Below are positions 1 through 64,000 of a stretch of 64,000 bases of DNA, one piece after another. The notes below the pieces were generated by a model. The model was not told where the DNA came from and did no database searches. It saw only the letters and a program-made list of their open reading frames with translations. Every line of letters begins with the position of its first letter. The stretch's first letter is position 1. The position numbers and the translations under genes are program-made. This DNA comes from Chloroflexota bacterium (GTDB lineage Bacteria; Chloroflexota; Anaerolineae; Promineifilales; Promineifilaceae): contig DAOMOK010000025.1 of NCBI GenBank assembly GCA_035444285.1, positions 7,506 through 71,505 on the forward strand. The letters run 5' to 3'.

Positions 1-258
1 TTGGGGTCAATGCGTATTGAACTGGACGGCTGTGAACTCGTCATGCGTCCAGCTTCGCGAGCTCTATTTCTCTACTTATTACTTCATCGGCACAAATACC
101 TGCGGCGGGAAGCTCTAGCCGCTCTCTTTTGGGGCGAGAGTGACGATGCGCATGCAGGCGTTTTTGTAGCAAAAGGACAAAACTTTACGTTTGAGGACGA
201 GGCAACCAAAAGTAAGGCAGACATTCTAAGTTCAGGTGAGCTTTTCTGGCACGGTTAG
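1..258 (+). pseudogene. Remnant resembling the winged-helix N-terminus of a BTAD/SARP-type regulator
   Basis: LVMRPASRALFLYLLLHRHKYLRREALAALFWGESDDAHA parallels the N-termini of the regulators at 10552, 20056 and 27867 (e.g. KVRALLAYLAVESDRPHRRESLTALFWPE). The frame stops after 85 aa with no BTAD or ATPase part. Touches the window edge. Confidence 0.4.
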
Positions 259-394
259 CCACCTGCCTGCTGTCTACTTCTCACAACGTATTGTGGATGT
301 TGAGAACCATGGTGTATAGAGTTTTCGAGTAACACCAAACCGAGTCAATGATTTGGACTCCGGAGGATGAGATGTAAAGATGATCAGTCGGTCG

Positions 395-1399
395 TTACTG
401 CTTCTCGTCAACCATTTCAGCAACTAAAACAAAAAAATGGGGCAGGAGATGGCGCAGTGCTTCACGTCTAGCTGTCAGTTGCATAGTGGTTGCCAAACCT
501 AAGTCTGCCAACAACTGCTGGTATAGACTGGAAAAACATTTTCTTTCTACGGCCGTGGCGTCATTCTGGAAGACGAGGTTTAACAAAAAATAGGTGTGCA
601 GTATCCACTGCATGGCTTCCCGATGATGCCCCTCATCAATCATCTCTTGCGCAGCCGCGGTGTAATAAGGCAGCAGGTGGGGACGTAGTTTATACCCAAC
701 ATAGGGAATGGGGGTGCGATAGATAGCCACAGCCTGTGGGAATGCCTGGGCGACAAAGGGAAGATACCCCTCTACCTGAGAGCGTGTCATGCGGACACAG
801 CCCAATATTTGCAAAGCGTTTGTGTGAAGTTCCAGCCGTTTCTGCGCCTGCAAAATGCTCTTCATACCAATAAGCGAACGCCGGTGGGTGGGGATGTTCA
901 GACTGGCTACGGCCAGCAAGCCGCCCAGATACATCAGCGTGAAGGATAAGGCCAGGACGGTGAAATCTGGTTGGTCGAGCGTGGTTTGCACCAGTTCCTT
1001 TTCCCACTGGCAGCGCGCCTCTACCCAGCGGCGACGGCCGTACTCCCCTACTACTGCCCGCTGCACCTTCCCCAATAAGCCGGTGGGATCGGCCAGGATG
1101 TGGCCGTGCGCCAGGTGGGGCGCCAGGCGGGGGTTGGACAATACGGCCGTGACCTCATATTCCCCTGGTGTACCAAAGGCCACATCCAGCATCAGCCCCT
1201 CATACCAGACAGCCCGGTTGCCGCGTCCACCGTCCGCTAACACGATTTTTATATCCACGTCCCGATGTGCCGGAAAGTCCGCCTCAGCCGACAAACCATT
1301 CAAGCTGCCCTGTAAATGCGCGCCTATAAAACCGGGTGTCTGTGCCTCCTCGGCCGACACCCACTGCCGCGCCAATTGTGTGATTTTGTGTACCCTCAT
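395..1399 (-). CDS. Nucleotidyltransferase-domain protein (aminoglycoside/KNTase-like architecture)
   Basis: 334-aa ORF with AGGAG upstream of the ATG. GSLNG...HRDVDIKIV fits the G-S...D-x-D minimal NTase signature and is followed by a helical C-terminal half. Last gene of a co-directional cluster. Confidence 0.55.
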   Translation of the reverse strand: MRVHKITQLARQWVSAEEAQTPGFIGAHLQGSLNGLSAEADFPAHRDVDIKIVLADGGRGNRAVWYEGLMLDVAFGTPGEYEVTAVLSNPRLAPHLAHGHILADPTGLLGKVQRAVVGEYGRRRWVEARCQWEKELVQTTLDQPDFTVLALSFTLMYLGGLLAVASLNIPTHRRSLIGMKSILQAQKRLELHTNALQILGCVRMTRSQVEGYLPFVAQAFPQAVAIYRTPIPYVGYKLRPHLLPYYTAAAQEMIDEGHHREAMQWILHTYFLLNLVFQNDATAVERKCFSSLYQQLLADLGLATTMQLTARREALRHLLPHFFVLVAEMVDEKQ

Positions 1400-1403
1400 C
1401 AGC

Positions 1404-2126
1404 CTACTCCTGGTGCTGCTCTTCTTCTTCCTGTTCCACCGCTCTGGCAGAAATCAATTGCAGTTCTGCTTGTGTTAGAGCCTCCGAAAGCCAGAAGCGT
1501 TCCGCCTCATCTTCACCGGCGCGGTACAGCCAATGAGCGCTGACCGGCATGACACGGGCCGGATTAAACACCAGAATTTCATCCGAATCCCAATCCGCCC
1601 CTGACCGGTCGCCAATCGCCTCGTAGCCATGCCCCTTCACTTCCCCATGCAGCCGCGAGAGCCGTAGCCAGGCGTCGTGATAACGGGCCACTTTGCCCTT
1701 GCGTCCCCGCCCAATCGTCTGCACTCGTTGGCGGTGCGCGCGCATAAGAAGGTAGCTGCACAGGTGGATGAGTTCCTTCTGGGTTAATCGTTTGTTGGCG
1801 AGGATAGCCTGATGAAAATGGGGGCCAAGGTCGAGCAACTCCTGGCCGAATTCACGCCGCAGATGGCCAATCACTTTCCGGTCGTAGCTATCGTCCACCC
1901 ACAAGATGCGTGTACCCGGCCGTAGCTGGCAAACAATCACAAAATCTGGCGTCCACAAAGCGGCCGATTGCAGTTGTTGTGCCACATAAACGCCGCGCCC
2001 CAGCATATTGCCGTGCCCCTCATGCCCCAGGGCGAATCCCTGGCTCATAATGGCATAGGCATGACCGGTCCACGTCCCGTGATAGTAAATTTTGTCATCG
2101 TCCGTTTGCATGAGGTTTACACCCAT
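1404..2126 (-). CDS. PARP-like ADP-ribosyltransferase-fold protein
   Basis: YYHGTWTGHAYAIMSQGF...GNMLGRGVYVAQQLQSA fits the H-G-[ST]...G-F...G-x-G-[IV]-Y-[FV]-A core of PARP-type ARTs. C-terminal SDEILVFNPARV fits the catalytic-Glu strand (NEYIVY-like). The ATG overlaps the GNAT stop (TGATG). Confidence 0.55.
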   Translation of the reverse strand: MGVNLMQTDDDKIYYHGTWTGHAYAIMSQGFALGHEGHGNMLGRGVYVAQQLQSAALWTPDFVIVCQLRPGTRILWVDDSYDRKVIGHLRREFGQELLDLGPHFHQAILANKRLTQKELIHLCSYLLMRAHRQRVQTIGRGRKGKVARYHDAWLRLSRLHGEVKGHGYEAIGDRSGADWDSDEILVFNPARVMPVSAHWLYRAGEDEAERFWLSEALTQAELQLISARAVEQEEEEQHQE

Positions 2127-2608
2127 CAACGCATCTCAGCCAGTTCGACCTTCATCAAGTAGTATGGTTCCGATTCCCCGACGACGGCAAATCCCAGGCG
2201 TTCATAGAGCTGTCGGGCCGGATTCATTTTGAACACCTGGAGCGTAACCGGTTGCCGCCTGGCCCGGGCTTGCGCCAGGAGGTGGTGCAGCACGGCCGTG
2301 CCCACTCCCCGGTTTTGGTAGGTCGGCAAGATATAGATGCCTTTCAGGTATAACACATCATCCTCCTCTACCAGCGCCAGTTCGCCCACATCTTGGTCGC
2401 CTACAACGATAATCTGGCTGATACTCGGATTAAAAGAGACGGCAAAACGTTGTCGCTGCGCACCTTCATCCCAACCCCAGATCGCCTCCACGTACTTCTG
2501 CATGGTTGCCCGGCGCAATTGGTAGACAAAGTCATAATCCGATGCCGAAGCTGGACGCAATCTCACCTCTTGTGTATCCATAAGCTGCGTTACTTTTTCA
2601 ATAGACAT
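2126..2608 (-). CDS. GNAT family N-acetyltransferase
   Basis: 160 aa. Acetyl-CoA motif A is YQNRGVGTAVLHHLL, followed by NPARQLYERLGF. Confidence 0.85.
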   Translation of the reverse strand: MSIEKVTQLMDTQEVRLRPASASDYDFVYQLRRATMQKYVEAIWGWDEGAQRQRFAVSFNPSISQIIVVGDQDVGELALVEEDDVLYLKGIYILPTYQNRGVGTAVLHHLLAQARARRQPVTLQVFKMNPARQLYERLGFAVVGESEPYYLMKVELAEMR

Positions 2609-2638
2609 CTTCTTCAGACACCCTCTTCCTCTGACTCA

Positions 2639-3418
2639 TTATTTTACCCGCGCCTGGAACAACATCGTCAGATACGGTTTCAACACCTGTCCGCCGTGCT
2701 GCTGGATCGCGGTGCGGACGCCGGTAAAGAGCCGCTCGCGTGTGTCTGCCGCCAAATCTCGGTGAGCGGAATAGGTTTGTAACAGCTTAACGTAGCGTTC
2801 GGCCGTGTATGTCTCAGACCAGGCGTACTGCCGCACACTCACTGCACCAAAGCTGCCAGAAGCGCGGAAGTTTTCGGTGATGGCGCCGGTTAACCAATCG
2901 GCCGTAACGGTATTGTCCGGGTTTCGCAATTCCAGTTCGTGATATACAGCCTCAATGGCCCGCGACCACTCTGTTTGTGGGTCGGGGGTAACATTCCAGT
3001 AGAAAGCGGCCGATCCTGACTCTTTCAGGGCGGCGGCTGTTTTGGCATAACCTATCTCCGGCGGGATCCAGTGCATGGCCTCGGCGGAAATAACCAGGTC
3101 AAAGGCATTTGCTGCCAGCGGCCACTCTTCAAAGGCCACATTCACTACCTGGACGCGCGGGAAGGGGGCCAGATTGCACGCCGCCAGCGCCGCCAATTGT
3201 GGGCCGAGTTCAACGGCCGTAATGTGATAACCGCGTGTGGCGTAAGGCAGGGTGGCGTTGCCCGGCCCGCAGCCAATTTCCAGGATACGGCCGTCCGGCG
3301 GAATACCCGCCAGCGCCAGCACATCGTCAACCAACTGCGCCGGATAGCCGGGCCGGGCCTCGTTGAAGAGAGCGGCCGTTTCTTCAAATGTCGTGCGCCT
3401 GTTTCGGTCTATAGACAT
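2639..3418 (-). CDS. Class I SAM-dependent methyltransferase
   Basis: Motif I is ILEIGCGPGNATLPYA. Start moved to the internal ATG at 3418 (MSIDRNRR...), which is preceded by GGAAG. The longer track ORF has no RBS. Confidence 0.85.
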   Translation of the reverse strand: MSIDRNRRTTFEETAALFNEARPGYPAQLVDDVLALAGIPPDGRILEIGCGPGNATLPYATRGYHITAVELGPQLAALAACNLAPFPRVQVVNVAFEEWPLAANAFDLVISAEAMHWIPPEIGYAKTAAALKESGSAAFYWNVTPDPQTEWSRAIEAVYHELELRNPDNTVTADWLTGAITENFRASGSFGAVSVRQYAWSETYTAERYVKLLQTYSAHRDLAADTRERLFTGVRTAIQQHGGQVLKPYLTMLFQARVK

Positions 3419-3440
3419 CTTCACTTCCTTTTTTATTGTC

Positions 3441-3956
3441 CTATTTTGCAGCCACCTGTAAGCCAGCCCTCCATGAAAGAGCGTCGTCAAATGCGGCCTG
3501 GAAGACCTCATCCCATTCATGGTATTGCTGAGGGCGTGTCGTTACCGGTATGAACATTCGCCTTGATGTCTCATGTCTTGCAGCAAACGGCAGAATTCGA
3601 TTCACGGTACCAGCGTACAGCAACTGGCTGGCAAGTCGCGGATAGATGAAACCCGGTGCAAACGCCGGGTTCTCTGAGTGATCACACTCGACGGCGCCGA
3701 GCAGAACCGGTGAATCGATCGTGACACATGCTTCTTCGAGCAGCTCGCGTTGCAGGCAATCGAGCAGGCTCTCACCGGGCAGCACGTGACCGCCCGGAAT
3801 GGAGGCGCCCCGTCCGGCCACGTCAACCAGAATAAGCTGATCACCGGAAAAACAGAAGCAATGTACGGCCGTTACCGGCTCTGAGTACTGCCCCGGTTGC
3901 CGCACCCACCTGAGGCGAACAGGGCCGGAGGGCCAATGTACCAGGGCGCTGATCAT
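3441..3956 (-). CDS. Nudix hydrolase
   Basis: Nudix box [24 protein letters not shown] (G-x5-E-x7-REUxEE-x-GU pattern). ATGA overlap with the upstream gene. Confidence 0.85.
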
Positions 3957-4696
3957 TTGGTCTGACTGACATAGCGTTCGGCCGTGGCCACTTCCAACAC
4001 CAATTCACCCTGCTCATCGCGCCGCCAGATGGCGATGCCCAGCCACACCGCCCAGACGGGGATAAGCAGGAGAAACGGCGTTTCAATGATGGCCAGTGGT
4101 GTGACGCGGAATGCCTGCTCAAACCAGACACTGAGCGCCAGGACTCCCAAAACCATCGTCATGATGCCCAGGGCACGCCGCTCGTGCCGCAACACCGTGC
4201 CGATGCCCAGCCACCACAGGCCGCCAAAGAAAAATGCCAGCGGGCCGACACCATAAAAGACCATATTGAACCCGCTCTGGAAAACGACCAGCAGCACTTC
4301 TCGCTGCGCCTCCGAAGCGACCGCATATTCTCGCATCAACGGCGGCACCAGGCCGCCCATGAGGTTTACACCGATCATGCCCACGAGAATATGGGCGAAG
4401 CCGGCGATGGTGTACAGCGTGACCAGGGCAGGGTTACGCGGCTTGAGCCAATACCAAAGATAGAGGGCGGCCGGTGCCAGGAGCAGCGAGTAGCCAAACG
4501 TGTCCGAAACTGCCCAGGCCAGGTGGAGGTACCCGGCCGCAGGCTCTCCCAGGACGAGTACATCCGCCATATTAGACACTGCATCAGAATTGGCCCCAAT
4601 CGCCCGTGCGACCAGGACCCAGGCTGACAGGGCCACTGGCGCGGCGAGGATAGCGGTGATCGCAGCGATACGTCTGAATAAAGTTTGGTTGTTCAT
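3953..4696 (-). CDS. Polytopic membrane protein, function unknown
   Basis: 247 aa with about 7 hydrophobic segments. ATGA overlaps on both sides indicate operon membership. Confidence 0.6.
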
Positions 4697-5970
4697 GGGT
4701 TTTCTCCTTGTGAGACTATCAACCTGACCGCGTATAAAAAACGGTCTTTCGTCACCACGTACATCACGCCATTGGCTACACCTGGGGCCTTCGTACCAGG
4801 CTGCTTCTCCAGGTCGTAAGTAGCCAATAGAGCGCCGTCGCCCTTATCCAGGACGAACAGCCGGCCACTCGCACTCGCCAGATACAGATGCTGCCCGTCA
4901 ATCACGGGCGACCCCAACGGGACCCTTAACTCCGGGTCGTATTCCCACAAGGGCAACCCGTTATAGGCGTCAAGGGCCGCTACGACGCTGCTTGTGGCAT
5001 AGAGTGTGCCGGCATCTACCAGCGGAGTGGACACAATGCCCCCTGGCATACGAATTGACCACAAAAGACTACCATCCGTAGCATTCAGAGCCGATAGCCT
5101 GCGGTTCAGGCTGCCGACGTAGACGATCCCATTGCTTGCTCGTGGGGAACCGAAGACCTGACCATCCACCTGGTATTCCCACCGCAGCACGCCGTCCGCA
5201 ATGTTGATTGCGTGCAGGATGTGGTCACTTCCGGCAATGAACACAGCGCCATGGTCAACGGCCGGTGAGGAGGGAAGGGAGCCAGAACTGTCCATATCGC
5301 TCACTGGCTCGTCAAATTGGAAGCGCCACTGCAACGTCCCGTCTGTGGCGTCCAACGCATACAGGTATCCGTCCTGGCTATTCACAAAAACCAGCGTCTC
5401 ATAGACGGCAGGCTGTGAACGGACGTGCCCGCCGGTGGTGTAAGCCCAGAGCAAGGTCCCATCGAGGGCATCAACGGCGTATACATGGTGGTCTTCGCTG
5501 CCAAAGTATACTACTCCATCCGCGACTGTGGGTGTTGAAGGGGTATGCCCGTTGTGGTCGTAGCTCCAAAGGAGCGATCCGTCCCCGGCATCGAGCGCGT
5601 GCAGGCTTCCCCTCTTTCCTCCCGGAAGATCAGATGCACCGACGTAGACGACTCCATTAACGGCCGTTGCCGACGTCAACGGGGAAACCCAGTAAGGGGG
5701 TTCGCTCGCCGAACCCGGTTTGAAGGCCCAGAGCCGTTCACCGGCGGCTGTTTCCACTGTCGGCGTGGGGGCTTCTGTTGGCTCTGGTAGCAACGCGGTC
5801 GGCGGCAGATGAGCCTGGGCCGGTTCTTCCAATTCAGTCATCGGTGTGGGTTCCGGCTCTCCTGTTTTTTCAGGGATTGCCGTACCAGCCTGTGTGCAGC
5901 CAGGCGTCAAAAGCACTATCCCCAGGAGGACCATCATCGTCTGTCTGGCAAATTTGAATTGAGTATCCAT
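4693..5970 (-). CDS. PQQ-like (BamB-type) beta-propeller repeat lipoprotein
   Basis: Repeated G.VY.G..DG.L.ALDA.DG.L.W units (e.g. [45 protein letters not shown]). Signal peptide plus lipobox LLTPGC after the ATG at 5970. Confidence 0.8.
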
Positions 5971-6042
5971 GAAGTGCGTCTCCTTCGGCGAACGCTCACT
6001 CTTGATGTGCATAACCTTGTCCTATGGAACGGGACTGTTTGC

Positions 6043-6267
6043 TCAAACAAGCCCGGCTGCAAGAGCAGCGCCAATGAGCGCGCCTAAAGCGATGAACCCC
6101 AGGTTTGCCAGCGATTTCAGGCAACCGCCCGGCGGCACATCTCCTCTGGCTGGATCAAACTCCATGACTCCTGGGCGTACCATACGCCCACCCTTCATCC
6201 CAAATATCGGGATAGAGATTACCCAGGCGATTAAACCGCCTACAACTGCGCCTATAACGACTTCCAT
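6043..6267 (-). CDS. Small glycine-rich two-TM membrane protein
   Basis: Internal ATG at 6267 (MEVVIGAVVGGLIAWV...) is preceded by GAGGAG. The upstream part of the track ORF looks non-coding. Confidence 0.45.
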   Translation of the reverse strand: MEVVIGAVVGGLIAWVISIPIFGMKGGRMVRPGVMEFDPARGDVPPGGCLKSLANLGFIALGALIGAALAAGLV

Positions 6268-6301
6268 ATCTATACTCCTCGTAAATGGGACACCGTATAT
6301 G

Positions 6302-6775
6302 TCACACATGAATCCAACGATTGGCAAACTCTCCGGTGGTGCGGAACTCACTTCCGGGGACGGTGATCTGCCACATAATCCGGTAAGGGTCGCGGAAGGC
6401 AAGAGCCTCAGCGCTGTCCTCCATAATTGTTGCATCGGTGGGTAGGTGGGCGCGCACGCGGGCAATCTCATCTTCAATCATATGCAACCCGATGGCGAAG
6501 ACCTGGCCTGACGGCCTTTCGCCCTGAAACAAAGCCAGGATGAAATCTCCTTTGCGCAGGGCAACCATGCCTGGTGTGATGCCGGCCGCTTCGGCATCAT
6601 CCCAGCTTTTGTCAAAGGGCTTGTCCTGAGCGGCGTCGAAGGACAGCGTATACCACAGGCCATCGTCTAACAGCACCTCACGGCCGATCAACTGCATCTC
6701 GAACAACGGCCGGTAATACGCCTCGGCCGTGCGCAAGTCAGGGACGACCAGGGCGATGTGTCGTATGCTGGTCAT
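6302..6775 (-). CDS. VOC (glyoxalase/bleomycin-resistance/dioxygenase) family protein
   Basis: MTSIRHIALVVPDLRTAEAYYRPLFEM is a typical VOC N-terminus. AGGAGG lies upstream of the ATG at 6775. Confidence 0.8.
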   Translation of the reverse strand: MTSIRHIALVVPDLRTAEAYYRPLFEMQLIGREVLLDDGLWYTLSFDAAQDKPFDKSWDDAEAAGITPGMVALRKGDFILALFQGERPSGQVFAIGLHMIEDEIARVRAHLPTDATIMEDSAEALAFRDPYRIMWQITVPGSEFRTTGEFANRWIHV

Positions 6776-6795
6776 AGTTCTATACCTCCTGCGCT

Positions 6796-7419
6796 TCACC
6801 CGCGCCACAGCAGCCCAACTCCGAGCAGCAGCAGCGTCGGGATGTAGACCACCGGCCAGCCATTTACGTTAAAATAGAGATAGAAGGCCAGCAGGCTCCA
6901 GGCCAGAGCGGCCCAGCCGAGCCACGACGGTAGCAGTTTCGCATGCAGCCCCAACCAGCTAAAGAGCAGCAGAGCAGTGAGCAGGAAGCTGATGTAGATG
7001 CGTTGAAGGCCGTAATTTATCCAGTGGCGGAGGGGCTCGTAGAACTCTGGCGCGGCGCCTGCGCGGGCTACCCTGACCGCCCAAACGGTAACACTGGCGT
7101 GAAAACTGACCTCGATAACGGCCAAGACCGTGCCGAACACAAACAATACCAGGGCAACAACGGCCGTGCCCTTATCCCCGGCTTTAAGCAGGGCAAACCC
7201 GGCCAGTTGGGCCATTAAGTACGGCACGGCGAAGCGTGCGATGGTGCGCAGCCCCGAAGCGTCTCTGGTCGAAAAACTCACGCCGCGATAGCCGGCCGCC
7301 ATGCCCTCCAGCCGCCCCTGCGCGGCAATGGATCCGACACCATAAAGCAGGATGAGCAGGCCCAACAGCAGCAAGATGCCGGCGATACGCGCTGTGCTGA
7401 AGTAATTCGTGGCGATCAT
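6796..7419 (-). CDS. Membrane protein, paralog family with C-terminal LLPSWLGW motif
   Basis: Start at MIATNYF (7419) overlaps the upstream stop as ATGA. Shares KLLPSWLGWAALAWS-type C-terminal segments with 7992-8563 and 8610-9242. Confidence 0.6.
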   Translation of the reverse strand: MIATNYFSTARIAGILLLLGLLILLYGVGSIAAQGRLEGMAAGYRGVSFSTRDASGLRTIARFAVPYLMAQLAGFALLKAGDKGTAVVALVLFVFGTVLAVIEVSFHASVTVWAVRVARAGAAPEFYEPLRHWINYGLQRIYISFLLTALLLFSWLGLHAKLLPSWLGWAALAWSLLAFYLYFNVNGWPVVYIPTLLLLGVGLLWRG

Positions 7420-7850
7420 TGCGCCAATCCTTTGCGGGCCAAGAACATCCCGATCAGAGCGACGACCGCCAGGACAAGCAATCCGGCGCCAAATCCGCCG
7501 ACGTAGAGCATGCCCACGGCGACCAGGGCAGCAATCATGACCCACAAGGCGTACCAGGCCCAGCGAGAGCCGTTCCAAAACCCCTGCAAAGCAACGAGCA
7601 GCGCCAGCGAGCCAAACGCCATGTACCATATGGCTACTTGTTGGGCATTCTTCCCCATCTGGTCGGCAATTTCCGGATATAACTGACTGAATTCCAGCGC
7701 ACCCAAATCCCCTCTTTCGGCTTCGGGGCCGAGGAAGAACCAGGCAATGCCGTTGAACAACAGCATGGCACTGACGACCAGCAGGATACCCCAGCCCACC
7801 TTCACCGCTCTTGACTGGTTTTTTACCTCATGTGTAGTAATCGTAGTCAT
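7416..7850 (-). CDS. Four-TM membrane protein, function unknown
   Basis: 144 aa, hydrophobic throughout, translationally coupled to the downstream gene. Confidence 0.6.
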   Translation of the reverse strand: MTTITTHEVKNQSRAVKVGWGILLVVSAMLLFNGIAWFFLGPEAERGDLGALEFSQLYPEIADQMGKNAQQVAIWYMAFGSLALLVALQGFWNGSRWAWYALWVMIAALVAVGMLYVGGFGAGLLVLAVVALIGMFLARKGLAQ

Positions 7851-7922
7851 TTTTCATCTCCTTTCCTTGATGTCTTTACTGATTAAAATCATTGCCACAA
7901 AACTCCCGGCATAGCCCGGGCC

Positions 7923-7947
7923 AAAAGCGCCGTCGGCGCTTTTTTTA
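7923..7947 (-). terminator. Hairpin flanked by an A-run and a T-run (bidirectional intrinsic-terminator-like)
   Basis: aaaAGCGCCgtcGGCGCTttttttt lies about 45 nt downstream of the stop of the 7992-8563 gene. Confidence 0.4.
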
Positions 7948-7991
7948 TTTCGTTTTCATCTCTGACTCCTTACAATTTCAAACCATGTTCA

Positions 7992-8563
7992 TTACCCAGC
8001 CTTCTTCAATAGCAAAGGAATGCCAATCAGGAGCGGCATGAGGTGATGGGTAATGGGGTAATAGATGTCGCCTGGCGTGATGATAAAAAAAACGACCAGC
8101 AAGCCCAGGTTAAATGCGATGGTCGTCCAACCAATCCAGGATGGCAGCATCTTCGCCTGGAGCAATGCGCCCCCGATAGCCGCCTGGCCCAGAAAGGCAA
8201 GTATTACGTAGACGACGATGAGCGGAGAGGAAGGTATGCGCATCGCTTCGGCCGCCGCCAGCAAGACGGCTCCGAAGAAATAGGCACTGGCACCCAACCG
8301 CGCCAGTACACGGCCGTTGGTATCTTGAAGTGTCGCCTCAAGCAGCACAAATCCGAGCGCGGTAAGGATGACTGCCGCCAGGATGGATCCACGTTCCCAC
8401 ACGAAGAGCGCCGGGCTGTGGGGCGCAGGCTGTGGGGCGCACCTCCCTGGACTCCATTCCGGCTGTTAAACAGGTACAGGCCGAGCGCCAGAGGGAGAAT
8501 AGCGGCAACTAGCAAGGCGCCTGTTACTCTTTCTTCCGTCCAAAACGCCTGGTTTGTGTTCAT
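7992..8563 (-). pseudogene. Membrane-protein paralog disrupted by a 14-bp tandem duplication
   Basis: The N-terminal frame (MNTNQAFWTEERVTGALLV...) and the C-terminal frame (WERGSILAAVILTALG...) are in different phases. They are separated by GGCTGTGGGGCGCA x2 at 8414-8441. Removing one copy joins them in frame. Confidence 0.65.
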
Positions 8564-8609
8564 GATCCTTTCCTCTCTCCTTTCGTGTCTTATCTCGCTC
8601 GTGATGGTT

Positions 8610-9242
8610 CTATGGCCACAGCAGGGCCACACCGATGGCGGCCGGCATGATGAAGGGGATGGCCGGTGCCCCGACCCCAACCAGCCACCCGGCGAAACAC
8701 AGAGTGCTCCAGCCAATCGCCGCCCAGCCCAGCGAGGGCGGCAGCAGGCCGGTACGCAGGATGCCCCATCCGATTAAGATCATCGCCACAAAACTCCCTG
8801 CATAGCCCAGGCGAAAAGCGCCATCGGTCGCATCGCGTAACGGCGGATAAATCTCCGGGATGCTTTCGGTGCGCCCCGCCTCCTCCGCTGCCCAGGTGGT
8901 CAGGCCCACGTGGAAGGCTCCATGCAGAATGCCGGTAAGACCGGTTACAAGTGCGAGCGTAAAGGCCAACAGCGCCTGTTGTTCCTCCCCGGCCCGGGCC
9001 AGTAGGCGGGCCAATAGTGCAAACCCCAACAACGGGAAAATCCAGGTGACCGAGTAGATCTCGTTCAACAGCCGGAATGTATCGGCATAGGGGGCCATCG
9101 CTGCCAGCGCGCCTCCCACCGCCGCAAAGCCGGATGCCGCCCCGTTGACAATCATGATCACAGCCGCCAGCAAGCCGATCAGCAGGCCGCTAACCAGCAG
9201 GCTGCCCGTTACTCTTTCTTCCGTCCAAAATGCCTGGTTCAT
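8610..9242 (-). CDS. Membrane protein, intact paralog of 7992-8563
   Basis: Start at MNQAFWTEERVTGSLLV (9242) mirrors the N-terminus of the pseudogene. C-terminal LLPPSLGWAAIGWS motif. Confidence 0.65.
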   Translation of the reverse strand: MNQAFWTEERVTGSLLVSGLLIGLLAAVIMIVNGAASGFAAVGGALAAMAPYADTFRLLNEIYSVTWIFPLLGFALLARLLARAGEEQQALLAFTLALVTGLTGILHGAFHVGLTTWAAEEAGRTESIPEIYPPLRDATDGAFRLGYAGSFVAMILIGWGILRTGLLPPSLGWAAIGWSTLCFAGWLVGVGAPAIPFIMPAAIGVALLWP

Positions 9243-9285
9243 ATTTAGACTCCATTCTCCATTGGCCCAGACTGAGCCTTTACGA

Positions 9286-10200
9286 CTATTGGGATTCGTA
9301 ACCATTTTCCAGCGGCGGCAGTGATTGCAGGTACAAAAAGATGGCTCTCAGCTCGTCGTCCGTTTGCCTTTGCATGTGGGCCAGCGCATTGGTCATCGGC
9401 TCGCACAGAGCGTGTCCGTCTGGCGTGATGCCGGTGCGGATGGTCTGGATGAACTCTTCCTCCGACCAGCCGGCCAGTTGTCCGCCTGGGGTCAAATTAC
9501 GGGCTGGCGAATGGTCGAGGCCAGCTGCGGTAGGCTGACCATTCAGTTCCTCGCCGTGACAACTACGGCAATGACCAATATCTACCAGGTATTGGCCATA
9601 TGCGGCCGTGACGCCCGGCGCAACGGCCGTTCGATTGGAAACCGTGTGGTCAATCAGCGCGGCGGGCACAACAACTGGCTCTATTATTACCATCGCATAC
9701 CCTAACGGCCCCAGGCGCTGCTCCGGCACCTCGTTGTCCACCGGCTCCAGCGATTGAAGATAAGCCAGCATCGCGCCCAGGTCTTCGTCAGGCAGCGTAT
9801 GGTAGGTATTCGATGGCATCAACAAGAGGGATTTACCGTCTGTGCCTACGCCATGGCGGATAGCCCGCACCCAATCTTCTTCGCTGAAGTGGGTGCCGGC
9901 GCCCCCGGCTCCGGCCGTCAGGTTGGAGCCGTAAAAGGTTCCTATAGCGGGGTCATCTACCAGTAACATGCCGCCCAGGTTATCGCCATGACACTCCGTG
10001 CAGCCGGCAATGGCCCACACCAGAGGCTCGCCGCGGTCAATGGCCGCCTCATCGTCGGGAATGACTACGGCCGTAACCGGCACATCATAGCTCTGGTTAA
10101 TCTTTGAAGAGGCCGTAACATAACCAACAACAGCCGCTACTACAACCAGCCCCACCAGCCCGGCGAAGATGATGCCTATCCATTTCAATACTTTTTTCAT
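9286..10200 (-). CDS. Membrane-anchored dihaem c-type cytochrome
   Basis: N-terminal TM helix plus two CXXCH motifs (CTECH, CRSCH), each followed by a cytochrome c-like segment. Confidence 0.85.
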   Translation of the reverse strand: MKKVLKWIGIIFAGLVGLVVVAAVVGYVTASSKINQSYDVPVTAVVIPDDEAAIDRGEPLVWAIAGCTECHGDNLGGMLLVDDPAIGTFYGSNLTAGAGGAGTHFSEEDWVRAIRHGVGTDGKSLLLMPSNTYHTLPDEDLGAMLAYLQSLEPVDNEVPEQRLGPLGYAMVIIEPVVVPAALIDHTVSNRTAVAPGVTAAYGQYLVDIGHCRSCHGEELNGQPTAAGLDHSPARNLTPGGQLAGWSEEEFIQTIRTGITPDGHALCEPMTNALAHMQRQTDDELRAIFLYLQSLPPLENGYESQ

Positions 10201-10240
10201 CTTTCACCCTCGTTTGAGCCTGCCTTTTGCCTGGCAGGCC

Positions 10241-10447
10241 CTATTCTGGCTTCTCATTTTCGGTCTGGTCGGCAGGCTGGCCGGTTTGCTGCCGCAGAAA
10301 GCGGAACAACTCTTTCAGGGTGGCAAAGTTGGTACGCTCGCCGCTGTGCGGGCTTTCCAATGAGGCGCGCCAGATAGTTTTGTCTTTGTCTCCAGCCAGC
10401 CACAGTCGCAACAGATAAGATTGGTAGGCTGACGGCCGTTTGCTCAT
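10241..10447 (-). CDS. Small Trp-rich protein, unknown family (copy 1)
   Basis: 68 aa. YLLRLWLAGDKDKTIWRASLESPHSGERTNFATLKELFRFL aligns with the 69-aa ORF at 18799-19008. Divergent from the regulator at 10552. Confidence 0.55.
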   Translation of the reverse strand: MSKRPSAYQSYLLRLWLAGDKDKTIWRASLESPHSGERTNFATLKELFRFLRQQTGQPADQTENEKPE

Positions 10448-10536
10448 GCCTGCCAGCCTACCAAACAGGTCTCAGGAAAAACTCAGGAGGCTATCAGGCG
10501 AGAAAAAGTGAGTGTAAAAAACTCGCATCACCACGT

Positions 10537-10542
10537 TATAAT
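10537..10542 (+). promoter_or_regulatory. TATAAT -10 box 9 nt upstream of the regulator ATG (possible leaderless mRNA)
   Basis: cgtTATAATgagccaatcATG has no Shine-Dalgarno between the box and the ATG at 10552. Confidence 0.3.
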
Positions 10543-10551
10543 GAGCCAATC

Positions 10552-13500
10552 ATGACTCGCCTTTCCCTTTCTCTCCTGGGAAGCTGGCAGGCAACGCTAA
10601 ATGGAGAACCCATCACCGCTTTTGAATCGGATAAGGTTCGGGCTTTGCTGGCCTATCTGGCCGTGGAATCCGACCGGCCGCATCGCCGGGAAAGCCTGAC
10701 TGCATTGTTCTGGCCGGAACGGCCGGAGCGCAACGCCCGCCAAAATTTGAGCCAGGCATTGTTTAACCTGCGCCAGGCGATTGCAGACCGGGAGGCCAGG
10801 CCACCTTTCCTGCTCGTCTTACAACAGACAATCCAGTTCAACGGCGCAGCCGATTGCTGGCTCGACGTGACAACATTCGAGGAGCTGATAGCTGCTGCCA
10901 GACAACACAGGCATGAGGAACCGGCGCTCTGTGGCCCATGCTTGAAACGGTTAGAACGCGCCATTGCCCATTATCGGGGGGATTTCCTGGCCGGCTTTTC
11001 CCTGCCAGACAGCATCCCCTTTGACGAGTGGGCTTTACTCAAACGCGAACAGTTGCAGCGATTGGTTTTAGAAGCTCTGTTTACACTGACGGAGGCCTAC
11101 GAAGTTTACGGGACTGTTGACCTTGCACTGTCCTATGCCCGGCGGCTGGTGGAACTGGACCCCTGGCATGAAGAAGGGCAGCAACGTCTGCTGCGCCTGC
11201 TGGCGCTCAATGGCCTGCGGAATGAGGCGCTGACTCAGTATGAAAAGTTTCGCCAACTGCTCGGGCAAGAATTTGGCATCGAACCGGCGGCCAGGGCACA
11301 AACGCTGGCCGAAGCCATCCGTTCCGGAGAACTGGAAAAGGAAGCGGCAAGTCTCAGAATTGACAAACCACGTCAGAACCTTCCAGGGCAGCTAACATCC
11401 TTTATTGGTCGTGAGCCCGAGTTGGAAAGGATTAAGGAAAAGTTTGCGGATCAGGATTGCCGTCTGCTGACGCTGGTTGGCCCAGGCGGGATCGGCAAAA
11501 CCAGGCTGGCCGTGCAGGTTGCAGCCAGTCTGCTGGATCAGTACCTCCACGGGGTTTGGTTTGTGGACCTGTCGGCCAATACGGAGCCAGAGCAAGTGCT
11601 GGCAAGTGTGGCCAATACCCTCGGCATAAACGAAGTCGCCAGCGAGCCGCGCCTGAAGACCCTCCAGCGAGCTTTACGCCAGAAACAAATCTTTCTCTTG
11701 CTCGACAACTTTGAACATGTCATTGAAGCGGCGACTGACGTGAGTGAACTGCTGGCTGCTGCGCCAGGTCTCACCCTGATGGTGACCAGCCGGGAGGTAT
11801 TGCGCCTGGAAGGAGAACACGTTTATCTGGTGCTGCCGCTGGGGCTGCCTGAGGAGCAACGGCCGTTCCCGATGGCCGCCCTTTCCCAATATGAATCTGT
11901 GCGCCTTTTCCTGGACCGGGTGGGCGCCGTTAATCCGGCTTTTGCCCTGACGGAAGAGAATGCAACGGCCGTGGCCGAGATCTGCCTCCGCCTGGAAGGG
12001 TTGCCCCTGGCCATCGAGTTGGCCGCCGGGCGATCCCGGCTGTTTACCCCAGAGCAGTTGTTGGCGCAGCTCAAAAACCGACTGCGGACGCTGGTTGGTG
12101 GGTCGCGTAACCTGTCCCACCGGCAGCAGACGATCTGGAACACTATCGAATGGAGTTACCAGTTACTAGATGAGGGTGAAAGACTCCTTTTTGCCCGGCT
12201 GGGTGCCTTTGCGGGCGGCTGGACGTTGGAGGCAGCCGAATCGGTATGCGCCTCAAGTTTGCCCATGGATGTCCTCAGTGGTCTGGAATCCCTGCTGGAC
12301 AAGAGCCTCATCCGCCAAAGCAAGGCTGGAGCCGGTGGGCCACGTTTCACCATGCTGGAAACCATCCGCGAGTTTGCCGTCGAAAAACTCGTAGAAAGTG
12401 AGGAGCAGCCTGCCATACACCGCCGACATACCGCCTATTTTCTGGAGTGGATTCACCGAACACCGACATATTGGGGCAAATTGACACATCACATACAAGC
12501 GCCAGAGGTGGAAAATGTGCGTGCAATTATGCGCCGGGGGCTGACTTCAGGGGAATTGGCGGCGCCAGTGGAGCTTGTTTGCTGGATGGTCCGCCTATGG
12601 GAAGGGCGCGGCTATGCAGTGGAGATGGGTAACTGGCTGGAACTGGTTTTGGCCGATGAGAGCAGTAGAGTTAGCCTGCCCCTAAGGTTGTATGCGCTTG
12701 CTTTGCGCATCGCGGGTAATTTACAAGGTCTCTCAACATTGGATTTACAGAAAGCATACCGATATTATGAACAGAGCCTGATGATTTCCCGAGAAGAACA
12801 AGACCATCGGATGGCAGCAGCCGCTCTTTCCAACCTGGCCAATCTTGATGCCAGGCTGGGCAACTATTTGCTGGCCCGAACCCGCAATGAAGAGGCATTG
12901 GCCTTTTTGGAGAAATCTGGTCCGCTGAGTAAGAGTAACGTGCAGCCTGTGCGAATAGTCCTGGGGAATCTGGCGGAACAGCTGGCTGAAGAGGGGGCTT
13001 TTGAAGTGGCCTGGGTGCATGCTGAAAAAGCTTTGCAACTTGCCGAAGAATTGGAACACGAGGGTGGAGTTGCGATTGTGTTGGCCACCATGGGAATCAT
13101 TGCTATACGTCAGGAAAAGTATGAGCCGGCCCGTTTGTATTTAGAGCAAGCCCTGGCTACCTGGGATGAGCAACAAAACACCTATAGACGGACAGAGATA
13201 TGGGGATTGCTGGGAACGCTGGCTTTGAGAGAGCATAACCTGGCGGATGCGGAACAACTGTTGCTGCAAGCGCTCTATTCCTGTGCCGAGCAACAGGTGC
13301 GCGACTTAGTCCCAACTATCCTTGACCGGCTGGCGGAGCTTAGATTCACTCAGGGATATGCCATAGAGGCAGTTTGCATTTGTGCGGCTGTGGACGCTTT
13401 CTACAAACAGCACGGGTTGGTGCGTCCACCCGAGGAAATGCCAAATTACGAGCAGATTCTTGCCTCCGCTCGTCAACAGCTTGGCGAAGCAGCTTTTGCC

Positions 13501-13581
13501 TCTGCTTGGCAAGAAGGCAAGTCGTGGGAATTGTTCGATCTGGCCGACAACATAGTGGGCAAGCAAAGCGGGCGGACATGA
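10552..13581 (+). CDS. BTAD/SARP winged-helix + NB-ARC-type ATPase + TPR transcriptional regulator (STAND class)
   Basis: wHTH KVRALLAYLAVESDRPHRRESLTALFWPE. BTAD EEGQQRLLRLLALNGLRNEALTQYEKFRQLLGQEFGIEP. Walker A LVGPGGIGKTRLAV and Walker B FLLLDNFEH. About 400-aa TPR-like tail. Confidence 0.9.
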   Translation: MTRLSLSLLGSWQATLNGEPITAFESDKVRALLAYLAVESDRPHRRESLTALFWPERPERNARQNLSQALFNLRQAIADREARPPFLLVLQQTIQFNGAADCWLDVTTFEELIAAARQHRHEEPALCGPCLKRLERAIAHYRGDFLAGFSLPDSIPFDEWALLKREQLQRLVLEALFTLTEAYEVYGTVDLALSYARRLVELDPWHEEGQQRLLRLLALNGLRNEALTQYEKFRQLLGQEFGIEPAARAQTLAEAIRSGELEKEAASLRIDKPRQNLPGQLTSFIGREPELERIKEKFADQDCRLLTLVGPGGIGKTRLAVQVAASLLDQYLHGVWFVDLSANTEPEQVLASVANTLGINEVASEPRLKTLQRALRQKQIFLLLDNFEHVIEAATDVSELLAAAPGLTLMVTSREVLRLEGEHVYLVLPLGLPEEQRPFPMAALSQYESVRLFLDRVGAVNPAFALTEENATAVAEICLRLEGLPLAIELAAGRSRLFTPEQLLAQLKNRLRTLVGGSRNLSHRQQTIWNTIEWSYQLLDEGERLLFARLGAFAGGWTLEAAESVCASSLPMDVLSGLESLLDKSLIRQSKAGAGGPRFTMLETIREFAVEKLVESEEQPAIHRRHTAYFLEWIHRTPTYWGKLTHHIQAPEVENVRAIMRRGLTSGELAAPVELVCWMVRLWEGRGYAVEMGNWLELVLADESSRVSLPLRLYALALRIAGNLQGLSTLDLQKAYRYYEQSLMISREEQDHRMAAAALSNLANLDARLGNYLLARTRNEEALAFLEKSGPLSKSNVQPVRIVLGNLAEQLAEEGAFEVAWVHAEKALQLAEELEHEGGVAIVLATMGIIAIRQEKYEPARLYLEQALATWDEQQNTYRRTEIWGLLGTLALREHNLADAEQLLLQALYSCAEQQVRDLVPTILDRLAELRFTQGYAIEAVCICAAVDAFYKQHGLVRPPEEMPNYEQILASARQQLGEAAFASAWQEGKSWELFDLADNIVGKQSGRT

Positions 13582-13634
13582 GCATGACTCGCCTCGCCCT
13601 TTCTCTCCTGGGAAGCTGGCAAGTGAAGCTGTGA
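13578..13634 (+). pseudogene. Duplicated 5' end of a BTAD regulator gene, 18-codon stub
   Basis: MSMTRLALSLLGSWQVKL*. 36 of the first 38 nt from the ATG at 13584 are identical to 10552-10589. The stub overlaps the stop codon of the full-length gene. Confidence 0.6.
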
Positions 13635-13691
13635 CCCTCCCCGAAAAAGTGGATAACCAGTTAAGGCCAGGTATACTTTTTCGGGGGAGGG
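13635..13691. repeat. Long inverted repeat between convergent genes
   Basis: CCCTCCCCGAAAAAGT, a 24-nt loop, then ACTTTTTCGGGGGAGGG (16-bp arms, one extra G). Confidence 0.6.
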
Positions 13692-13819
13692 CGAAGGCAA
13701 CGGCGCGTCGAACAATGGACGAATGAGAGACATCGTTTCGGAGCGATTCAGCGGATAGCGCTTTCCCAAATCTCCATGTCAAAGACCATGTCTGTGTCCC
13801 ATTTCCGTTCCGATCCCGG

Positions 13820-16800
13820 TCAACCCCTGGCAACTACCGGCAGATACAGATCCATGGGCGCAAACTCATACGCCCCCATATCACAGCGCGCTTGCCCGTC
13901 CAGATCGCCATCCACCGGTCGGGCCACGCCTCGCTGGTCGGTTCCCGTCTGGCAGGCGCCGGCATCAATGGCCGGGCTGCCACCGCGCAGGGCTTGTGTG
14001 GGTGGCGCACCGTTGTCAGACAGCAAGGGTAGCAGGCGTGGATTCTGGCCGATGATGTTGCCCACTGTACTGCCACTAATCGTGCAATCGCTGACGTCGT
14101 CAACCAGGTTGTAGCCCTGAGAAGTAAAGCCGTAGCCACAATTGGGGCCGGCAACGGCCGCGCTATTCCCGGCCAGGATCGTGTTGCTGAGCGTAAATTC
14201 AGCCGGGCCGCCATTGAGACCGCCACCGCTGGCGGTGGCGTGGTTATGGCTGATGGTAACGTGGGTCAACATATTTGTACCGCCACCGCCAATGCCCCCG
14301 CCCGTACCAGCCTCATTCCCACTGATGGTGACGTTGGTGAGGGTTGCCGTTCCCTGGTTGTGCAGGCCGCCGCCGGAGCCGCCATTGCCCCGGTTGCCGA
14401 CAAGGGCGCTGTTGTTTACGGTCAGGTTGCCCTGATTCCAAATGCCGCCGCCGGATACAGCATCGTTGTGGCTGACAGTGACGCCATTAAGGATGAGCGT
14501 GCCGTTATTCAGGATGCCGCCGCCAGAACCGCCCGGTTCCTGGCCACGGGTGAGCGTCAACTGGTTGAGGGTGACGTTGGCGCCATTGTTGATGGTCAGG
14601 ACACGGCCGTTGCCCTGCCCGGCCAGAATCGTCTCCCCTTGCCCCAACCCGTTAATAGTCAGGTTGCCACTGATTACCATCGGCGCATCCAGCAGATAGG
14701 TCTGGTAGTTCAGGGCGATGGTCTGGTGGCCGGGCGTGGCATTGGCCTGCTCGATGGCTGCCCGCAGGCTGCAAACGCCGTCGGCCGTCTGGCATTGGTT
14801 GTCGTTGGGATCGGCGTCCGGCATATCGGCGATGGTGGTGACGATGAAGTCGGCCGGGGCGACGACGGTTGTCAGGACAAACCCACCCTGTGTCTCGGCC
14901 TGGTTGGCCTGCGCCAGCCGGAAGGAAGCCTCGGTTTCCAACCGGTCACCCGGCTGTAGCCCGGCGCTGAGTGTGGTGTGTATCTGGATCACGGCCGTAT
15001 CCCCCACCGGCAGCGCGTTCATCTGGCAGGTCACAATGCCCGCCGCCTGAGTGCAGCTTCCATCACTGCTGCTGGCCGATCCATAGTTTAGCCGCACATC
15101 CAGGGTGGCGCTGACCACCAGGTTGGTGGCCGTCAGCCCGCCGCCGACTGCCGGCGGGTTGTTGGTCAGCGACAGGGTGTGGGCCAGTGGTTGGTCGCTG
15201 GCTACCGGGTTGGACGAGGCGGTCACATCCAGCAGCAAGTCGGTCATCATCGCCACCGTCACCGGGATCGTTTTGCAGGCCGTCTGGGAAACGGCCGTTG
15301 GTTGTTTGTTACCGTCACCGTCAATGACCACCTGGTCGGTGACACACATCTCAACGTTGAAACTGCCGTTTTGGGTGAAAATGTGTTCGGCCGTGACCGC
15401 GCCATAACCACCCACCCCCTGGCTCAGAATGGGGCCGGTGACCGTGCCATCTTCCAAAATGCGTCCTTCCGGCTCCACCGGACTGCCATCGCCCCAATTT
15501 ACCGTCACCATATGCTGGTCGGGAATATCCGGGTCGTAGAAATCCACCTTGAACATCGTCTTGAAACCCCGGCCAATCTGCATGTCGTCCAGGCTGACCA
15601 GGCGCGTCAGGTCCAAACCACCACCCAATCGGTAAGCAAAGTTCTGGTTCGCCTCCGGGAAACGGGGGGCGTCGTGGATGGGCGCAATGGTCACCGTCAC
15701 CGTTTCCGGCGTGGACAGGAAGTGGGTATCATGGGCGACAAAGGTGAAGGTATCCAGGCCGTGGAAATCCAGGTTTGGTGTGTAAGTACGGTTGGCGCCG
15801 CTGCCGCTAATTGTGCCATGCGCCGGCGGCGTATCAATGTGGAAGGTCAGTGTATCCAGCGGCTCGTCGGGGTCATAGCCGCTCAACACCACGGTTGTGG
15901 GCACATCCTCTACAGTGGCAAAGGCCAATCCACGGTCGGCCTGGGGCGGGCGAAAATTACGACTGACGGCGATTTGCACCGTCGCCGGGGCACTGTTGTC
16001 CAGCCCATCGGTCACGCCAAAGGTAAAGCTGTCGGTACCCACAAAGTTGTTGTCCGACTGGTAAACAATGCGGGCGCTGGTGGGCGAGAGGGGCGTCAGC
16101 GGCGTCGTCTCGAAGACGTGCAGCAGGTCGGTGTTCTCGTCCAGCACGTAGAAATTAGTGGAATTGACCGTCACCTGTTTGGGCTGGCCGAAATCGCCCA
16201 GGACAAAGCAGGAGCCGTCACATTCAGAGATGGCCTGCCCGGCGAAGTGGCCTTCAGGAGTAAAACGCTGCACACGCTGGTTAAAGTAATCGGTGACATA
16301 GAGAATGTCGTTACCATCCAGGGCGATACCGCGCGGGCTGGCGAATTGGCCGGGGCCGCTGCCCTCCGTTTGTCCGCCGCCATTGATACCACAGGTGGCG
16401 TCGGTGCAGCTAAAACCAAAACTGCGCTGGTGGGCAATGTCGCAGCCAGGGCCAAAGTCACATTTGCCCAGCCAGCCAATCAGTTCGCCGGGGGTGAAAT
16501 TACCATGAGCATCCAGCACCGCCGGCCCCCATTTGTAGATGCGGTTTGGGCCGTCCCAACTACCGTTTTTACCCGTTGAGGCATACAGATTGCCCGCCGA
16601 ATCGAGGGCCAGGTTAGTCAAGACCGCGTCGGGGTGAGAGTAATCGGCCAGCAGCGTCGGATCGTCGGGGCCGGTAGTGTCGTACAGATATAACTCGGCC
16701 ACACCGGAAGAGATATAGCCACTGGTGACGTAGAGAATGCCCTGCCCGTCAATGAGGGCGTGCCTTGGCTGGCCGAATTGCGGCGTGGCATCGTCCATGC

Positions 16801-18802
16801 GATGCTGGACAATCAGGTTCAAATCCATATCGTATTGGCGTACCCAACTGAAGGTGCCGCCGACATTATGGCTGGCGGTGAAAAGGGAACCCAGACGCCA
16901 ATCAATATAGATACCCTTCACGTCAAAGGAGGAGGAAACCTGGTCCCAGGTACCATCAGGCCGGAATACCGCCAGCCGGTAAGAGGGGTAAGGGACGCCA
17001 AAAGAATCGCACCAGACCATGCCCTGATCGTGGACGTAGACGACGCCGTCGTCGTTAACAGCCATGAAGGTGGCGTCAACCGGCCAGTTCGTGGGTATGT
17101 ATTGCTGCCGGTGGTCGGGGTCCTGGCAATATTCCAAAAAGGAAATATCTTGAAAGTTGGACAGGCGGTAATCCTGGATGAAATAGGGGTAGAGCGGGGC
17201 GTGGAAGAAGCCGTTGCCTGGTTGTTCTCTGATTTGGAACCAGAGCGGGTCATGATCGGGGTCTTGGGCGGTAAGGGTGAGGGTGATCGGTTCGTAGGCG
17301 ATGGCTTGCGGGATATTGCCGCCAGTCTGGTTATGGGCGGTGGGTGTGTGGTTGGTGCCGGGGGCTTTGATGTTGACCACCTGCACGGCCGTGGCACTGT
17401 TGTTGGCGCTGTCGGTGGCTGTCCAGGTCACGGCCGTTTGCCCTGCCGGAAAGCGAATTTCATCTCCGGTGCAAACAACCCCTGGCCGGCTGCATCCATT
17501 GTGGCTGACGGTTGGATTTAAGTCGGCCAGGTCAAAAACGGCCGGATGGCCCAGGTTAATGGTTGCTGGAATCGTCGCCGTCTCGGTCACAATCGGCGGC
17601 GGGGCCAAAATCGTAGGGGCCAGGGTGTCCACTACAGTCAGCGTTTGCGGCAAGGTGGCCGCATTGTAGCCCCCTTGCAAGTTGTGTGGGCCACGGTCGC
17701 GCACTTCCCAGGTGATGGTATAGCTCTCATTGACGTGGGCAAATTCTGGGGCGTTTGACGAACTCAGCCGGGGATAGGGGTCGCAGTTATCGCTGACGCT
17801 AATGGTACGCTGCAAAACCGGCAGGTAGGTGCGGCGCGAAACGCCACCCGGCTCGGTTGCCTCAATGGTGACGTTGGACATGGATGTGCCTATCGTTGGG
17901 GCTACAAAGTCGGTGACGACCACGTACTGCAATTCCTCGTTATAGATGCCATGCGGGTTGGGATGGGCGGCAACCAGGAAACGCAGCGTTTTGTCGCCTA
18001 AAAACCTGGTCACGGAGAGCGCCGTTCTGAGCCTCGCACGATCCTGCCCCAGACCGGGGATGTAAATGAAGACGTAATCCATGAAGTGGATTAACGTCTC
18101 GCCGCGCCAGACGACCGGGTTGACGCCGGTAGGAAAGGTGATCTGCGACCCGTTAAAGTGGCCGCCGTGTTGGGCAGAAACGTCCACGTCGGTACTCCAA
18201 TGAACCAGTTCCGGTGTGCCCAGCTCACCCCAATCGGTCCAGGGGAAGATTTCGCTGAAAGGGGAGGGGAAGCCGAAGAGGTTGCTGTATTTACCGCTCA
18301 TGGTGGTTTGAGCAAAGGTGGCCTGGCAGTTGGCGACATTGGTGACGGTGCGTGTAGGCGGGGGATTGAGGTAAGGAGCGCAATGTTTCAGCCCCAGGTT
18401 GGCCAGGTAGGCGGCAACCGAAGGGTTGAAGTCAAGGGGAGGCGGCAGGAAGGTGAGGGGGAAAGAAAGGTTGTAGGTTCCGCCCAAGGGGAGGATGCAG
18501 GCCAGGGCGGCGGTGTTGCTCCAGTCGCCCAGATCGTTGATGGCTTCGACGCTGAGGGGACCAGGATAGGCGTTGGCGGCCACGGCCGTGGCCGCCAACG
18601 GTTCTGCCATCTTCATTGTCCACAAATCCCAAACCGCCTCCTGTTCGCCGATGTGGATGAGGGGGGCAGCGGCGGTGGGTGTGGGTTCGGGCACGGCGGC
18701 CGTGGCTACGGCCGTTGTCGTTTCCATCTGTCCTTGCAGGTGCAGCGGTGTTATCAATAAGGCAGTCAGAAAGAGAATGAAAATAAAAAGTGCGCGTTTC
18801 AT
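13820..18802 (-). CDS. Giant secreted multidomain protein (HYR/Ig-like, NHL, cadherin-like, PKD, DUF11-like, C-terminal parallel beta-helix)
   Basis: Signal peptide MKRALFIFILFLTALLITPLHLQG. NHL repeat GIALDGNDILYVTDYFNQRVQRF. Cadherin/VCBS-like DTFTFVAHDTHFLSTPETVTVTI. PKD-like VNWGDGSP...HIFTQNGSFNV. C-terminal CSLRAAIEQAN plus GGG[IL].N.G.L repeats, ending DQRGVARP...CDMGAYEF. Confidence 0.9.
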   Translation of the reverse strand: MKRALFIFILFLTALLITPLHLQGQMETTTAVATAAVPEPTPTAAAPLIHIGEQEAVWDLWTMKMAEPLAATAVAANAYPGPLSVEAINDLGDWSNTAALACILPLGGTYNLSFPLTFLPPPLDFNPSVAAYLANLGLKHCAPYLNPPPTRTVTNVANCQATFAQTTMSGKYSNLFGFPSPFSEIFPWTDWGELGTPELVHWSTDVDVSAQHGGHFNGSQITFPTGVNPVVWRGETLIHFMDYVFIYIPGLGQDRARLRTALSVTRFLGDKTLRFLVAAHPNPHGIYNEELQYVVVTDFVAPTIGTSMSNVTIEATEPGGVSRRTYLPVLQRTISVSDNCDPYPRLSSSNAPEFAHVNESYTITWEVRDRGPHNLQGGYNAATLPQTLTVVDTLAPTILAPPPIVTETATIPATINLGHPAVFDLADLNPTVSHNGCSRPGVVCTGDEIRFPAGQTAVTWTATDSANNSATAVQVVNIKAPGTNHTPTAHNQTGGNIPQAIAYEPITLTLTAQDPDHDPLWFQIREQPGNGFFHAPLYPYFIQDYRLSNFQDISFLEYCQDPDHRQQYIPTNWPVDATFMAVNDDGVVYVHDQGMVWCDSFGVPYPSYRLAVFRPDGTWDQVSSSFDVKGIYIDWRLGSLFTASHNVGGTFSWVRQYDMDLNLIVQHRMDDATPQFGQPRHALIDGQGILYVTSGYISSGVAELYLYDTTGPDDPTLLADYSHPDAVLTNLALDSAGNLYASTGKNGSWDGPNRIYKWGPAVLDAHGNFTPGELIGWLGKCDFGPGCDIAHQRSFGFSCTDATCGINGGGQTEGSGPGQFASPRGIALDGNDILYVTDYFNQRVQRFTPEGHFAGQAISECDGSCFVLGDFGQPKQVTVNSTNFYVLDENTDLLHVFETTPLTPLSPTSARIVYQSDNNFVGTDSFTFGVTDGLDNSAPATVQIAVSRNFRPPQADRGLAFATVEDVPTTVVLSGYDPDEPLDTLTFHIDTPPAHGTISGSGANRTYTPNLDFHGLDTFTFVAHDTHFLSTPETVTVTIAPIHDAPRFPEANQNFAYRLGGGLDLTRLVSLDDMQIGRGFKTMFKVDFYDPDIPDQHMVTVNWGDGSPVEPEGRILEDGTVTGPILSQGVGGYGAVTAEHIFTQNGSFNVEMCVTDQVVIDGDGNKQPTAVSQTACKTIPVTVAMMTDLLLDVTASSNPVASDQPLAHTLSLTNNPPAVGGGLTATNLVVSATLDVRLNYGSASSSDGSCTQAAGIVTCQMNALPVGDTAVIQIHTTLSAGLQPGDRLETEASFRLAQANQAETQGGFVLTTVVAPADFIVTTIADMPDADPNDNQCQTADGVCSLRAAIEQANATPGHQTIALNYQTYLLDAPMVISGNLTINGLGQGETILAGQGNGRVLTINNGANVTLNQLTLTRGQEPGGSGGGILNNGTLILNGVTVSHNDAVSGGGIWNQGNLTVNNSALVGNRGNGGSGGGLHNQGTATLTNVTISGNEAGTGGGIGGGGTNMLTHVTISHNHATASGGGLNGGPAEFTLSNTILAGNSAAVAGPNCGYGFTSQGYNLVDDVSDCTISGSTVGNIIGQNPRLLPLLSDNGAPPTQALRGGSPAIDAGACQTGTDQRGVARPVDGDLDGQARCDMGAYEFAPMDLYLPVVARG

Positions 18803-19008
18803 TTGTTGTTACCTCCAGGGGGGTCTGTTTCCGAATCAAACACATGTGCCAAAGAAGCCAGTAACCCCGCTACATTGGCAAAACTCTGTCGCTCCTCCGT
18901 ATCCAGCCATTGCAGGTGGAAACGCCAGAGGCGCCGGGACTCAGCGTCATCCTGTTCTGACCAACAGCGCAGGATGAGGGTGCGATGGGTCGGTGTGCGG
19001 TCGTTCAT
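18799..19008 (-). CDS. Small Trp-rich protein, unknown family (copy 2)
   Basis: 69 aa. LILRCWSEQDDAESRRLWRFHLQWLDTEERQSFANVAGLLASL aligns with 10241-10447. Its TGA overlaps the ATG of the giant gene (ATGA). Confidence 0.55.
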   Translation of the reverse strand: MNDRTPTHRTLILRCWSEQDDAESRRLWRFHLQWLDTEERQSFANVAGLLASLAHVFDSETDPPGGNNK

Positions 19009-19036
19009 GTTGTGTCTCTTTTCTGACCATGTTTGC

Positions 19037-19042
19037 TATAAT
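19037..19042 (+). promoter_or_regulatory. TATAAT -10 box upstream of the AbiE-like pair
   Basis: gcTATAATga lies in the 147-bp divergent spacer. Confidence 0.3.
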
Positions 19043-19154
19043 GACCAGATAAGCAGCAACATACACGGCTATTCTCAATTCAGTCTCAATTGGGAGACAG
19101 GCGGCTAAAAGTTGGTCTTTTCGCCAAAGCCTGACTTCTCCACAAAGTGTAGGT

Positions 19155-19436
19155 GTGATGAGACCAATACCCATCAACGAAAAACTGATGTGGGATACCG
19201 ATATTCCCCCCGATGCCCAAACTAACGAAGCCTTCCGCAAATGGTATATCAAGCGGGTGTTGACGCATGGAACAGCCGCCGACATACATGCCATAGGCTT
19301 AGAAACAATTCACCACTATCTGCCACATCTCCATCTTCCAGCCGATATAGATGAATTTTGGCAGTGGTATTTCAATGAACCACCCGTTCAGGAACGCTAT
19401 GGAAATCTTGACACCATTCCAGAATCAATTACTTAA
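19155..19436 (+). CDS. Small protein upstream of the AbiEii-like toxin (putative antitoxin partner)
   Basis: 93 aa. LMWDTDIP...FRKWYIKRVLTHGTAADI resembles, from memory, the short proteins that precede AbiEii-type NTases. Overlaps the next ORF by 38 nt. Confidence 0.5.
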   Translation: MMRPIPINEKLMWDTDIPPDAQTNEAFRKWYIKRVLTHGTAADIHAIGLETIHHYLPHLHLPADIDEFWQWYFNEPPVQERYGNLDTIPESIT

Positions 19437-20049
19437 AGCGATTGGCAGTTCTAATTTGGCGCAGAGTTTCTATCTAACAGGCGGAACCGCTCTGTCTGCT
19501 TTTTATCTACACCACCGCTTTTCAGAAGACCTCGACTTTTTTTCTGCTGATCCCAATGCTGTACGCCTGGTTCGCCCTGAACTGGAAAGAGTCGCATCTA
19601 ACCTCGGGGGACAACTTGAATTCAGCCGCACGTTCAATACCTTTGTTGAATGCTTTATTACTGCTCAGGATGGCGAAATAGTAAAGCTTGATTTTGCCCA
19701 AGATACGCCCTATCGATTGCAGCCGACGCAACTCAATTCTGTATTTGGCGTTCAGCTTGATAGTGCGTTAGATATTGCCGCAAATAAGCTGGCAGCCTTG
19801 TTTGACCGCGCTGCTGAAAAGGATTTCGTGGACATCTTTTTTGTCCACCGCGAATTGATTCAATTCGCTGAGTTGTTGCCGTTGGCGCGTGAAAAACAGA
19901 TGGGCATGGATGATTATTGGCTAGCAATTGCCTTACAGCGTGTCCGCCAGGTTGAAATACTACCGCGCATGATCAAACCGGTAGTCTTGGCTGATTTACG
20001 AACCTTCTTCTTACAGTTAGCACGGGCGTTAATGGCTAAGGGGGTATAA
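19399..20049 (+). CDS. Nucleotidyltransferase AbiEii/AbiGii toxin family protein
   Basis: FYLTGGTALSAFYLHHRFSEDLDFF is the family hallmark. Start set at MEILTPFQNQLL (19399). Confidence 0.85.
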   Translation: MEILTPFQNQLLKAIGSSNLAQSFYLTGGTALSAFYLHHRFSEDLDFFSADPNAVRLVRPELERVASNLGGQLEFSRTFNTFVECFITAQDGEIVKLDFAQDTPYRLQPTQLNSVFGVQLDSALDIAANKLAALFDRAAEKDFVDIFFVHRELIQFAELLPLAREKQMGMDDYWLAIALQRVRQVEILPRMIKPVVLADLRTFFLQLARALMAKGV

Positions 20050-20055
20050 GCCCTC

Positions 20056-23000
20056 ATGCTCAAATTCCACTTGCTGGGGCGGCCACAAATTAATCTGGGC
20101 GACCAGCCAGTTACCGACTTTGCCTCGGAAAAAGAGCTGCTGCTGCTCTGTTACCTGGCCTGCAATCCGGGTGAATACAGCCGACCACAGCTGGCCGGGC
20201 TACTGTGGGGGGAGATGCGCGAGGAGCGGGCGCGGGCTAACCTGAGTACGGCCGTATACAACCTGCACCAACTATTACCCACTGCCATCCAGGTCACCCG
20301 CAAAACGGCCGTTTTCAACCCCACCCAACCCGTCTGGCTGGATACGGCCGTTCTCCAGCAGGCTCTTAACGAAGATGCCGAGAACCTCGAAGCAGCGGTT
20401 GCCCGTTATCGCGGCCCATTTTTAGAAGGCATTTACCCACAGGATGCGCCGGAACTGGAAACATGGTTACAACAGGAGCGAGAACGATGGCGGTTGTTGG
20501 CCCTGACCGCCCTGGATCGCCTGGCTCAACAGCAAAGCCAGGGCGGGGAATGGGAAAAGGCCATCACCACTCTGCGCCGCCTGCTCGACCTGGAACCCTG
20601 GCGCGAAGAATCCCATCGGGTGCTCATGCGGCTGTTGGCCCGCACCGGCCAGTTCAACGCCGCTTTGGTGCAGTACGAAACCTGCCGCACTCTGCTTGAG
20701 CAAGAGTTAGGCGTGGAACCCATGGCGGAGACAACGGCCGTTTACCACCGCATCCAGACCGCCCGCCAGCGCCCCCAAACACACCATCTGCCCCCGCAAC
20801 CCACCCCTCTGGTCGGTCGCGCCGCCGAATTGGGCCGGCTTTTTGTCTGGTTCAATGACCCGTCGCGGCGGCTGATCACCCTGGCCGGGCCGGGTGGCAG
20901 CGGCAAAACGCGGCTGGCCCTGGCCGCCGCCGGCGATCAGGCTTACGCCTTTCTGGATGGCGTCCACTTTGTTCCCCTGGTCGAGGTAACCAACCACGCC
21001 GGACTGGTACAGGCCATCGCCACCGCGCTGGGGCTGACCCTGACCGCCGGTGAGGAGCAGCCCCAGCTGCTCGACTATCTGCGCCACAAAGAGATGCTGC
21101 TGTTATTGGACAATGTGGAGCAGGCATTGGCCCCCACCGCCGATCTGGTCTTGACCCTGCTGGAAAATGCGTCCCGGCTGCGCCTGATCGTCACCTCGCG
21201 GGAATATCTGCAACTGCGTTGGGAGACGCGCCTGTCTTTAGGCGGACTGCCTGTTCCCCCCGATGCAGCGGCCGATATGGCTGCCTTTGACGCCGTGCGC
21301 CTGTTTGTGCAGGTGGGGCAGCGGGTGTGTCCCGATTTCAATCTGACGGGGCAGGAAACGGCCGTTGCCGACCTCTGCCGCCTGGTGGAGGGCATACCGC
21401 TGGCGCTGGAACTGGCCGCTTCTCTGCTGAACGCCGAAGCCCCCCCCCAACTGCTGGCGCAAATCCGGCAAAGTTTCGACCGGCTGGCGACCACGATGCA
21501 CGACGTGCCCGCCCGCCACCGCAGCCTGCGCGCTGTATTTGACTATTCCTGGGCGCTGCTGGCGGCCGCGCAGCAGGCGGCGCTGCCCCGCCTGGCGCTG
21601 TTTCATGGCGGCTTTACGCCTCAGGCGGCGCTGGCTGTGGCCGCCGCGTCACCGGTGCTGTTGGCGGGTCTGGCCGCTAAATCGCTCATCCACACCGAGG
21701 CTAACGGCCGTTACAGCCTGCACGAACTCATCCGCCACTATGCCCTGGAGCGGCTGGCCGATGTGCCGCCAGCCACTGCCGCCCACGCCGCCTATTTTGC
21801 GGCACAGCTACAGCAGGCAGCGCAAACCTTGCATGGCTCAGCGCAAACGGCCGTTGCCCACCAACTGCTGGCCGATTTAGCCAATATCGAGGTGGGCTGG
21901 CAAACGGGAATTGCTGCCGCAGATGAAGATTTGCTGCGGGCAATGGCCCCCGGATTGGCCCGTTTTTATGTGGTAGCGGGTTTGTTTCAGGCAGGCGAGG
22001 CCGCTTTTGGTGCAGCCCTGGTCAGTCTCGCGACTCCGGCTTTACAGGTGTACCACGCCATGTTTTTGTTGGAACGGCAGGAATATGAGGCAGCGGCAAC
22101 GGCCGTTGCCGCTGCCTCTGCCGGCCTGTCAGATCCCGTTCTGGTGGCCCAGGCGTATCTCATTACCGCCGCCACTTCTTTGCGTCAGGGAGATGTGGCC
22201 GCAGCCCACGGCGCGCTCACACAGGCGCTGGCCACGGCTGAAAAGGCCCAAATTCCCTGGCTAGAGGCGCAGGCGTGGCGTTTGTTTGGGCAGGTGAGTG
22301 AGCGCACAGGCGCGTATGCCCAGGCAGAAGAGGCGCTGCGCCAGGCGTTGGCCATCTACGAGACCAGTGGTGATCCCCTGGAACTGGCGCGTACTTACCA
22401 ATCATTGGCCGCTGTGCTCTTTCGGCGCGGTGACAATGTCGGCTCAAAGCAGCTCTTGGAAAAAGCGTTGGCGATACAGCGGCAAGTAGACCCCACCGGC
22501 TTGAGCAGCGCCCGCGTGTTGGTGGCGCTGGGGACTGTCGCCAGCAACCTGAACCAGGAAGAGCAGGCGGTCGCTTTTTTCCAGCAGTCTCTGGCTGTTT
22601 TTCGGCAGATGGGCGACCGGGCCAATGCGGCGCTGGCGGCTAATATGTTGGGACGCGGAGCGGCCTGGGATTACGACTTCAGCCGGGCGCGAAATTATTA
22701 CACGCAGGCGTTGGCCTGGTATGGGGAGATCGGGCAGCGCAAGGGGGTAGCGGACACGCAGCGTTATCTGGCTGACTTGGCTCTTACTCTGGGGCAATAT
22801 GAGGAGGCGCAGGCGCGATTAACGGCCGTTTTAGACACCTATCACGCCATTCAAGATAAACGCAGTGTCGGCACAACTCTGACCCGACTCTCCCTCCTCC
22901 ACCATCTTCAGGGCGACGAGCAAACGGCCGCCCAGCAGGCTGAGGCGGCGCTGGCTATCGCCGCCGAAATTGGCAATCCGCTGCTGCGGGCATATGGTCT

Positions 23001-23439
23001 GAGTTGTTTGGGCCATGCCTGGCGGGGGAAAAAATTGTGGGATCGGGCTACGGCCGTGTACGGCGACGCCATCAACCTCTGGCAAGAATTGGATATGACG
23101 GGGTTGCAAGCAGAGAATCAGGCGGCGCTGGCAACCGTCCACCACGCGGCCGGGCGGCCGGATAACGCCTGGTCCTTGCTGGAAACGGCCGTGGCTCACC
23201 TGGTCGCCAATCCTCAGCCTGATTGTGACACGCCGGGGCAGTTGTATCTGGACTGTGTTCTCTTGCTGCAAGCGAAAGGGGATGAAGCCCAGGCGGCCCA
23301 TCTTTGGCGGCAAGCGATTGCGGTCATCCGCCGGCAGGCCGATGGAATTGACGAGGTGCAAAGCCGGTTGGCTTTTCTGACGGGCATCCAGGTGCACCAG
23401 CGATTGTTCACTCTCGACCTGGCGCATAATCCTCAATAG
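20056..23439 (+). CDS. BTAD/SARP + NB-ARC-type ATPase + TPR regulator (STAND class)
   Basis: LLLLCYLACNPGEYSRPQLAGLLWGE. BTAD HRVLMRLLARTGQFNAALVQYETCRTLLEQELGVEP. Walker A LAGPGGSGKTRLAL and Walker B LLLLDNVEQ. About 550-aa TPR region. Starts 7 nt after the AbiEii stop. Confidence 0.9.
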   Translation: MLKFHLLGRPQINLGDQPVTDFASEKELLLLCYLACNPGEYSRPQLAGLLWGEMREERARANLSTAVYNLHQLLPTAIQVTRKTAVFNPTQPVWLDTAVLQQALNEDAENLEAAVARYRGPFLEGIYPQDAPELETWLQQERERWRLLALTALDRLAQQQSQGGEWEKAITTLRRLLDLEPWREESHRVLMRLLARTGQFNAALVQYETCRTLLEQELGVEPMAETTAVYHRIQTARQRPQTHHLPPQPTPLVGRAAELGRLFVWFNDPSRRLITLAGPGGSGKTRLALAAAGDQAYAFLDGVHFVPLVEVTNHAGLVQAIATALGLTLTAGEEQPQLLDYLRHKEMLLLLDNVEQALAPTADLVLTLLENASRLRLIVTSREYLQLRWETRLSLGGLPVPPDAAADMAAFDAVRLFVQVGQRVCPDFNLTGQETAVADLCRLVEGIPLALELAASLLNAEAPPQLLAQIRQSFDRLATTMHDVPARHRSLRAVFDYSWALLAAAQQAALPRLALFHGGFTPQAALAVAAASPVLLAGLAAKSLIHTEANGRYSLHELIRHYALERLADVPPATAAHAAYFAAQLQQAAQTLHGSAQTAVAHQLLADLANIEVGWQTGIAAADEDLLRAMAPGLARFYVVAGLFQAGEAAFGAALVSLATPALQVYHAMFLLERQEYEAAATAVAAASAGLSDPVLVAQAYLITAATSLRQGDVAAAHGALTQALATAEKAQIPWLEAQAWRLFGQVSERTGAYAQAEEALRQALAIYETSGDPLELARTYQSLAAVLFRRGDNVGSKQLLEKALAIQRQVDPTGLSSARVLVALGTVASNLNQEEQAVAFFQQSLAVFRQMGDRANAALAANMLGRGAAWDYDFSRARNYYTQALAWYGEIGQRKGVADTQRYLADLALTLGQYEEAQARLTAVLDTYHAIQDKRSVGTTLTRLSLLHHLQGDEQTAAQQAEAALAIAAEIGNPLLRAYGLSCLGHAWRGKKLWDRATAVYGDAINLWQELDMTGLQAENQAALATVHHAAGRPDNAWSLLETAVAHLVANPQPDCDTPGQLYLDCVLLLQAKGDEAQAAHLWRQAIAVIRRQADGIDEVQSRLAFLTGIQVHQRLFTLDLAHNPQ

Positions 23440-23584
23440 CAGGGAGAATGATGCAATGCGCGCCTGCGAGTCGGTCTCACAAATTTTAGGATTTATTTGT
23501 TGGGAAATTTTCTGTGTTTTCCAGCCTGCTGTCAGGTTCTTGTGTGTTTTCGTTGAAAGGCGGAGGCATCATTTTCTAACCGCT

Positions 23585-24575
23585 CTAGTTTGATAAATCC
23601 TGGTCAATCTCGGCCAGATCAACCAACATTGTTTGGGAAATGCGCCAATTACGGCCGTTTCTTTCTTCATCAGTCACCAGTTTGCTTGCCGTTGTCTGGA
23701 CGTCCTTTACCCAGCCACCGCGCGCCATGCCCACGTAAGCAATTTGCCAATGACCTTGCGTAGGGACAACTGCCTCTGTTTTGCGACGCAAGGTATCCAG
23801 GACAGCACCATCCATTTGCTTAGGCGACCATTTACACTCGCCCAAAACGAGCGTTTTTTCCATTTTATTGATGCCGACGACATCTACTTGTGCCGTTTTG
23901 TCCCAATAGCTGCCCACCTGATCCACCAAAAAAGGCAGCTTACCGACAGCCCCAGCCCGCAGCACCCATTCGCGGCAGAGTTCTTCCCACGTATGTGTAC
24001 CAATAAAATCAAGCAGATGTCGTTTGATTTCAGCCAGGGCTGGCTCTTGGATTCCCAGAGCCAATTGTGTTTGGCGTGATGCCAGAAAACGATAATAAAA
24101 ACGGAGATAGGGGTCAGATATATGATAACGGCTTTGACGCGATTGTATGTGAGCCGTTATCGGAATTCGCCGCTCGATAAAACCGGCCGCTTCTAATACG
24201 CTGAGCTAGCTGGAGACATGGCCTTGCGCTAAACCCGTAAACGTTTTTATCTCTTTTTGCGTCCTGTAGCCATTGGCAATCGCGTTGAAAAGGGCGATGT
24301 AATTATCGGGTTCGCGCACAAAATCTTGCAGCAGCAAACGGGGTTCAGCTTGCATAAGATTATTGGCGGTCAGCAGCTGTTGGCGTATGTTTTCAGACAA
24401 CGTGACCGTTTGATCCAGCCGTTCCCAATAAGCCGGAATGCCGCCAAACATGGCATAGATGGCAACTCTTTCAGCCACATCATAATCTGGGAAATACAGC
24501 CTACTTGTACCAAAGGGCAGCGGTTGCACGTGCAGTTGCGCGCTGGCACGTCCATATAAAGGCGCCTGATAACCT
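23585..24575 (-). pseudogene. DUF234-type (archaeal-ATPase-like) ATPase, 5'-truncated with an in-frame TAG
   Basis: One frame reads APLYGRASAQLHVQPLPF...FGGIPAYWERL...GLAQGHVSS[TAG]LSVLEAAGFIERRIPIT...YHISDPYLRFYYRFL...ECKWSPKQ. No Walker A region. The upstream side abuts an IS5 fragment. Confidence 0.7.
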
Positions 24576-24592
24576 AGGGCGTGTCTGCAAAC

Positions 24593-24830
24593 TCATAACC
24601 AGATGAGAATCGCAGCAATCACCCACATAGCTCGATAATTTGCTACCCGTTTTTCGTACCGGGTCGCAATGCGGCGGTATTGCTTGAAACGATTGATGAG
24701 GCGTTCCACCAGATTTCGACGACGATATATTTCCTTGTTGAACGGCCCTTGCAGCTTCATGTTCGTCCTTTTGGCAATCGTGAAGCGAATGCCCTGCTTC
24801 TTTAAGGGGTAAATACGTAATACGGGTAAA
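24593..24830 (-). mobile_element. IS5-family transposase C-terminal fragment
   Basis: The minus strand reads ...GIRFTIAKRTNMKLQGPFNKEIYRRRNLVERLINRFKQYRRIATRYEKRVANYRAMWVIAAILIWL*, the conserved IS5/IS427-type tail. No N-terminal part is present. Confidence 0.7.
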
Positions 24831-24860
24831 AATGGTCCACTTTAGGGAAGTGATCAAATC

Positions 24861-25133
24861 TCAACCATAAAAACAAGCATACTCATCAGTTTCCACTGCA
24901 TCAATAAATTCTTCTAGAGTTTTGACTTCAGGCAGAGGATCATAACGATGCCATCTCATGTCGGCTCGGTGCCAAAAGATACGCCATACTTTTTGCGTCT
25001 TGACCCACGTAGTTTTGGCGATGGGGATTTCGATCATTTTCAGAGGGTCACCGAGCCGAGGACGAATTTCAAATATCTCAACATTTTGATTTTTAATGAG
25101 AAAAGCCAAGTCGACTTGATTGCGCAGGTGCAT
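24861..25133 (-). CDS. DUF3024-like small protein
   Basis: VWRIFWHRADMRWHRYDPLPEVKTLEEFIDAVETDEYACFYG matches my recollection of the DUF3024 C-terminus. Confidence 0.55.
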   Translation of the reverse strand: MHLRNQVDLAFLIKNQNVEIFEIRPRLGDPLKMIEIPIAKTTWVKTQKVWRIFWHRADMRWHRYDPLPEVKTLEEFIDAVETDEYACFYG

Positions 25134-25235
25134 AGGGGGCCGACGTTTTTCGATTTAGGCATTGACGATTTTTCGATATTGCTCTAATTCTTCTTGGGTA
25201 AACGCCATTTCTGTTCCCCTTCAAAAAGGTTTCTA

Positions 25236-25547
25236 TTATGACTTTTGCCAGGCAGCTAACAACTCTGCATCATGCGTCACAAAGTATTTGTACGAGTTGT
25301 AAGATAGCGGCTGATCGAGTTCGGGATTAATCAACTTCCGTACGCTGGCTAAATCAATCCCACGCCGCAAATACTTCAAAATCTCATCTCGGTGTGCATC
25401 CAGCACACGCTCTTTATTGCGACTGCCTTTTGGCCGGCCTAATTTAACTCCTTTGGCCTTTACCGCCGCCAACCCTTGTTTGACCCGCATGGAAATGAAC
25501 TCTCGCTCTGCGGTTCTTTGGGAATTCATGTGGTTGACAGCATATAT
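25236..25547 (-). pseudogene. Serine recombinase (resolvase) C-terminal fragment
   Basis: RTAEREFISMRVKQGLAAVKAKGVKLGRPKG plus an HTH tail. The catalytic N-terminal domain is missing. Abuts the ISL3 element. Confidence 0.65.
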
Positions 25548-25552
25548 GGGGG

Positions 25553-26227
25553 TCAAACATATCGTTTGTACCCCTCTAAATCCAGCCAAATGCGCTGAAA
25601 CAGCGTACTCACCTTCTTAATACCGTAGCACCGCCTCTTGATTACCTTCACTTTATTGTTCAATCCCTCCACAAAGCCGCTACTGGCCCGACGGATAAAG
25701 TAGTTGGCGATATAGGCCAAATGATGGCGCAAGCTCTTGATGAAGTCATCAAAACAAGTCAGGCTCGTTCGCTCCACTTTGGCTATCCACTTCAACAAAC
25801 GAGTTTCCGCCTGTTTGCGGCTCAGTTTCATCTCAAAAATCGCTGTCAGTTCCTGGCGTAGGGTGTAGGCCAGATGGAGGTGTGGTGAATGGGTCAGGAG
25901 GCGGCGCAGTTGGGCCTGTTGCCCTTCATCCAGGTCCTCGTGATTGTGCCGTAACAACCAGAGCGCCCCGGTAAAATCGGCTGTGTATGTTGCCGTGGCT
26001 AGCTCCTGTTTCAGACGACGCATCTCCTGTTTACGCAACTGGTCGAAACCGTCCCGATAATGTTGAGCCACATGAAAGCGATCTACCACGATGGCCGTTC
26101 CCTTCATCTCATGGCGGCTGATAAATTCAGCGATAGCCGTCAAGTAGCCTTCCCACATATCGGTGCAGAAGGTATGGATGGTGCGGCGTAGGCGCGCCGG
26201 TATCGTCTCCAAAAAGGCACTCACCAT
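25553..26227 (-). CDS. ISL3 transposase, C-terminal DDE part (-1 frame relative to the N-terminal part)
   Basis: FCTDMWEGYL...VVDRFHVAQH...FVEGLNNKVKVIKRRCYGI. Confidence 0.85.
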   Translation of the reverse strand: MVSAFLETIPARLRRTIHTFCTDMWEGYLTAIAEFISRHEMKGTAIVVDRFHVAQHYRDGFDQLRKQEMRRLKQELATATYTADFTGALWLLRHNHEDLDEGQQAQLRRLLTHSPHLHLAYTLRQELTAIFEMKLSRKQAETRLLKWIAKVERTSLTCFDDFIKSLRHHLAYIANYFIRRASSGFVEGLNNKVKVIKRRCYGIKKVSTLFQRIWLDLEGYKRYV

Positions 26228-26823
26228 CGTTTTTTTCGCTCCTCCAAGACCGCCAGAATCCGCACTTCCCCATTATCCTGGCAAGCGGTTATCACCGCCG
26301 CATACTCCTTGCGTCCCTTCTTGAGGGCGATTTCATCTATGCCTACCGTGCCCAAGTTTTCGATTTCTGTCCAATCCACGGCTACCGCTACCTGTCGCTG
26401 AACCGCCCCCAGCACCGCATCATACCCCACCTTCTCTTTCCGGCTGACATCTTCGATGGTGCTGCCAATTAACTGCTTCATCAGATAGCGGTCGTAGGCT
26501 TTCGTGTGCGGACTGCGCGGCTCATACCAGCCCACTACCTGTGTCGTTGTCGGTTCATGCTGACAACTGAGACATTGCCCCCGTTTCGGTCGGATGCGGA
26601 TGGTGCTCTCATATCCCAATATCGGCAGGTGGCGCAACTCGATTTCTGCCCCATGCCCATAGTTGCACTTGATGGCCTGCCCACATATCCCGCATGGTGT
26701 GGTTTCCAACCGGCTTTCCACCTCAATAATGTATTTGCCGTCCCGCGTGATTTCGGTGCCCATGATATCCACATCGGGTATGTCCAACGGTATGGTAAGT
26801 TTGCCTGACGAATAATGAGTCAT
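26221..26823 (-). CDS. ISL3 transposase, N-terminal part (zinc-finger/HTH region)
   Basis: CGICGQAIKCNYGHGAEIELRHLPILGYESTIRIRPKRGQCLSC and VGIDEIALKKGRKEYAAVI are typical of ISL3. Ends just after an A7 run. Confidence 0.85.
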   Translation of the reverse strand: MTHYSSGKLTIPLDIPDVDIMGTEITRDGKYIIEVESRLETTPCGICGQAIKCNYGHGAEIELRHLPILGYESTIRIRPKRGQCLSCQHEPTTTQVVGWYEPRSPHTKAYDRYLMKQLIGSTIEDVSRKEKVGYDAVLGAVQRQVAVAVDWTEIENLGTVGIDEIALKKGRKEYAAVITACQDNGEVRILAVLEERKKRW

Positions 26824-26896
26824 CTTTCTCTCCTTGTTGTAAAATGACCCCTTTTCTACGGTATACCCATATCTGGGTGTACCCCCTGTATTCCCA

Positions 26897-27313
26897 TTGA
26901 ACCAAAAATTCAGGAGCGAACATGGAAATGGACCTTCAATTATTCAAATCGTCGGGTTGGTCGTTCTCGTTAGCGTGGTTTTATATTTCGCCGTCTATAA
27001 GGAATTGCGCGGCAGAGGGGTAATGCCCGGTCAAAAGAAATTGCTTCAAACAGGGGTCGCGGCACATGCCAAAGTACTCCAGGCGCAACCCACCGGAAGT
27101 TTTTTTGGGACGAAGGGCAATACCCATGAGCTTCAGGAAATTGCGCTTGTGTTGGAAATTCAGCCACCCGATGGCCCAGCTTATTCTGTAAAAACAACCC
27201 GCGCCGTCCCCACATCAGGCTTTTCAAACCCGTTTAAGGTCGGGCGCGAGTTGGAGGTAAAGGTTGATGCTTCCAACCCCAACAAGATCGCGATTGTGGG
27301 TTTTGATGGGTGA
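26897..27313 (+). CDS. Hypothetical membrane-anchored protein (start uncertain)
   Basis: 138-aa ORF with one TM helix. The only AGGAG-preceded ATG (26922) is in a different frame, so the start is unclear or the gene is damaged. Confidence 0.35.
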   Translation: MNQKFRSEHGNGPSIIQIVGLVVLVSVVLYFAVYKELRGRGVMPGQKKLLQTGVAAHAKVLQAQPTGSFFGTKGNTHELQEIALVLEIQPPDGPAYSVKTTRAVPTSGFSNPFKVGRELEVKVDASNPNKIAIVGFDG

Positions 27314-27343
27314 TCGGTTGCCTCTTGTTATCAAGAAGGGCTG

Positions 27344-27673
27344 TTAAACGAGAACGCCTTCCAGAACCGGGCCGCGGGTCACGGCCGTATGCGCTTCCAT
27401 CACGTCAAACATACGCACATTCACATCATGGACGGTGGGGTCTTCGCCCATTGCTGCCACCATCGGGCTGGCCAGGAAGTTTTGCACGGCCGTTTCGTCA
27501 TCAAAAAGGTAAATGCCACCGGCGGCGTTTTCCGCCTCATTGGCCAGCCAGATTTTCCAGCGCAGGCCGGGCGTATCGGCAATCAGTTGGGCGGCGGGCA
27601 ACCAGGCCTGCTCCAACTCCGCTCTGGAAACACCGCGAAATTTGAGATTGATCTGCAAAATTTTCTGAGACAT
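27344..27673 (-). CDS. ydhR: YdhR-family putative monooxygenase
   Basis: ILQINLKFRGV...PGLRWKIWLANEAENAAGGIYLFDDETAVQNFL closely parallels E. coli YdhR (LLQLHFAFNGP...[33 protein letters not shown]). Start at MSQKILQ (27673). Confidence 0.8.
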   Translation of the reverse strand: MSQKILQINLKFRGVSRAELEQAWLPAAQLIADTPGLRWKIWLANEAENAAGGIYLFDDETAVQNFLASPMVAAMGEDPTVHDVNVRMFDVMEAHTAVTRGPVLEGVLV

Positions 27674-27814
27674 GATTTGGTTTCCTTTTGTAGGGCGATT
27701 TGCCAAATCGCCCTACGATAATTTTCGACAGTGTAACGAACGGCCGTCCCGCCATCGTCCCAGAAAGCGTCCCGGTTCGGCCGTATCGGACTAACTGGTT
27801 TTGGCCTACAATAG

Positions 27815-27848
27815 AGACCTGACAGGTTTTTTGAAACCTGTCAGGTCT
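27815..27848 (+). promoter_or_regulatory. Perfect 15-bp-arm palindrome between a TACAAT box and the RBS of the regulator gene
   Basis: AGACCTGACAGGTTT tttg AAACCTGTCAGGTCT. TACAAT lies at 27807-27812, GGAGGA at 27849-27854 and the ATG at 27867. Confidence 0.6.
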
Positions 27849-27866
27849 GGAGGAATCGGAACAACC

Positions 27867-30800
27867 ATGCCAGTGTTACGCTTATTTTTAGCAGGCATTC
27901 CCCGCGTGGAGCGGGACGGCCGTCCCGTCCTCATCGAGCGCCATAAATCTCTGGCCTTGCTGGCCTATCTGGCCGTCACCAGCAGCCCACACCGCCGGGA
28001 CGAACTGGCCGCCCTGCTCTGGCCGGAGCTGGATCAAACCCGCGCCCGCGCCGCTCTGCGCCGCACCCTCTCCGCCCTCAATCTGGCCCTGAATGGCGAC
28101 TGGTTGGCGATCGGCCGTGAAACAATTGACCTGTCACCAGCATCTACCTGTTGGCTGGATGTGGCCCACTTCCGCCAGCTATTAGAACAATGCCGGAAAC
28201 ATGGCCATCCAGAGACCGCCCCTTGCCCGGATTGCCTGCCCCTGCTGGCCGAAGCCGCCGCCCTCTATCGCGGCGACTTCCTCACCGGTTTTACTTTGCG
28301 AGATGCCCCCGCCTTTGACGACTGGCAATTCTTTGAAACGGAAACTTTACGCCGCGAACTGACCTCTGCCCTGGCGCGATTGGCCCAGCTTCACGGCCTG
28401 CGACAAGAGTTTGAGCAGGCGATTATGTATGCCCGCCGCTGGTTATCGCTCGATCTGCTGCATGAACCGGCGCATTGCCAGTTGATGCAACTGTACGCCT
28501 GGGCCGGCCAGCGCCCGGCCGCCCTGCGCCAATACGCCGAATGTGTCCGCCTGTTGGAGCGGGAGATTGGCGTTCCCCCACAGCCCGCCACGACCGAACT
28601 GTACCAGGCGATTAAAGAGAACCGCCTGCCACCCGCACTCGACATTCTCACCCTCCGCCTGTTAAGTAAACGGCCGGAAGATCGGCCAGCATCAGCGGGA
28701 GACGTGCAGGCGGCGCTGGAGGAGTTGCGCCGCCCCACGGCCGCGCCGCCCACGCTGACGGCCGTTTATTCCACCCTCGATCTCATCGTGCGCGGCCAGT
28801 TGGTGGGGCGCGAACGTGAATTGGCAGAGGCCAATGCTCTGTGGAGCCGGGCAACGGCCGTCGCCGGCCAGGTGTTGCTGGTCAGCGGCGAACCAGGCAT
28901 CGGCAAAACTCGCCTGGTGCGGGCGTTGGCCGAGTGGGCGCAGGCCAGTGGCGGCCGGGTTCTGGCCGATGGCTGCCACGCCGAAGGCGGCCCACCCTAC
29001 GCCCCGCTCGCCGGTATCATGCGCCAGGTGTGGGCACAATCGGCCGCCCCCGCCCTGCCGGAGTACCTGCTGGCCGATTTGCTCACCCTGGCGCCACACC
29101 TGCGCCCGCACCATCCGCACGTTTCGCCCAACCCGCCGCTTGAGCCTGAATTTGAGCAACAGCGGTTGTTCGATAGCTTTACCGCCTGGTGTGAATGGCT
29201 GGCTGCGGATACGCCGCTGCTGTTTCTGGTGGAAGATGTGCATTGGGCGGATAGTGGCACGCTGGCCCTGTTACGCCATGTGGCCCGCCGGATACAAAAG
29301 GCGCGGCTGCTGCTGGTGCTAACCTACCGGGATACCGAAGTGGCGCTGGATCAGGCGCACCCGCTCCATGCCATCTTGCACGACCTCAACCGGGAGCGAC
29401 TGGTCGGGGAAATTCATCTGGGCCGCCTCAGCCGGGAACAGACGGCCGAATTATTGGCGGCGGTGTTGTCTACGGCCGGAGAGATTAGCCCGGAATTTGT
29501 TACTACGCTGTACCGCGAAACGGAAGGTAATCCCTTCTTCGTCGAAGAAGTGTGCAAGGGGTTGATTGAGCAGGGCAAGCTTTACCATGCGGGTGGGGCG
29601 TGGCGGCGCGCCGATCTGCAAACCATCTTCATCCCGCCGGGGGTACGCAGCGCCATTCTGGCGCGGGTGGAGCGCCTGCCAGCCGAGGCGCAAGATACGC
29701 TGCGGCTGGCGGCCGTTCTGGGGCGGGAGTTTGATTTTGAGATGCTGGCGGCGGCGAGTGACCAGGATGAAGAGAATCTCATTGCTGCTCTGGAGCCGGC
29801 CGAGCGGGCGCAGTTGATTGAGGAGATGGCGCAGCAGACTGCGGCGCGGGCTGGGCGCATCGTTTATACCTTTGCCCACGCCCTCATCCCCTTTGTCTTG
29901 CGCGAGAGCCTGAATGGATTGCGCCGCCAACGGTTGCACGGGCGTGTTGCCAAAGCCCTGGAAGCCCATAGGCCGCATGATGTTGAAGCGCTGGCCTACC
30001 ATTTCGCCGCCGCTGGTGAACGGGAGCAAGCGATTGCCTGTTCGCGCCGGGCGGCCGAACGAGCAGAGGCTATTTATGCTTATGATACGGCCGTCCAACA
30101 TTGGCAAATCGCCCTTGACTTACTGGCCCCCGCATACGCGGGCGCTGACGAACAGCCAGAAATCCGCCTGGCGCTGGTGGAAAGTCTGGCCGACGTGTAC
30201 CGGCTGCGCGGCGACCGGGCGGACGCCATTCAAACTTACCAGCAGGCGCTCGCGGTCTGGCGGGGCATGGCCGATGGGGAGAAGTGGACGGCCGTGCGCC
30301 TGCACCGCAAAACCGGCGAAACGTTCAACCGCCTGGGCAAAGCGGCCGAAATTGAGCAGTTCAAGCCAATCGCCCTGGCGGGGCTGGAAACCGCCCGGCA
30401 ACTCATTGCGGCCGAGCCGCCCCATCCTGAAACGGTGCGCCTGTTGACTGCGCTGGCCAATTACGCTTATTGGGAAAGTTATGAACTCTATGGGCAGAGC
30501 GGCGATCCGTTCACTCAGGGAGAGCAGTTCGCCCACGCGGCGGTAGCTATGGCCGAACAATTAGACGCGCCGGTTGAGCTTTTGGCGGCGTTGGAGGCGC
30601 AGGCCAATCTCTATAGCGCCCATGAGCGATTGCGCGAGGGGGTAGAGATCGCGCAGCGACGGCTGGCTCTCAGCCGCACTCTGCGCTTAACCAATCCGCG
30701 TGAACAGGTCAATATCCTTTCCCAGGCCGGTTCGGCGCTGTGCGCGGTGGGCGATTATGCCCAGGCCCTGGCCTGTCTTTTGGAAGCGGAGCGGCTGGCG

Positions 30801-31094
30801 GATGAAATCCACGATTGGGGCCAGGTGATTTATACCTTGAATAAGCAGATCCAATGTTTCTTGGGTCTGGATCGGTGGGAGGAGATATTGCAGATTGAGG
30901 ATAAACGGCTGGTGTTGGCGGGGCGTTACGGCCGTGAACGGATTGGCCGGATGTGCTTCCAGTGTGGGGTCAGCGCCTACGTTCACGGCTGGCGCGGCGA
31001 AATGGAACTGGCCCGCGCCCACCGCCAGGAAGCATACCAGATGATGGCTGATAGTGTGCCGCTGGACAAGTGGTTGTCCATTCAACATTACTGA
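27867..31094 (+). CDS. BTAD + kinase-tail relic + AAA_16-type ATPase + TPR regulator, ending at an in-frame TGA
   Basis: LALLAYLAVTSSPHRRDELAALLWPE. BTAD HCQLMQLYAWAGQRPAALRQYAECVRLLEREIGVPP. LVGRERELAEAN...VSGEPGIGKTRLVRAL and Walker B LLFLVEDVHWAD. TPR tail. Start set at MPVLRLF, after GGAGGA. Confidence 0.85.
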   Translation: MPVLRLFLAGIPRVERDGRPVLIERHKSLALLAYLAVTSSPHRRDELAALLWPELDQTRARAALRRTLSALNLALNGDWLAIGRETIDLSPASTCWLDVAHFRQLLEQCRKHGHPETAPCPDCLPLLAEAAALYRGDFLTGFTLRDAPAFDDWQFFETETLRRELTSALARLAQLHGLRQEFEQAIMYARRWLSLDLLHEPAHCQLMQLYAWAGQRPAALRQYAECVRLLEREIGVPPQPATTELYQAIKENRLPPALDILTLRLLSKRPEDRPASAGDVQAALEELRRPTAAPPTLTAVYSTLDLIVRGQLVGRERELAEANALWSRATAVAGQVLLVSGEPGIGKTRLVRALAEWAQASGGRVLADGCHAEGGPPYAPLAGIMRQVWAQSAAPALPEYLLADLLTLAPHLRPHHPHVSPNPPLEPEFEQQRLFDSFTAWCEWLAADTPLLFLVEDVHWADSGTLALLRHVARRIQKARLLLVLTYRDTEVALDQAHPLHAILHDLNRERLVGEIHLGRLSREQTAELLAAVLSTAGEISPEFVTTLYRETEGNPFFVEEVCKGLIEQGKLYHAGGAWRRADLQTIFIPPGVRSAILARVERLPAEAQDTLRLAAVLGREFDFEMLAAASDQDEENLIAALEPAERAQLIEEMAQQTAARAGRIVYTFAHALIPFVLRESLNGLRRQRLHGRVAKALEAHRPHDVEALAYHFAAAGEREQAIACSRRAAERAEAIYAYDTAVQHWQIALDLLAPAYAGADEQPEIRLALVESLADVYRLRGDRADAIQTYQQALAVWRGMADGEKWTAVRLHRKTGETFNRLGKAAEIEQFKPIALAGLETARQLIAAEPPHPETVRLLTALANYAYWESYELYGQSGDPFTQGEQFAHAAVAMAEQLDAPVELLAALEAQANLYSAHERLREGVEIAQRRLALSRTLRLTNPREQVNILSQAGSALCAVGDYAQALACLLEAERLADEIHDWGQVIYTLNKQIQCFLGLDRWEEILQIEDKRLVLAGRYGRERIGRMCFQCGVSAYVHGWRGEMELARAHRQEAYQMMADSVPLDKWLSIQHY

Positions 31095-31583
31095 CTGGGG
31101 CAGGCCCTGGTGGGTGAGGGCGAGTTCGCCCTCGTCAGAGAGCATCTGGAAGCGTCGCTCCACTCGACGTCGTGGTGGGTGAGTGACCATGATATTTATG
31201 CCATGCTGGTGGATGTGGTAGTTTTGCAGCGTGACGAGGTCGCGATTCGCCAATATGCGCCGGCGGCCGAAGAACTGGCGATGCGCTACGGCCACACGCT
31301 GTATCAGGCCATCGTCCACCGCGCCTGGGGCGTGGCGCACCGGCTGGCAGGTGAATATGCCGAAGCCGAGGCGCGTTTGCATCAGGCGTTGGATTTGTTC
31401 AGCAGCCTGGGCACGCGCTGGCAATTGGGGCGGACGTTGTATGAGTTGGGGGAGGTGACGGCCGAACAAACAAACACCGACGCCGCCCGCAACTACTTCA
31501 CCCGCGCCCTGGCCCAGTTTGAAGCGCTGCGCGCCGCCCCGGACATGGCCCGGACGCAGGCGGCGCTGGAAAAGTTCAATTAA
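31095..31583 (+). CDS. TPR continuation in the same frame as 27867-31094 (separated only by TGA at 31092-31094)
   Basis: No stop between 31095 and 31583. AWGVAHRLAGEYAEAEARLHQALDLFSSLGTRWQLGRTLYELGEV is TPR-like. There is no independent RBS and only a GTG start at 31110. Confidence 0.5.
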   Translation: MGQALVGEGEFALVREHLEASLHSTSWWVSDHDIYAMLVDVVVLQRDEVAIRQYAPAAEELAMRYGHTLYQAIVHRAWGVAHRLAGEYAEAEARLHQALDLFSSLGTRWQLGRTLYELGEVTAEQTNTDAARNYFTRALAQFEALRAAPDMARTQAALEKFN

Positions 31584-31642
31584 AGGGGTGTTGTCAGAAA
31601 CCTGTCAGATGTGAGCAGTTATGCTGCGGATTGGATAATGCT

Positions 31643-31648
31643 ATAATG
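31643..31648 (+). promoter_or_regulatory. TATAAT -10 box upstream of the NB-ARC/LuxR regulator
   Basis: gcTATAATga lies 22 nt upstream of the ATG at 31670. Confidence 0.3.
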
Positions 31649-31669
31649 ATTTGAGTATCAGGTGGTCTG

Positions 31670-32887
31670 ATGATCGCTCATTCGATTCCACAACCAACAA
31701 CTTTTATCGGCCGTGATGACGAGCTACGCGATATTTCCGCGCTCATGCACAACCATCTTTGCCGCCTGCTAACACTGGTTGGCCCCGGCGGCATCGGCAA
31801 GACTCGGCTGGCGCTAGAGATAGCCAGCAGCCAGCAGGATTTGTTTCCCGATGGTGTTCATCTCACCTACCTGCAAGCAACCCCCTCGTCGGATTTCCTG
31901 GTTTCGGCCGTTGCCGAATCGCTGGATTTCCGCTTTCAACCGGACGGCGATTCCCAATCCCAGTTAATCAATTATCTTCGCCATCAATCGCTCCTGCTGG
32001 TGCTGGACAATTTTGAGCATCTCGCCGATGGGGCGGCGTTTGTCGGTGATATTTTGGCGGCGGCAACGGCCGTTAAACTGCTGGTCACGTCACGAGAACG
32101 GCTCTCCTTGCAGGAAGAATGGGTCTATGAGGTGCCTGGGCTGGACTGCCCGGCGCACGACGGCGATCCTGATATTGAAGCGTATGGGGCGGTGCGATTG
32201 TTTGTCCATAGCGCCCGCCGGGCCTCCCCCCATTTTCGCCTGACAAAGCAGTACAGACCGCCGGTGGCCCGTATCTGCCGCCTGGTTGGGGGGATGCCGC
32301 TGGGGATTGAGCTGGCCGCCGCCTGGACGCGGGCGCTGCCTTGCGACGAGATCGCCCATGAAATCGAACATAGTCTGGACATATTAGAAACATCCGCCCG
32401 CAACGTGCCGCCGCGCCACCGCAATATGCGGGCTGTATTTGCGCCCACCTGGCAGCTTTTGTCGGCGGAGGAGCAGCATGTTTTTATGAAGCTGTCGGTT
32501 TTTCGCGGCGGTTTCACCCGCCAGGCGGCCGAGTCCGTTGCCAGCGCGACCATGCGCACGTTGCTCTCGTTGGTGGATAAGTCGCTCTTGCGATTGGATG
32601 GGAACGGCCGTTACACCCTCCACGAACTGCTGCGCCAATACGGCGAGGAACAGTTGCACAACTCCCCGCCAGAGCAAGAACAGACCCTTGATCTGCATCG
32701 CGCCTGTTATATGGCCCTCCTGGCTCGGTGCGAACAGATGATTGTTTTCCGGGGACAGTCAAAAGAAGCCCTGAAGATCATGAAAAACGAACTGGAAAAC
32801 ATGCGGATGGCCTGGCGGCGAGCCGTCTGGCAGGGGCAGTTTGCGGAGATTGCCCACGGTGCGGAGGGATTATGGACCTTCTACTGA
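31670..32887 (+). CDS. NB-ARC-type STAND ATPase (no N-terminal effector domain), ending at an in-frame TGA
   Basis: FIGRDDELRDI...LVGPGGIGKTRLALEIA, then LLLVLDNFEH, then a winged-helix part SVFRGGFTRQAAESV. Confidence 0.8.
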   Translation: MIAHSIPQPTTFIGRDDELRDISALMHNHLCRLLTLVGPGGIGKTRLALEIASSQQDLFPDGVHLTYLQATPSSDFLVSAVAESLDFRFQPDGDSQSQLINYLRHQSLLLVLDNFEHLADGAAFVGDILAAATAVKLLVTSRERLSLQEEWVYEVPGLDCPAHDGDPDIEAYGAVRLFVHSARRASPHFRLTKQYRPPVARICRLVGGMPLGIELAAAWTRALPCDEIAHEIEHSLDILETSARNVPPRHRNMRAVFAPTWQLLSAEEQHVFMKLSVFRGGFTRQAAESVASATMRTLLSLVDKSLLRLDGNGRYTLHELLRQYGEEQLHNSPPEQEQTLDLHRACYMALLARCEQMIVFRGQSKEALKIMKNELENMRMAWRRAVWQGQFAEIAHGAEGLWTFY

Positions 32888-34189
32888 ATGACGGGGCTGA
32901 ACCGGGATGGCGCCGCCCTTTTCCGCTGGTCAGCGGATTGCCTGCGTGAGAATGTTTACGAACCTGAAGAGGAACGGCAGCGACTGCTGGCGCTGCTTCT
33001 GGCGTTCGAGGGCCAGTGCCGCATACCCCTCTCTTATGAGGCTGCCAGAGGGCTGGCGCAGGAAAGCCTGGCGATGATGCGCCACCTGCCGGTGAGCAGA
33101 GAGACGGTTCATGCCATCGTCATTGGGCAGGTATTTGCCGCTGATAAAAGTGAAAAAACGCAGCTCATCCAGGAAGCGCTCAACATTGCCAGAGCGAATG
33201 ATTATGGCTGGTGGATTGCCAAACTGACTGTTGACCTGGCGCACCAGGCCATGGGGGATGGTGACCTGGAGCAGGCGGAGAGGCTGTTGCAGGAAGCTTT
33301 GGTCGTTTGTCGGGAAACCAAGGAGCCTATCCAGACGGTTCATGCGTTGATGGGGTTGAGTGGGCTGGCTTACAATCACCATGATTATGCCGGAGCGCAG
33401 CAGCGGGCACAGGAGGCGCTGGCGTTGGCACAGGAGATGGATTACACGGCCGGTACCCTGCGGGCTACGGCGGCCGTGGCCGATCATGCCCTGCTGCAAG
33501 GGGATTATGCCACCGCCTATGCCTACTCTCAAACGACAGTTAGGCTGTGCCAGGAACAGGAAAATCGGGTAGATGGCGCTTTTCAGTTGCGCCGCCTCGG
33601 TTCGGCCGCCTGTGGGCTGGGGCATTACGAGGAGGCCCGCCGTTATTTCTACGAGGGGCTGCAAACGGCCGTAGATGCGGGCAATGAAGCGGTCACGCTG
33701 GATGTGATGGGGGAAGCGGCCTGGCTGCTGCATGGCTGCGGCCAGACGGGCCGGGCGGCCGCACTGGCCGGCTTTGTTCTCAACCATCCCGCCCGCCTGG
33801 ACATCATCAAAAGGCGCTTAACCAGTCTGCTGACTGAGTTGGAGGGTGTGTGGCCAATGGAGATGCTGGCAACGGCCGTTGCCCAGGGCAAGACGCTTGA
33901 TTTCGATAAAACGGTGCAAGAACTGCTGGCGGAATTGGGACGGCCGTTGCCAGACACCAAGCGCGTGGGGGAACTACCCGGTCCCCAGCCAGCGGTTGAT
34001 CCCCTGACGGAACGCGAGTTAGAGGTTCTGCAACTGATCGCCGAGGGTTTATCCAACTACGATATCGCCGTCCGGCTTTTTGTCGGGGTAAGTACCGTCA
34101 AAACCCATGTCAACCGCATTTTCAGCAAATTGGGCGTGAAAAACCGAACGCAGGCCGTAGCCCGCGCCAGGGAACTCCACTTACTTTAA
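32888..34189 (+). CDS. TPR + LuxR-type HTH protein, same frame as and contiguous with 31670-32887
   Basis: C-terminal LTERELEVLQLIAEGLSNYDIAVRLFVGVSTVKTHVNRIFSKLGVKNRTQAV (GerE/LuxR HTH). The ATG directly follows the TGA of the upstream ORF, in the same phase. Confidence 0.8.
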   Translation: MTGLNRDGAALFRWSADCLRENVYEPEEERQRLLALLLAFEGQCRIPLSYEAARGLAQESLAMMRHLPVSRETVHAIVIGQVFAADKSEKTQLIQEALNIARANDYGWWIAKLTVDLAHQAMGDGDLEQAERLLQEALVVCRETKEPIQTVHALMGLSGLAYNHHDYAGAQQRAQEALALAQEMDYTAGTLRATAAVADHALLQGDYATAYAYSQTTVRLCQEQENRVDGAFQLRRLGSAACGLGHYEEARRYFYEGLQTAVDAGNEAVTLDVMGEAAWLLHGCGQTGRAAALAGFVLNHPARLDIIKRRLTSLLTELEGVWPMEMLATAVAQGKTLDFDKTVQELLAELGRPLPDTKRVGELPGPQPAVDPLTERELEVLQLIAEGLSNYDIAVRLFVGVSTVKTHVNRIFSKLGVKNRTQAVARARELHLL

Positions 34190-34334
34190 GGCCAGATTAC
34201 CCCAACTCCACCCAACCCCCAACTGAATATCCATCAAAAGGTGGACGACGCTGCCTGGCTATGCCTTTATCCTCAATCAAAAATTTATAACGCGATTTAC
34301 CAAATCGCATCACCCTTTTAAAGGAGACAAAAAG

Positions 34335-34739
34335 ATGAACAAGACATTTGCACAGATGGCGTCCGAGGCTTTTGCCCAGGTACCGGCGATTAGCCCGGCC
34401 GAAGCCCGGTCACGGCTAGAACAGGACTCCCACATCCTGGTGATTGACGTGCGCGATGCGGCCGACATCGCCGGGACAGGTTCGGTGCCAGGTGCGGTGA
34501 ACATCTCATTGGGCAGCCTGACTTATAGGGCTGACCATGAAGTTCCCGAAGATTGGCGCGATCCGGTGCTGGCGGACCATTCTCGCCCCATCATCACCAC
34601 CTGTATTCTAGGCCCATTGGGCGCGCTGGGCGGCAAACTGCTGCACGATATGGGCTTTACCAATGTTTCGATTCTGGAAGGTGGGGTTCAGGGCTGGATA
34701 GATGCTGGCTTCCCGACTGAACAGCCGCGTACCGCCTAG
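34335..34739 (+). CDS. Single-domain rhodanese sulfurtransferase
   Basis: 134 aa. Active-site loop [11 protein letters not shown], followed by [12 protein letters not shown]. Confidence 0.8.
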
Positions 34740-34745
34740 GAGGGG

Positions 34746-35609
34746 ATGATGTCTGACTACGCTTATCCTGAAATGCTGGCCAGCCCACAATGGGCGGCCG
34801 ACCATCTGAATGATCCAAACGTGCGCTTTGTCGAGGCTGGCTTTAACCCGGCCGCCTATGACTCAGGTCACATTCCAGGAGCCGTTTATTGGTGTTGGAA
34901 CGGCGACATCTTGCAGGCGGGCAGCCGCGATATTCTGAGCAAGACGGCCGTAGAGGCATTGCTTTCCCGCTCAGGAATTGACAACCAGACCACAATTGTA
35001 GTGTACGATGGCTTTAGTAATCTACTGGCAGCCATGGCTCTCTGGATGCTGAAGATATATGGCCATCAAGACGTGCGCTTGCTAGACGGTGAACGGAGGA
35101 AGTGGACAAGCGACGGCCGTCCACTCACCACGGATGCACCTTCCTACCAGCCAAAGCCATACTCGGCCAAAAAGCCGGATTGGACACTACGAGCGCATCA
35201 CGACCTCGTTTTGGACGGAATTGGCAGAGCAAACAGGGTGCTGGTGGATGCTCGGACGGTGGCGATGTACCGGGGTGAAGATGTCATGGGTGGTACCGTT
35301 GGCGGGCACATTCCCGGCGCAGTTAATGTACCGGCCGTGATGGAAACGGAAAACGGCCAGTTCCGCGGCTGGACCACACCAACGATGAATGAGGATGGCA
35401 CGTTCAAGTCGGCTGTTGGGCTACGCACTTTGTTTAGCGATAAAGGCATCAGCCCGGACAAAGAAGTCATCACTTATTGCGTGCGCGGCGGTCTGTCCAC
35501 GCATATGTGGTTTGTGCTGAAATACCTGTTGGGCTACCCCGAAGTGCGCGAATATGACGGCTCTTGGGCCGAATGGGGCAACCTGATCGGTGTGCCAATA
35601 TCGGTATAA
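34746..35609 (+). CDS. Two-domain thiosulfate/3-mercaptopyruvate sulfurtransferase
   Basis: HIPGAV appears in both halves. Catalytic loop ITYCVRGGLST and C-terminal YDGSWAEWG. GGAGGGG RBS. Confidence 0.85.
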   Translation: MMSDYAYPEMLASPQWAADHLNDPNVRFVEAGFNPAAYDSGHIPGAVYWCWNGDILQAGSRDILSKTAVEALLSRSGIDNQTTIVVYDGFSNLLAAMALWMLKIYGHQDVRLLDGERRKWTSDGRPLTTDAPSYQPKPYSAKKPDWTLRAHHDLVLDGIGRANRVLVDARTVAMYRGEDVMGGTVGGHIPGAVNVPAVMETENGQFRGWTTPTMNEDGTFKSAVGLRTLFSDKGISPDKEVITYCVRGGLSTHMWFVLKYLLGYPEVREYDGSWAEWGNLIGVPISV

Positions 35610-35900
35610 TCAGCCAGATGTCTGTGATAAGCATGCAACTCAGGGCAGTTGCACAGGGGCAAATTGGTGATAATTTCATCTCACCTCGGCGTTTTGGAGC
35701 AATAGGACGAAAACCTATCCTAAGGCTCAGTCAGATCGCAGTGGACGCAGACCGGTTGGGGCCAGATCATCACCTATATCGAAGCGAAACTTACCATACC
35801 GATTGATATGTCTAAACCTCACAGGTGATAAGTGGACAAAGTCAGTAAGCGTTCAGATGTCATATATGGTGGTTAAAACCATCTGTAAACCCTATATATG

Positions 35901-35938
35901 GGGGTCGTCATGTCAAAACAGCCTTTCGTACATTGATA
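35901..35938 (+). repeat. Candidate terminal inverted repeat (tnpA-proximal), diverged
   Basis: GGGGTCGTCATGTCAAAACAGCCTTTCGTACATTGATA. The GGGGTCGTC...AAAAC start resembles Tn3-family IRs, but the inner ACGCTAAG end is missing. Confidence 0.45.
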
Positions 35939-36000
35939 TTCTATGTATTTTATTCAGCGAATAACGCCATATCTGGCCTTTTCTTCTCAAAAGGCATACT

Positions 36001-38904
36001 TTAGCCCACATATACAACTGAACGGTTACCAAAGTCAGCTTCATTGATGGTGTGACCTCGTCTTCTTAATTCTTCAATAGCCGCCTGCATGTAAACCGTA
36101 TTCCAGACAGTCACAGCATTCGATAGCAGATTCAAGCAGCCAGCCAGGTTCGCCAAATCATCCGGCTGCTGTTTGCGAATCTGCCCCTTGTTATCGAAAA
36201 ACAGGAAATCCCGTAAGCCGTGTACTTCTTCCCCCTTGTTGAGTTGTACCAAAATTCGCCGTCTATTGGTTGGGTCATCCAGGTAAAAAGGAATGAAAGT
36301 GCTGCGGATGAGACGGCCGTATTCCACCAGCAATTGTGTCAGTTTATGCTGGCGAGGATAAGCCAGCATTTTGTTGATAAACGTTGAAGCCGTCACCCAA
36401 CCCATCATCATCGAAGCAGCTACGCGCAATAATTCATCCCAATCATCCACAAACAAAGCCGCCTTGAGGGGGTTTTTACTCAGAAGGGGGTTGATGTTTT
36501 GGTACTTGATACTTGTATCAAGACGATAAAGTGTGTAATCGCCAATGTCACGCAGGCGCGGCGAAAACTGCATCCCCAGCAGGTCAAAAAGAGCGAACAT
36601 CATGTCGGTGTAACCAGCGGTGTCCGTCGTATGCTCTTTAATCTTCAGAACCGTCTCGTTGTCCAGGATCGCATCCAGAGTAAAAGTAGATTCCCGAATA
36701 CGAGGCGGTGTAACCAGGACACGATACTGGGAAAGCTGGTCAGATGTCCAGGTGATGACGCTCAAGCCACGCCCAAAGCCAAAGTAACGGGGCAGTGGCG
36801 AGGCTTTGTTGGTCTTACGCGCCACCGCGAATCGCTGTCCATCCGATGAAGAAAACGTGCCGCTGCCCCAATACTGGCTGAGAGGTTGTTGGTATTGAAA
36901 GTTGACTAACACATCTGTCGCTGCCTGTAAGGTCTCCTCCCGGATGTACCAGTTGGTACACCAGAGCAGCTGGTCATAAGACAGGTCGCTCAAATCGGCC
37001 ATGCCGCTGAGCGTCATATTGCAAGCTTGCGTCAAAATAGCGGCATACAGGTGGGTAGCCAAGTCAGGGATTCGGGATGTCGCGCCGCCGGCGTGGGTTA
37101 GCTGCTGGCTAAATCCAGTCCAGGCGTCTACTTCAGCCAGAAGCTGTCCCAGTTGAATGGCCGGCAGCAAAGGCCCTGTCTTTTTGGCCAGTGGGTGCTC
37201 CTGGCGGATTTCCTCTTCCTCTTTATCCAGCGGTGACAAGACCAGTTCGCCATTCTCGAACCGGACAAATTCATTCTTGGCAAATCCCTTGTCCAGACGG
37301 GCCAGGTTCTCTTCTAATGCGGCCTGCTTCAGTTCCAGTTGCACAGCGCCATCTGCGGGGATACCCACCATCTCACAGTACGTCTGTCGTAGTTGCTCCC
37401 AACGTGCTTTCGGTATCAGGTAGCTGTCCAGATTGGCATACTGGCGGCTGCCTTCCAACCAGACGGCTCCGGAGCGAAGGGAATCACGCAGGTCGGAAAG
37501 GGCGCACATCTCATAATCGCGCCGATTAACAGTACCATCTCGATTCAAGACACGACTCCGCCATTGCGCCGGTACAAATTCAGTTGGCACTTCGGCAAAC
37601 GTCGCCGGCAACAGCGTCTCGTCGGCCTCATTCATTTCGCGCAGGACATCCAATGCTTCCAGTAAACTCTCTTTGTCGGCATAATTGTGGAAGGTCAACG
37701 CTTTCAAGAAGGCCGGGGTGAAGCGGCGAAAATAGCTGTAACGTTTATCGAAGAAATCCAGAAGGGTGCGTTTACGGCCGGCAATGAAAAAGGACTCCAC
37801 CTCATCCAGGGCTATTTGTAGGGTGTCTACTGGTACCTGTTTGTAAATGGTCGGGCGAATAGCTTCATCAGCTACCGCCTCATCCAGAACTACCTGGCTC
37901 ATGTCCCGAAAGTAGCCGATCACCGCTTGCATATGGACCATGAACTGTAACTGGAATTCCTGCAAATCGCGCTTGGATCGGCGATAGGCATCGGCCAGAC
38001 ACAGGTCAAACAGTTCGATCAGTTCATCAATCGTTTTTTCGTGCGCCCAGAGGAGAAAGGCAACCAGGATGGCATATCGTTTGGCCACCGGCTTCTTCCG
38101 TTTGAGTCCCTGGGGGCTGGTGTAACGGGACACCTGGGCCAGATAGCGAATCCGGCTGGGCGGAAGTTCATCCACCGGCCAGGTGGTCACTGCCCATTGG
38201 CGAATGAAAGCCAGTTTTTGCAGCGCTTCCAAAATATCTTTATCACTATGCCCTGTGGCAAAGCGGCGCAACCACAGGATGGGAGACTTGTCGTGTTCTT
38301 CACTGGGTATCAACAAGGTATCCAGCGACTTTTGTACCCGTGCCGACAGCGGGTTGACCAGGACTTCTATCGTTTTTGCTTCAGCCCACTGCCGGGCATC
38401 GGCCACCAACTCTTCCATTGTGGTGATCGCCGGTCGCACCAGGCGCAACTGGTAGAGCCGTTCACAGGCTTGTTGTAACAGTGTTGAGGGACGGTCATGT
38501 TCCAAAACCCGCTCGCCCAACCAGGCGATCAGGCTTTCGCGGTCGTCAGGCTGCACTCGACGAAAATCAAGGTGCTGCATCAGCACAGGCAGATGTTCGC
38601 GGCGCGTTTCGTCCCGGTCGGCATAATCGGCCAAAACGATGGGCGACAGTTGTAGCTGATTGGACACGAAAGCCACGACATTTTCCGGGGTATGGTTGAT
38701 GCTGGCCGGAAAATAGCCCAGGTAGCGCAAGCTGCACAACAGCAAGGCCAGCCCCAACCGATTTTCTCCACCCCTCCTGCTGCTAATGAGTTCCATATCG
38801 GCCGGGGTGAGCGTGAAGTAGACAATGCAATCTGCCTCAGTCACTTCATCGGGAAATTGACTCAAGCGTTCACGCTCAACCTGGCTCAAGAATCGCCGGG
38901 GCAT
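36001..38904 (-). CDS. tnpA: Tn3-family transposase
   Basis: 967 aa. N-terminal DUF4158-like FLSQVERERLSQFPDEV...NRLGLALLLCSLRYLGYFP and a C-terminal DDE region HTTDTAGYTDMMFALFDLLGMQFSPRLRD. Confidence 0.95.
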   Translation of the reverse strand: MPRRFLSQVERERLSQFPDEVTEADCIVYFTLTPADMELISSRRGGENRLGLALLLCSLRYLGYFPASINHTPENVVAFVSNQLQLSPIVLADYADRDETRREHLPVLMQHLDFRRVQPDDRESLIAWLGERVLEHDRPSTLLQQACERLYQLRLVRPAITTMEELVADARQWAEAKTIEVLVNPLSARVQKSLDTLLIPSEEHDKSPILWLRRFATGHSDKDILEALQKLAFIRQWAVTTWPVDELPPSRIRYLAQVSRYTSPQGLKRKKPVAKRYAILVAFLLWAHEKTIDELIELFDLCLADAYRRSKRDLQEFQLQFMVHMQAVIGYFRDMSQVVLDEAVADEAIRPTIYKQVPVDTLQIALDEVESFFIAGRKRTLLDFFDKRYSYFRRFTPAFLKALTFHNYADKESLLEALDVLREMNEADETLLPATFAEVPTEFVPAQWRSRVLNRDGTVNRRDYEMCALSDLRDSLRSGAVWLEGSRQYANLDSYLIPKARWEQLRQTYCEMVGIPADGAVQLELKQAALEENLARLDKGFAKNEFVRFENGELVLSPLDKEEEEIRQEHPLAKKTGPLLPAIQLGQLLAEVDAWTGFSQQLTHAGGATSRIPDLATHLYAAILTQACNMTLSGMADLSDLSYDQLLWCTNWYIREETLQAATDVLVNFQYQQPLSQYWGSGTFSSSDGQRFAVARKTNKASPLPRYFGFGRGLSVITWTSDQLSQYRVLVTPPRIRESTFTLDAILDNETVLKIKEHTTDTAGYTDMMFALFDLLGMQFSPRLRDIGDYTLYRLDTSIKYQNINPLLSKNPLKAALFVDDWDELLRVAASMMMGWVTASTFINKMLAYPRQHKLTQLLVEYGRLIRSTFIPFYLDDPTNRRRILVQLNKGEEVHGLRDFLFFDNKGQIRKQQPDDLANLAGCLNLLSNAVTVWNTVYMQAAIEELRRRGHTINEADFGNRSVVYVG

Positions 38905-38934
38905 CGTGCTGCCATTCCTATCCCACCCATGTTG

Positions 38935-39811
38935 CTAATCCACCTGGATGTTGCCCATTCGCTCCATCCGGTTGGCCAGGTCTTCTGGGGTGGGTTTGGT
39001 GTAAACCATCACGGTGTTCAAGTCGCTGTGTCCTAACAAAGCGGCCAAACCACGCAAATCATCGGGATTGGCCTTAAGATAGTGTGTGGCAAAGGTATGT
39101 CGCAGGACATGAGGGCCGAAGGGGTCCAGTTGAACACGGAGGGCATATCTTTTGAGAATACGCAGGACTCAACTGCGATGGGTCAAAGGCCCTTGCTTTC
39201 CCCACCATAACGGTGTTTCCTCCTCTTGATGCCCGACTGCCGGACCGGTTTCCAGATAATCTGCCAGGGCCTGCCGCACTTCCTGGGTTAAAGGTACCTC
39301 TCGATAGCCACCCTGTTTGCCCTCCCGCACGATGACCCATCCCGACCGGTCGCGCAGGACAACATCGCCTATTTGCAATTGGAGCAACTCCCCTACCCGC
39401 AAGCCGGTGCCGGCCAGCATTTCAATGATGGCCACATCACGGGCCGAGCCACCGTTGTGAACAGCCCGTAGTAGCCGACGTAATTGCCTGGTGGAAAGAC
39501 TTTGCGGCTGCAACGGCACCACTCGAATGGTGGTCACATCCACCGTTGGGTCGCGGGATACCTGGTCGTGAGCGAGTGCCCACCTATAACAAGGAAGAGA
39601 CAGCCACCAGGCGCTGGTTGATGGTGTTGGGAGCGGCTTTCTCGACACTTTGCTGGTACGATTTCCAATCGCGGATGTCGCGGGCAATGAGGCGCGTCGG
39701 GTCACAAGATTCCCCATATGTCCCCTGATACCAACGGGCCAGGTGATGCCAGCCGCGCCGATAGGCTTTGAGGGTATGTGAGCTGCGGCCCTGCGCCGTC
39801 AGGTGTTCCAA
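38935..39811 (-). pseudogene. Tyrosine recombinase (TnpI/XerC-like) with a frameshift and an in-frame TGA
   Basis: The N-terminal SAM-like part (TLKAYRRGWHHLARWY...INQRLVAVSSL) shifts frame near 39590. The middle part reads ARDVAIIEMLAGTGLRVGEL. After the TGA at 39169-39171 the same frame reads VLRILKRYA...PHVLRHTFATHYL...LLGHSDLNTVMVYT. Confidence 0.8.
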
Positions 39812-39866
39812 CCAGGTTTCAATGAGCCAATCGGCTGTTCTGGTGCTGCCATTTGACCTTCCAAGT

Positions 39867-39976
39867 TATTATGTTGCGAAAAATTCAGGCGTTAACTATA
39901 CAGAATTCGGGGAAGTTATGGCCTATGAGGGACGTATTGGCAACATAATGACACTTATCGCGTCTATTATGTTGCG
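39867..39976. promoter_or_regulatory. Candidate recombinase target site (three copies of ATTATGTTGC)
   Basis: GCAACATAAT (39940-39949) and ATTATGTTGC (39966-39975) form a 10-bp inverted pair with a 16-bp spacer. A further direct copy, TATTATGTTGCG, lies at 39867-39878. All sit between the recombinase 5' end and the IR. Confidence 0.45.
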
Positions 39977-40012
39977 TACCAGAACGCTGGAAAACGGAAG
40001 TTTTAACCCGAC

Positions 40013-40050
40013 CTTAGCGTACAGTTTCGTCCTTTTGCTCCAAAAACCCC
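40013..40050 (-). repeat. 38-bp Tn3-family terminal inverted repeat
   Basis: Read inward it is GGGGTTTTTGGAGCAAAAGGACGAAACTGTACGCTAAG. The GGGG start and ACGCTAAG inner end match canonical Tn3/Tn21/Tn4430-type IRs. Confidence 0.7.
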
Positions 40051-40152
40051 ATGAAGAACATTCTCGCCAAACTCCACCTCCGCAACCGGCGCCAGGCAGC
40101 CGCCTATGGCGTCGCTCGTGGCTGGCTGCCTCGCCCCAAAGGGCGCATCTAG
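40051..40152 (+). pseudogene. LuxR-type HTH C-terminal remnant abutting the transposon end
   Basis: MKNILAKLHLRNRRQAAAYGVARGWL fits the last helix of a GerE/LuxR domain (..NIL.KL.V.NR.QA...A...G). Only 33 codons remain. Confidence 0.45.
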
Positions 40153-40526
40153 CATCCCCTTCTCCCCCTTCTGGCAAAAATAGCCCTTTTCTTCCCTCCT
40201 CTGCCTTCTATGGGCCATGTCCTGCGGACTGCTTCTCCCTAAAATACAGGGTATACCCAATGTGCGACTTTTTCTTGACCTATATCTGGGCAAACATTGC
40301 CTAAAAGCAACAATTCTCCAAGATATAGACTGAGCATGCTTTTCAGGCCTATTACAGATTTTGTCATAGAGCAGTAGCAACGAATTGCAGTTTTCCATAT
40401 ATGGGCAATTAGGTGTGATTATGTTTGTTTTTCGCCATATCTGCATCTTGGAAAGTCGCACGTTAGGTAGGGTATGTCAATGAGGAAAAATTTTTGTTAC
40501 TCTGCACAACAGAGGAGGACATACAC

Positions 40527-40784
40527 ATGGCTGACCCATCTTCCTACAGCACACCACGCTGGGTAAAGATTTTTGCCCTCATCGCTGTCGTCCTGGTTCT
40601 GCTGGTTGTCATTGTAATGCTCATAATCGGTGGCGACCACGGCCCAGGTCGTCACACGCCATCTGGCGGCGCCGGCGACGCGCCAACGACCCTGGTGGTC
40701 ACATATCGCCCAGAGAACATGGCGGACAGCCCTGAACGGAGTAGCGGGAACTTTAGCTATAACCATGCCGCCTGGCCTGCGTAA
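40527..40784 (+). CDS. Small single-TM protein with GGDHGPGRH motif
   Basis: MADPSSYSTPRWVKIFALIAVVLVLLVVIVMLIIGGDHGPGRHTPSGG. GAGGAGG RBS upstream. Confidence 0.5.
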   Translation: MADPSSYSTPRWVKIFALIAVVLVLLVVIVMLIIGGDHGPGRHTPSGGAGDAPTTLVVTYRPENMADSPERSSGNFSYNHAAWPA

Positions 40785-41292
40785 GTTTGCCCTCACCATG
40801 CATATCACGTTTTCGGTTGGCTGGATTGGCGCCGTCGCTGCTTATATCGCGCTTGATATGAGCACGGCGACCAGCCAGGATGTTCAGACGTTACGCGCCG
40901 CCTATCTGGCGATGGCCCTGATTGCCGGGTACGTTATCGTCCCATAGGCCTTCGTCTCGCTGCTCACGGGGCTTGTCATGTCACTAGGGACCAGGTGGGG
41001 TTTGTTCCGGCACTATTGGGTCCTGATCTCACTCTTACTGACTGTCATTGCCACGGCCGTCTTGTTGGCTGAGACGCGGACAATCAGCTATCTTGCAGGC
41101 ATAGCCGCAGACCCGGCCACGGCCGTTGACGATCTGCGCGCCCTGGAAAGCACCCTGGTCCACTCTGTTAGCGGCCTGGTGGTATTGCTCGTGATCATGT
41201 GGCTCAATGTGTACAAGCCACGAGGTCTGACCCCCTATGGATGGCGTAAACAGCAAGAGGAGCGCAGGCAGCGGACGGTGTCTAGGCCATAA
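40765..41292 (+). pseudogene. Four-TM membrane protein interrupted by an in-frame TAG (40945-40947)
   Basis: ORFs 40765-40947 and 40978-41292 are in the same phase with no other stop. The hydrophobic segment reads across the TAG: ...LIAGYVIVP[TAG]AFVSLLTGLVMSLGTRWGLFRHYWV. Confidence 0.55.
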
Positions 41293-41422
41293 AGGGGTAA
41301 TCCGCTGGTAACGCGCTCGCATGCATGCTGTTGCTTTCTTGTCAATCACGGTCACTCACAATAAAACTTTAGCATAGGGTACAGGCCGGTCTGGCAACAG
41401 CGCCATCTGGCCTGCACGTCGC

Positions 41423-41626
41423 TTAGAACTGCGGTTGCCGGTGCGGCCGGCGCGGCTTCTTTTTGACCTTTTCGCCCATTTCCGGCCGGGCATACGCTTT
41501 GGGGGCGCGCTCAAATTCTGACTGGCACTGGGGGCAGCACAGAAAGTAGGCGACGCCTTCGTACTCGATAATGATATGCGCCTTGCTACGATTCATGCGT
41601 TTGCCGCATACGGGGTCTTTTAACAT
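41423..41626 (-). CDS. YHS/TRASH-domain metal-binding protein
   Basis: MLKDPVCGKRM...VAYFLCCPQCQSEF. GGAAGG RBS. Start set at 41626. Confidence 0.8.
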   Translation of the reverse strand: MLKDPVCGKRMNRSKAHIIIEYEGVAYFLCCPQCQSEFERAPKAYARPEMGEKVKKKPRRPHRQPQF

Positions 41627-41669
41627 GGTAAACCTTCCTTTTTGATTGATTACAACAACGAAAGCTGAT

Positions 41670-41975
41670 TTACCAGCCTGCATTGACTGTCATAGCCTGG
41701 TAGGTGTGCCGCCCATCGTTCCCGGCCTGGGCTACAGCCTCTAACAGCGCCGGAAACGTGACCAGGTCGGGGTTAAACGTGATCTGGGCACTTCCCGTGA
41801 CATGATCCACCACCACATTAGTGACGCCGTAAAGGGCAATCAAACTGTTGCCAACCCGGGCGGCGCAGTTAGGACAACCCATGCCGGCCACGGCCAGCAG
41901 CGCCAGGCGCGTTTTCTGATATTCTTCCATGGTCACTTTCTTGTGCAGCGATTGCACCTCGCAATTCTCGTTCAT
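41670..41975 (-). CDS. Heavy-metal-associated (HMA) domain protein, CopZ-like
   Basis: GMGCPNCAARVGNSL (MxCxxC-type motif) within a ferredoxin-like repeat pattern. Confidence 0.8.
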   Translation of the reverse strand: MNENCEVQSLHKKVTMEEYQKTRLALLAVAGMGCPNCAARVGNSLIALYGVTNVVVDHVTGSAQITFNPDLVTFPALLEAVAQAGNDGRHTYQAMTVNAGW

Positions 41976-41976
41976 C

Positions 41977-42618
41977 TCAATTTCCTCTTTTTACAAAATT
42001 TTGGGTAAACGCCAGCGGTGTGCCCCAATACCGGGTTGGTTCAAAACCGACCGCCTGGCCCAGGTTTAACACGGTTGGCCGGGTCTGATAGTGCGGGTCA
42101 GGAAAGATTTCGGTGATAGAGAGCGTGCCGCCGGGCTTGAGCAGACGCCACAGATTACGAAGCGCCGCTTCCCGGTTGGGAATCTCGCCCAGAACGGTGA
42201 CCAGCCAGGCGCGGTCAAAACTGTTTGCGGGCAGGGAATTATCGCCGAAAATGTCGGCTAATTGGGGCGTGATATTGGCCACGCCGGCTTCTGCCGCCCG
42301 CTCTTGCAGGCGGGCCAGCATTGACGATTGAATGTCCAAAGCAACGACACGGCCGTCAGACCCCACTCGTTGCGCCGCCGGAATAGCCAGGCGGCCCGGC
42401 CCGCTGCCCACGTCGAGGACATGTTCGCCGGGCTGCAAGCCGATGCGATCCAGCGTGGTTTGTGTACCGGCTACGGCTTCGGTCAGGGGATTATCAAGTA
42501 CGCCTGCCAGCCAGGAGGGACAGGGCAACTGGCGCCGGCGGCTGGCCCAACGCCACCAGATGCCGGCGCCGATGAGCGTCGTTATCAGCGCCAGTAGACC
42601 AAACAGGGTTTTCTTCAC
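41977..42618 (-). CDS. Membrane-anchored class I SAM-dependent methyltransferase
   Basis: N-terminal TM helix. Motif I VLDVGSGPGRLAIPAA, then VVALDIQSSML and LKPGGTLSI. Confidence 0.8.
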   Translation of the reverse strand: MKKTLFGLLALITTLIGAGIWWRWASRRRQLPCPSWLAGVLDNPLTEAVAGTQTTLDRIGLQPGEHVLDVGSGPGRLAIPAAQRVGSDGRVVALDIQSSMLARLQERAAEAGVANITPQLADIFGDNSLPANSFDRAWLVTVLGEIPNREAALRNLWRLLKPGGTLSITEIFPDPHYQTRPTVLNLGQAVGFEPTRYWGTPLAFTQNFVKRGN

Positions 42619-42634
42619 GAGATCATCCTCCGGC

Positions 42635-43129
42635 CTATCGTGGCGGCCATGCGCCCGTCACGTTTTCAAGTTGTGGTGGATCGCCGCCAGAAATGCGCCA
42701 GCCACGGGGTGTTTTGAGCAGGGCCAGGTTTTGGGTGGCCTGGGCGCTATAAACGGCCGTGCCACCACGCACAACGCTGAAATGAAGCCGGTAAGTCACC
42801 CGCGCCAGGCCGGCCTCTTCATGTACTTCAAGCCCGCTGATGGTAAACGAGTGAAACTGCAACGTGTTGTTAGCGGGCAATTGAGCCACAAAATCTTTGT
42901 AGGCCTGTTGCGTTTCGGCCAACCCGGCCGCCTGGGCGCCCTCTGCTTCCGTGGCAAAGTACATGTCCAGCGCGTCTGGATTGCGGCGATTCAAGCCGGC
43001 CAGGGTGGCCGCTTGCGCCTCATCCATGAACTGCCGTATGGCTCTTTCCTCTGCGCCTCGCTGCCGTATTAGCCAGACAGCGCTGCTGGCCAGAACGACC
43101 AGCACAATAACACTCAGGATTTTCTTCAT
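42635..43129 (-). CDS. Membrane-anchored hypothetical protein (possibly NTF2-like fold)
   Basis: N-terminal TM or signal segment. ATGA overlap with the upstream gene. No recognisable motif. Confidence 0.45.
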   Translation of the reverse strand: MKKILSVIVLVVLASSAVWLIRQRGAEERAIRQFMDEAQAATLAGLNRRNPDALDMYFATEAEGAQAAGLAETQQAYKDFVAQLPANNTLQFHSFTISGLEVHEEAGLARVTYRLHFSVVRGGTAVYSAQATQNLALLKTPRGWRISGGDPPQLENVTGAWPPR

Positions 43130-43782
43130 GGCACACCTTCCTCAACGACCGGCGGCCGGCGGGGAAAGAAGGCAGGCACATTGGCGGCATATTGAGCATA
43201 AGCTTCGCCAAACTCCGCCAGCGCCTCGCGTTCCTCGCGCTGCGCCAGCCGCACATACATCACCACCAGGACGGGGAACATGAGCAGCGTAAGCAAGGTT
43301 GGCCATTGGAGTAGGAAGCCAAGCAGGATGAAGGTGAAACCGGCATACTGCGGGTGGCGCAGGTAAGCGTAGGGGCCGGTGGTGGCCAATTGGTACTCGC
43401 GTTGCGCCGTGTAAAGCACCTTCCAGGCGGCGCTGAGCAGAGCAAAGCCGCCGCCAATGAACAGGTAACTCAACTGGTGCAGCGGGCTGAAATGGGGGTC
43501 TCCCTGCCAGCCCAGGAGGGTACTCCACAAATGGCCGCTGTTGTGCGCCAGCAGGTCAATTCCAGGGTAGCGGCTGCCCAGCCAGCCGGATAGCAGGTAA
43601 ATGGTCAGGGGGAAGCCGTACATCTCGGTGAACAGGGCGACCAGGAAGGCGGAAAATGCGCCAAAGGAGCGCCAGTCACGGCCGTTGCGCGGACGGGCAA
43701 AGCTAAAGGCGAAGATGATGAAAACGGCCGTGTTGATGATAACCAAAGGCCACAAACCATAGGCCGGCATTTCAGCGTTCAC
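43126..43782 (-). CDS. ICMT/PEMT-family membrane methyltransferase
   Basis: LATTGPYAYLRHPQYAGFTFILLG...EEREALAEFGEAYAQY is the conserved C-terminal ICMT-type signature. Confidence 0.8.
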   Translation of the reverse strand: MNAEMPAYGLWPLVIINTAVFIIFAFSFARPRNGRDWRSFGAFSAFLVALFTEMYGFPLTIYLLSGWLGSRYPGIDLLAHNSGHLWSTLLGWQGDPHFSPLHQLSYLFIGGGFALLSAAWKVLYTAQREYQLATTGPYAYLRHPQYAGFTFILLGFLLQWPTLLTLLMFPVLVVMYVRLAQREEREALAEFGEAYAQYAANVPAFFPRRPPVVEEGVP

Positions 43783-44054
43783 TCTTTTCCTCCTCCACGG
43801 TGGTCATGGTTATCCCCATGGCCGCCGTGGTCACCATGACCCCGGTGCATGAAAAGATGCAGCACCGGGCACAGGAGCAATAGGGCATAGGGCAGGATGC
43901 CGAAGACATGGGCCGTATGCTCCGTAATCAGGAAAAAAGCAGCAATAGTCAGGAAGGCCAGCAACACCAGGCCGGTGCGTGACTGGAAAAATCGTTTGGT
44001 TGATGGTTGGGGTGTCATCGTGCCTGCCTCACTTTTTACTGTCTCTTGGCCCAA
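43779..44054 (-). CDS. DUF2933-like small membrane protein with His-rich tail
   Basis: FLITEHTAHVFGILPYALLLLCPVLHLFMHRGHGDHGGHGDNHDH. Confidence 0.65.
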   Translation of the reverse strand: MGQETVKSEAGTMTPQPSTKRFFQSRTGLVLLAFLTIAAFFLITEHTAHVFGILPYALLLLCPVLHLFMHRGHGDHGGHGDNHDHRGGGKE

Positions 44055-44277
44055 AACCGGCGCGTTTGATAACCATGGTCAAATGAGCTTCATTCGTCAG
44101 CCCCGGATCGTAGACAATGTAAGCCGTCTCTGTGGCCGGGTTGGCATACACTTCAACTACCCCAGACTGCTGTGCCAGGATACGCTCCACAATCAGGACA
44201 TCCCCACTGCTACAGCCAAGGTTGTAAAGCGGCAGCGTCAAGCGCTGTGTCTGTTTGACTTCATCTTGTGTGTTCAT
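44029..44277 (-). CDS. HMA-like domain protein with degenerate metal motif
   Basis: The fold pattern is retained (LTLPLYNLGCSSGDVLIVERILAQQSGVVEVYANPATETAYIVYDP), but CxxC is replaced by C-S-S-G. Confidence 0.55.
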   Translation of the reverse strand: MNTQDEVKQTQRLTLPLYNLGCSSGDVLIVERILAQQSGVVEVYANPATETAYIVYDPGLTNEAHLTMVIKRAGFGPRDSKK

Positions 44278-44567
44278 TTTGCTACTCCTGCCGGCTTAGC
44301 CGCTTTCAGCGCGCCCAGCGGGCCAAAAATAGTTGTAAAGTGGCGAATCTCGTCCAACTCTGTGAACCCACTGCCGGTGAGCATCTCAGGTAAACGGCCG
44401 TCTAACTGTTCGGCCGTTTCTTCAAAGTGGCGGATGACGGCCGCTGCCAGGCGTGTGTACAGGTTGTGGGGTTTACCAAAGTCAAGAATGTGCAGCTCGC
44501 CGCCGGGGCGCAGAACCCGCAGCGCCTCGATAAACGTGCGCTGCTTATAAAGTGACCGGCCCTTCAT
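44274..44567 (-). pseudogene. C-terminal fragment of a class I SAM methyltransferase
   Basis: ALRVLRPGGELHILDF (post-motif II/III region) is present, but no motif I. Begins immediately after the stop of the upstream gene. Confidence 0.5.
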
Positions 44568-44570
44568 CAC

Positions 44571-44945
44571 CTACTGCACAACCACCTTACCCCGCAGCAT
44601 ACCCATCTGGCACTGGAAGGGAATTTCACCCCGTTGTTGGGGGGTGAACTCAATCGCCACCGTTTCCCCTTCCGGCAACTTGGCCGATTGACCAATCTTG
44701 TCAAAGACGACCATCTCGCTGCACATGGCCGATTCTTGCCGGTTAAAGTGCAGCCGGACGGGCTTGCCCTGCTTGACCACGATCACATCGGGATCGTAGC
44801 CGCCTTTCACCTTAATTTGCGCTTCCTGCACGCCACCTACATCCGCAACCTGGATGCCTTCCCGGCGGTAAAGCCAGAAGTACCAGACGATGAGGGCGAT
44901 AAGGGCAAGTCCAGTAACGTTAACGATAATCTGTGTAAGTGTCAT
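44571..44945 (-). CDS. Membrane-anchored cupredoxin-like protein of the CopA-adjacent type
   Basis: IKVKGGYDPDVIVVKQGKPVRLHFNRQESAMCSEMVVF...EIPFQCQMGMLRGKVVV (F-x-C-x-M-x-M pattern). Confidence 0.7.
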   Translation of the reverse strand: MTLTQIIVNVTGLALIALIVWYFWLYRREGIQVADVGGVQEAQIKVKGGYDPDVIVVKQGKPVRLHFNRQESAMCSEMVVFDKIGQSAKLPEGETVAIEFTPQQRGEIPFQCQMGMLRGKVVVQ

Positions 44946-44960
44946 GATAAAAACTCCTAA

Positions 44961-47672
44961 TTAAGCTGCCATTTCGGCCGTTTCCGCAAAGCTTCTGGCT
45001 TTGAAGAAACGGAGCCGGTTGGCATTCGAGACGACAGTCACGCTGGAGGCGGCCATGGCGGCCCCGGCAATCAGGGGCGAGAGCAGCAGCCCGAAGAAGG
45101 GAAAGAGGACGCCGGCGGCCACCGGGATGCCCAACGAGTTGTAGGCAAAGGCCCCAAACAGGCTCTGTTTGGCGTTGCGCATGGTCGCTTTGGAAATCTC
45201 GATGGCATAGGCTACGCCCTTCAGGCTGCCGCTCATCAGGGTGATGTCGGCGGCCTCAATGGCCACATCCGTGCCGGTGCCGATGGCAAAACCAACGTCG
45301 GCCTCGACCAGCGCCGGCGCGTCGTTGATGCCGTCGCCGACCATGCCCACCTTTTTGCCGCCCACTTTGAGCATGTGGACTTCTTGCGCCTTGTCTTCCG
45401 GCAGCACCTCGGCCAGCACGCTCTCGATACCTACCTGCCGGGCAATTGCCTGGGCAGTGCGTTTGTTATCGCCGGTGAGCATCATCACTTCCAGCCCCAT
45501 CTCCTGCATCACGCGGATGGCCTGGATGGAGTCTTCTTTGATGGTATCGGCGACGGCGACCACACCGGCGGCACGGCCGTCCACAGCCACGTACATCGCC
45601 GTTTTGCCTTCACCTTGCAACCGCTGCACATCAGCTTCAATGGCGCTGGTCTCAATGTCGTGGCGGCGCATCAGCTTGATGTTGCCAACCAGTACCTCGT
45701 GACCTTCGACAATCGTTTCCACGCCATGGCCGGGCACAGCATCGAACTCGGTGGGTTCAACCAGCGCCGCGCCCTGGTTGCGAGCGCCCTCGACGATGGC
45801 CTGGGCCAATGGATGTTCGCTGAGCAAATCGGCGCTGGCTGCGTTGCGCAGCAGCGCCGCCGTTTCAAAGCCGTTGGCCGGAACGGTGTCGGTTAGCTCT
45901 GGCTTGCCCTTGGTGATGGTGCCCGTTTTATCCAGCACAACCACGTTAAGCTGGGAAGCGGTTTGCAGCGCCTCGCCGTTGCGGATGAGAACGCCATGTT
46001 CAGCGCCTTTGCCCACGCCGGCGACCAGGCTCATGGGTACGGCCATGCCTACCGCGCAGGGGCAGGCGATGATGAGGACGGTGACGGCCGTGACGATAGC
46101 AAAGGCCAGCGCCGGACTCGGTCCAAAGTTGAACCAGACCAGGAAGGTAAGGATAGCGATAATCATCACCGCCGGGACAAAGTAACTGGAAACCACGTCC
46201 ACCAGCCGGGCGATGGGCGCTTTGGAACCCATGGCGTCCTGCACCATTTTCACGATTTGGGCCAGGGCGGTGTCTTTGCCCACCTTGGTGGCCCGGAATT
46301 TGAAGCTGCCGGTGGTGTTGACCGTAGCGCCGATGACCTCGTCGCCAACTTTCTTGTCCACCGGCAGGCTTTCACCGGTGACCATAGATTCATCAATGGC
46401 GGAACGGCCGTCAATAATCTCACCATCTACCGGAATCTTGTCACCCGGACGGACGACGACCACGTCGCCGACCAGCACTTCCTCGACCGGAATCTCAATT
46501 TCCTGCCCATCCCGCAGCACACGGGCCATTTTGGCCTGCAAATCCAACAGCTTGCGGATGGCCTGGCTGGTCTGGCCCTTGGCCCGCACTTCCAATGCCT
46601 GGCCTAATATCACCAGGGCAGTGACCACGGCCGTGACATCATAAAAAGGCGTCGCCGTTCCTTCCGGGAAAATGCTGGGGATGATGAGGGCCACCGTCGA
46701 GTAAATCCAGGCGGCGCTGGTGCCCAGGGCAATCAGGGTGTTCATGTCGGCTGCGTGATGCTTGAACGCAGCCCAGCCGCCGGTGAAGAACTGCCGCCCG
46801 GAATAAACCATCACCGGCAGGGTGACGACCCCCGACAAAATAAACAGCCAGCGAATGAGCGTCTCTGAAGCCTCAGCCACGAACAGGTTGGGCAGGTAAA
46901 GCCAGGGAAGTTCCGGGTAAGCCACCAATATCACCGGGATAGAGATGATGGCCGCAAACCAGAATTTGCGCATCAGGCTCTGGTATTCGCGTTGGTGCGC
47001 GGCCGTTTCCTCGTCTACGCCTTCTTCCTGTTCCACCGGGCGGGCGGCCTGGTAGCCAGTGGACTCGATGGCCGCCTGCACGGCGGCAAAGTCTACCTGC
47101 TCAGGAACGTAGCGGATCAGGGCTGTGTCAGTGCCGGGGCTGACGCTGGCTTCTAGCACGCCGGGCAGGTCGTTCAAGGCTTCTTCGATGAAACCCACGC
47201 AGGAAGCGCAGTGCAAGCCGGGGGTAATGCGCACCCGCATTTCGGCCGTGCCCACGTTGTAGCCGGCCTTCTTGACGGCCCCGATGAAATCACTCACGTC
47301 TGCCTGTTTTGGATCGTAGGTGACGTGGGCTTTGCTCTGGGTAAAATTCACGTGAGCCTCGGTCACACCAGGCACGGCTTGCAGGTTTCGCTCGACCGTC
47401 ATCACGCAAGTGCTGCAAGTCAGCCCAGCGATGGGCAGTTCTACATGTAGCGGGCCGGACAAGTCGGGATTGAATCCGGTGGTGGCGGAACCGGCCAGCG
47501 ATTCCACGACGTTGCAGCCCATCTCCTGATGCGCGTACTGATGCGGATTGGCGTCAAATATCTCGGCGCACCGGGCTGAACAAAAATAGAAGGTTTGTCC
47601 CATGTGGTCGCGTTTGGCAGCGGCCGTTTCGGGGTTTACTTCCATCCCGCAAACTGGGTCTTTGACCATCAT
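44961..47672 (-). CDS. copA: Copper-translocating P1B-type ATPase
   Basis: N-terminal TRASH/YHS (KDPVCGMEV...FYFCSARC) and two HMA domains (CSTC, CASC). TM CPC motif [19 protein letters not shown] and GDGINDAP. Start at MMVKDPV, after AAGGAG. Confidence 0.95.
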
Positions 47673-48065
47673 CTTATCTCCTTCATGAATTTTTGGTTCA
47701 AGGGTATAGAGGCGGAAACAACGGCCGTTGCTTGCTTTCCCCAATAGGCAAGGTGGCGCCAGGTTAACATCCAGATCAAGGCAGTTGTCAAGGGAAAATC
47801 GATTGTTATTACCACTGCTGATACTCCTTCACTAAATGAACCGCTTTTGAACGGCCCACAGGTTTTCAGGTTATGGGCCTCCATCATTTGCATTGTACAT
47901 CTGGGCCTATTCCAGTGTAAGCGCAGCTTGGCGGTTGCGAGCATAGGCAAATTGGCGCATGTTGCCTCTAGGTGGAACCACTTACTTTTGCCAATAGTCA
48001 ATGGAACCCTTGGGTCTTGAGCGGTGTAGCTATAATAGAGTTGCTGCGCTTGACGGAGGCTTGAC

Positions 48066-49526
48066 ATGAAACGCAAATTAAAGCGGCCAGTTCGTTTGCT
48101 GATTGTTATATGGGTCTTTGCTGCCGCCGGTTGTCGCACACCCAAAACGGCCGATCTCCCAACAACGTCAACCTTAATTACTACGGCCGTCGATTCCATC
48201 AACGCCACCACCCCAACTGCAGATGCCAGCCCCTCCGAATATGCTCTGCCGGCAGCAACTGAATCTTTTGGCAATGTTGAAACCGGACAGCCTGTGAACG
48301 GCTCTACCCTTGCTATCACACCATCCCTGGCACCGGCTCCCAAGGAATCTCTGCCTGCTGCAACCGGTGAAGACAGATGGGCCGTCTATCACTCCGATCC
48401 ACAGCACCTCTGGAATCGCCTGTTTCGCCAATTCTTTAGACGCACTACGAACGAGGGTGAGGAGTATGGGTGGGATGCAATTGATCCACTCTTGTGGCCT
48501 GAAACCACACATTTGTTTGAGATCGCTACTTACCAACAAACCGTCCAACTGCTCGACGAATTCCTCGCTACGGATGGTGAAATGTTGATTAGAGATCCTC
48601 TCAAACGGGCTATGTTTCAGCGCGACTTATGGGCAGTCTTTGACTGGTTAGGGCTTCGTACTGACAACCACACCGAACAGCGTCAGGAATTACAATGGCG
48701 GATCGCTCGCATTATGCAAAAAGTGGCCCTTACGCAGCAGGAGATTTTATTGTTACCAGACAACTATATGACGGCCGTAAAATCCGGCGTTTTTCAGGCA
48801 ACTTACCAGAACGAGAATCCCAACGCCCCCTTCTTGCCTACTGGTTTGTTTGCGCGAAACGGGGAGTGGGTGACTGTTGGACGCCAGGGCGGGCCAATTG
48901 CCATGACGCATACCACAGAGTTTCCCTTTTTGGGACGCTCCGCCTTTCTGGTCTTTATCAGAGTTCCCGGTGGCCGGGAAGCAACACTGTCCTTTCTGTG
49001 GGAGCTAAATACGGAACAATCACCGGGCCTGCCTGTCGGTTTAGAAGTCGCGTTGGTCAGGCGGGGCCTGCTCATTGACCAGCAGGGCAACGTAATAGCT
49101 TCGCCGATTGTCGAGACAATCCAGCTTCGTCACTTTCGCCCTCAGCAGAGCTTCTATAACTTCGGATTGTATCGAAATCGTTTGTTTGCAGAAGCCTCCG
49201 GTGGACTGCAGCCAGTGGATAAAGAGATAATGCTGTTCTTCTCGCACGGCGATGTGTTTTCGATGGATTATTTTGGAGAAGTCGCCATAGATGTATGCGC
49301 GGGTTGCCACACTGACGCCGGCCTAGGCATCATGGGTATCAAGAGCATTTTGAGCTACTCGCGAGCAAGATTTCCCCTGCCCAACGGACAACGGCCGATC
49401 TTATCCGTCACAACGCCTGAGTACGAAGTGGAGGCGGTTATCACTTGGAAGACGCAGCAGGAGAGTTGGCAAAGACTCCAGGGGTTATGGAATGAAACGA
49501 TTTCATTTAGCGTACCGCATCCGTAG
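48066..49526 (+). CDS. Hypothetical lipoprotein with a single C-terminal CXXCH motif
   Basis: Signal peptide plus lipobox VFAAAGC. CAGCH lies near residue 420. Otherwise no recognisable domain. Confidence 0.55.
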   Translation: MKRKLKRPVRLLIVIWVFAAAGCRTPKTADLPTTSTLITTAVDSINATTPTADASPSEYALPAATESFGNVETGQPVNGSTLAITPSLAPAPKESLPAATGEDRWAVYHSDPQHLWNRLFRQFFRRTTNEGEEYGWDAIDPLLWPETTHLFEIATYQQTVQLLDEFLATDGEMLIRDPLKRAMFQRDLWAVFDWLGLRTDNHTEQRQELQWRIARIMQKVALTQQEILLLPDNYMTAVKSGVFQATYQNENPNAPFLPTGLFARNGEWVTVGRQGGPIAMTHTTEFPFLGRSAFLVFIRVPGGREATLSFLWELNTEQSPGLPVGLEVALVRRGLLIDQQGNVIASPIVETIQLRHFRPQQSFYNFGLYRNRLFAEASGGLQPVDKEIMLFFSHGDVFSMDYFGEVAIDVCAGCHTDAGLGIMGIKSILSYSRARFPLPNGQRPILSVTTPEYEVEAVITWKTQQESWQRLQGLWNETISFSVPHP

Positions 49527-49705
49527 TGTTCAACGTGAGCGCCAAATAGCGTATGCCGGGATAGGGCATTTGGCGCTCCCTTCGCCGGCGACATTACCGT
49601 ATAGTTGCTGGTGAGGCTAACCAATGGCGTGCGCCATCCTGGTGACGCCTGGACACTTACGCCTGATGAATACACCCTTATAATCGAAAAGAGGATGAAT
49701 AAGCC

Positions 49706-50164
49706 ATGAACAAAAACATCCGTAAAGACCGTAAACAGGCCCGGCAGCGCCAAAAGCGAAATCGGGCGATTACCTTTGCTCTCATTGTTGTGGGCGTGCT
49801 GGGCCTGGCTGGCTACCTGCTGGCCGCAGCTTTCTCCCGGCCGGCGCTCGAACCGCTGGCCGGCGATGTCATCGAAATTGCCGCCGACATGGGCGGTTTT
49901 GACCGGCAGGAAATCCATATCAAGGCTGGCGCACCGGTTACGCTCCGGCTGACCAGCCTGGACAACCAATTCCATACCGATGGCGGCGGCCAGCACCAAT
50001 GGGCCGTAGATGAATTGGGCGTCAGCGTGATTGCCCCGCCCAAAGGGGCGAACACGGTGACGTTTACGCCGGACTTACCCGGCACGTACACCTTCTACTG
50101 CGACATCTGTTGTGGCGGCCGGGCCAACCCCACTATGCAGGGCACGCTCATTGTGGAGGCGTAA
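49706..50164 (+). CDS. Membrane-anchored cupredoxin-like protein
   Basis: TM helix, then QEIHIKAGAPVTLRLTSLDNQFHTD...GTYTFYCDICCGGRANPTMQGTLIV. Confidence 0.6.
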   Translation: MNKNIRKDRKQARQRQKRNRAITFALIVVGVLGLAGYLLAAAFSRPALEPLAGDVIEIAADMGGFDRQEIHIKAGAPVTLRLTSLDNQFHTDGGGQHQWAVDELGVSVIAPPKGANTVTFTPDLPGTYTFYCDICCGGRANPTMQGTLIVEA

Positions 50165-50167
50165 CCC

Positions 50168-50992
50168 ATGACCCGGTCACTGCGGCTTCATACCATCGCC
50201 ATCGTTTCACTCCTGGGGTTGATTGCTCTCGGCGCAGTGGCCCTCACCGGTTTCTGGCACCCCGAGGCGCCGGCCGAGGCCATGCGGGCGTACCTGCCCC
50301 AAATTACACTACCAACCGTGATCCTGGCCGGCCTGGTGGACGGCATCAATCCGTGCGCCTTTACCGTGCTGCTGCTGTTTATCACCGCGCTGTTGGCTAC
50401 GCTGCAAGCCGGGCAGCACAGCGTGAATGTTGCGCGTATGCGGCTGATTGGGATGGGCAGCATTTACATTGGGGCTATCTTCTTCACCTACCTGGCGTTA
50501 GGGGTGGGCCTGCTCAAGTCGGTAGACTTTTTCACGCAGCAGCACGCGCTGGCCCGCTTAGGCGCGCTGTTTGCTATCCTGTTTGGCCTGTGGATGGTGA
50601 AGGATTACTTTCTGCCAGATGTGGGCTGGCAGCTGCAAGCGCCGGGTAAGGTAGGGGCTATTGCACGCCAGTCTGCCCGTAAAGCAACCATCCCTGCCTT
50701 GGTCGCGGGAGGATTTCTCATCGGTTTATGCACGGTGCCTTGCAGTGGCGCTGTCTATTTAGGGGTGTTAAGCCTGCTGGCTTTGCAGCCGACGGCGCTC
50801 CTGGGCTATGGTTACCTGGTGCTGTACAACGTTGTTTTTGTGCTGCCACTGGTGGCCATCCTGGTAGCTGCTTCGGCCCGGCCTACCCTGAATCGCCTGG
50901 CACACTGGAACCTACACCACAAGGAGTGGGTGCGGCTGGCGCTCGGCGGGGGCGTGATCGTGATGGGGCTGGTTATTTTGGTCATGGTATGA
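50168..50992 (+). CDS. CcdA/DsbD-like thiol-disulfide transporter family membrane protein
   Basis: DGINPCAFTVLLLFI and LCTVPCSGAVYLGVL sit in a 6-TM protein. Starts 4 nt after the cupredoxin gene. Confidence 0.7.
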   Translation: MTRSLRLHTIAIVSLLGLIALGAVALTGFWHPEAPAEAMRAYLPQITLPTVILAGLVDGINPCAFTVLLLFITALLATLQAGQHSVNVARMRLIGMGSIYIGAIFFTYLALGVGLLKSVDFFTQQHALARLGALFAILFGLWMVKDYFLPDVGWQLQAPGKVGAIARQSARKATIPALVAGGFLIGLCTVPCSGAVYLGVLSLLALQPTALLGYGYLVLYNVVFVLPLVAILVAASARPTLNRLAHWNLHHKEWVRLALGGGVIVMGLVILVMV

Positions 50993-51220
50993 AAGCCACA
51001 GGATGACACCCACACCGGTTTTGCCGGTGAGTGGGCCGGCCGGGTTCCACCAGTTTAGCGCGTTCCTCAAGCCTTCGCTGATGACTGCGCCGGTCGTCAT
51101 CAGGCCGATAGTCAGAACGCCAATGTCGCTAGAAACGAGGGCAGCCGCGGCCGGTCCGGTGGTAACGGCCGCCTGCTCATGGAGCTTATTTTTCTCTTCA
51201 GGAGCGGTGTCAGTTGTCAT
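50912..51220 (-). CDS. Hypothetical small membrane protein (3' end uncertain)
   Basis: GVLTIGLMTTGAVISEGLRNALNWWNPAGPLTGKTGVGVILWL looks genuine. The last about 27 codons overlap the convergent CcdA-like gene and may be out of frame. Confidence 0.35.
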   Translation of the reverse strand: MTTDTAPEEKNKLHEQAAVTTGPAAAALVSSDIGVLTIGLMTTGAVISEGLRNALNWWNPAGPLTGKTGVGVILWLSYHDQNNQPHHDHAPAERQPHPLLVV

Positions 51221-51262
51221 CTTTTACTTCTCCTATCGATTATCAATGCATGGTCTATCCGA

Positions 51263-51793
51263 TTACAGGATGGGGGCTGCCTTGGTAATGAGCGCGCCAA
51301 ACAGCCCGGCAATGGCGGCGGCAAAGGCAAGGATGAATAGAACCATCACCGTTTTGCGCAGCCGATCATTCTGGGCCAGTTCGGGGCCGTACTTCCAGGT
51401 GATGTAGAAAACGGCCGTCGCCAGGATGGGCGCAAACCAAGCCACGTGCTCCTTCCACTCCATGCCAAAGGTGTGCCAGCCGGCCAGGTTCGGGTTGTCG
51501 AGCAAGAAGTAACGCAGGTAACCGGTCAGGTCTGTCACGCCTTCAGGCGGCCGGGCCCGATACCAGGGATAGACGATGTACGTCCCGCTGATGACGGTGA
51601 GCCAGGCAATGAGAGCCATCAGGCCCGTGCCCCGCCTGATGCGTGGCAGCCGCTCCCGTATTCCTGCTGCGGTCACCAATTCTGGACGCAAACTATAGAG
51701 GCTGGCCAGCCCGCCGGCGAAGGCCAGTAAAAAAACTGCACCAAAAATCATGCCGTGTGCGGCCGTCCACAATTCGCGAAGTGTCAGACTCAT
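51263..51793 (-). CDS. Four-TM membrane protein, function unknown
   Basis: 176 aa with an AGGAGG-like RBS. Co-directional with its neighbours. Confidence 0.55.
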   Translation of the reverse strand: MSLTLRELWTAAHGMIFGAVFLLAFAGGLASLYSLRPELVTAAGIRERLPRIRRGTGLMALIAWLTVISGTYIVYPWYRARPPEGVTDLTGYLRYFLLDNPNLAGWHTFGMEWKEHVAWFAPILATAVFYITWKYGPELAQNDRLRKTVMVLFILAFAAAIAGLFGALITKAAPIL

Positions 51794-51808
51794 GGGAACC
51801 TCCTTTCC

Positions 51809-52018
51809 TTAACTGGAAGAGTTTTTAACCGTGCGCCAGCCGCAGATACCCCAGCAAATAAGCAGTAAAATGGGCAGCAGCGCCAAAGCTACGGTAAAAG
51901 CGACTGTCCGGCCGAATAGTGGCAAAATAACCAGCGCGATCAACGGCAACGAACAGAGCCACAATACAATCATCAAGGCCATCGTATCTGAAAAAACGCT
52001 TAATTTAACGCGCATCAC
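51809..52018 (-). CDS. Small two-TM protein
   Basis: 69 aa, hydrophobic. Located between the MBL gene and the 51263-51793 gene. Confidence 0.4.
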   Translation of the reverse strand: MMRVKLSVFSDTMALMIVLWLCSLPLIALVILPLFGRTVAFTVALALLPILLLICWGICGWRTVKNSSS

Positions 52019-52027
52019 AACCTCCAG

Positions 52028-53416
52028 TCAGGCCAGGGTGTAACTTTCTTCCCTGGCAGGAATAGTCGTTTGCCAGCTCCACTTTTCCAGATCGGTCTGC
52101 AGCGCCCGGCTGGCTTCTGGCTCGCCGTGGACGATGAATGTTTGTTGCGGCGGCCGTTCAAACCCGCCAAGCCAGCGCAGCAGCTCGTCGTGGCCGGCGT
52201 GGCCGGACAAGGCGTGCAGGCTGGCAATACGCGCCCGTACCGGGAATTCTTCGCCGTGAATGCGGATGCTTTTGGCCCCGTTGAGTAACCAGCGGCCGCG
52301 TGTGCCTTGCGCCTGGTAGCCCACGAGCAACACCACGTTGCGCGGGTCGGGCAGCCGCCACTTGAGGTGGTGCTTGATACGGCCGCCGGTACACATGCCG
52401 CTGGCCGAGATAATGATGGCCGGGCCAGGGCGGGTGTTGAGCTGCTTGGATTCTTCCACGTCGCGCACAAAGTGAGTGTCAGGGCAGCGCAGCGGGCAGG
52501 CGTGTTCATCCATCAACAGGTTGACATCCAGGTTGTGGTCGTCGCCAAAGCGACAATAAATGTGGCTGGCATCCACGGCCATGGGACTATCAATAAAAAT
52601 GGGAATCTCCGGCGCACGGCCGGCCTCTTGCAAGCGGCGCAGGTGGTAAAGCACCTGCTGGGTACGGCCGACAGCAAAGGCAGGAATGAGTAGTACACCT
52701 TCCCTGGCGGTGATGTAATCCAGCACCTCCGCTAGCAAGGTGGCGATGTCATCGTCGCTGTGGCGGCGGCCACCATAGGTGGATTCGACAATCAGGGTAT
52801 CGGCCGTTGCCATGGATGCAGGCGGTTTCATGACTGTCCCGTCGTAACGGCCCAGATCGCCAGAAAAAACAAGGCGATACGGGCCATCGGCCCCATCCAG
52901 ATTTACCTGTACTATCGCCGAGCCGAGTAAATGCCCCGCTGGCCACCAGGTAACCTCAACTTCATTCAGTTGCAGGGGTTCGTAAAATTGAACAGGAGAA
53001 AGCAGCCGCAGCGTCTCTTGCGCGTCGGCCGTAGTGTAGAGGGGCAGCGCCGGTTGGTGACGGCTGAACCCCTTTTTATTGGCATAAGCAGCGTCCTGCT
53101 CATGCAAATGGGCAGAATCGGGCAGCAGAATATCCAGTAAGGCGCAGGTCGCTTCGGTGGCATAGATGGGGCCACCAAAACCTTGCTGCACCAGCCGGGG
53201 CAGATAGCCGGTATGGTCAATGTGGGCGTGGGTCAGGATGACGGCATCAATTTGATCCAGCTGGATAGGGAATGGTTGCCAGTTGGCTTCTTTGTTCTGG
53301 CGGCCGCCCTGGAATAAGCCGCAATCTATAAGAATGTAACGGCCGTTTAGCCGCAGCATGAAGCGAGAGCCGGTCACTGTTCCGGCCGCGCCCAGAAATT
53401 GTAGGTCTATTATCAT
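52028..53416 (-). CDS. MBL-fold beta-CASP family hydrolase (RNA-metabolising type)
   Basis: LQFLGAAGTVTGSRFML, AVILTHAHIDHTGYLP, a beta-CASP middle part and C-terminal LSGHAGHDELLRW. The ATG at 53416 overlaps the MgtC stop (ATGA). Confidence 0.85.
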   Translation of the reverse strand: MIIDLQFLGAAGTVTGSRFMLRLNGRYILIDCGLFQGGRQNKEANWQPFPIQLDQIDAVILTHAHIDHTGYLPRLVQQGFGGPIYATEATCALLDILLPDSAHLHEQDAAYANKKGFSRHQPALPLYTTADAQETLRLLSPVQFYEPLQLNEVEVTWWPAGHLLGSAIVQVNLDGADGPYRLVFSGDLGRYDGTVMKPPASMATADTLIVESTYGGRRHSDDDIATLLAEVLDYITAREGVLLIPAFAVGRTQQVLYHLRRLQEAGRAPEIPIFIDSPMAVDASHIYCRFGDDHNLDVNLLMDEHACPLRCPDTHFVRDVEESKQLNTRPGPAIIISASGMCTGGRIKHHLKWRLPDPRNVVLLVGYQAQGTRGRWLLNGAKSIRIHGEEFPVRARIASLHALSGHAGHDELLRWLGGFERPPQQTFIVHGEPEASRALQTDLEKWSWQTTIPAREESYTLA

Positions 53417-53877
53417 TCGCTTTTCCTCTCCGAGGCGGTGTTGGTATCGGTTTGTCGCTGCAAAAGGCCAGATCGGGGACCGAAACGTAACAGCAAAAAA
53501 ACGAGAACGGTTGTTGCTATGGACATCAATACCATACCCACCCCCACGGCCAGGCCGATAGCGGCTGTTACCCAAAGGGTGGCGGCCGTTGTCAGGCCGT
53601 GAATATTGCCGCGGTGATGCAGGATAGCGCCAGCGCCCAGGAAGCCAATGCCGGTCACAATTTGGGCGGCTACCCGTCCCGGATCACCGTTACCAAAGCC
53701 GTGAGTAGATACGACGGTAAACAGGGTCGCACCCAGGCTAACCATACCATGTGTGCGCATACCTGCTTCTTTGCCGGCATGTTCACGTTCGTAGCCAACC
53801 ACCGCACCTAAAATTGTGGCAATAACCAGACGCAGGAACATCTGGGCATCAAGAGCCAAAGCGGTGACCTCCATCAC
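53413..53877 (-). CDS. mgtC: MgtC/SapB family membrane protein
   Basis: ILGAVVGYEREHAGKEAGMRTHGMVSLGATLF...TGIGFLGAGAIL...GLTTAATLWVTAAIG. Confidence 0.85.
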   Translation of the reverse strand: MMEVTALALDAQMFLRLVIATILGAVVGYEREHAGKEAGMRTHGMVSLGATLFTVVSTHGFGNGDPGRVAAQIVTGIGFLGAGAILHHRGNIHGLTTAATLWVTAAIGLAVGVGMVLMSIATTVLVFLLLRFGPRSGLLQRQTDTNTASERKSE

Positions 53878-53903
53878 CAGACTCCGGTTACCTTCTCCCG
53901 CGG

Positions 53904-54167
53904 TCAGGCAGCCTGTTGCCGGATCAAGTAGTTGTAGGGGAAGACGATTAGGGCGGTACCGTACAGACTATAGCCAATAATCCACAGCAGGCCGACGAGG
54001 AAGCCAACAGCCGTTAGCGGCCAAGCAAAGCCGGGCAGCAACGGCGCCCAGGTCTGGTACATCGTCCAGCCGAAGAGCAGGTCTCCGACAATACAAAGCG
54101 CATAGCTAATGACCAGGACTATAAAAATCGTAATCGCCACCGGGCGAAATTGCAGGGCAGGTCTCAT
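53904..54167 (-). CDS. Small three-TM membrane protein
   Basis: 87 aa, hydrophobic. I have only a weak recollection of a DUF5676-like pattern. Confidence 0.45.
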   Translation of the reverse strand: MRPALQFRPVAITIFIVLVISYALCIVGDLLFGWTMYQTWAPLLPGFAWPLTAVGFLVGLLWIIGYSLYGTALIVFPYNYLIRQQAA

Positions 54168-54243
54168 TTTGCACCTCCGTCATTTGACTGGTTTGCACCA
54201 CCTGGCCTGGTGCATCATCACACACATTCTTTCTTATCTCACA

Positions 54244-55032
54244 CTATAGAGCAGGTGAACTGTTTGCAGCAAGCGCCGAGTGGCGTATGTCAAGAGAGTA
54301 AAAATGCCTGTTGGCGTGGGCGCTATCTGGCCTATCACCCAACCGCCCATCCTCCAGCCACAACACCCGGTCGGCAATTTGCTGCAGGCGGTGGTCGTGG
54401 GTGACAATGACAATGGCCCGGCCCCTTCGACCGCGCTCAGGGCTGGCCTGGTCACGTCCCAGGCCACAGCAGAGCAGCTCCATCACTTCCCGGCCGGTCT
54501 GGCTGTCCAGGTTGCCCGTTGGCTCGTCGGCCAGGATGAGCGGCGGGTCGTTGGCCAGGGCGCGAGCGATGGCCACCCGCTGCTTCTCGCCACCGGAAAG
54601 GTCGGCCGGTTTGTGATCCAGGCGGTGTTCCAGGCCCAACATGGCCAGTAACTCGGCCGCACGTTTGCTGGCGGCCCGACCCTTCACCCCGGCCAGGTTC
54701 ATCACCACGGCCACGTTTTCGCGGGCGGTCAGCGCCCCCAGCAGGTTGTACGCCTGGAAAACGAACCCCAGCGAACGCAGGCGCAAAGCCGCCATCTGCC
54801 GCTGGCTCAGGCCGGTTATGTCACGGCCGTTGACCAGCACTTTGCCTTCAGTGGGCCGCAGCAGCAGGCCGGCCATGCTTAACACCGTCGTCTTGCCGCT
54901 GCCGGATGGCCCCATGATCAGGACGATCTCGCCCGGCTTCACCTGTAGATTGACGTGGTCGCTGGCTGTGACGGCCGTGTGGCCGCTGCCATAAATTTTG
55001 CTCACGTTTTGCAGTTCCAATACCTTGTTCAT
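54244..55032 (-). CDS. ABC transporter ATP-binding protein (MacB/LolD type)
   Basis: Walker A GPSGSGKTT, Q-loop, signature LSGGEKQRVAIARAL and Walker B LILADEPTGNLD. Start at MNKVLELQNV (55032). Confidence 0.9.
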   Translation of the reverse strand: MNKVLELQNVSKIYGSGHTAVTASDHVNLQVKPGEIVLIMGPSGSGKTTVLSMAGLLLRPTEGKVLVNGRDITGLSQRQMAALRLRSLGFVFQAYNLLGALTARENVAVVMNLAGVKGRAASKRAAELLAMLGLEHRLDHKPADLSGGEKQRVAIARALANDPPLILADEPTGNLDSQTGREVMELLCCGLGRDQASPERGRRGRAIVIVTHDHRLQQIADRVLWLEDGRLGDRPDSAHANRHFYSLDIRHSALAANSSPAL

Positions 55033-55063
55033 GATTCTCTCCACTTTGCACCTGGCAACGCTC

Positions 55064-56176
55064 CTACGCTCGGAAAACAACCATCGGATCCAGGCGGCTG
55101 ATGCGGCCAAGTGGTAACAAGGCGGCCAGAGTGGTGATAACCGCCAGCACCGGCAGTTGTCGCAACCATAAGCCCGGTTCAATCAGAATGAGCATCTCCG
55201 GGAAAAGACGGCCGACCAGCGCCGCTACCCCATAAGAGAGGCCAACGCCGGCCACATACCCCAGCCCGGTGCTGATGCTGGCCTGGGCCAACACCACCCG
55301 CAACAGGTCGCCGGTGTTGGCGCCAATGGCCTTCAGTACTCCATACTCGTGGGCTCGTTCCACCGTGGCCGTGTAAACGGTCAGGGCGATGACCAGCAAC
55401 CCCACCATGTAGGCCACCCCGCTCATGGCGCGAATAATGTCCGTGCCCATCTGCCGGATCATCGCCTGGTCGCTGGCGATGAATGCCGCCTGGGTGAGCA
55501 GATTGGCGTCGGGCACGGCCGCGCGCACACTGGCAGCCACCTGTTCTACGTTTGCGTCTGGCTCTGTCTGTACCAGCACGTAGCTGGCTGCCTGCGGCGA
55601 GACACCCATCAAAGCCGCCAGCGCCTGCTTGTTGACAAAGGTGATGCTGGTGGCGATGCCAAAAGTCCCCTGGCTCAATCCAGCAATGGTCAGCTCATAC
55701 CCCATGAGATTGACCGTATCCCCCAGCCCCAGGCCATAACGCGCCGCCAGATCGCGATCCAGCACCACCTCATCCAGGCCCAGGTCGCCCGTGCCCTCAA
55801 CCAGGCGCCACGGGCCGCCAAAGGGGGCAGCGCCATCCACGGCAAAGATGTAACTGGCTACCTGCGTTTCCCCCATATCCACGCTGCCGCCAGCGTACAA
55901 GAGGCCAACCGTCTCAGCTACCCCCTCCACCTGGCGGGCCTGTCTGACCGTTTCCGGCGGCAAAATGGACGAAGACATGTGCAGATTCTCGACCCCTTGC
56001 TGCATCAACCACAGGGGGGCCGGCTGGTTCTTGATGTAGGCCACGGCGTGTTCTTCTGAACCGGCAAAGACGCCGGCCATGACCAGGATGAGCAAAACAG
56101 CCAGGGCTACGCCGCCTACGCTGATGGCCAGCCGGGTTCGTTCGTGCATCAGGTTACGCCAGGCAAGTTTGAACAT
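55064..56176 (-). CDS. FtsX-like ABC transporter permease
   Basis: N-terminal TM, a large periplasmic loop and a C-terminal FtsX region EYGVLKAIGANTGDLL. Confidence 0.85.
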   Translation of the reverse strand: MFKLAWRNLMHERTRLAISVGGVALAVLLILVMAGVFAGSEEHAVAYIKNQPAPLWLMQQGVENLHMSSSILPPETVRQARQVEGVAETVGLLYAGGSVDMGETQVASYIFAVDGAAPFGGPWRLVEGTGDLGLDEVVLDRDLAARYGLGLGDTVNLMGYELTIAGLSQGTFGIATSITFVNKQALAALMGVSPQAASYVLVQTEPDANVEQVAASVRAAVPDANLLTQAAFIASDQAMIRQMGTDIIRAMSGVAYMVGLLVIALTVYTATVERAHEYGVLKAIGANTGDLLRVVLAQASISTGLGYVAGVGLSYGVAALVGRLFPEMLILIEPGLWLRQLPVLAVITTLAALLPLGRISRLDPMVVFRA

Positions 56177-56188
56177 GGTAGGTTCCTC

Positions 56189-57319
56189 TTACTGCTTAAA
56201 CACCAGCAGCGGATCAACCTGGTTCAGGCGGTAGATGGGCAGCAGGGCAGCCAGGATGGTCATGAGAACGGCCAGCGTGCCTGCCTGGGCGACTGTGCCG
56301 GGCCGGATGACGATGTTAAACTGGGGCCAGATGGCCATAATCAGGGCTGCGGCCGCGTAAGCCAACCCAATTCCCACGACGAAACCCATGACCGCCCGGT
56401 AGAGCGTTTCGGCCGTAACCAGCCAGGCCAGGCGGCGACCCCCCACGCCTATCGCTTTCAACACGCCATACTCGCGCATCTGGTCGGTCACGGCCGTGTA
56501 TGCCGTCAGTCCCATCACCGCCACGCCAATCACCACACCAATGAAAATCATAACGTTGAGCGGTGTAGCCATCACCGTGGCCAAAACCCGTTGGTCGGCG
56601 GCAGCAATATCGGCCGGCGTCAGGGCGGCGATGCCCGGCACCTCTCTCTCAATGATCGTGATCGCCGCTGCAGGGTTAACTCCTTCCGGCAGGCGCAGCA
56701 GGTGATAGCTAACCATGTTGTTCAGGCCCAGGGCGGAGGCGGCCGCATCTAGCGAAATGAAGACGTAGGGACTCATCCAGGAGGCAGTTTCTCGCGTCAA
56801 CCCCACCACGGTGAACGCCTGACCTAACACGTCTACCGTATCACCCACGGCGATACCGTTGCGCTGCGCCAGCCAGGTATCCAGCAATATCTCGCTGTTG
56901 GCTGTGCTGCTGGGGCCAACGTCCAGGCCCCGCCCCTGGCCGATGTTCCAGGGGCTGCCGAAGGTAGTAGCCGGATCGTAACCCACCAGTAACACCGGCG
57001 TTTTGGTCCCTTTACGGGTGAAGATGATCCCGGCTACGATGATATGTCCGGCTTCGGCGGCGTTAACGGCCGTGGCCGCCTGGTCGTGCAGCCCCAGAGG
57101 AACGACGGAATCGGACGTAAACATGCCCTGGGTTCCGCTTTGAGCCACAATCAAGTCTGCACCGACGTTGTTCACGAAGGCGGCCAGGGTGGCGTACAAC
57201 CCCTCGCGGAAACCGAGCAGGAGCAAGATCAGCGCCAGCGCCGCGGCCACACCGGCTACACTCAGGGCCAGTTTGCCCTTTTCGTGAAACAAATTGCGTC
57301 GCGTCAGGGGCACACTCAT
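56189..57319 (-). CDS. FtsX-like ABC transporter permease (second copy)
   Basis: Same architecture, with EYGVLKAIGVGGRRLA. Start at MSVPLTRRNLF (57319), after GAGGAGG. Confidence 0.85.
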   Translation of the reverse strand: MSVPLTRRNLFHEKGKLALSVAGVAAALALILLLLGFREGLYATLAAFVNNVGADLIVAQSGTQGMFTSDSVVPLGLHDQAATAVNAAEAGHIIVAGIIFTRKGTKTPVLLVGYDPATTFGSPWNIGQGRGLDVGPSSTANSEILLDTWLAQRNGIAVGDTVDVLGQAFTVVGLTRETASWMSPYVFISLDAAASALGLNNMVSYHLLRLPEGVNPAAAITIIEREVPGIAALTPADIAAADQRVLATVMATPLNVMIFIGVVIGVAVMGLTAYTAVTDQMREYGVLKAIGVGGRRLAWLVTAETLYRAVMGFVVGIGLAYAAAALIMAIWPQFNIVIRPGTVAQAGTLAVLMTILAALLPIYRLNQVDPLLVFKQ

Positions 57320-57666
57320 GCTTCGGTCCTCCTCACCATCCAGACAACAGGTAATGGTTTGATTGTTCTCCTTTACACGGCTACAGCGTAGCACGGGAAC
57401 GCCCGCCACAGAAAGCGCCATACGACCTGTTCGGCCATAGGTGAAATCGCCTACAAACACCCTGAGCCTGCCCAAACAGATGTTTAGCAAAAGTTACATT
57501 TCCGTTGCCCCGGAACGGATGTTCCACTATAATCTCCTGGCGTTAAGGGCGCAACCTGTCTGCGGAAAGGGATTATCCCACCTGATGACAATCTTATAAC
57601 CAATTCAGACGATTTTCTTTTGACCTGTTCAGCAGACAGCAGGACCATATACAAAAGGAGATCGGC

Positions 57667-59409
57667 ATGTCTACTCAACTCCCCCCTAATCCCAATCTTA
57701 TCTATTTGAAGAAACAGGCTAAGACCTTGCATAAACAACTGAAGGCTGGCGAACCAACGGCCGTCGCGCGCGGCCGGCAATCCCACCCCCAAGGCGCAAA
57801 TCTAACCGCACCCAAATTAAGCGATGCCCAACTGGTTATTGCCCGTGAGCATGGTTTTGCCAGTTGGCCCAGGCTAAAGCGCTATATCGAGGAGATACAC
57901 GGCCGTCCCCTTCACCGGGTTTTTGAAACGGACATGGACTATTATGAGGGGCGGGCCTTTGGCCTGCACAGCGTTTACCAGACCGGGCAACCACGAGCCT
58001 TAAACCTGATCCGCCAGTCCCACCCCCGTTTTGCTGCTGCCAGTGACGAGGCCATCAAACAAGCCGACTTTACGCTGGATGATGCCCGGTTGGTATTGGC
58101 ACGTGAACATGGTTTTGCCGATTGGCCAGCCCTGGCCGTCCACGTGGAGCGGCTGGCGCAAGGCCAGGTCGTAGAGCCGTTCCGCGTCGCTTTTCAAGCC
58201 ATCAAAGCCAATGAGTTGGATGCCTTCAAACAAACTCTGGCTGACTATCCCGAACTGGCTACGACCCCAGGTACTAACGGCAATGGGCTGCTGCACCTGG
58301 CGGCCGATTTTGGGCGGGTAGAGATGGTCAGGCTGCTCCTGGACGCTGGGGCCGGCATCAATATGGCCAATAATAAGGGTTGGACGCTGCTCCACATAGC
58401 TGCCTGCGCCTCAGCCGATGGGCTGCCCGGCGGGCCGGAAATGCTGGCCACGTTTATTGATTGGCTCCTGACTGCCGGCGCGGATGTCACGGCCGAAGCG
58501 CACGGCGCGGGCGGCACGCCCCTGATGCAGGCACTCTTTTGGGGGCGTCGTCTACAGGCTGAACGATTGGCCCAAGAAGGCATTTACCCCTACAATTTAC
58601 GCGCAGTTGCCGGTCTGGGGCGTCTCGATCTCCTGCCAGACTTCTTCAAAGCAGATGGCTTACTGAAGCCTGAGGCCGGACAAAAGCGAGAATTTCACCG
58701 CCCGCACTCTGGCTTTCCGCCCTGGACGCCTCACGATGACCGGCAAGAGATTGTGGATGAAGCGTTGGTCTATGCGGCTAAGAGCGGCCGTATCCAAGCT
58801 CTGGCCTATCTCCTTAACCGAGGGGCTAACCTGGACGGCGAACCCTACAACGGCACGGCACTCTTCTGGGCCGTCTCCTGTGAACAGACAGAAACGGTGC
58901 GCTGGCTGTTGGAGCATGGCGCCGATGTTCATCAAATAGCCAGCTTTGGCAGCGAGAAAAAAATCACGGTGCTGCATATCGCGGCCTGGGGTGGACATTT
59001 GGTGCCGGCTCAAGTGCTGCTGCAATTTGGCGCGGAGGCCACCTACCATGAACCTCGCTATGGCAGTTCTGCTGTTGGTTGGGCTGCTCATATGGGCCAC
59101 CACCAATTGCGCGACTATTTGCTGGAACATGCTCCCCTTAGTCTTGACGATGCCGCTTTTTACGGCCGTCTACAACGGGTAAAGGCGTTGATCGAAGCCA
59201 ACCCCACGCTGGTAAATGGGGCGGATGGCAAGGGTACTCCCTTACGTCATGCGGCCGCGGCCGGGCGCCTGGCTATCGTAACGTATCTGCTAGACAAAGG
59301 GGCCGACCGTACCCTTCCCGGTGATGATAGCAAGATCGCTATGGACTATGCCAGGGAGAACAGTCATCAGGCCGTTGTTGATCTTTTGCAAGACGAAGCG
59401 GCAGCTTAA
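57667..59409 (+). CDS. Ankyrin-repeat protein
   Basis: Multiple G..LLH.AA..G....V..LL..GAD units (e.g. GNGLLHLAADFGRVEMVRLLLDAGAGIN, GTPLRHAAAAGRLAIVTYLLDKGAD). AAGGAG RBS. Confidence 0.85.
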   Translation: MSTQLPPNPNLIYLKKQAKTLHKQLKAGEPTAVARGRQSHPQGANLTAPKLSDAQLVIAREHGFASWPRLKRYIEEIHGRPLHRVFETDMDYYEGRAFGLHSVYQTGQPRALNLIRQSHPRFAAASDEAIKQADFTLDDARLVLAREHGFADWPALAVHVERLAQGQVVEPFRVAFQAIKANELDAFKQTLADYPELATTPGTNGNGLLHLAADFGRVEMVRLLLDAGAGINMANNKGWTLLHIAACASADGLPGGPEMLATFIDWLLTAGADVTAEAHGAGGTPLMQALFWGRRLQAERLAQEGIYPYNLRAVAGLGRLDLLPDFFKADGLLKPEAGQKREFHRPHSGFPPWTPHDDRQEIVDEALVYAAKSGRIQALAYLLNRGANLDGEPYNGTALFWAVSCEQTETVRWLLEHGADVHQIASFGSEKKITVLHIAAWGGHLVPAQVLLQFGAEATYHEPRYGSSAVGWAAHMGHHQLRDYLLEHAPLSLDDAAFYGRLQRVKALIEANPTLVNGADGKGTPLRHAAAAGRLAIVTYLLDKGADRTLPGDDSKIAMDYARENSHQAVVDLLQDEAAA

Positions 59410-59410
59410 C

Positions 59411-59659
59411 TTCTCGCCCGATGACATTGGCGAAATCCTGGCCCTGCGCGACCGGGGTGAAGCCCCCTGCCGGGTGGTGTTGGACTTGCTGGTCCACAAA
59501 GCGGACGAAGTGCGCTGGCGCATCGTCGAACTGGAACGGCTGGAAAAGGAGCTGCGCCAGTTGCACCGGCTTGGCCAGACCTTCCCCACCGATGACGTAG
59601 ACGGCAAGCACTGCGTTTGCCATCTGGTCAGCCAGCAGGCCGGCCGGGAGAAGAACTGA
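59411..59659 (+). pseudogene. MerR-family metal-sensor C-terminal fragment (no HTH)
   Basis: NFSPDDIGEILALRDRGEAPCRVVLDLLVHKADEVRWRIVELERLEKELRQL...KHCVCH covers the dimerisation helix and a Cys-containing metal loop. It begins exactly at the ankyrin gene stop. Confidence 0.6.
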
Positions 59660-59816
59660 AACATCACCAGCGCCGGGCCCGCTACTTCAAGGTTACCTCC
59701 CCCTGTCTGATCACGGGTACAGGCAACTGCCCCCGCAGCCAGAAACGCCATTAGCAAAACGAACCCAAACTGTAATTTCATCTGGTTCCCTCCAAATTGT
59801 GCGTTCGTGGTTTTAC

Positions 59817-60302
59817 TCATGGTTGCGTCTGCGCCGTTTGTTCCCATTGAGCTTCCCGCAGCTCTGCCGGCCAGCTACGCTTGATGTAAGCCAGCACTGC
59901 CAGCATCTCTGCCTCGGTAAGAATATCATCGTAGGCCGGCATGTTGCTGCTACCGCCAATGTTCGCCGGCAAACGCGCACCGCCCAATCGAATCGCCTCA
60001 ATCAGCACACTATCGCTGTGGTGCCACGTGTGCCCGCTGGCGTCGTGTGGCGGCGCGCGAAAAGATCCATCTTCGTTCGGGCTTTTCCACTCTGGTTCGC
60101 CTTCCAGTTCGGCCCCATGGCAGGCAGCGCAATACTCTACATAAACCTGCTGTCCCAGGGCAATGGCATCTGGGCTTAAGGTGGGCGCCGGCGGGAGAGG
60201 CGTTGCCTGGCGATCGCCACTGCCCACAACGAGGTTGCCGCTGCTCTGGCAGGCTGCCAGTAACGCAGACCAGGCAAAAAACAGTAAAAGATACTTTTTC
60301 AA
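59817..60302 (-). CDS. Monohaem c-type cytochrome lipoprotein
   Basis: Lipobox LLAACQ, then CAACHG, followed by a Met-containing distal segment. Confidence 0.8.
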   Translation of the reverse strand: MKKYLLLFFAWSALLAACQSSGNLVVGSGDRQATPLPPAPTLSPDAIALGQQVYVEYCAACHGAELEGEPEWKSPNEDGSFRAPPHDASGHTWHHSDSVLIEAIRLGGARLPANIGGSSNMPAYDDILTEAEMLAVLAYIKRSWPAELREAQWEQTAQTQP

Positions 60303-60563
60303 GGCGCTCTCCTTCGTGAACTCCAGACATGTACCTTATGATTGGGTTTAGCAGTGCACTGCTAAACCCAATACTTCTCACACTCACCAATACGGCCATA
60401 CCCTGGCGTAGCCTGTGTATAGTGATCGTATGTCTGGTTGCTTTTAGGCGGTGGGGCTGCGTCCGGTGGTGAGAGATAAATAATTTTATACTGTTAATGA
60501 AATTCACCAAACTCAGCGGCGTTTAGAAAGACGCCTTTTGAAATTTTGGAAAGGAACCCAAAC

Positions 60564-62858
60564 ATGTTCAAGTTACACTTCGCTTTTCTGATAACAATTT
60601 CCTTTTCACTGGCCGCTTGTGTGCCGGCTGACGCGACCAGGGATTCGTCTGAGGTGGGGGCGACAGGACCGGCGACAACGGCCGTTTCCTCCACCACGCC
60701 GCCGCTACCCACCCAAACGGCCGATCAATCCCCCATAGACACCCTCATCGCCTCCCTCACCGCTGCTGGCGCCGCCGTTGTCAATAACGGCCGTAGCGGA
60801 CAAGGCCTCTTCCCAGTCGAAGGCATCGGTCTCTGGCATCTCACCGTTAACGATACCAACGTCAACGTTTACGAATTCAGCGATGTGGCCGCCCGCGACG
60901 CTGTCAGTAGCAGCATCTCGCCGAGAGGTGATGAGTACACCGTCACCGAAGGGGGCGCCACGGTGACAACCACCTGGGATGGTGAAGGTCTATCGCGCTG
61001 GTGGGCCGCAGATAATTCACTGGTACACTATTCAGGAGCGGATACGGCCGTTTCCACCCTCCTTACCACCGTCCTTGGCCCACCCTTTGCCGATGGTTCC
61101 CAACCCTACCGCCCCGAAGCAGGCAGCGGCGTGATTGCCGGCGTCAGCGAATACGGCGTTAGCTTCCAGTACGATCCCTACCTGGCCGCCGGTATTCAGG
61201 CGCAGATAGTAGATGCTTTTACCGAGGATGGCGGCATGAATTACTTACTGGTACCCCAACACCTCTCCTTCACCTTCCCCAACAGCTACGCTGACGCTGA
61301 TCCGCTCTACCAGCAGCGGTGGCAGCTCAACCTGGAGACGATGCCGCAGATTGCAGTTTACCCGGCGGCTGCCTATTCAGCCATGCACGACCTGGCCAGG
61401 AGACAGATCGAACAGTTGCAGGCCCTGTTAGCGGCACGGCCGTCTACCCCTGGCGGTACACTGCCTTACCTGCCGCTGATCAATTCTGCTCAGGACTTCC
61501 ACAGCCAGGTGGCCTACCTGGCATTCGCCAACGGCGCCGGCGTGCGCTACGTGACCGCATTTTCCCAGGACTCGTCCCCCGTGACCAACCAACGCCTGAT
61601 TTATACCTTCCAGGGATTGACGGCCGATGGGCAGTATTATGTGGCGGCCTTTTTCCCGGTGACGACGGCCGTTCTGCCAGACACGTTCCAGGTAGACGAT
61701 TGGGAAGCCTTTAGTCTCAATTATGCGACCTATGTGGCGGAGACGAAAGCGGTGCTAAACGACTTGACGCCGCCTGGCTTTGCGCCTGACTTAAGACTGC
61801 TGGATGCGGTCGTGACCTCTTTGCGAGTAGAGCCAGACGTGGAATTAAGTGGGGTCGAAACGGCCGTGCCTCCTGACGAGCGTGTGCTGATAGCGCCGGC
61901 CGGTGTGTACCAGGTCTATGACAATGACAACGGCCAGTATCGCCTTTACCGTGTGGCGATGGACGGCCGTCTCCATCAGGTGACCGAGCAGCGCTACCCC
62001 CTCTTGCCCGCGCCCGATGCGGCCCGCGCCGTTTACCTAGACGACGAGCGCCGCCTCTGGCTGGTTGACCTGGCCAGTGGCAGTGAAAGGCAACTGGCTG
62101 CGGACATTACCCTTTCCTGGCTGCATGTGTGGGGAGATGCCCATACGTTGCTATTAGGTGTCTATCTTTCGGCCGCGGAAGGCGAAGGTCCCTCTATTGG
62201 GCACGTGGCCATGCTAGACATAGATAGCGGCGAACTCCAAATAATCGAAGAGGAATACCTCTCTCTGGGACGACCGGCAATGGCTTCCGATGGGCAATCC
62301 GTTGCTTACGACATCTCGGCTTTTTCTGCTGATGAAGTCAACGGCCGCATCTACCGGCCTGACGGCGGCTCGCAGCCGTTGGACCAGGCCCTTTTTCATG
62401 GCCTGGAGGGGGAGCCAGCATGCAACCTCTATAACCCCGCTTGGTCGCCAGATGGCAGGCAGCTGGCCTGGTTGTGCAGCGCGGCAGCCGGCTCTCGCCT
62501 GGTCGTGTTCGATCTGATCCGGCAAACCGCTATGACCGTGTTCACCTGGCAGCCGGCCCAGTTCGGCGCTTTGCCGCCCTCACCCGTGTGGAGTATTGAC
62601 GGGAAATGGCTGGCGATTGAAATTTGGGCCAAAAATGAAGACGAATCGGGCCTGTGGGTCTTGCCGGCCGACGGCACCATGGCCCGGTTGCACGTACCGA
62701 CCGGTCGCGAACCTATCTGGTTGAATTCGTCACAATTGTTTTACACCGACGTAGACGAAAATATGAGCGGCGTCATTAAGCTGTTTGACCTGAATTACGG
62801 CGAGATAGGCGTACTGGATTTGCCGGCAGGCAGCACATTGTTGCTGGCATCTTATTGA
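60564..62858 (+). CDS. Secreted lipoprotein with C-terminal TolB/PD40-like beta-propeller repeats
   Basis: Signal peptide plus lipobox SLAAC. YNPAWSPDGRQLAWL and PVWSIDGKWLAIE are PD40-type repeats. Confidence 0.65.
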   Translation: MFKLHFAFLITISFSLAACVPADATRDSSEVGATGPATTAVSSTTPPLPTQTADQSPIDTLIASLTAAGAAVVNNGRSGQGLFPVEGIGLWHLTVNDTNVNVYEFSDVAARDAVSSSISPRGDEYTVTEGGATVTTTWDGEGLSRWWAADNSLVHYSGADTAVSTLLTTVLGPPFADGSQPYRPEAGSGVIAGVSEYGVSFQYDPYLAAGIQAQIVDAFTEDGGMNYLLVPQHLSFTFPNSYADADPLYQQRWQLNLETMPQIAVYPAAAYSAMHDLARRQIEQLQALLAARPSTPGGTLPYLPLINSAQDFHSQVAYLAFANGAGVRYVTAFSQDSSPVTNQRLIYTFQGLTADGQYYVAAFFPVTTAVLPDTFQVDDWEAFSLNYATYVAETKAVLNDLTPPGFAPDLRLLDAVVTSLRVEPDVELSGVETAVPPDERVLIAPAGVYQVYDNDNGQYRLYRVAMDGRLHQVTEQRYPLLPAPDAARAVYLDDERRLWLVDLASGSERQLAADITLSWLHVWGDAHTLLLGVYLSAAEGEGPSIGHVAMLDIDSGELQIIEEEYLSLGRPAMASDGQSVAYDISAFSADEVNGRIYRPDGGSQPLDQALFHGLEGEPACNLYNPAWSPDGRQLAWLCSAAAGSRLVVFDLIRQTAMTVFTWQPAQFGALPPSPVWSIDGKWLAIEIWAKNEDESGLWVLPADGTMARLHVPTGREPIWLNSSQLFYTDVDENMSGVIKLFDLNYGEIGVLDLPAGSTLLLASY

Positions 62859-63124
62859 TGCTGTTGGGAGGATAAAGCTATCATAGTCTGCTTCCTGAAT
62901 CAGTGGACCAACACTACGACAGGCGACGAAAAGCCTGGTCCGGCGGCCAAAGCCGCATCACCACCAACGCAAGCTCACCAGGCAGTTTCTCGGCGCCCTT
63001 GCCGGAACGATCAGCAATCCGGTGGTTCATACGCTAAATGGCCTATGGAATAGCGCGATATTTGGCGCTTACGGGGAGACCGGTTTTTCGATTAAGGTAG
63101 TGAATAACGCTGTACAGGGGATAG

Positions 63125-63454
63125 ATGATGACGGAACTGCTGACGCTAAACCAACCGGCTATCGAAGCCGTTAACAGAGTTACCCGGCTGCTGGCACAGA
63201 CCGGCTTAGAGGTGTGGCGCTCATTTGACCTGCGGGCGGCACTGGCAGCCGACACGCCCTGTACCTGCCCCCATCACGCCGGCAACTGTGATTGTGATAT
63301 GGTGGTGCTGTTAGTGTATGGAGAGGAACGCCGGCCGGCGACCGTGGTGGCGCATAGCCACAACGGCCGTACCTGGCTGTCACTGGCTGATGGGCCGGAG
63401 GAACGGCCGTCGCCAAACCTGAGTCACCGCATTATGGCGGCTCTGGCACCTTAA
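63125..63454 (+). CDS. Small cytoplasmic Cys/His-rich protein, function unknown
   Basis: 109 aa. CTCPHHAGNCDCDMVVLLVYG cluster. Lies inside the copper/redox neighbourhood. Confidence 0.5.
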   Translation: MMTELLTLNQPAIEAVNRVTRLLAQTGLEVWRSFDLRAALAADTPCTCPHHAGNCDCDMVVLLVYGEERRPATVVAHSHNGRTWLSLADGPEERPSPNLSHRIMAALAP

Positions 63455-63522
63455 ACGAAAACGGCCGTCACGCTCAGCATCAGGTGGCGTAACGGCCGTT
63501 TCTCAAATGGTCGGCGTTGCGC

Positions 63523-63963
63523 TTAGGGCGCTTTCACTACCAGCGTTCCAACCATACCCGCCTCTTTGTGGCCTGCTACCGTGCAGACAAACTCATACTC
63601 ACCCGGTTCAGACGGGACAAATTCAATCATATTCCTGCTTCCGGCGGCAGCAGCCACATGGATGTCCGGTTCTGCGCTCATGTGGCCCATATCATGGCCT
63701 GCCATTACTTCATGGTCAACCACTACTTCGCCAGTGTGGGGCATTTCCATGATGCTGAAATCATGCTCTAAGACGCCTTCGTTTTGCAGCGTTAGCCTCA
63801 CCGGTTGCCCCGCCTGCGCTTCCAGCCGGGTATTGTCAAAGGCAATATCAGTAGCCTTCAGGGTGAATTCAGTCCGAGGTACAAGCGATGGCTCGGCCGT
63901 GGAGCTACACGCGGTTAATACGGCCGCCACAATAACCAATAAGCAAAGTGCCACTTTTTTCAT
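63523..63963 (-). CDS. Plastocyanin/azurin-like type-1 copper lipoprotein
   Basis: Lipobox LTACSS. Ligand pattern H...C-x2-x-H-x4-M within EHDFSI...YEFVCTVAGHKEAGMVGTLVV. Confidence 0.85.
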   Translation of the reverse strand: MKKVALCLLVIVAAVLTACSSTAEPSLVPRTEFTLKATDIAFDNTRLEAQAGQPVRLTLQNEGVLEHDFSIMEMPHTGEVVVDHEVMAGHDMGHMSAEPDIHVAAAAGSRNMIEFVPSEPGEYEFVCTVAGHKEAGMVGTLVVKAP

Positions 63964-64000
63964 TCCGTTTCTTCCTCATAGCGATAAATGTTAGTCGGGC

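Follow-up and report, generated by a model that had tools for sequence, protein, structure and literature searches.

The window analysed here, a 64,000-nt stretch of Chloroflexota DNA, carries a Tn3-family transposon at positions 35688-40050 (4363 bp). On the minus strand, it reads as a 38-bp inverted repeat (IR), an internal resolution site (IRS), tnpI, tnpA and the second IR, with zero cargo genes. A MITE is inserted into the 3′ end of tnpA, and without this MITE and its target duplication the transposon measures 4170 bp. Its features, in window coordinates, are as follows.

35688-35724, plus strand: tnpA-proximal terminal IR, degenerate, 37 nt, GGCGTTTTGGAGCAATAGGACGAAAACCTATCCTAAG
35727-35836, minus strand: 3′-terminal part of tnpA, displaced, comprising its final 36 codons (VHLSPVRFRHINRYGKFRFDIGDDLAPTGLRPLRSD) and a TGA stop
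35837-35844: target-site duplication made by the MITE, 8 bp (TGACTTTG when read on the minus strand), with the second copy at 36030-36037
35845-36029: 185-bp MITE lying within the tnpA 3′ end; its 16-nt terminal inverted repeats are GTAAGCGTTCAGATGT and GTAACCGTTCAGTTGT
36030-38904, minus strand: tnpA codons 1-958, with DUF4158 and DDE_Tn3 domains and catalytic D688, D761 and E892
38935-39852, minus strand: tnpI pseudogene for an Xer-like tyrosine recombinase, 305 aa when intact, with Phage_integrase and SAM-like Pfam domains on its pieces
39865-39975, minus strand: putative IRS, repeat-rich, with a motif pattern assigned by sequence
39865-39877: IRS motif M4, just upstream of the tnpI ribosome-binding site
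about 39915-39927: IRS motif M3, degenerate in this copy
39940-39949: inverted IRS motif M2
39954-39963: degenerate IRS half-site X, ACGCGATAAG
39964-39975: IRS motif M1, GCAACATAAT
40013-40050, minus strand: tnpI-proximal terminal IR, 38 bp, GGGGTTTTTGGAGCAAAAGGACGAAACTGTACGCTAAG, of the canonical GGGG...TAAG type
40051-40152, plus strand: remnant of a flanking LuxR/GerE-type gene adjoining the right IR, 33 codons (MKNILAKLHLRNRRQAAAYGVARGWLPRPKGRI) and then a stop

This layout bears out much of the initial annotation, which had described a minimal cargo-free Tn3-family element in the Tn4430 order, with a 967-aa tnpA reading frame, a tyrosine recombinase instead of a serine resolvase, a repeat-rich site and a canonical right IR.

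The tnpI-proximal IR differed at one position from the matching IR of an intact relative (L018), and agreed with the Tn4430 IR at 21 of 38 positions, the GGGG and ACGCTAAG ends among them. The tnpA-proximal IR begins with GGCG, a start common to L018 and two further relatives (L022 and L024), and ends with TAAG; compared with the same IR in L018, it carries five changes, a 1-nt deletion and four substitutions. Paired over 34 nt with 82% complementarity, the two are the region's best inverted repeat, and a 20-nt IR core gave three matches in the window at up to three mismatches, against 0.01 expected. The initial annotation had also raised an IR pair enclosing the metal genes. These genes are located to the right of the transposon, beyond the repeat at 40013-40050, which is the only leftward-facing IR in the contig.

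We did not find a 5-bp target duplication at the ends of the element, where ACCTC stands against ATGAA, indicating that one flank was rearranged after insertion. An adjacent deletion that took the 5′ part of the LuxR gene would be a plausible route. The LuxR-type remnant that had been reported to abut the right IR is present and GerE-like, its sole Pfam match being a weak one to GerE (E=0.13, profile positions 38-55 of 57), and the 5′ part of the gene was found neither beyond the opposite end of the element nor in any other place. The same genus and the same genome also contain IR-IR mini-derivatives of this Tn3 lineage. One related mini-element of 226 bp, in a same-genus genome, is enclosed by a perfect 5-bp duplication (TTACT), indicating that this IR type was mobilised in the Tn3 manner. 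No full-length relative was recovered with both flanks, so the duplication that the initial annotation had proposed to look for at intact copies is seen for the mini-element and not for the full element.

A third, solo IR-like end (GGCGTTTTTGTAGCAAAAGGACAAAACTTTACGTTTGA) faces rightwards at positions 157-194. It is therefore conceivable, albeit improbable, that the 4.4-kb element is the right-hand module of an approximately 39.9-kb IR-bounded unit (157-194 to 40013-40050) that was once mobile with regulator, secreted-protein and rhodanese cargo. The outer 5 nt, ATGCA on the left and ATGAA at 40050, agree at four of five positions (chance about 1.6%), truncated regulator genes stand at both outer flanks, and neither the enclosed DNA nor the flanks are syntenic in same-genus genomes. 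However, of the two flank fragments one is a Trans_reg_C N-terminus and the other, from a different gene, a GerE C-terminus, and no frame joins them; the IR at 157 lacks the canonical TAAG at its inner end, and the 128-bp unit of this IR recurs at C50:17310-17437 beside an unrelated transposase gene. Moreover, no relative contains such a unit, and L018 shows a 4.17-kb element that is complete by itself. Because of the solo end, a slight doubt persists as to whether a larger unit exists on the left side.

We thus consider it very probable that positions 35688-40050 hold one inactivated copy of a cargo-free Tn3-family replicative transposon of about 4.17 kb that circulates in Chloroflexota (Anaerolineae/Promineifilaceae). 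Copies of about 92% identity were identified in other Chloroflexota MAGs, and the intact L018 is a 4172-bp contig that runs from IR to IR and encodes a 305-aa TnpI and a 994-aa TnpA.

The recombinase and its site were compared with those of known elements. TnpI of L018 matched XerC/XerD models at about 1e-50 and Tn4430 TnpI at 27% identity (E=3e-34), and TnpI was 31-34% identical to the products of tnpI genes that adjoin a Tn3 transposase (Legionella) or lie in a Tn3-element context (Bacillus). The IRS is predicted, from its motif pattern, to be of the Tn4430 type (layout from PMC2847244), with an inverted core pair and directly repeated accessory TnpI-binding motifs. In this arrangement, X and M2 would form a dif-like inverted core and M1, M3 and M4 the directly repeated accessory motifs, and these are the motifs that TnpI would presumably bind. 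The motif CAACATAAT differs at one of nine positions from the Tn4430 TnpI-binding motif CAACACAAT, and X and M2 are spaced in the 13-bp register of Tn4430 IR1/IR2, as also found in relative L021. The IRS block is conserved in four relatives (L018, L019, L022 and L024), with variable flanks.

Tn4430 of Bacillus thuringiensis (X07651) was compared as read from plasmid NC_018489.1 (locus L055). Both elements have the IR-IRS-tnpI-tnpA-IR order in the same orientation, with tnpI and tnpA colinear, tnpI separated from one IR by the resolution site, and zero passenger genes. They are near equal in size (4170 bp without the MITE versus 4149 bp), and in both the 38-bp IRs start with GGGG and end with ACGCTAAG, the tnpA stop adjoins an IR, and the IRS immediately precedes tnpI and combines direct repeats with an inverted pair in the 13-bp register. 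They differ in the accessory motifs, which stand at +26 and +73 from the inverted motif in the window element but at +49 and +85 in Tn4430, and in an extra 12 bp with an extra motif (M1) beside the core in the window lineage. The host phylum is Chloroflexota for the window element, whose copy here is predicted to be dead, and Bacillota for Tn4430. Tn5401 and TnBth4, Bacillus elements of the Tn3 subgroup, likewise have tnpI and tnpA in colinear order and a resolution site that precedes tnpI; unlike the window element, they carry a ParE/ParD toxin-antitoxin pair upstream of tnpI (PMC7157771). The Tn5401-like TnpI of B. mycoides was 31% identical to that of L018, and no CAACAYAAT motif was found upstream of the B. 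mycoides tnpI.

The transposase itself gave a different grouping. TnpA of the window was 32.7% identical to Tn4430 TnpA, and the closest TnpAs outside Chloroflexota, at 37-40% identity, were those of Rubrobacter, Hymenobacter, Mycobacterium and Rhodococcus plasmids. These transposases adjoin arsenic, metal or efflux genes, and no annotated tyrosine recombinase gene adjoins them, as far as their incomplete annotation goes. In a 17-sequence TnpA tree, built without the Tn4651, Tn163, IS1071 and Tn3000 subgroups, the Chloroflexota TnpA clade was sister to this group (support 98/99), whereas Tn4430 TnpA grouped with the Tn1546, Alkalihalophilus and Clostridium TnpAs (100/100). An AU test rejected a joint clade with Tn4430/Tn1546 (p=3.4e-6). 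TnpA thus falls outside the Tn4430 subgroup as defined by TnpA phylogeny. The initial annotation had named a placement away from TnpI-type elements as evidence against its Tn4430-like reading; the architectural part of that reading stands, because the TnpI-type elements known so far do not form one group in the TnpA tree anyway: Tn5401 and TnBth4 belong to the Tn3 subgroup, and Tn4430 has a subgroup of its own (PMC7157771). Taken together, the element is Tn4430-like by its layout and resolution module but not by its TnpA lineage, and it is an ordinary cargo-free Tn3-family transposon with the Tn4430-type layout, of an already known kind.

Intact copies would, by analogy with the family, use the 994-aa DDE TnpA to bind the 38-bp terminal IRs and make cointegrates by paste-and-copy, and the Xer-like TnpI would resolve these at the IRS between the IR and tnpI. 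The window copy, as its lesions predict, is dead. When tnpI was aligned at the DNA level with its intact counterparts in L018 and L019, its frame was seen to shift twice, through the loss of one nucleotide between 39827 and 39826 and the gain of one at 39590, and to be cut by a nonsense TGA (39169-39171) in place of the TCA or TCG of relatives; the initial annotation had seen the TGA and one of the frameshifts. Besides this broken tnpI, the prediction follows from a TnpA that lacks 36 C-terminal residues, the five changes in the tnpA-side IR, the missing target duplication and a genome without another full-length Tn3 transposase able to act in trans. The search for further copies, suggested in the initial annotation, returned no second full-length TnpA in the 7.7-Mb genome (74 contigs, 6.8% contamination), though an intact copy might still have been collapsed or missed in such an assembly. 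The decay that had been proposed for the element is borne out. The dN/dS values against L018 and L019 are low, at 0.16-0.18 for tnpI and 0.08-0.09 for tnpA, which suggests that inactivation was recent.

The 967-aa ORF (36001-38904, minus strand) matched the PDB entry of Tn4430 TnpA at E=1.5e-158, and its DUF4158 and DDE_Tn3 domains were detected at 5e-48 (PF13700) and 2e-118 (PF01526); the TnpA of the intact relative matched NCBIfam NF033527 at 2.5e-270. Protein identity to L018 TnpA was 94.7%. None of the recognised domains is damaged, and the DDE triad is intact, with D688, D761 and E892 aligning with the Tn4430 TnpA residues D679, D751 and E881 (PMC9579193). It is quite improbable, in our view, that this copy still transposes and is defective in resolution only, with a TnpA of 958 plus 9 aa acting on both IRs and host recombination resolving the cointegrates. 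The preserved catalytic domains, the essentially wild-type tnpI-side IR and the lack of excess non-synonymous change in tnpA would fit such activity. However, in Tn4430 TnpA the dimer is closed by two interfaces, of which the tail lost here forms one (PMC9579193), and loss of this tail would probably abolish TnpA activity. In the tnpA-side IR, the 1-nt deletion puts the terminal GGCG out of register with the inner part, in addition to the four substitutions, and the genome offers neither a second copy nor a target duplication here.

We favour a genuinely inactivated copy also over the reading that the real element is intact and that errors of assembly or sequencing created the frameshifts, the stop and the MITE junctions seen in the MAG. 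This is very unlikely despite the 74-contig, 6.8%-contamination assembly: a contig made by a different assembler (the Logan assembly of run SRR1763385, which may share the reads of the MAG) was 100% identical over 8904 bp (window 33001-41904), every lesion included, the tnpI indels lie outside long homopolymers, and the MITE, a member of a family, is bounded by a clean target duplication.

The MITE accounts for the odd TnpA C-terminus and for the left limit. It interrupts tnpA with 36 codons still to follow and replaces the C-terminal tail. When tnpA was joined across it, a 994-aa ORF was obtained with the length and C-terminus of L018 and L019 TnpA, and its restored stop lies 2 nt from the IR at 35688-35724. 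The non-conserved tail described in the initial annotation is therefore real, but the nine foreign residues (GNRSVVYVG) and the stop of the 967-aa ORF come from the MITE and not from decay of the gene. The limits given there (35901-40050), together with a diverged left IR near 35901 and a TnpA C-terminus that drifted on its own, are hardly credible: a GGGGG does start the sequence at 35901 and 4150 bp matches the 4149 bp of Tn4430, but position 35901 lies inside the MITE, an element bounded by terminal repeats and an 8-bp duplication and represented by a second copy at 92% identity, the missing tnpA codons are intact between the MITE and a far better IR, and relatives (L018, L019 and L022) are uninterrupted at the equivalent tnpA site. 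A left end at about 35901 was accordingly rejected. The true end lies 213 bp further out, because the MITE landed in tnpA, and the match in length to Tn4430 had been based on wrong limits.

The 185-bp insert is a classical MITE, being short, with terminal inverted repeats and a target duplication, without coding capacity and present in multiple copies. No autonomous partner was found in the genome by simple pairing of GTAASCGTTCAG ends, which are unrelated to the Tn3 IRs. The second 185-bp copy, at C38:36881-37065 of the same genome, has exactly the same limits and its own 8-bp duplication, TATTTCTC. The family comprises 24 copies of a 93/94-bp form and two of the 185-bp form, and all 26 members have the GTAASCGTTCAG ends in common, most of them with 8-bp duplications alongside.

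The transposon lies on the minus strand at 35688-40050, and its features, in window coordinates, are as follows:

35688-35724, tnpA-side (true left) terminal inverted repeat (IR), GGCGTTTTGGAGCAATAGGACGAAAACCTATCCTAAG, 213 bp to the left of the start given in the initial annotation
35845-36029, MITE of 185 bp with 16-nt terminal inverted repeats and flanking 8-bp direct repeats, TGACTTTG
36001-38904, minus strand, transposase (tnpA) ORF of 967 aa with DUF4158 and Tn3-type DDE domains
38935-39811, remains of the tyrosine recombinase gene (tnpI) upstream of tnpA, three ORF fragments with tyrosine-recombinase domains
39169-39171, third tnpI lesion, TGA in place of the TCA or TCG of relatives
39590, second tnpI lesion, 1-nt insertion
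between 39827 and 39826, first tnpI lesion, 1-nt deletion
39865-39877, M4, exact motif of the internal resolution site (IRS), just before the tnpI ribosome-binding site
39940-39949, M2, inverted exact motif
39954-39963, X, degenerate half-site ACGCGATAAG, 4 bp from M2
39964-39975, M1, exact motif
40013-40050, tnpI-side IR, as quoted in the initial annotation

An inverted-repeat search over 35000-41000 returned 35692-35725 with 40012-40045 as the top pair (34 nt, 82% complementary), and the 20-nt IR core, allowing up to three mismatches, had three matches in the window, where chance predicts 0.01. The right IR is present where it had been proposed; the left IR formerly placed at 35901 falls within the 185-bp MITE and was rejected in favor of the better one at 35688-35724. 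Compared with L018, a relative with intact genes, the tnpA-side IR carries a 1-nt deletion and four substitutions and the other IR a single change. No 5-bp target duplication was found at the true ends, as the flanking pentamers (ACCTC vs ATGAA) are unrelated. A genome-wide search identified 40013-40050 as the sole leftward-facing IR of its type on the contig, indicating that the metal genes lie beyond the IR pair, to the right of the element.

Searching the genome with the element itself revealed the MITE, by a match on contig C38 with 92% identity, exactly the same limits and its own 8-bp duplication, TATTTCTC. In this genome, the family comprises 24 copies of 93/94 bp and two of 185 bp, all of which have GTAASCGTTCAG ends and most of which are flanked by 8-bp duplications (for example C1:276503-276596 and C8:108850-108943). 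When the MITE and one copy of its duplication were excised, ...INEADF was joined to VHLSPVRFRHINRYGKFRFDIGDDLAPTGLRPLRSD, giving a 994-aa TnpA with its stop 2 nt from the true IR. This shows that the GNRSVVYVG tail is MITE sequence that displaced 36 native residues; the non-conserved tail, previously taken for gene decay, gives way to the native C-terminus once the MITE is removed. The family looks active and can be used to mark recent events in the host genome. No autonomous partner was found in the genome by terminal-repeat pairing within 4 kb, and another genome of the genus has one copy of the 185-bp form (G005:C442:6261-6444).

The 967-aa ORF matched the Tn4430 transposase in PDB (E=1.5e-158, residues 4-951), as expected from the initial annotation, and its DDE triad is intact, with D688, D761 and E892 aligning with D679, D751 and E881 of Tn4430. 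In Tn4430, the TnpA dimer is closed by two interfaces, one of them formed by the C-terminal tail (PMC9579193), and the corresponding tail is lost from this copy. The tyrosine recombinase was confirmed beside tnpA by its domain-bearing fragments. It had been described as having one frameshift and a TGA; the TGA stands, and the frameshift count does not, since alignment with the intact genes of L018 and L019 (a second intact relative) revealed both a deletion and an insertion. The dN/dS values against L018 and L019 were 0.08-0.09 for tnpA and 0.16-0.18 for tnpI, equal to those of the L018-L019 pair. This equality with intact relatives suggests that both genes were under purifying selection for nearly all their divergence and became inactive recently. 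Over 8.9 kb, every lesion included, the sequence was 100% identical to a Logan contig from run SRR1763385. The genome search for further intact copies gave no other full-length Tn3 transposase and only two fragments, a 28%-identical N-terminal piece at C25:81-911, on the same contig, and a DUF4158 fragment on contig C54. Altogether, the element is a genuine mobile-element fossil of an ordinary kind.

The flanks 34488-35687 and 40051-41250 have no syntenic counterpart in eight same-genus genomes, none of which carries the element, and a search with the joined flanks for an empty site or synteny matched just a paralogous rhodanese fragment. Both the rhodanese and the copper block are thus strain-specific, and the element is located in acquired, strain-specific DNA. 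A 33-codon piece adjoins the right IR, as had been reported for a LuxR-type gene remnant; its identity as such is given by a weak, sub-threshold Pfam match to GerE alone (E=0.13, profile positions 38-55 of 57), and BLASTP of the 33 residues against the neighboring LuxR protein gave no alignment. A MalT/LuxR-type STAND regulator at 31670-34189 appears as two abutting ORFs:

31670-32887, NB-ARC/AAA part
32888-34189, TPR and GerE part

The 5′ half of the remnant was absent from the left flank and from beside any other IR, and its absence from the other side suggests that the locus was rearranged once the element was in place, perhaps by an adjacent deletion. In the resulting series, the transposon inserted and the MITE next struck the transposase gene; the recombinase gene was lost, and one flank was probably rearranged. 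The main value is correct annotation, as the puzzling "decayed tail and diverged IR" becomes a clean series of events.

The repeat-rich site that had been noted between the recombinase and the IR is present and contains three exact occurrences of the motif GCAACATAAT. A fourth direct motif, M3, is recognizable in relatives (AAGCATAAT) and degenerate in the window. The Tn4430 IRS consists of the inverted motifs IR1 and IR2, 4 bp apart, and the direct accessory motifs DR1 and DR2, with a common 9-bp core (PMC2847244). This core reads CAACACAAT in the Tn4430 record and differs from the window motif at one position, and the inverted pair has a start-to-start register of 13 bp. Exactly this register was found in L021, a 73%-identical relative, and it is kept by X and M2 in the window lineage, with M1 lying 12 bp further out in what looks like a 12-bp duplication. 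With CATAA/TTATG at the ends of its arms and a 6-bp center, the IRS resembles the E. coli XerCD site dif, and such dif-like arms fit the XerC/XerD-like scores of TnpI; the motifs bound by TnpI and its cut position are predictions. CAACAYAAT was not found upstream of tnpI in Legionella, Clostridium, a Tn5401-like B. mycoides element, the C54 tnpI or the relative L020, indicating that TnpI elements do not all share it.

The element resembles Tn4430 in layout, resolvase type, IRS design, size and lack of cargo, in agreement with its first description as a minimal, cargo-free element of this kind. Without the MITE and its duplication, the element measures 4170 bp against 4149 bp for Tn4430 (B. thuringiensis plasmid record, duplication TACTA); the length match first described was reached with the wrong span, 35901-40050. 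Its TnpA, however, is 32.7% identical to that of Tn4430, which is close to the values for Tn3, TnAs1 and TnAs3. In a tree of 17 TnpA sequences, a small sampling that omits four named subgroups, the Chloroflexota clade was sister to Rubrobacter, Hymenobacter, Mycobacterium and Rhodococcus plasmid TnpAs (98/99), and Tn4430 grouped with Tn1546 and two other Bacillota elements (100/100). A joint clade of Chloroflexota and Tn4430 was rejected by the AU test (p=3.4e-6), so the TnpA does not belong with that of Tn4430. TnpI-type elements already fall into more than one subgroup in the published tree (PMC7157771), and TnpA phylogeny therefore cannot refute the architectural reading. Judged from sequence, the element would function like Tn4430 by layout, yet it lies outside the Tn4430 subgroup by TnpA lineage. 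Among 190 elements curated in 2020, TnpI is carried only by Tn4430, Tn5401 and TnBth4, all from Bacillus (PMC7157771), and our full-text literature search returned no paper linking TnpI-type Tn3 elements to Chloroflexota. The present copies extend these transposons beyond Bacillus, into Chloroflexota.

A scan with one genome per species identified five close relatives, all Chloroflexota MAGs (Anaerolineae, Anaerolinea, Candidatus Promineifilaceae). L018, about 92% identical to the window in nucleotides, is a MITE-free contig of 4172 bp running from IR to IR, with an intact 305-aa TnpI and an intact 994-aa TnpA (94.7% identical) that has the same C-terminus as the restored window protein; with both genes intact, it is open to bench testing. 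L020 (SLGK01000256.1, 4402-9022) has a TnpA of 77% identity, a TnpI of only 33% and another repeated motif upstream of tnpI, CTTCTGATAAT, indicating that the resolution module was exchanged within the lineage. Transposase and resolution modules are thus reshuffled within this one lineage. The ends of L020 showed no 5-bp duplication either, and a search of metagenomes for full-length copies that retain both flanks gave nine mostly short contigs, none yielding target duplications. A perfect TTACT duplication flanks L034 (G003:C37, 1502-1727), a 226-bp IR-IR miniature of this lineage in a same-genus genome. L021 (JBCCSO010000182.1) is an 8.3-kb derivative on an 8298-bp contig with identical 38-bp IRs at both contig ends; its IR right after tnpA is degenerate and is followed by about 4 kb of extra DNA, perhaps cargo acquired on the tnpA side. 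L022/L064 (G023:C1:1067144-1081567), on a Ca. Promineifilaceae chromosome (OZ244995.1) of the same family as the host, itself a Promineifilaceae-type Chloroflexota, has a tnpA with a 518-bp deletion and a 1.25-kb insertion, and a matching tnpI-side IR 9.5 kb upstream of the IRS. The GH15 and GH66 glycosidases, ABC sugar-transport genes, ROK regulator and IS between them could be cargo or unrelated chromosome DNA.

A third IR-like end, facing rightwards, was found in the window:

157-194 (C25:7662-7699), GGCGTTTTTGTAGCAAAAGGACAAAACTTTACGTTTGA, adjoining the start of a truncated Trans_reg_C (SARP-like) gene

Its 128-bp unit is repeated at C50:17310-17437 with 98% identity. That this end and the IR at 40050 once bounded a 39.9-kb unit has a low probability: its outer 5 nt, ATGCA, match the ATGAA beside the IR at 40050 at four of five positions, but the gene fragments flanking the two IRs do not join, and such a unit occurs in no relative. 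A wider proposal, which we consider rather doubtful, is an undescribed Tn3-family lineage that would combine a Tn4430-type TnpI/IRS module (near-identical motif, 13-bp register) with a TnpA of another clade, the module being swapped within the lineage (L020). The window branch would have an enlarged, five-motif IRS with the 12-bp duplication by the dif-like core, and the element would perhaps have served a 39.9-kb IR-bounded island (157-40050) as its transposition module.

Other debris of this type was observed elsewhere in the host genome. C54:1-9000 (L062) contains a 294-bp IR-IRS-IR mini-element at 56-349 with the same ATTATGTTGC motifs, and also a 7.5-kb IR-bounded unit (56-7601) that encodes an HTH-AAA-TPR regulator and a PKD-domain protein but lacks a transposase. 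The second tyrosine recombinase gene of the genome (7757-8650) adjoins the DUF4158 fragment, which looks like a tnpA truncated by the IR at 7564-7601. C50 (L063) carries two more IRs, at 14677-14714 and 17311-17348, which face apart, and a DDE_Tnp_1_6 transposase gene begins 128 bp past the latter and runs off the contig.

Follow-up and report, generated by a model that had tools for sequence, protein, structure and literature searches.

Copper-export operon in the Chloroflexota genome

The window, a stretch of 64,000 nucleotides from a Chloroflexota genome, contains a copper operon in which genes for membrane methyltransferases are embedded. That such an operon exists was already observed in the first-pass annotation, and we confirmed that it is real: its coordinates and minus-strand orientation hold, and the proposed gene labels agree with our Pfam/NCBIfam matches. 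From position 41423 to 47672 on the minus strand, copA and nine closely spaced co-directional genes form a single row; the row itself had been described correctly, whereas the count of ten genes following copA is reached only when copA is included. Overlapping junctions had also been reported, and we found 4-nt start/stop overlaps at three of them (methyltransferase fragment/dHMA, ATGA; DUF2933/ICMT, GTGA; ICMT/NTF2, ATGA), the other intergenic gaps being 16 nt or shorter. No regulator gene was found in this operon or contig region, and a decaying Tn3-family transposon adjoins the operon.

The copA gene (44961–47672) encodes a Cu(I)-exporting P1B-1 ATPase composed of an N-terminal YHS domain, two HMA domains and an E1-E2 ATPase; its product scored 591.8 bits against TIGR01511 (cut-off 397) and contains the motifs CPC, DKTGT and MxxSS. 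Translation likely starts at the ATG at 47672, which is preceded by GAAGGAG; the TTG at 47744 that the ORF caller had chosen is less likely. The following gene (44571–44945; Cupredoxin_1) encodes a 124-aa protein previously described as cupredoxin-like, a label that can now be refined to a homologue of CupA, the membrane-anchored Cu(I) chaperone. Compared with Streptococcus pneumoniae CupA (PDB 4F2E/2MRY; 4F2F is a further structure of that CupA-CopA system), it aligns across the whole cupredoxin domain (E 1e-21) with the ligand columns in register, and it has an N-terminal transmembrane (TM) helix and both conserved Cu(I)-ligand motifs, namely Cys and C-x-M-x-M. As a further likeness to the pneumococcal system, cupA directly follows copA; however, pneumococcal CopA has a CupA-like N-terminal domain, whereas the window CopA has YHS and two HMA domains.

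At the distal end of the row lie a CopZ-like HMA metallochaperone with a GMGCPNC site (41670–41975) and, as the last gene, a small YHS/TRASH metal-binding protein (41423–41683). On strong homology, this is a copper-detoxification operon in which CopA moves Cu(I) from the cytoplasm outwards, fed by the membrane-tethered CupA-type chaperone and by the soluble HMA and YHS proteins. Two further genes lie between cupA and DUF2933. The first (44274–44570) begins directly past the cupA stop codon and comprises the 3' 90 codons of a class I SAM methyltransferase of ~224 aa, 84% identical to residues 135–224 of the intact gene in the nearest relative (L012); because ~400 bp have been deleted and only this 5'-truncated remnant is left, we regard it as a pseudogene. 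The second (44029–44277), dHMA, encodes an HMA-fold protein without a CxxC site and belongs to a small conserved family, which has copies in the relatives and is similar to the N-terminal domain of CPD/CopB-like pumps.

Conserved linkage of DUF2933 and the ICMT-like gene to copper pumps

DUF2933 (43779–44054; PF11666, E 2e-24), for which the ATG at 44018 is the likely start, is followed by a gene for an ICMT/PEMT-fold membrane methyltransferase (43126–43782) that belongs to a highly conserved copper-island subfamily. The first-pass annotation stated that such pairs recur beside metal P-type ATPases in diverse bacteria, and our survey of 79 genome loci spanning about 12 phyla bears this out. 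In 69 of the 79 loci the ICMT-like gene is immediately preceded by a DUF2933 gene in the same orientation, and a P1B ATPase is located within 10 kb of the ICMT-like gene in 52 loci, 51 of them on the same strand. These pumps are nearly all of copper type, 40 being Cu(I) pumps (CPC/MxxSS) and 5 having CPH, and the remainder comprise at least 11 CPD pumps with CopB-like His/Met N-termini. The same arrangement of pair and pump was found on plasmids of Acinetobacter, Chroococcidiopsis (cyanobacteria) and the actinomycetes Pseudarthrobacter and Streptomyces. Plasmid copies of the ICMT-like protein are 59–72% identical to that of the window. Distant ICMT paralogues (41–50% identity) are still found within copper clusters, for example cueR...DUF2933...ICMT...ATPase...class I methyltransferase in Burkholderia and cupA-ICMT-copA at another locus (L099). 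The gene content surrounding the pair is highly variable. The branching of the ICMT tree largely follows the phyla (17 label changes, compared with 31.7 for shuffled labels), indicating that the linkage is old and maintained rather than the product of one recently spreading island.

This linkage is already in print. Cusick et al. 2021 (PMC8478169) named merR-copA-cupredoxin-(DUF2933)-ICMT a core gene cluster in Alteromonas macleodii CUKW/KCC02 and other marine Gammaproteobacteria; their measurements covered copA and merR but not the methyltransferase. The Alteromonas cluster and the window share the same four genes in the same order (P1B copper pump, anchored cupredoxin, DUF2933 and ICMT-like), and the former, located on islands and plasmids, is likewise without an assigned function. 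However, the window has no MerR regulator next to the operon, comes from a Chloroflexota host, and adds dHMA, NTF2-like, class I methyltransferase, HMA and YHS genes together with the methyltransferase pseudogene. The ICMT-like CzcN/NccN proteins are older still: in Cupriavidus metallidurans they are membrane proteins of the czc/ncc metal-efflux determinants, a czcN homologue of Pseudomonas putida lies between cusF and copF, and czcN1 is up-regulated by copper (PMC7563307, PMC3056050). Compared with the window by description, they are similarly ICMT-family membrane proteins within metal-efflux determinants, but accompany RND systems and not a DUF2933 partner. A literature search turned up no paper assigning a function to the pair, in agreement with the earlier remark that no assigned role was known for it.

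Sequence, fold and predicted topology of the pair

DUF2933 is a hairpin of two TM helices whose loop carries EHxAH, whose TM2 contains C-P-x-x-H and whose tail reads FMH-x-GHG..H, and these ligand motifs are kept in 76 sequences; C-P-x-x-H and FMH-x-GHG are placed at the predicted inner membrane face. The ICMT-like protein is 60–88% identical across phyla. Its C-terminal SAM-binding half is canonical, RHPQY and EE being invariant in 86 sequences across phyla, whereas its N-terminal half is subfamily-specific, with the invariant residues E53-M54-Y55, H80, H84, H97 and H102. Paralogues at 41–46% identity, including those of 42–46% on Burkholderia and Pseudomonas plasmids, have lost H80, H97 and H102, and the L099 paralogue (48%) retains H80 and has lost H97 and H102. 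The positive-inside rule, together with an AF2 monomer in which the N-terminal half has a pLDDT of about 70, predicts that the loop with the four invariant histidines lies outside and the SAM site inside.

The best matches of this protein, both by sequence and by fold, are ICMTs. It shares the C-terminal SAM-binding half, with RHPxY and EE, with Ma-ICMT (4A2N), Tribolium ICMT (5V7P) and yeast Ste14 as well as with PEMT, MddA and LmtA, and ICMT structures are its top Foldseek matches. However, the alignment to Ma-ICMT (E 9e-9) is confined to residues 115–209, in other words the N-terminal 114 residues are unaligned; scores against the Ste14-type, MddA and LmtA equivalog models are far under the cut-offs, and these bacteria are not expected to contain prenylated protein substrates.

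Chloroflexota-specific extension of the operon

Downstream of the pair lie genes for two N-terminally anchored proteins. The one previously listed as an anchored unknown protein (42635–43129) does carry the anchor, and it is now identified as NTF2-like (DUF4440/SnoaL-like); its AF2 model (pLDDT 89) is similar to dehydratases and isomerases acting on steroids and lipids. This family is narrow and mostly restricted to Chloroflexota, and the gene is coupled to the ICMT gene by ATGA. The other is a class I SAM methyltransferase (MT213; 41977–42618). The first-pass annotation had included such an enzyme in a conserved-looking partnership with the pair, which is not upheld, as a class I methyltransferase gene was found within 3 kb on the same strand at only 8 of 79 loci and represents several unrelated families; even the usual class I partner in Chloroflexota operons belongs to a family different from MT213. 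The class I methyltransferase is accordingly outside the conserved core and, together with the NTF2-like gene, is a Chloroflexota-specific extension. MT213 is an orthologue of neither ArsM nor UbiE.

In Chloroflexota relatives the order is DUF2933-ICMT-NTF2-[acyl-AMP ligase]-acyl-ACP thioesterase-class I methyltransferase. At 10 of 79 loci there is a gene of the CFA-synthase type no more than 4 kb away and in the same orientation, the enrichment of CFA synthase and thioesterase having been gauged solely against a rough genomic expectation. UbiB/ABC1, Lgt and LspA were also seen as neighbours. The thioesterase, acyl-AMP ligase or CFA synthase genes of these relatives may hint at a lipid substrate.

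Possible functions of the DUF2933-ICMT pair

Judged from the sequences, a modification step tied to metal stress, as had been proposed, is plausible. Our preferred reading, advanced tentatively and falling short of probable, is that the two-helix DUF2933, with its His/Cys/Met ligands, and the five-helix ICMT/PEMT-fold enzyme form one metal-binding methyltransferase complex. This complex would methylate a membrane-embedded lipid (a fatty-acyl or isoprenoid carboxylate, or an amine head group) so that the membrane would bind less copper or suffer less copper-driven damage during clearance of the cytoplasm by the pump. The NTF2-like protein and class I methyltransferase of Chloroflexota, and the thioesterase and acyl-AMP ligase of the relatives, might provide this lipid-like substrate or alter it further.

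The lipid-related neighbours and the resemblance of the NTF2-like protein to lipid-acting enzymes favour a lipid substrate, as does a precedent, by functional analogy only, in lit2-lgt2, the copper-induced lipoprotein-acylation genes in a mobile copper operon of Listeria monocytogenes and Enterococcus (Armbruster et al. 2019, as described in PMC8275575). According to that description, a polytopic membrane enzyme remodels a lipid-linked copper-binding group, and lit2-lgt2 shares a transcript with copper-resistance genes carried by a mobile element. However, its family is unrelated and moves an acyl group intramolecularly at the N-termini of lipoproteins, on the outside of the cell, with neither SAM nor DUF2933 involved in the system as described there. 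The lipid-related neighbours, moreover, are found at a minority of the loci, and this window has none of them; a simple lipid methyltransferase would need no obligate DUF2933, and a protein substrate fits at least equally.

Such a protein substrate could be DUF2933 itself, a reading that we regard as unlikely. The ICMT-fold enzyme, opening laterally to the cytoplasmic leaflet, would methylate Cys62, His66 or His70 at the inner end of TM2; the modification, for example a thioether or N-methyl-His that resists oxidation, would tune a membrane Cu(I) site that exchanges copper with CopA or buffers it. ICMT enzymes originate as protein methyltransferases, the conserved C-P-x-x-H and FMH-x-GHG are at the predicted inner membrane face, and the two genes are nearly always adjacent (69/79) with overlapping start/stop codons. 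The pair also suffices on its own in widely differing hosts, as is typical where an enzyme has a protein substrate of its own. However, 1:1 translational coupling is more in keeping with a subunit than with a substrate; no recognisable DUF2933 is present at about 10 of 79 loci, some of which have other small membrane proteins in its place, such as DUF5676 or a different His-tailed peptide; a search for DUF2933-ICMT fusion proteins found none; and the canonical ICMT target is a C-terminal carboxylate, whereas the C-terminus of DUF2933 is variable.

A small soluble substrate, namely a thiol, sulfide or selenide as with MddA (an ICMT-family methanethiol S-methyltransferase), or a metalloid for the anchored class I enzyme, is quite unlikely. 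The reaction would remove a ligand or toxic species building up under metal stress, and TauE, chromate-transporter and ArsR-type genes do occur near MT213 relatives. The similarity to NCBIfam models is nevertheless weak, as the ICMT-like protein scored 27 bits against MddA and MT213 scored 68 bits against arsenite methyltransferases, far under the cut-offs (270 and 263 bits). ArsM requires three or four conserved Cys, whereas MT213 contains a single Cys. The linkage is specific to copper pumps, not ars or sulfur genes, and removal of thiol or sulfide gives no obvious copper protection.

Equally little probability is given to a non-catalytic pair, in which the methyltransferase fold would be retained as a scaffold or SAM-sensing module of a metal-binding membrane device that would sense copper in the periplasm or outside the cell, buffer it or regulate the neighbouring pump. 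The invariant His, Glu and Met outside the SAM-binding half, the ligand-rich DUF2933, the lack of a regulator gene in the operon or contig region and a regulatory role of czcN that is cited in PMC3056050 are consistent with such a device, but the invariance of RHPQY and EE argues for retained cofactor binding and catalysis. That the methyltransferase genes are functionally unlinked, hitch-hiking cargo of mobile metal-resistance islands, as the neighbouring transposon, the variable gene content and the pseudogene might suggest, is very improbable: in about 12 phyla, chromosomes and plasmids alike keep the pair next to copper pumps on the same strand, the ICMT tree largely follows the phyla, and the ICMT-like protein is very strongly conserved. 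The class I gene may be loosely coupled cargo, because the MT213 slot in relatives is filled by an unrelated methyltransferase family or, in the closest relative, by a multicopper oxidase.

Gene content of the copA operon

ORF calls placed ten co-directional genes on the minus strand of the window, from position 47672 to 41423, and their identities were obtained from Pfam and NCBIfam profile matches. The row begins with copA, encoding a Cu(I) P1B ATPase with a YHS and two HMA domains, and continues with a Cupredoxin_1 protein (PF13473), a methyltransferase remnant of 98 codons, an HMA-like protein without CxxC (dHMA), DUF2933 (PF11666, E = 2e-24), a membrane protein of the ICMT/PEMT family (PF04140/PF04191; hereafter the ICMT-like protein), an anchored DUF4440/SnoaL-like protein of 164 aa (PF14534; the NTF2-like protein), an anchored class I SAM methyltransferase (MT213), a CopZ-like HMA protein and finally a YHS protein. 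The first-pass annotation had described ten co-directional genes after copA; the common direction and tight packing were found as described, but nine genes follow copA. The several start/stop overlaps that it reported correspond to three 4-nt junctions, namely ATGA between the methyltransferase fragment and dHMA, GTGA between DUF2933 and the ICMT-like gene, and ATGA between the latter and the NTF2-like gene. The remaining intergenic gaps are 16 nt or shorter, and most starts are preceded by a Shine-Dalgarno-like GGAGG.

CopA was assigned to the P1B-1 Cu(I)-exporting ATPases on the basis of its TIGR01511 score (591.8 bits; cut-off 397), CPC in TM4 (within ACPCAVG), DKTGT, MxxSS in the last TM and N-terminal metal-binding domains (two HMA domains). 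The adjacent cupredoxin (PF13473, 67.5 bits) was classified as a Cu(I) chaperone of the CupA type, which is defined by a Cupredoxin_1 domain, Cys and C-x-M-x-M ligands, an N-terminal anchor (here MTLTQIIVNVTGLALIALIVWYFWLY) and a position beside copA. It matched pneumococcal CupA (PDB 4F2E/2MRY) at E = 1e-21, with ...mC... and qCqMgM corresponding to CupA's ligands.

Conserved linkage of DUF2933 and the ICMT-like gene to copper pumps

A scan of one genome per species yielded 595 relatives of the ICMT-like protein, from which the best 80 loci (63–88% identity) were analyzed; 79 of these contained an ICMT ORF. The loci were distributed over phyla including Chloroflexota, Pseudomonadota, Nitrospirota, Methylomirabilota, Gemmatimonadota, Acidobacteriota, Cyanobacteriota, Myxococcota, Thermodesulfobacteriota, Bacteroidota and Bacillota, together with a Patescibacteria MAG and one Methanotrichaceae MAG. 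In 69 of the 79 loci, the gene immediately upstream of ICMT, in the same orientation, encodes DUF2933; of the ten loci lacking it, three contain almost no sequence on that side. A P1B ATPase was encoded within ~10 kb of the ICMT gene in 52 loci (same strand, 51; within 5 kb, 42). Many comparison loci are MAG contigs. The upstream side is incomplete in 16 loci, so that the DUF2933 and P1B counts are minima. By our own estimate, a random gene would lie within 10 kb of a pump in ~1% of cases at 2–3 pumps per genome, and the enrichment of pumps near the pair is therefore large. These results bear out the statement of the first-pass annotation that DUF2933/ICMT pairs recur beside metal P-type ATPases in diverse bacteria. 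The co-occurrence check that it proposed thus revealed a strong linkage, conserved beyond the window's own genome, and its observation as a whole proved to be real. We are highly confident of both the identity of the operon and the conserved pairing.

Among the ATPases near the pair, 40 carry CPC and MxxSS, the Cu(I) signature, and five carry CPH; all 11 untyped ATPases that were inspected contain CPD and CopB-like His/Met-rich N-termini. The CPD pumps (ACPDALGLATP; comparison loci L018, L019, L020, L029, L036, L044, L052, L055, L066, L082 and L091) lie 1–6 kb from the ICMT gene, and their HMA-like N-terminus, which lacks CxxC, leads into stretches rich in His and Met (…MAHEMGHG…). The free-standing dHMA of the window resembles this N-terminal domain. 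A multicopper oxidase is encoded near the pair in 27 of the 79 loci (a representative was verified by Pfam), and CusF-like, RND, two-component and MerR genes, labelled from representative sequences, also recur.

The pair is found on plasmids as well. In PLSDB, 261 plasmid records contained an ICMT-like protein, 222 of them at 60–80% identity, and the carriers included Acinetobacter, Sphingobium, Ralstonia, Alteromonas, cyanobacteria, Streptomyces and Pseudarthrobacter. In four annotated examples from three phyla, DUF2933 was immediately upstream in all four and a P-type ATPase was nearby in three. A tblastn search of the plasmids with DUF2933 gave no match, probably owing to the low-complexity filter, since annotated DUF2933 genes adjoin the ICMT matches.

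Within Chloroflexota the distribution is sporadic: among 201 sampled genomes, nine contained the ICMT-like gene and six a strong DUF2933 match, the two being adjacent in five. The ICMT tree largely groups by phylum (17 changes of phylum label, the minimum being 11 and shuffled labels giving 31.7). Within it, the window's copy falls into a clade of Chloroflexota sequences (support 97/91), next to that of Anaerolinea sp. CH6, and we accordingly rejected a recent cross-phylum import of this copy. A few near-identical copies (branch lengths 0–0.04) were observed across families or phyla, namely Hydrogenophaga/Achromobacter (L082 and L091), Ferrovaceae/Gallionellaceae (L062 and L085) and a Heliomicrobium MAG/Cyclobacteriaceae MAG (L033 and L040); these may reflect either recent transfer or errors in MAG binning. 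The phylum-wise tree, the few near-identical copies and the Chloroflexota nesting indicate that the module is old, strongly constrained and occasionally mobile, and not recently imported in the window.

A merR-copA-cupredoxin-(DUF2933)-ICMT core cluster has been described on islands and plasmids by Cusick et al. 2021, who found copA and merR to be copper-induced, the methyltransferase being outside their assay (PMC8478169). In gene content and identity, copper induction apart, the window carries a cluster of this type: its ICMT-like protein is at least 60% identical to the subfamily, a co-directional DUF2933 gene immediately precedes it, and the row includes a Cu-type P1B ATPase and the anchored cupredoxin, which is optional. 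The core cluster is therefore already in print; the window adds a member and a lineage-specific extension, and no mechanism. What is new here is the Chloroflexota-specific extension (an NTF2-like protein and interchangeable class I methyltransferases, with a thioesterase or ligase in relatives), the recognition of a methyltransferase pseudogene and a residue-level picture of a predicted outward-facing histidine cluster.

Residues and predicted topology of the pair

The ICMT-like protein belongs to the ICMT/PEMT superfamily according to Pfam (PEMT, 37.6 bits, cut-off 25; ICMT, 34.0 bits, cut-off 24), and its residues 115–209 align with the SAM-binding region of Ma-ICMT (98–193; E = 9e-9). Its AF2 model (pLDDT 79.9; >90 for residues of the C-terminal half, ~70 for those of the N-terminal half) gave 5v7p and 4a2n as the best Foldseek matches, with probabilities of 0.99–1.0 and TM-scores of only 0.41–0.50. 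Three functional assignments were rejected: the Ste14/ICMT equivalog (NF040696, 40.1 bits, cut-off 160), to which the N-terminal half is unrelated; the methanethiol S-methyltransferase MddA (NF045656, 27.3 bits, cut-off 270); and the lipid A 1-phosphate methyltransferase LmtA (TIGR04571, 35.1 bits, cut-off 325).

More than 8000 relatives were present in 90% clusters, the best 120 being at least 73% identical, and the family comprises 455 clusters at 50% identity (E ≤ 1e-30). An alignment of 86 sequences contained 50 invariant positions, including RHPQY and E183-E184 in the C-terminal half. The N-terminal 114 residues are peculiar to the copper-island subfamily; here, helix 2 has an invariant E53-M54-Y55-G56, and the loop connecting helices 2 and 3 has the invariant residues H80, H84, H97 and H102. 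In paralogues of 41–50% identity, E53-M54 and H84 are kept and H97 and H102 are lost in all, whereas H80 is lost in those of 41–46% identity. The positive-inside rule, with R30, R32, R35 and R38 after helix 1, predicts that this His loop faces outward and the SAM site faces the cytoplasm. Across the window's genome there are six genes of the ICMT family (PF04140; C1:57813-58815, C5:124996-125256, C2:527430-527678 and C9:77928-78116), of which two are neighbours on contig 1; only that in the window belongs to the copper-island subfamily.

DUF2933 was identified by its PF11666 score (85.7 bits; gathering cut-off 21) and a two-TM hairpin with His-rich motifs. The consensus of 76 sequences places EHxAH in the loop of the hairpin; helix 2 contains C-(P)-x-x-H and is followed by FMH-x-GHG-x-H. 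Judging from the positions of these motifs and of the His loop in the ICMT-like protein, the pair would present ligand-rich surfaces on both membrane faces and within the membrane. Natural DUF2933-ICMT or other informative fusions were absent among 150 family representatives, in which the extensions were extra TM helices, low-complexity tails or miscalled starts.

Individual loci depart from the usual form. In Anaerolinea sp. CH6 (L012:9767-9970), DUF2933 is apparently frameshifted or truncated into a 67-aa ORF, without CP..H and the His tail, and a 37-aa piece. In two loci in which DUF2933 is absent upstream of ICMT, its place is taken by a DUF5676 two-TM protein and a TM-GCGAH-YHS fusion (L062:1900-2477) or by an unrelated Met/Cys-rich peptide ending in FMGHGGHH (L069:2816-3037).

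The Chloroflexota extension and a methyltransferase pseudogene

The NTF2-like protein was placed in its superfamily by PF14534 (30.9 bits; cut-off 25.2). Its AF2 model (pLDDT 89.1) forms a cone behind a long N-terminal helix, and a fold search of the PDB returned 42 matches (E ≤ 1e-3). Every match is NTF2-like; bile-acid 7-alpha-dehydratase ranks first, and the remainder include other NTF2-like dehydratases and ketosteroid-isomerase-like proteins. This fold search resolves the superfamily only, and a PDB sequence search gave no match. The family comprises 260 proteins at E ≤ 1e-3, almost entirely from Chloroflexota, and the gene is present in two of the 79 loci, both from this phylum. The order in Chloroflexota is copA-cupA-...-DUF2933-ICMT-NTF2-[acyl-AMP ligase]-[acyl-ACP thioesterase]-class I methyltransferase. 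In a further Chloroflexota locus (L100:2938-7463), DUF2933 is followed directly by the NTF2-like gene, with no ICMT, and the row includes, between two P-type ATPases, three class I methyltransferases and a 463-aa AMP-ligase-like protein.

The methyltransferase that usually closes this row belongs to an anchorless family of 196–212 aa (E = 1e-77 to 1e-101 among themselves), and MT213 was absent among the matches listed for this family at E ≤ 1e-6. The MT213 family comprises about 1800 proteins, mostly from Anaerolineae, and occurs elsewhere beside other ICMT-family paralogues, for example in TauE-ICMT-PadR-ChrA-MT; in a Methylomirabilis MAG, a member lies ~0.5 kb downstream of DUF2933-ICMT. The nearest solved relatives of MT213 are generic class I enzymes, including phosphoethanolamine N-methyltransferases and a CFA-synthase-like enzyme. 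Arsenite methyltransferases of the ArsM type require three to four conserved As-binding cysteines; MT213 has a single Cys at position 33 and scored 67.9 bits (cut-off 263), and this assignment was rejected. UbiE/MenG was likewise rejected (64.3 bits, cut-off 378, and 47.1 bits, cut-off 158), the match being confined to the generic class I SAM-binding core.

The first-pass annotation had included a class I methyltransferase in the conserved partnership. This part was not upheld, since only eight of the 79 loci have such a gene in the same orientation within 3 kb, and the content of the MT213 slot varies between relatives; in the closest, Anaerolinea sp. CH6, it is filled by a multicopper oxidase of 635 aa (L012:11291-13198; Pfam). 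Class I methyltransferases thus recur with ICMT-fold enzymes near metal pumps, but as interchangeable add-ons, the slot being occupied by unrelated families or a multicopper oxidase. A second, different arrangement of a class I enzyme, an ICMT-fold protein and a pump was observed at L106:4701-9515, where an ArsR-type regulator, two LspA genes, an MT213-family gene, a 197-aa ICMT paralogue and a 708-aa P1B ATPase adjoin a Tn3-family transposase and a MerR/CopZ-zinc-finger pair.

The methyltransferase fragment near the start of the operon corresponds to residues 135–224 of a 224-aa methyltransferase (84% identity), of which Anaerolinea sp. CH6 has an intact copy at the equivalent position. The DNA alignment shows that the window lacks ~400 bp, made up of the intergenic region plus the first ~134 codons, and the fragment is therefore a pseudogene.

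Lipid-related neighbours and possible functions of the pair

Besides copper-handling proteins, the recurrent neighbours of the pair, counted in loci with the pair only, are lipid-related. Ten of the 79 loci, from four phyla, have a gene of the CFA-synthase type (PF02353, about 420–550 aa) in the same orientation and no more than 4 kb away (L013, L014, L019, L044, L047, L051, L052, L055, L078 and L080), and an FtsH-like protease gene often stands between it and the pair (L044, L055 and L078; also L027). An acyl-ACP thioesterase is encoded in three of four NTF2-centred loci and an acyl-AMP ligase in one, and UbiB/ABC1 kinases, Lgt and LspA are also among the neighbours. The NTF2-like protein and class I methyltransferases, together with the thioesterase, acyl-AMP ligase and CFA synthase of relatives, hint at a lipid-like substrate, and the Chloroflexota variant narrows the search for it.

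The first-pass annotation knew of no assigned role for the pair, and our search of the accessible literature likewise found no function assigned to DUF2933-ICMT. CzcN and NccN are described merely as membrane-bound ICMT-like proteins, and czcN1 is up-regulated on copper exposure (PMC7563307); a regulatory role was earlier suggested for czcN (PMC3056050). A published precedent is lit2-lgt2, in which a membrane enzyme encoded within a copper-induced mobile operon remodels a lipid-linked copper-binding group (PMC8275575). On the basis of this precedent and the lipid-related neighbours, we tentatively favor the hypothesis that DUF2933 and the ICMT-like protein would form a metal-binding complex, which would methylate a membrane lipid group. 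Lipoprotein N-termini, considered as a substrate in view of the Lgt/LspA neighbours and the Lit2 precedent, are unlikely, because their group would be extracytoplasmic and SAM is cytoplasmic.

The main rival is that DUF2933 itself is methylated by the ICMT-like enzyme. This would account better for the near-obligate pairing, and we regard it as unlikely on balance. Lipid methylation could also take a copper-gated form, which we consider rather improbable: an outward His cluster, to which the enzyme would contribute H80, H84, H97 and H102 and DUF2933 its EHxAH motif, would bind copper and thereby switch on methylation at the cytoplasmic face, the substrate being a lipid moiety that binds copper, for instance a PE/PS-type amine or a free fatty-acid carboxylate. 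The NTF2-like protein, thioesterase and class I methyltransferase of Chloroflexota would lengthen this step into a short lipid-modification pathway. If true, this would represent a resistance principle not yet described, in which the membrane's own copper ligands are removed while the pump clears the cytoplasm. Ranked below the main rival, methylation of a small molecule or metalloid has a slender chance of being correct, as has a non-catalytic role as a sensor or buffer, and it is very improbable that the pair is hitch-hiking cargo only.

The pair is among the most widespread and most strongly conserved accessory units of copper-pump operons, which are otherwise textbook systems, and its job is unassigned. 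It occurs in about a dozen phyla, on chromosomes and also on plasmids, among them plasmids of clinical and environmental Acinetobacter. The tight association of a putative SAM-dependent enzyme of the membrane with a small metal-binding protein implies that metal defence includes a step of chemical modification which is missing from current models. The pair is a good experimental target.

Upstream region and thiol-redox genes

Promoter and terminator scans gave sites no commoner than in shuffled sequence. No CsoR or MerR gene was present on the window's contig, and neither a metal regulator nor a recognisable operator was found upstream of the operon. The sole palindrome upstream of copA is an 18-bp sequence, AAGCAACGG|CCGTTGTTT, at positions 47716–47733, ~45 nt from the copA start, with arms that are 89% complementary. 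It is probably not a specific operator, because its core is the octamer ACGGCCGT, a genome-wide motif.

Divergent from copA, on the plus strand of the window (49706–50992), we observed a second Cupredoxin_1 protein, which ends in C-x2-C-C, and 3 nt after its gene a 274-aa membrane protein with no Pfam match. In a Burkholderia plasmid cluster (L092), CcdA, thioredoxin and peroxiredoxin genes lie between DUF2933 and an ICMT paralogue. Taken together, these two loci suggest that a thiol-redox module may be a recurrent companion.
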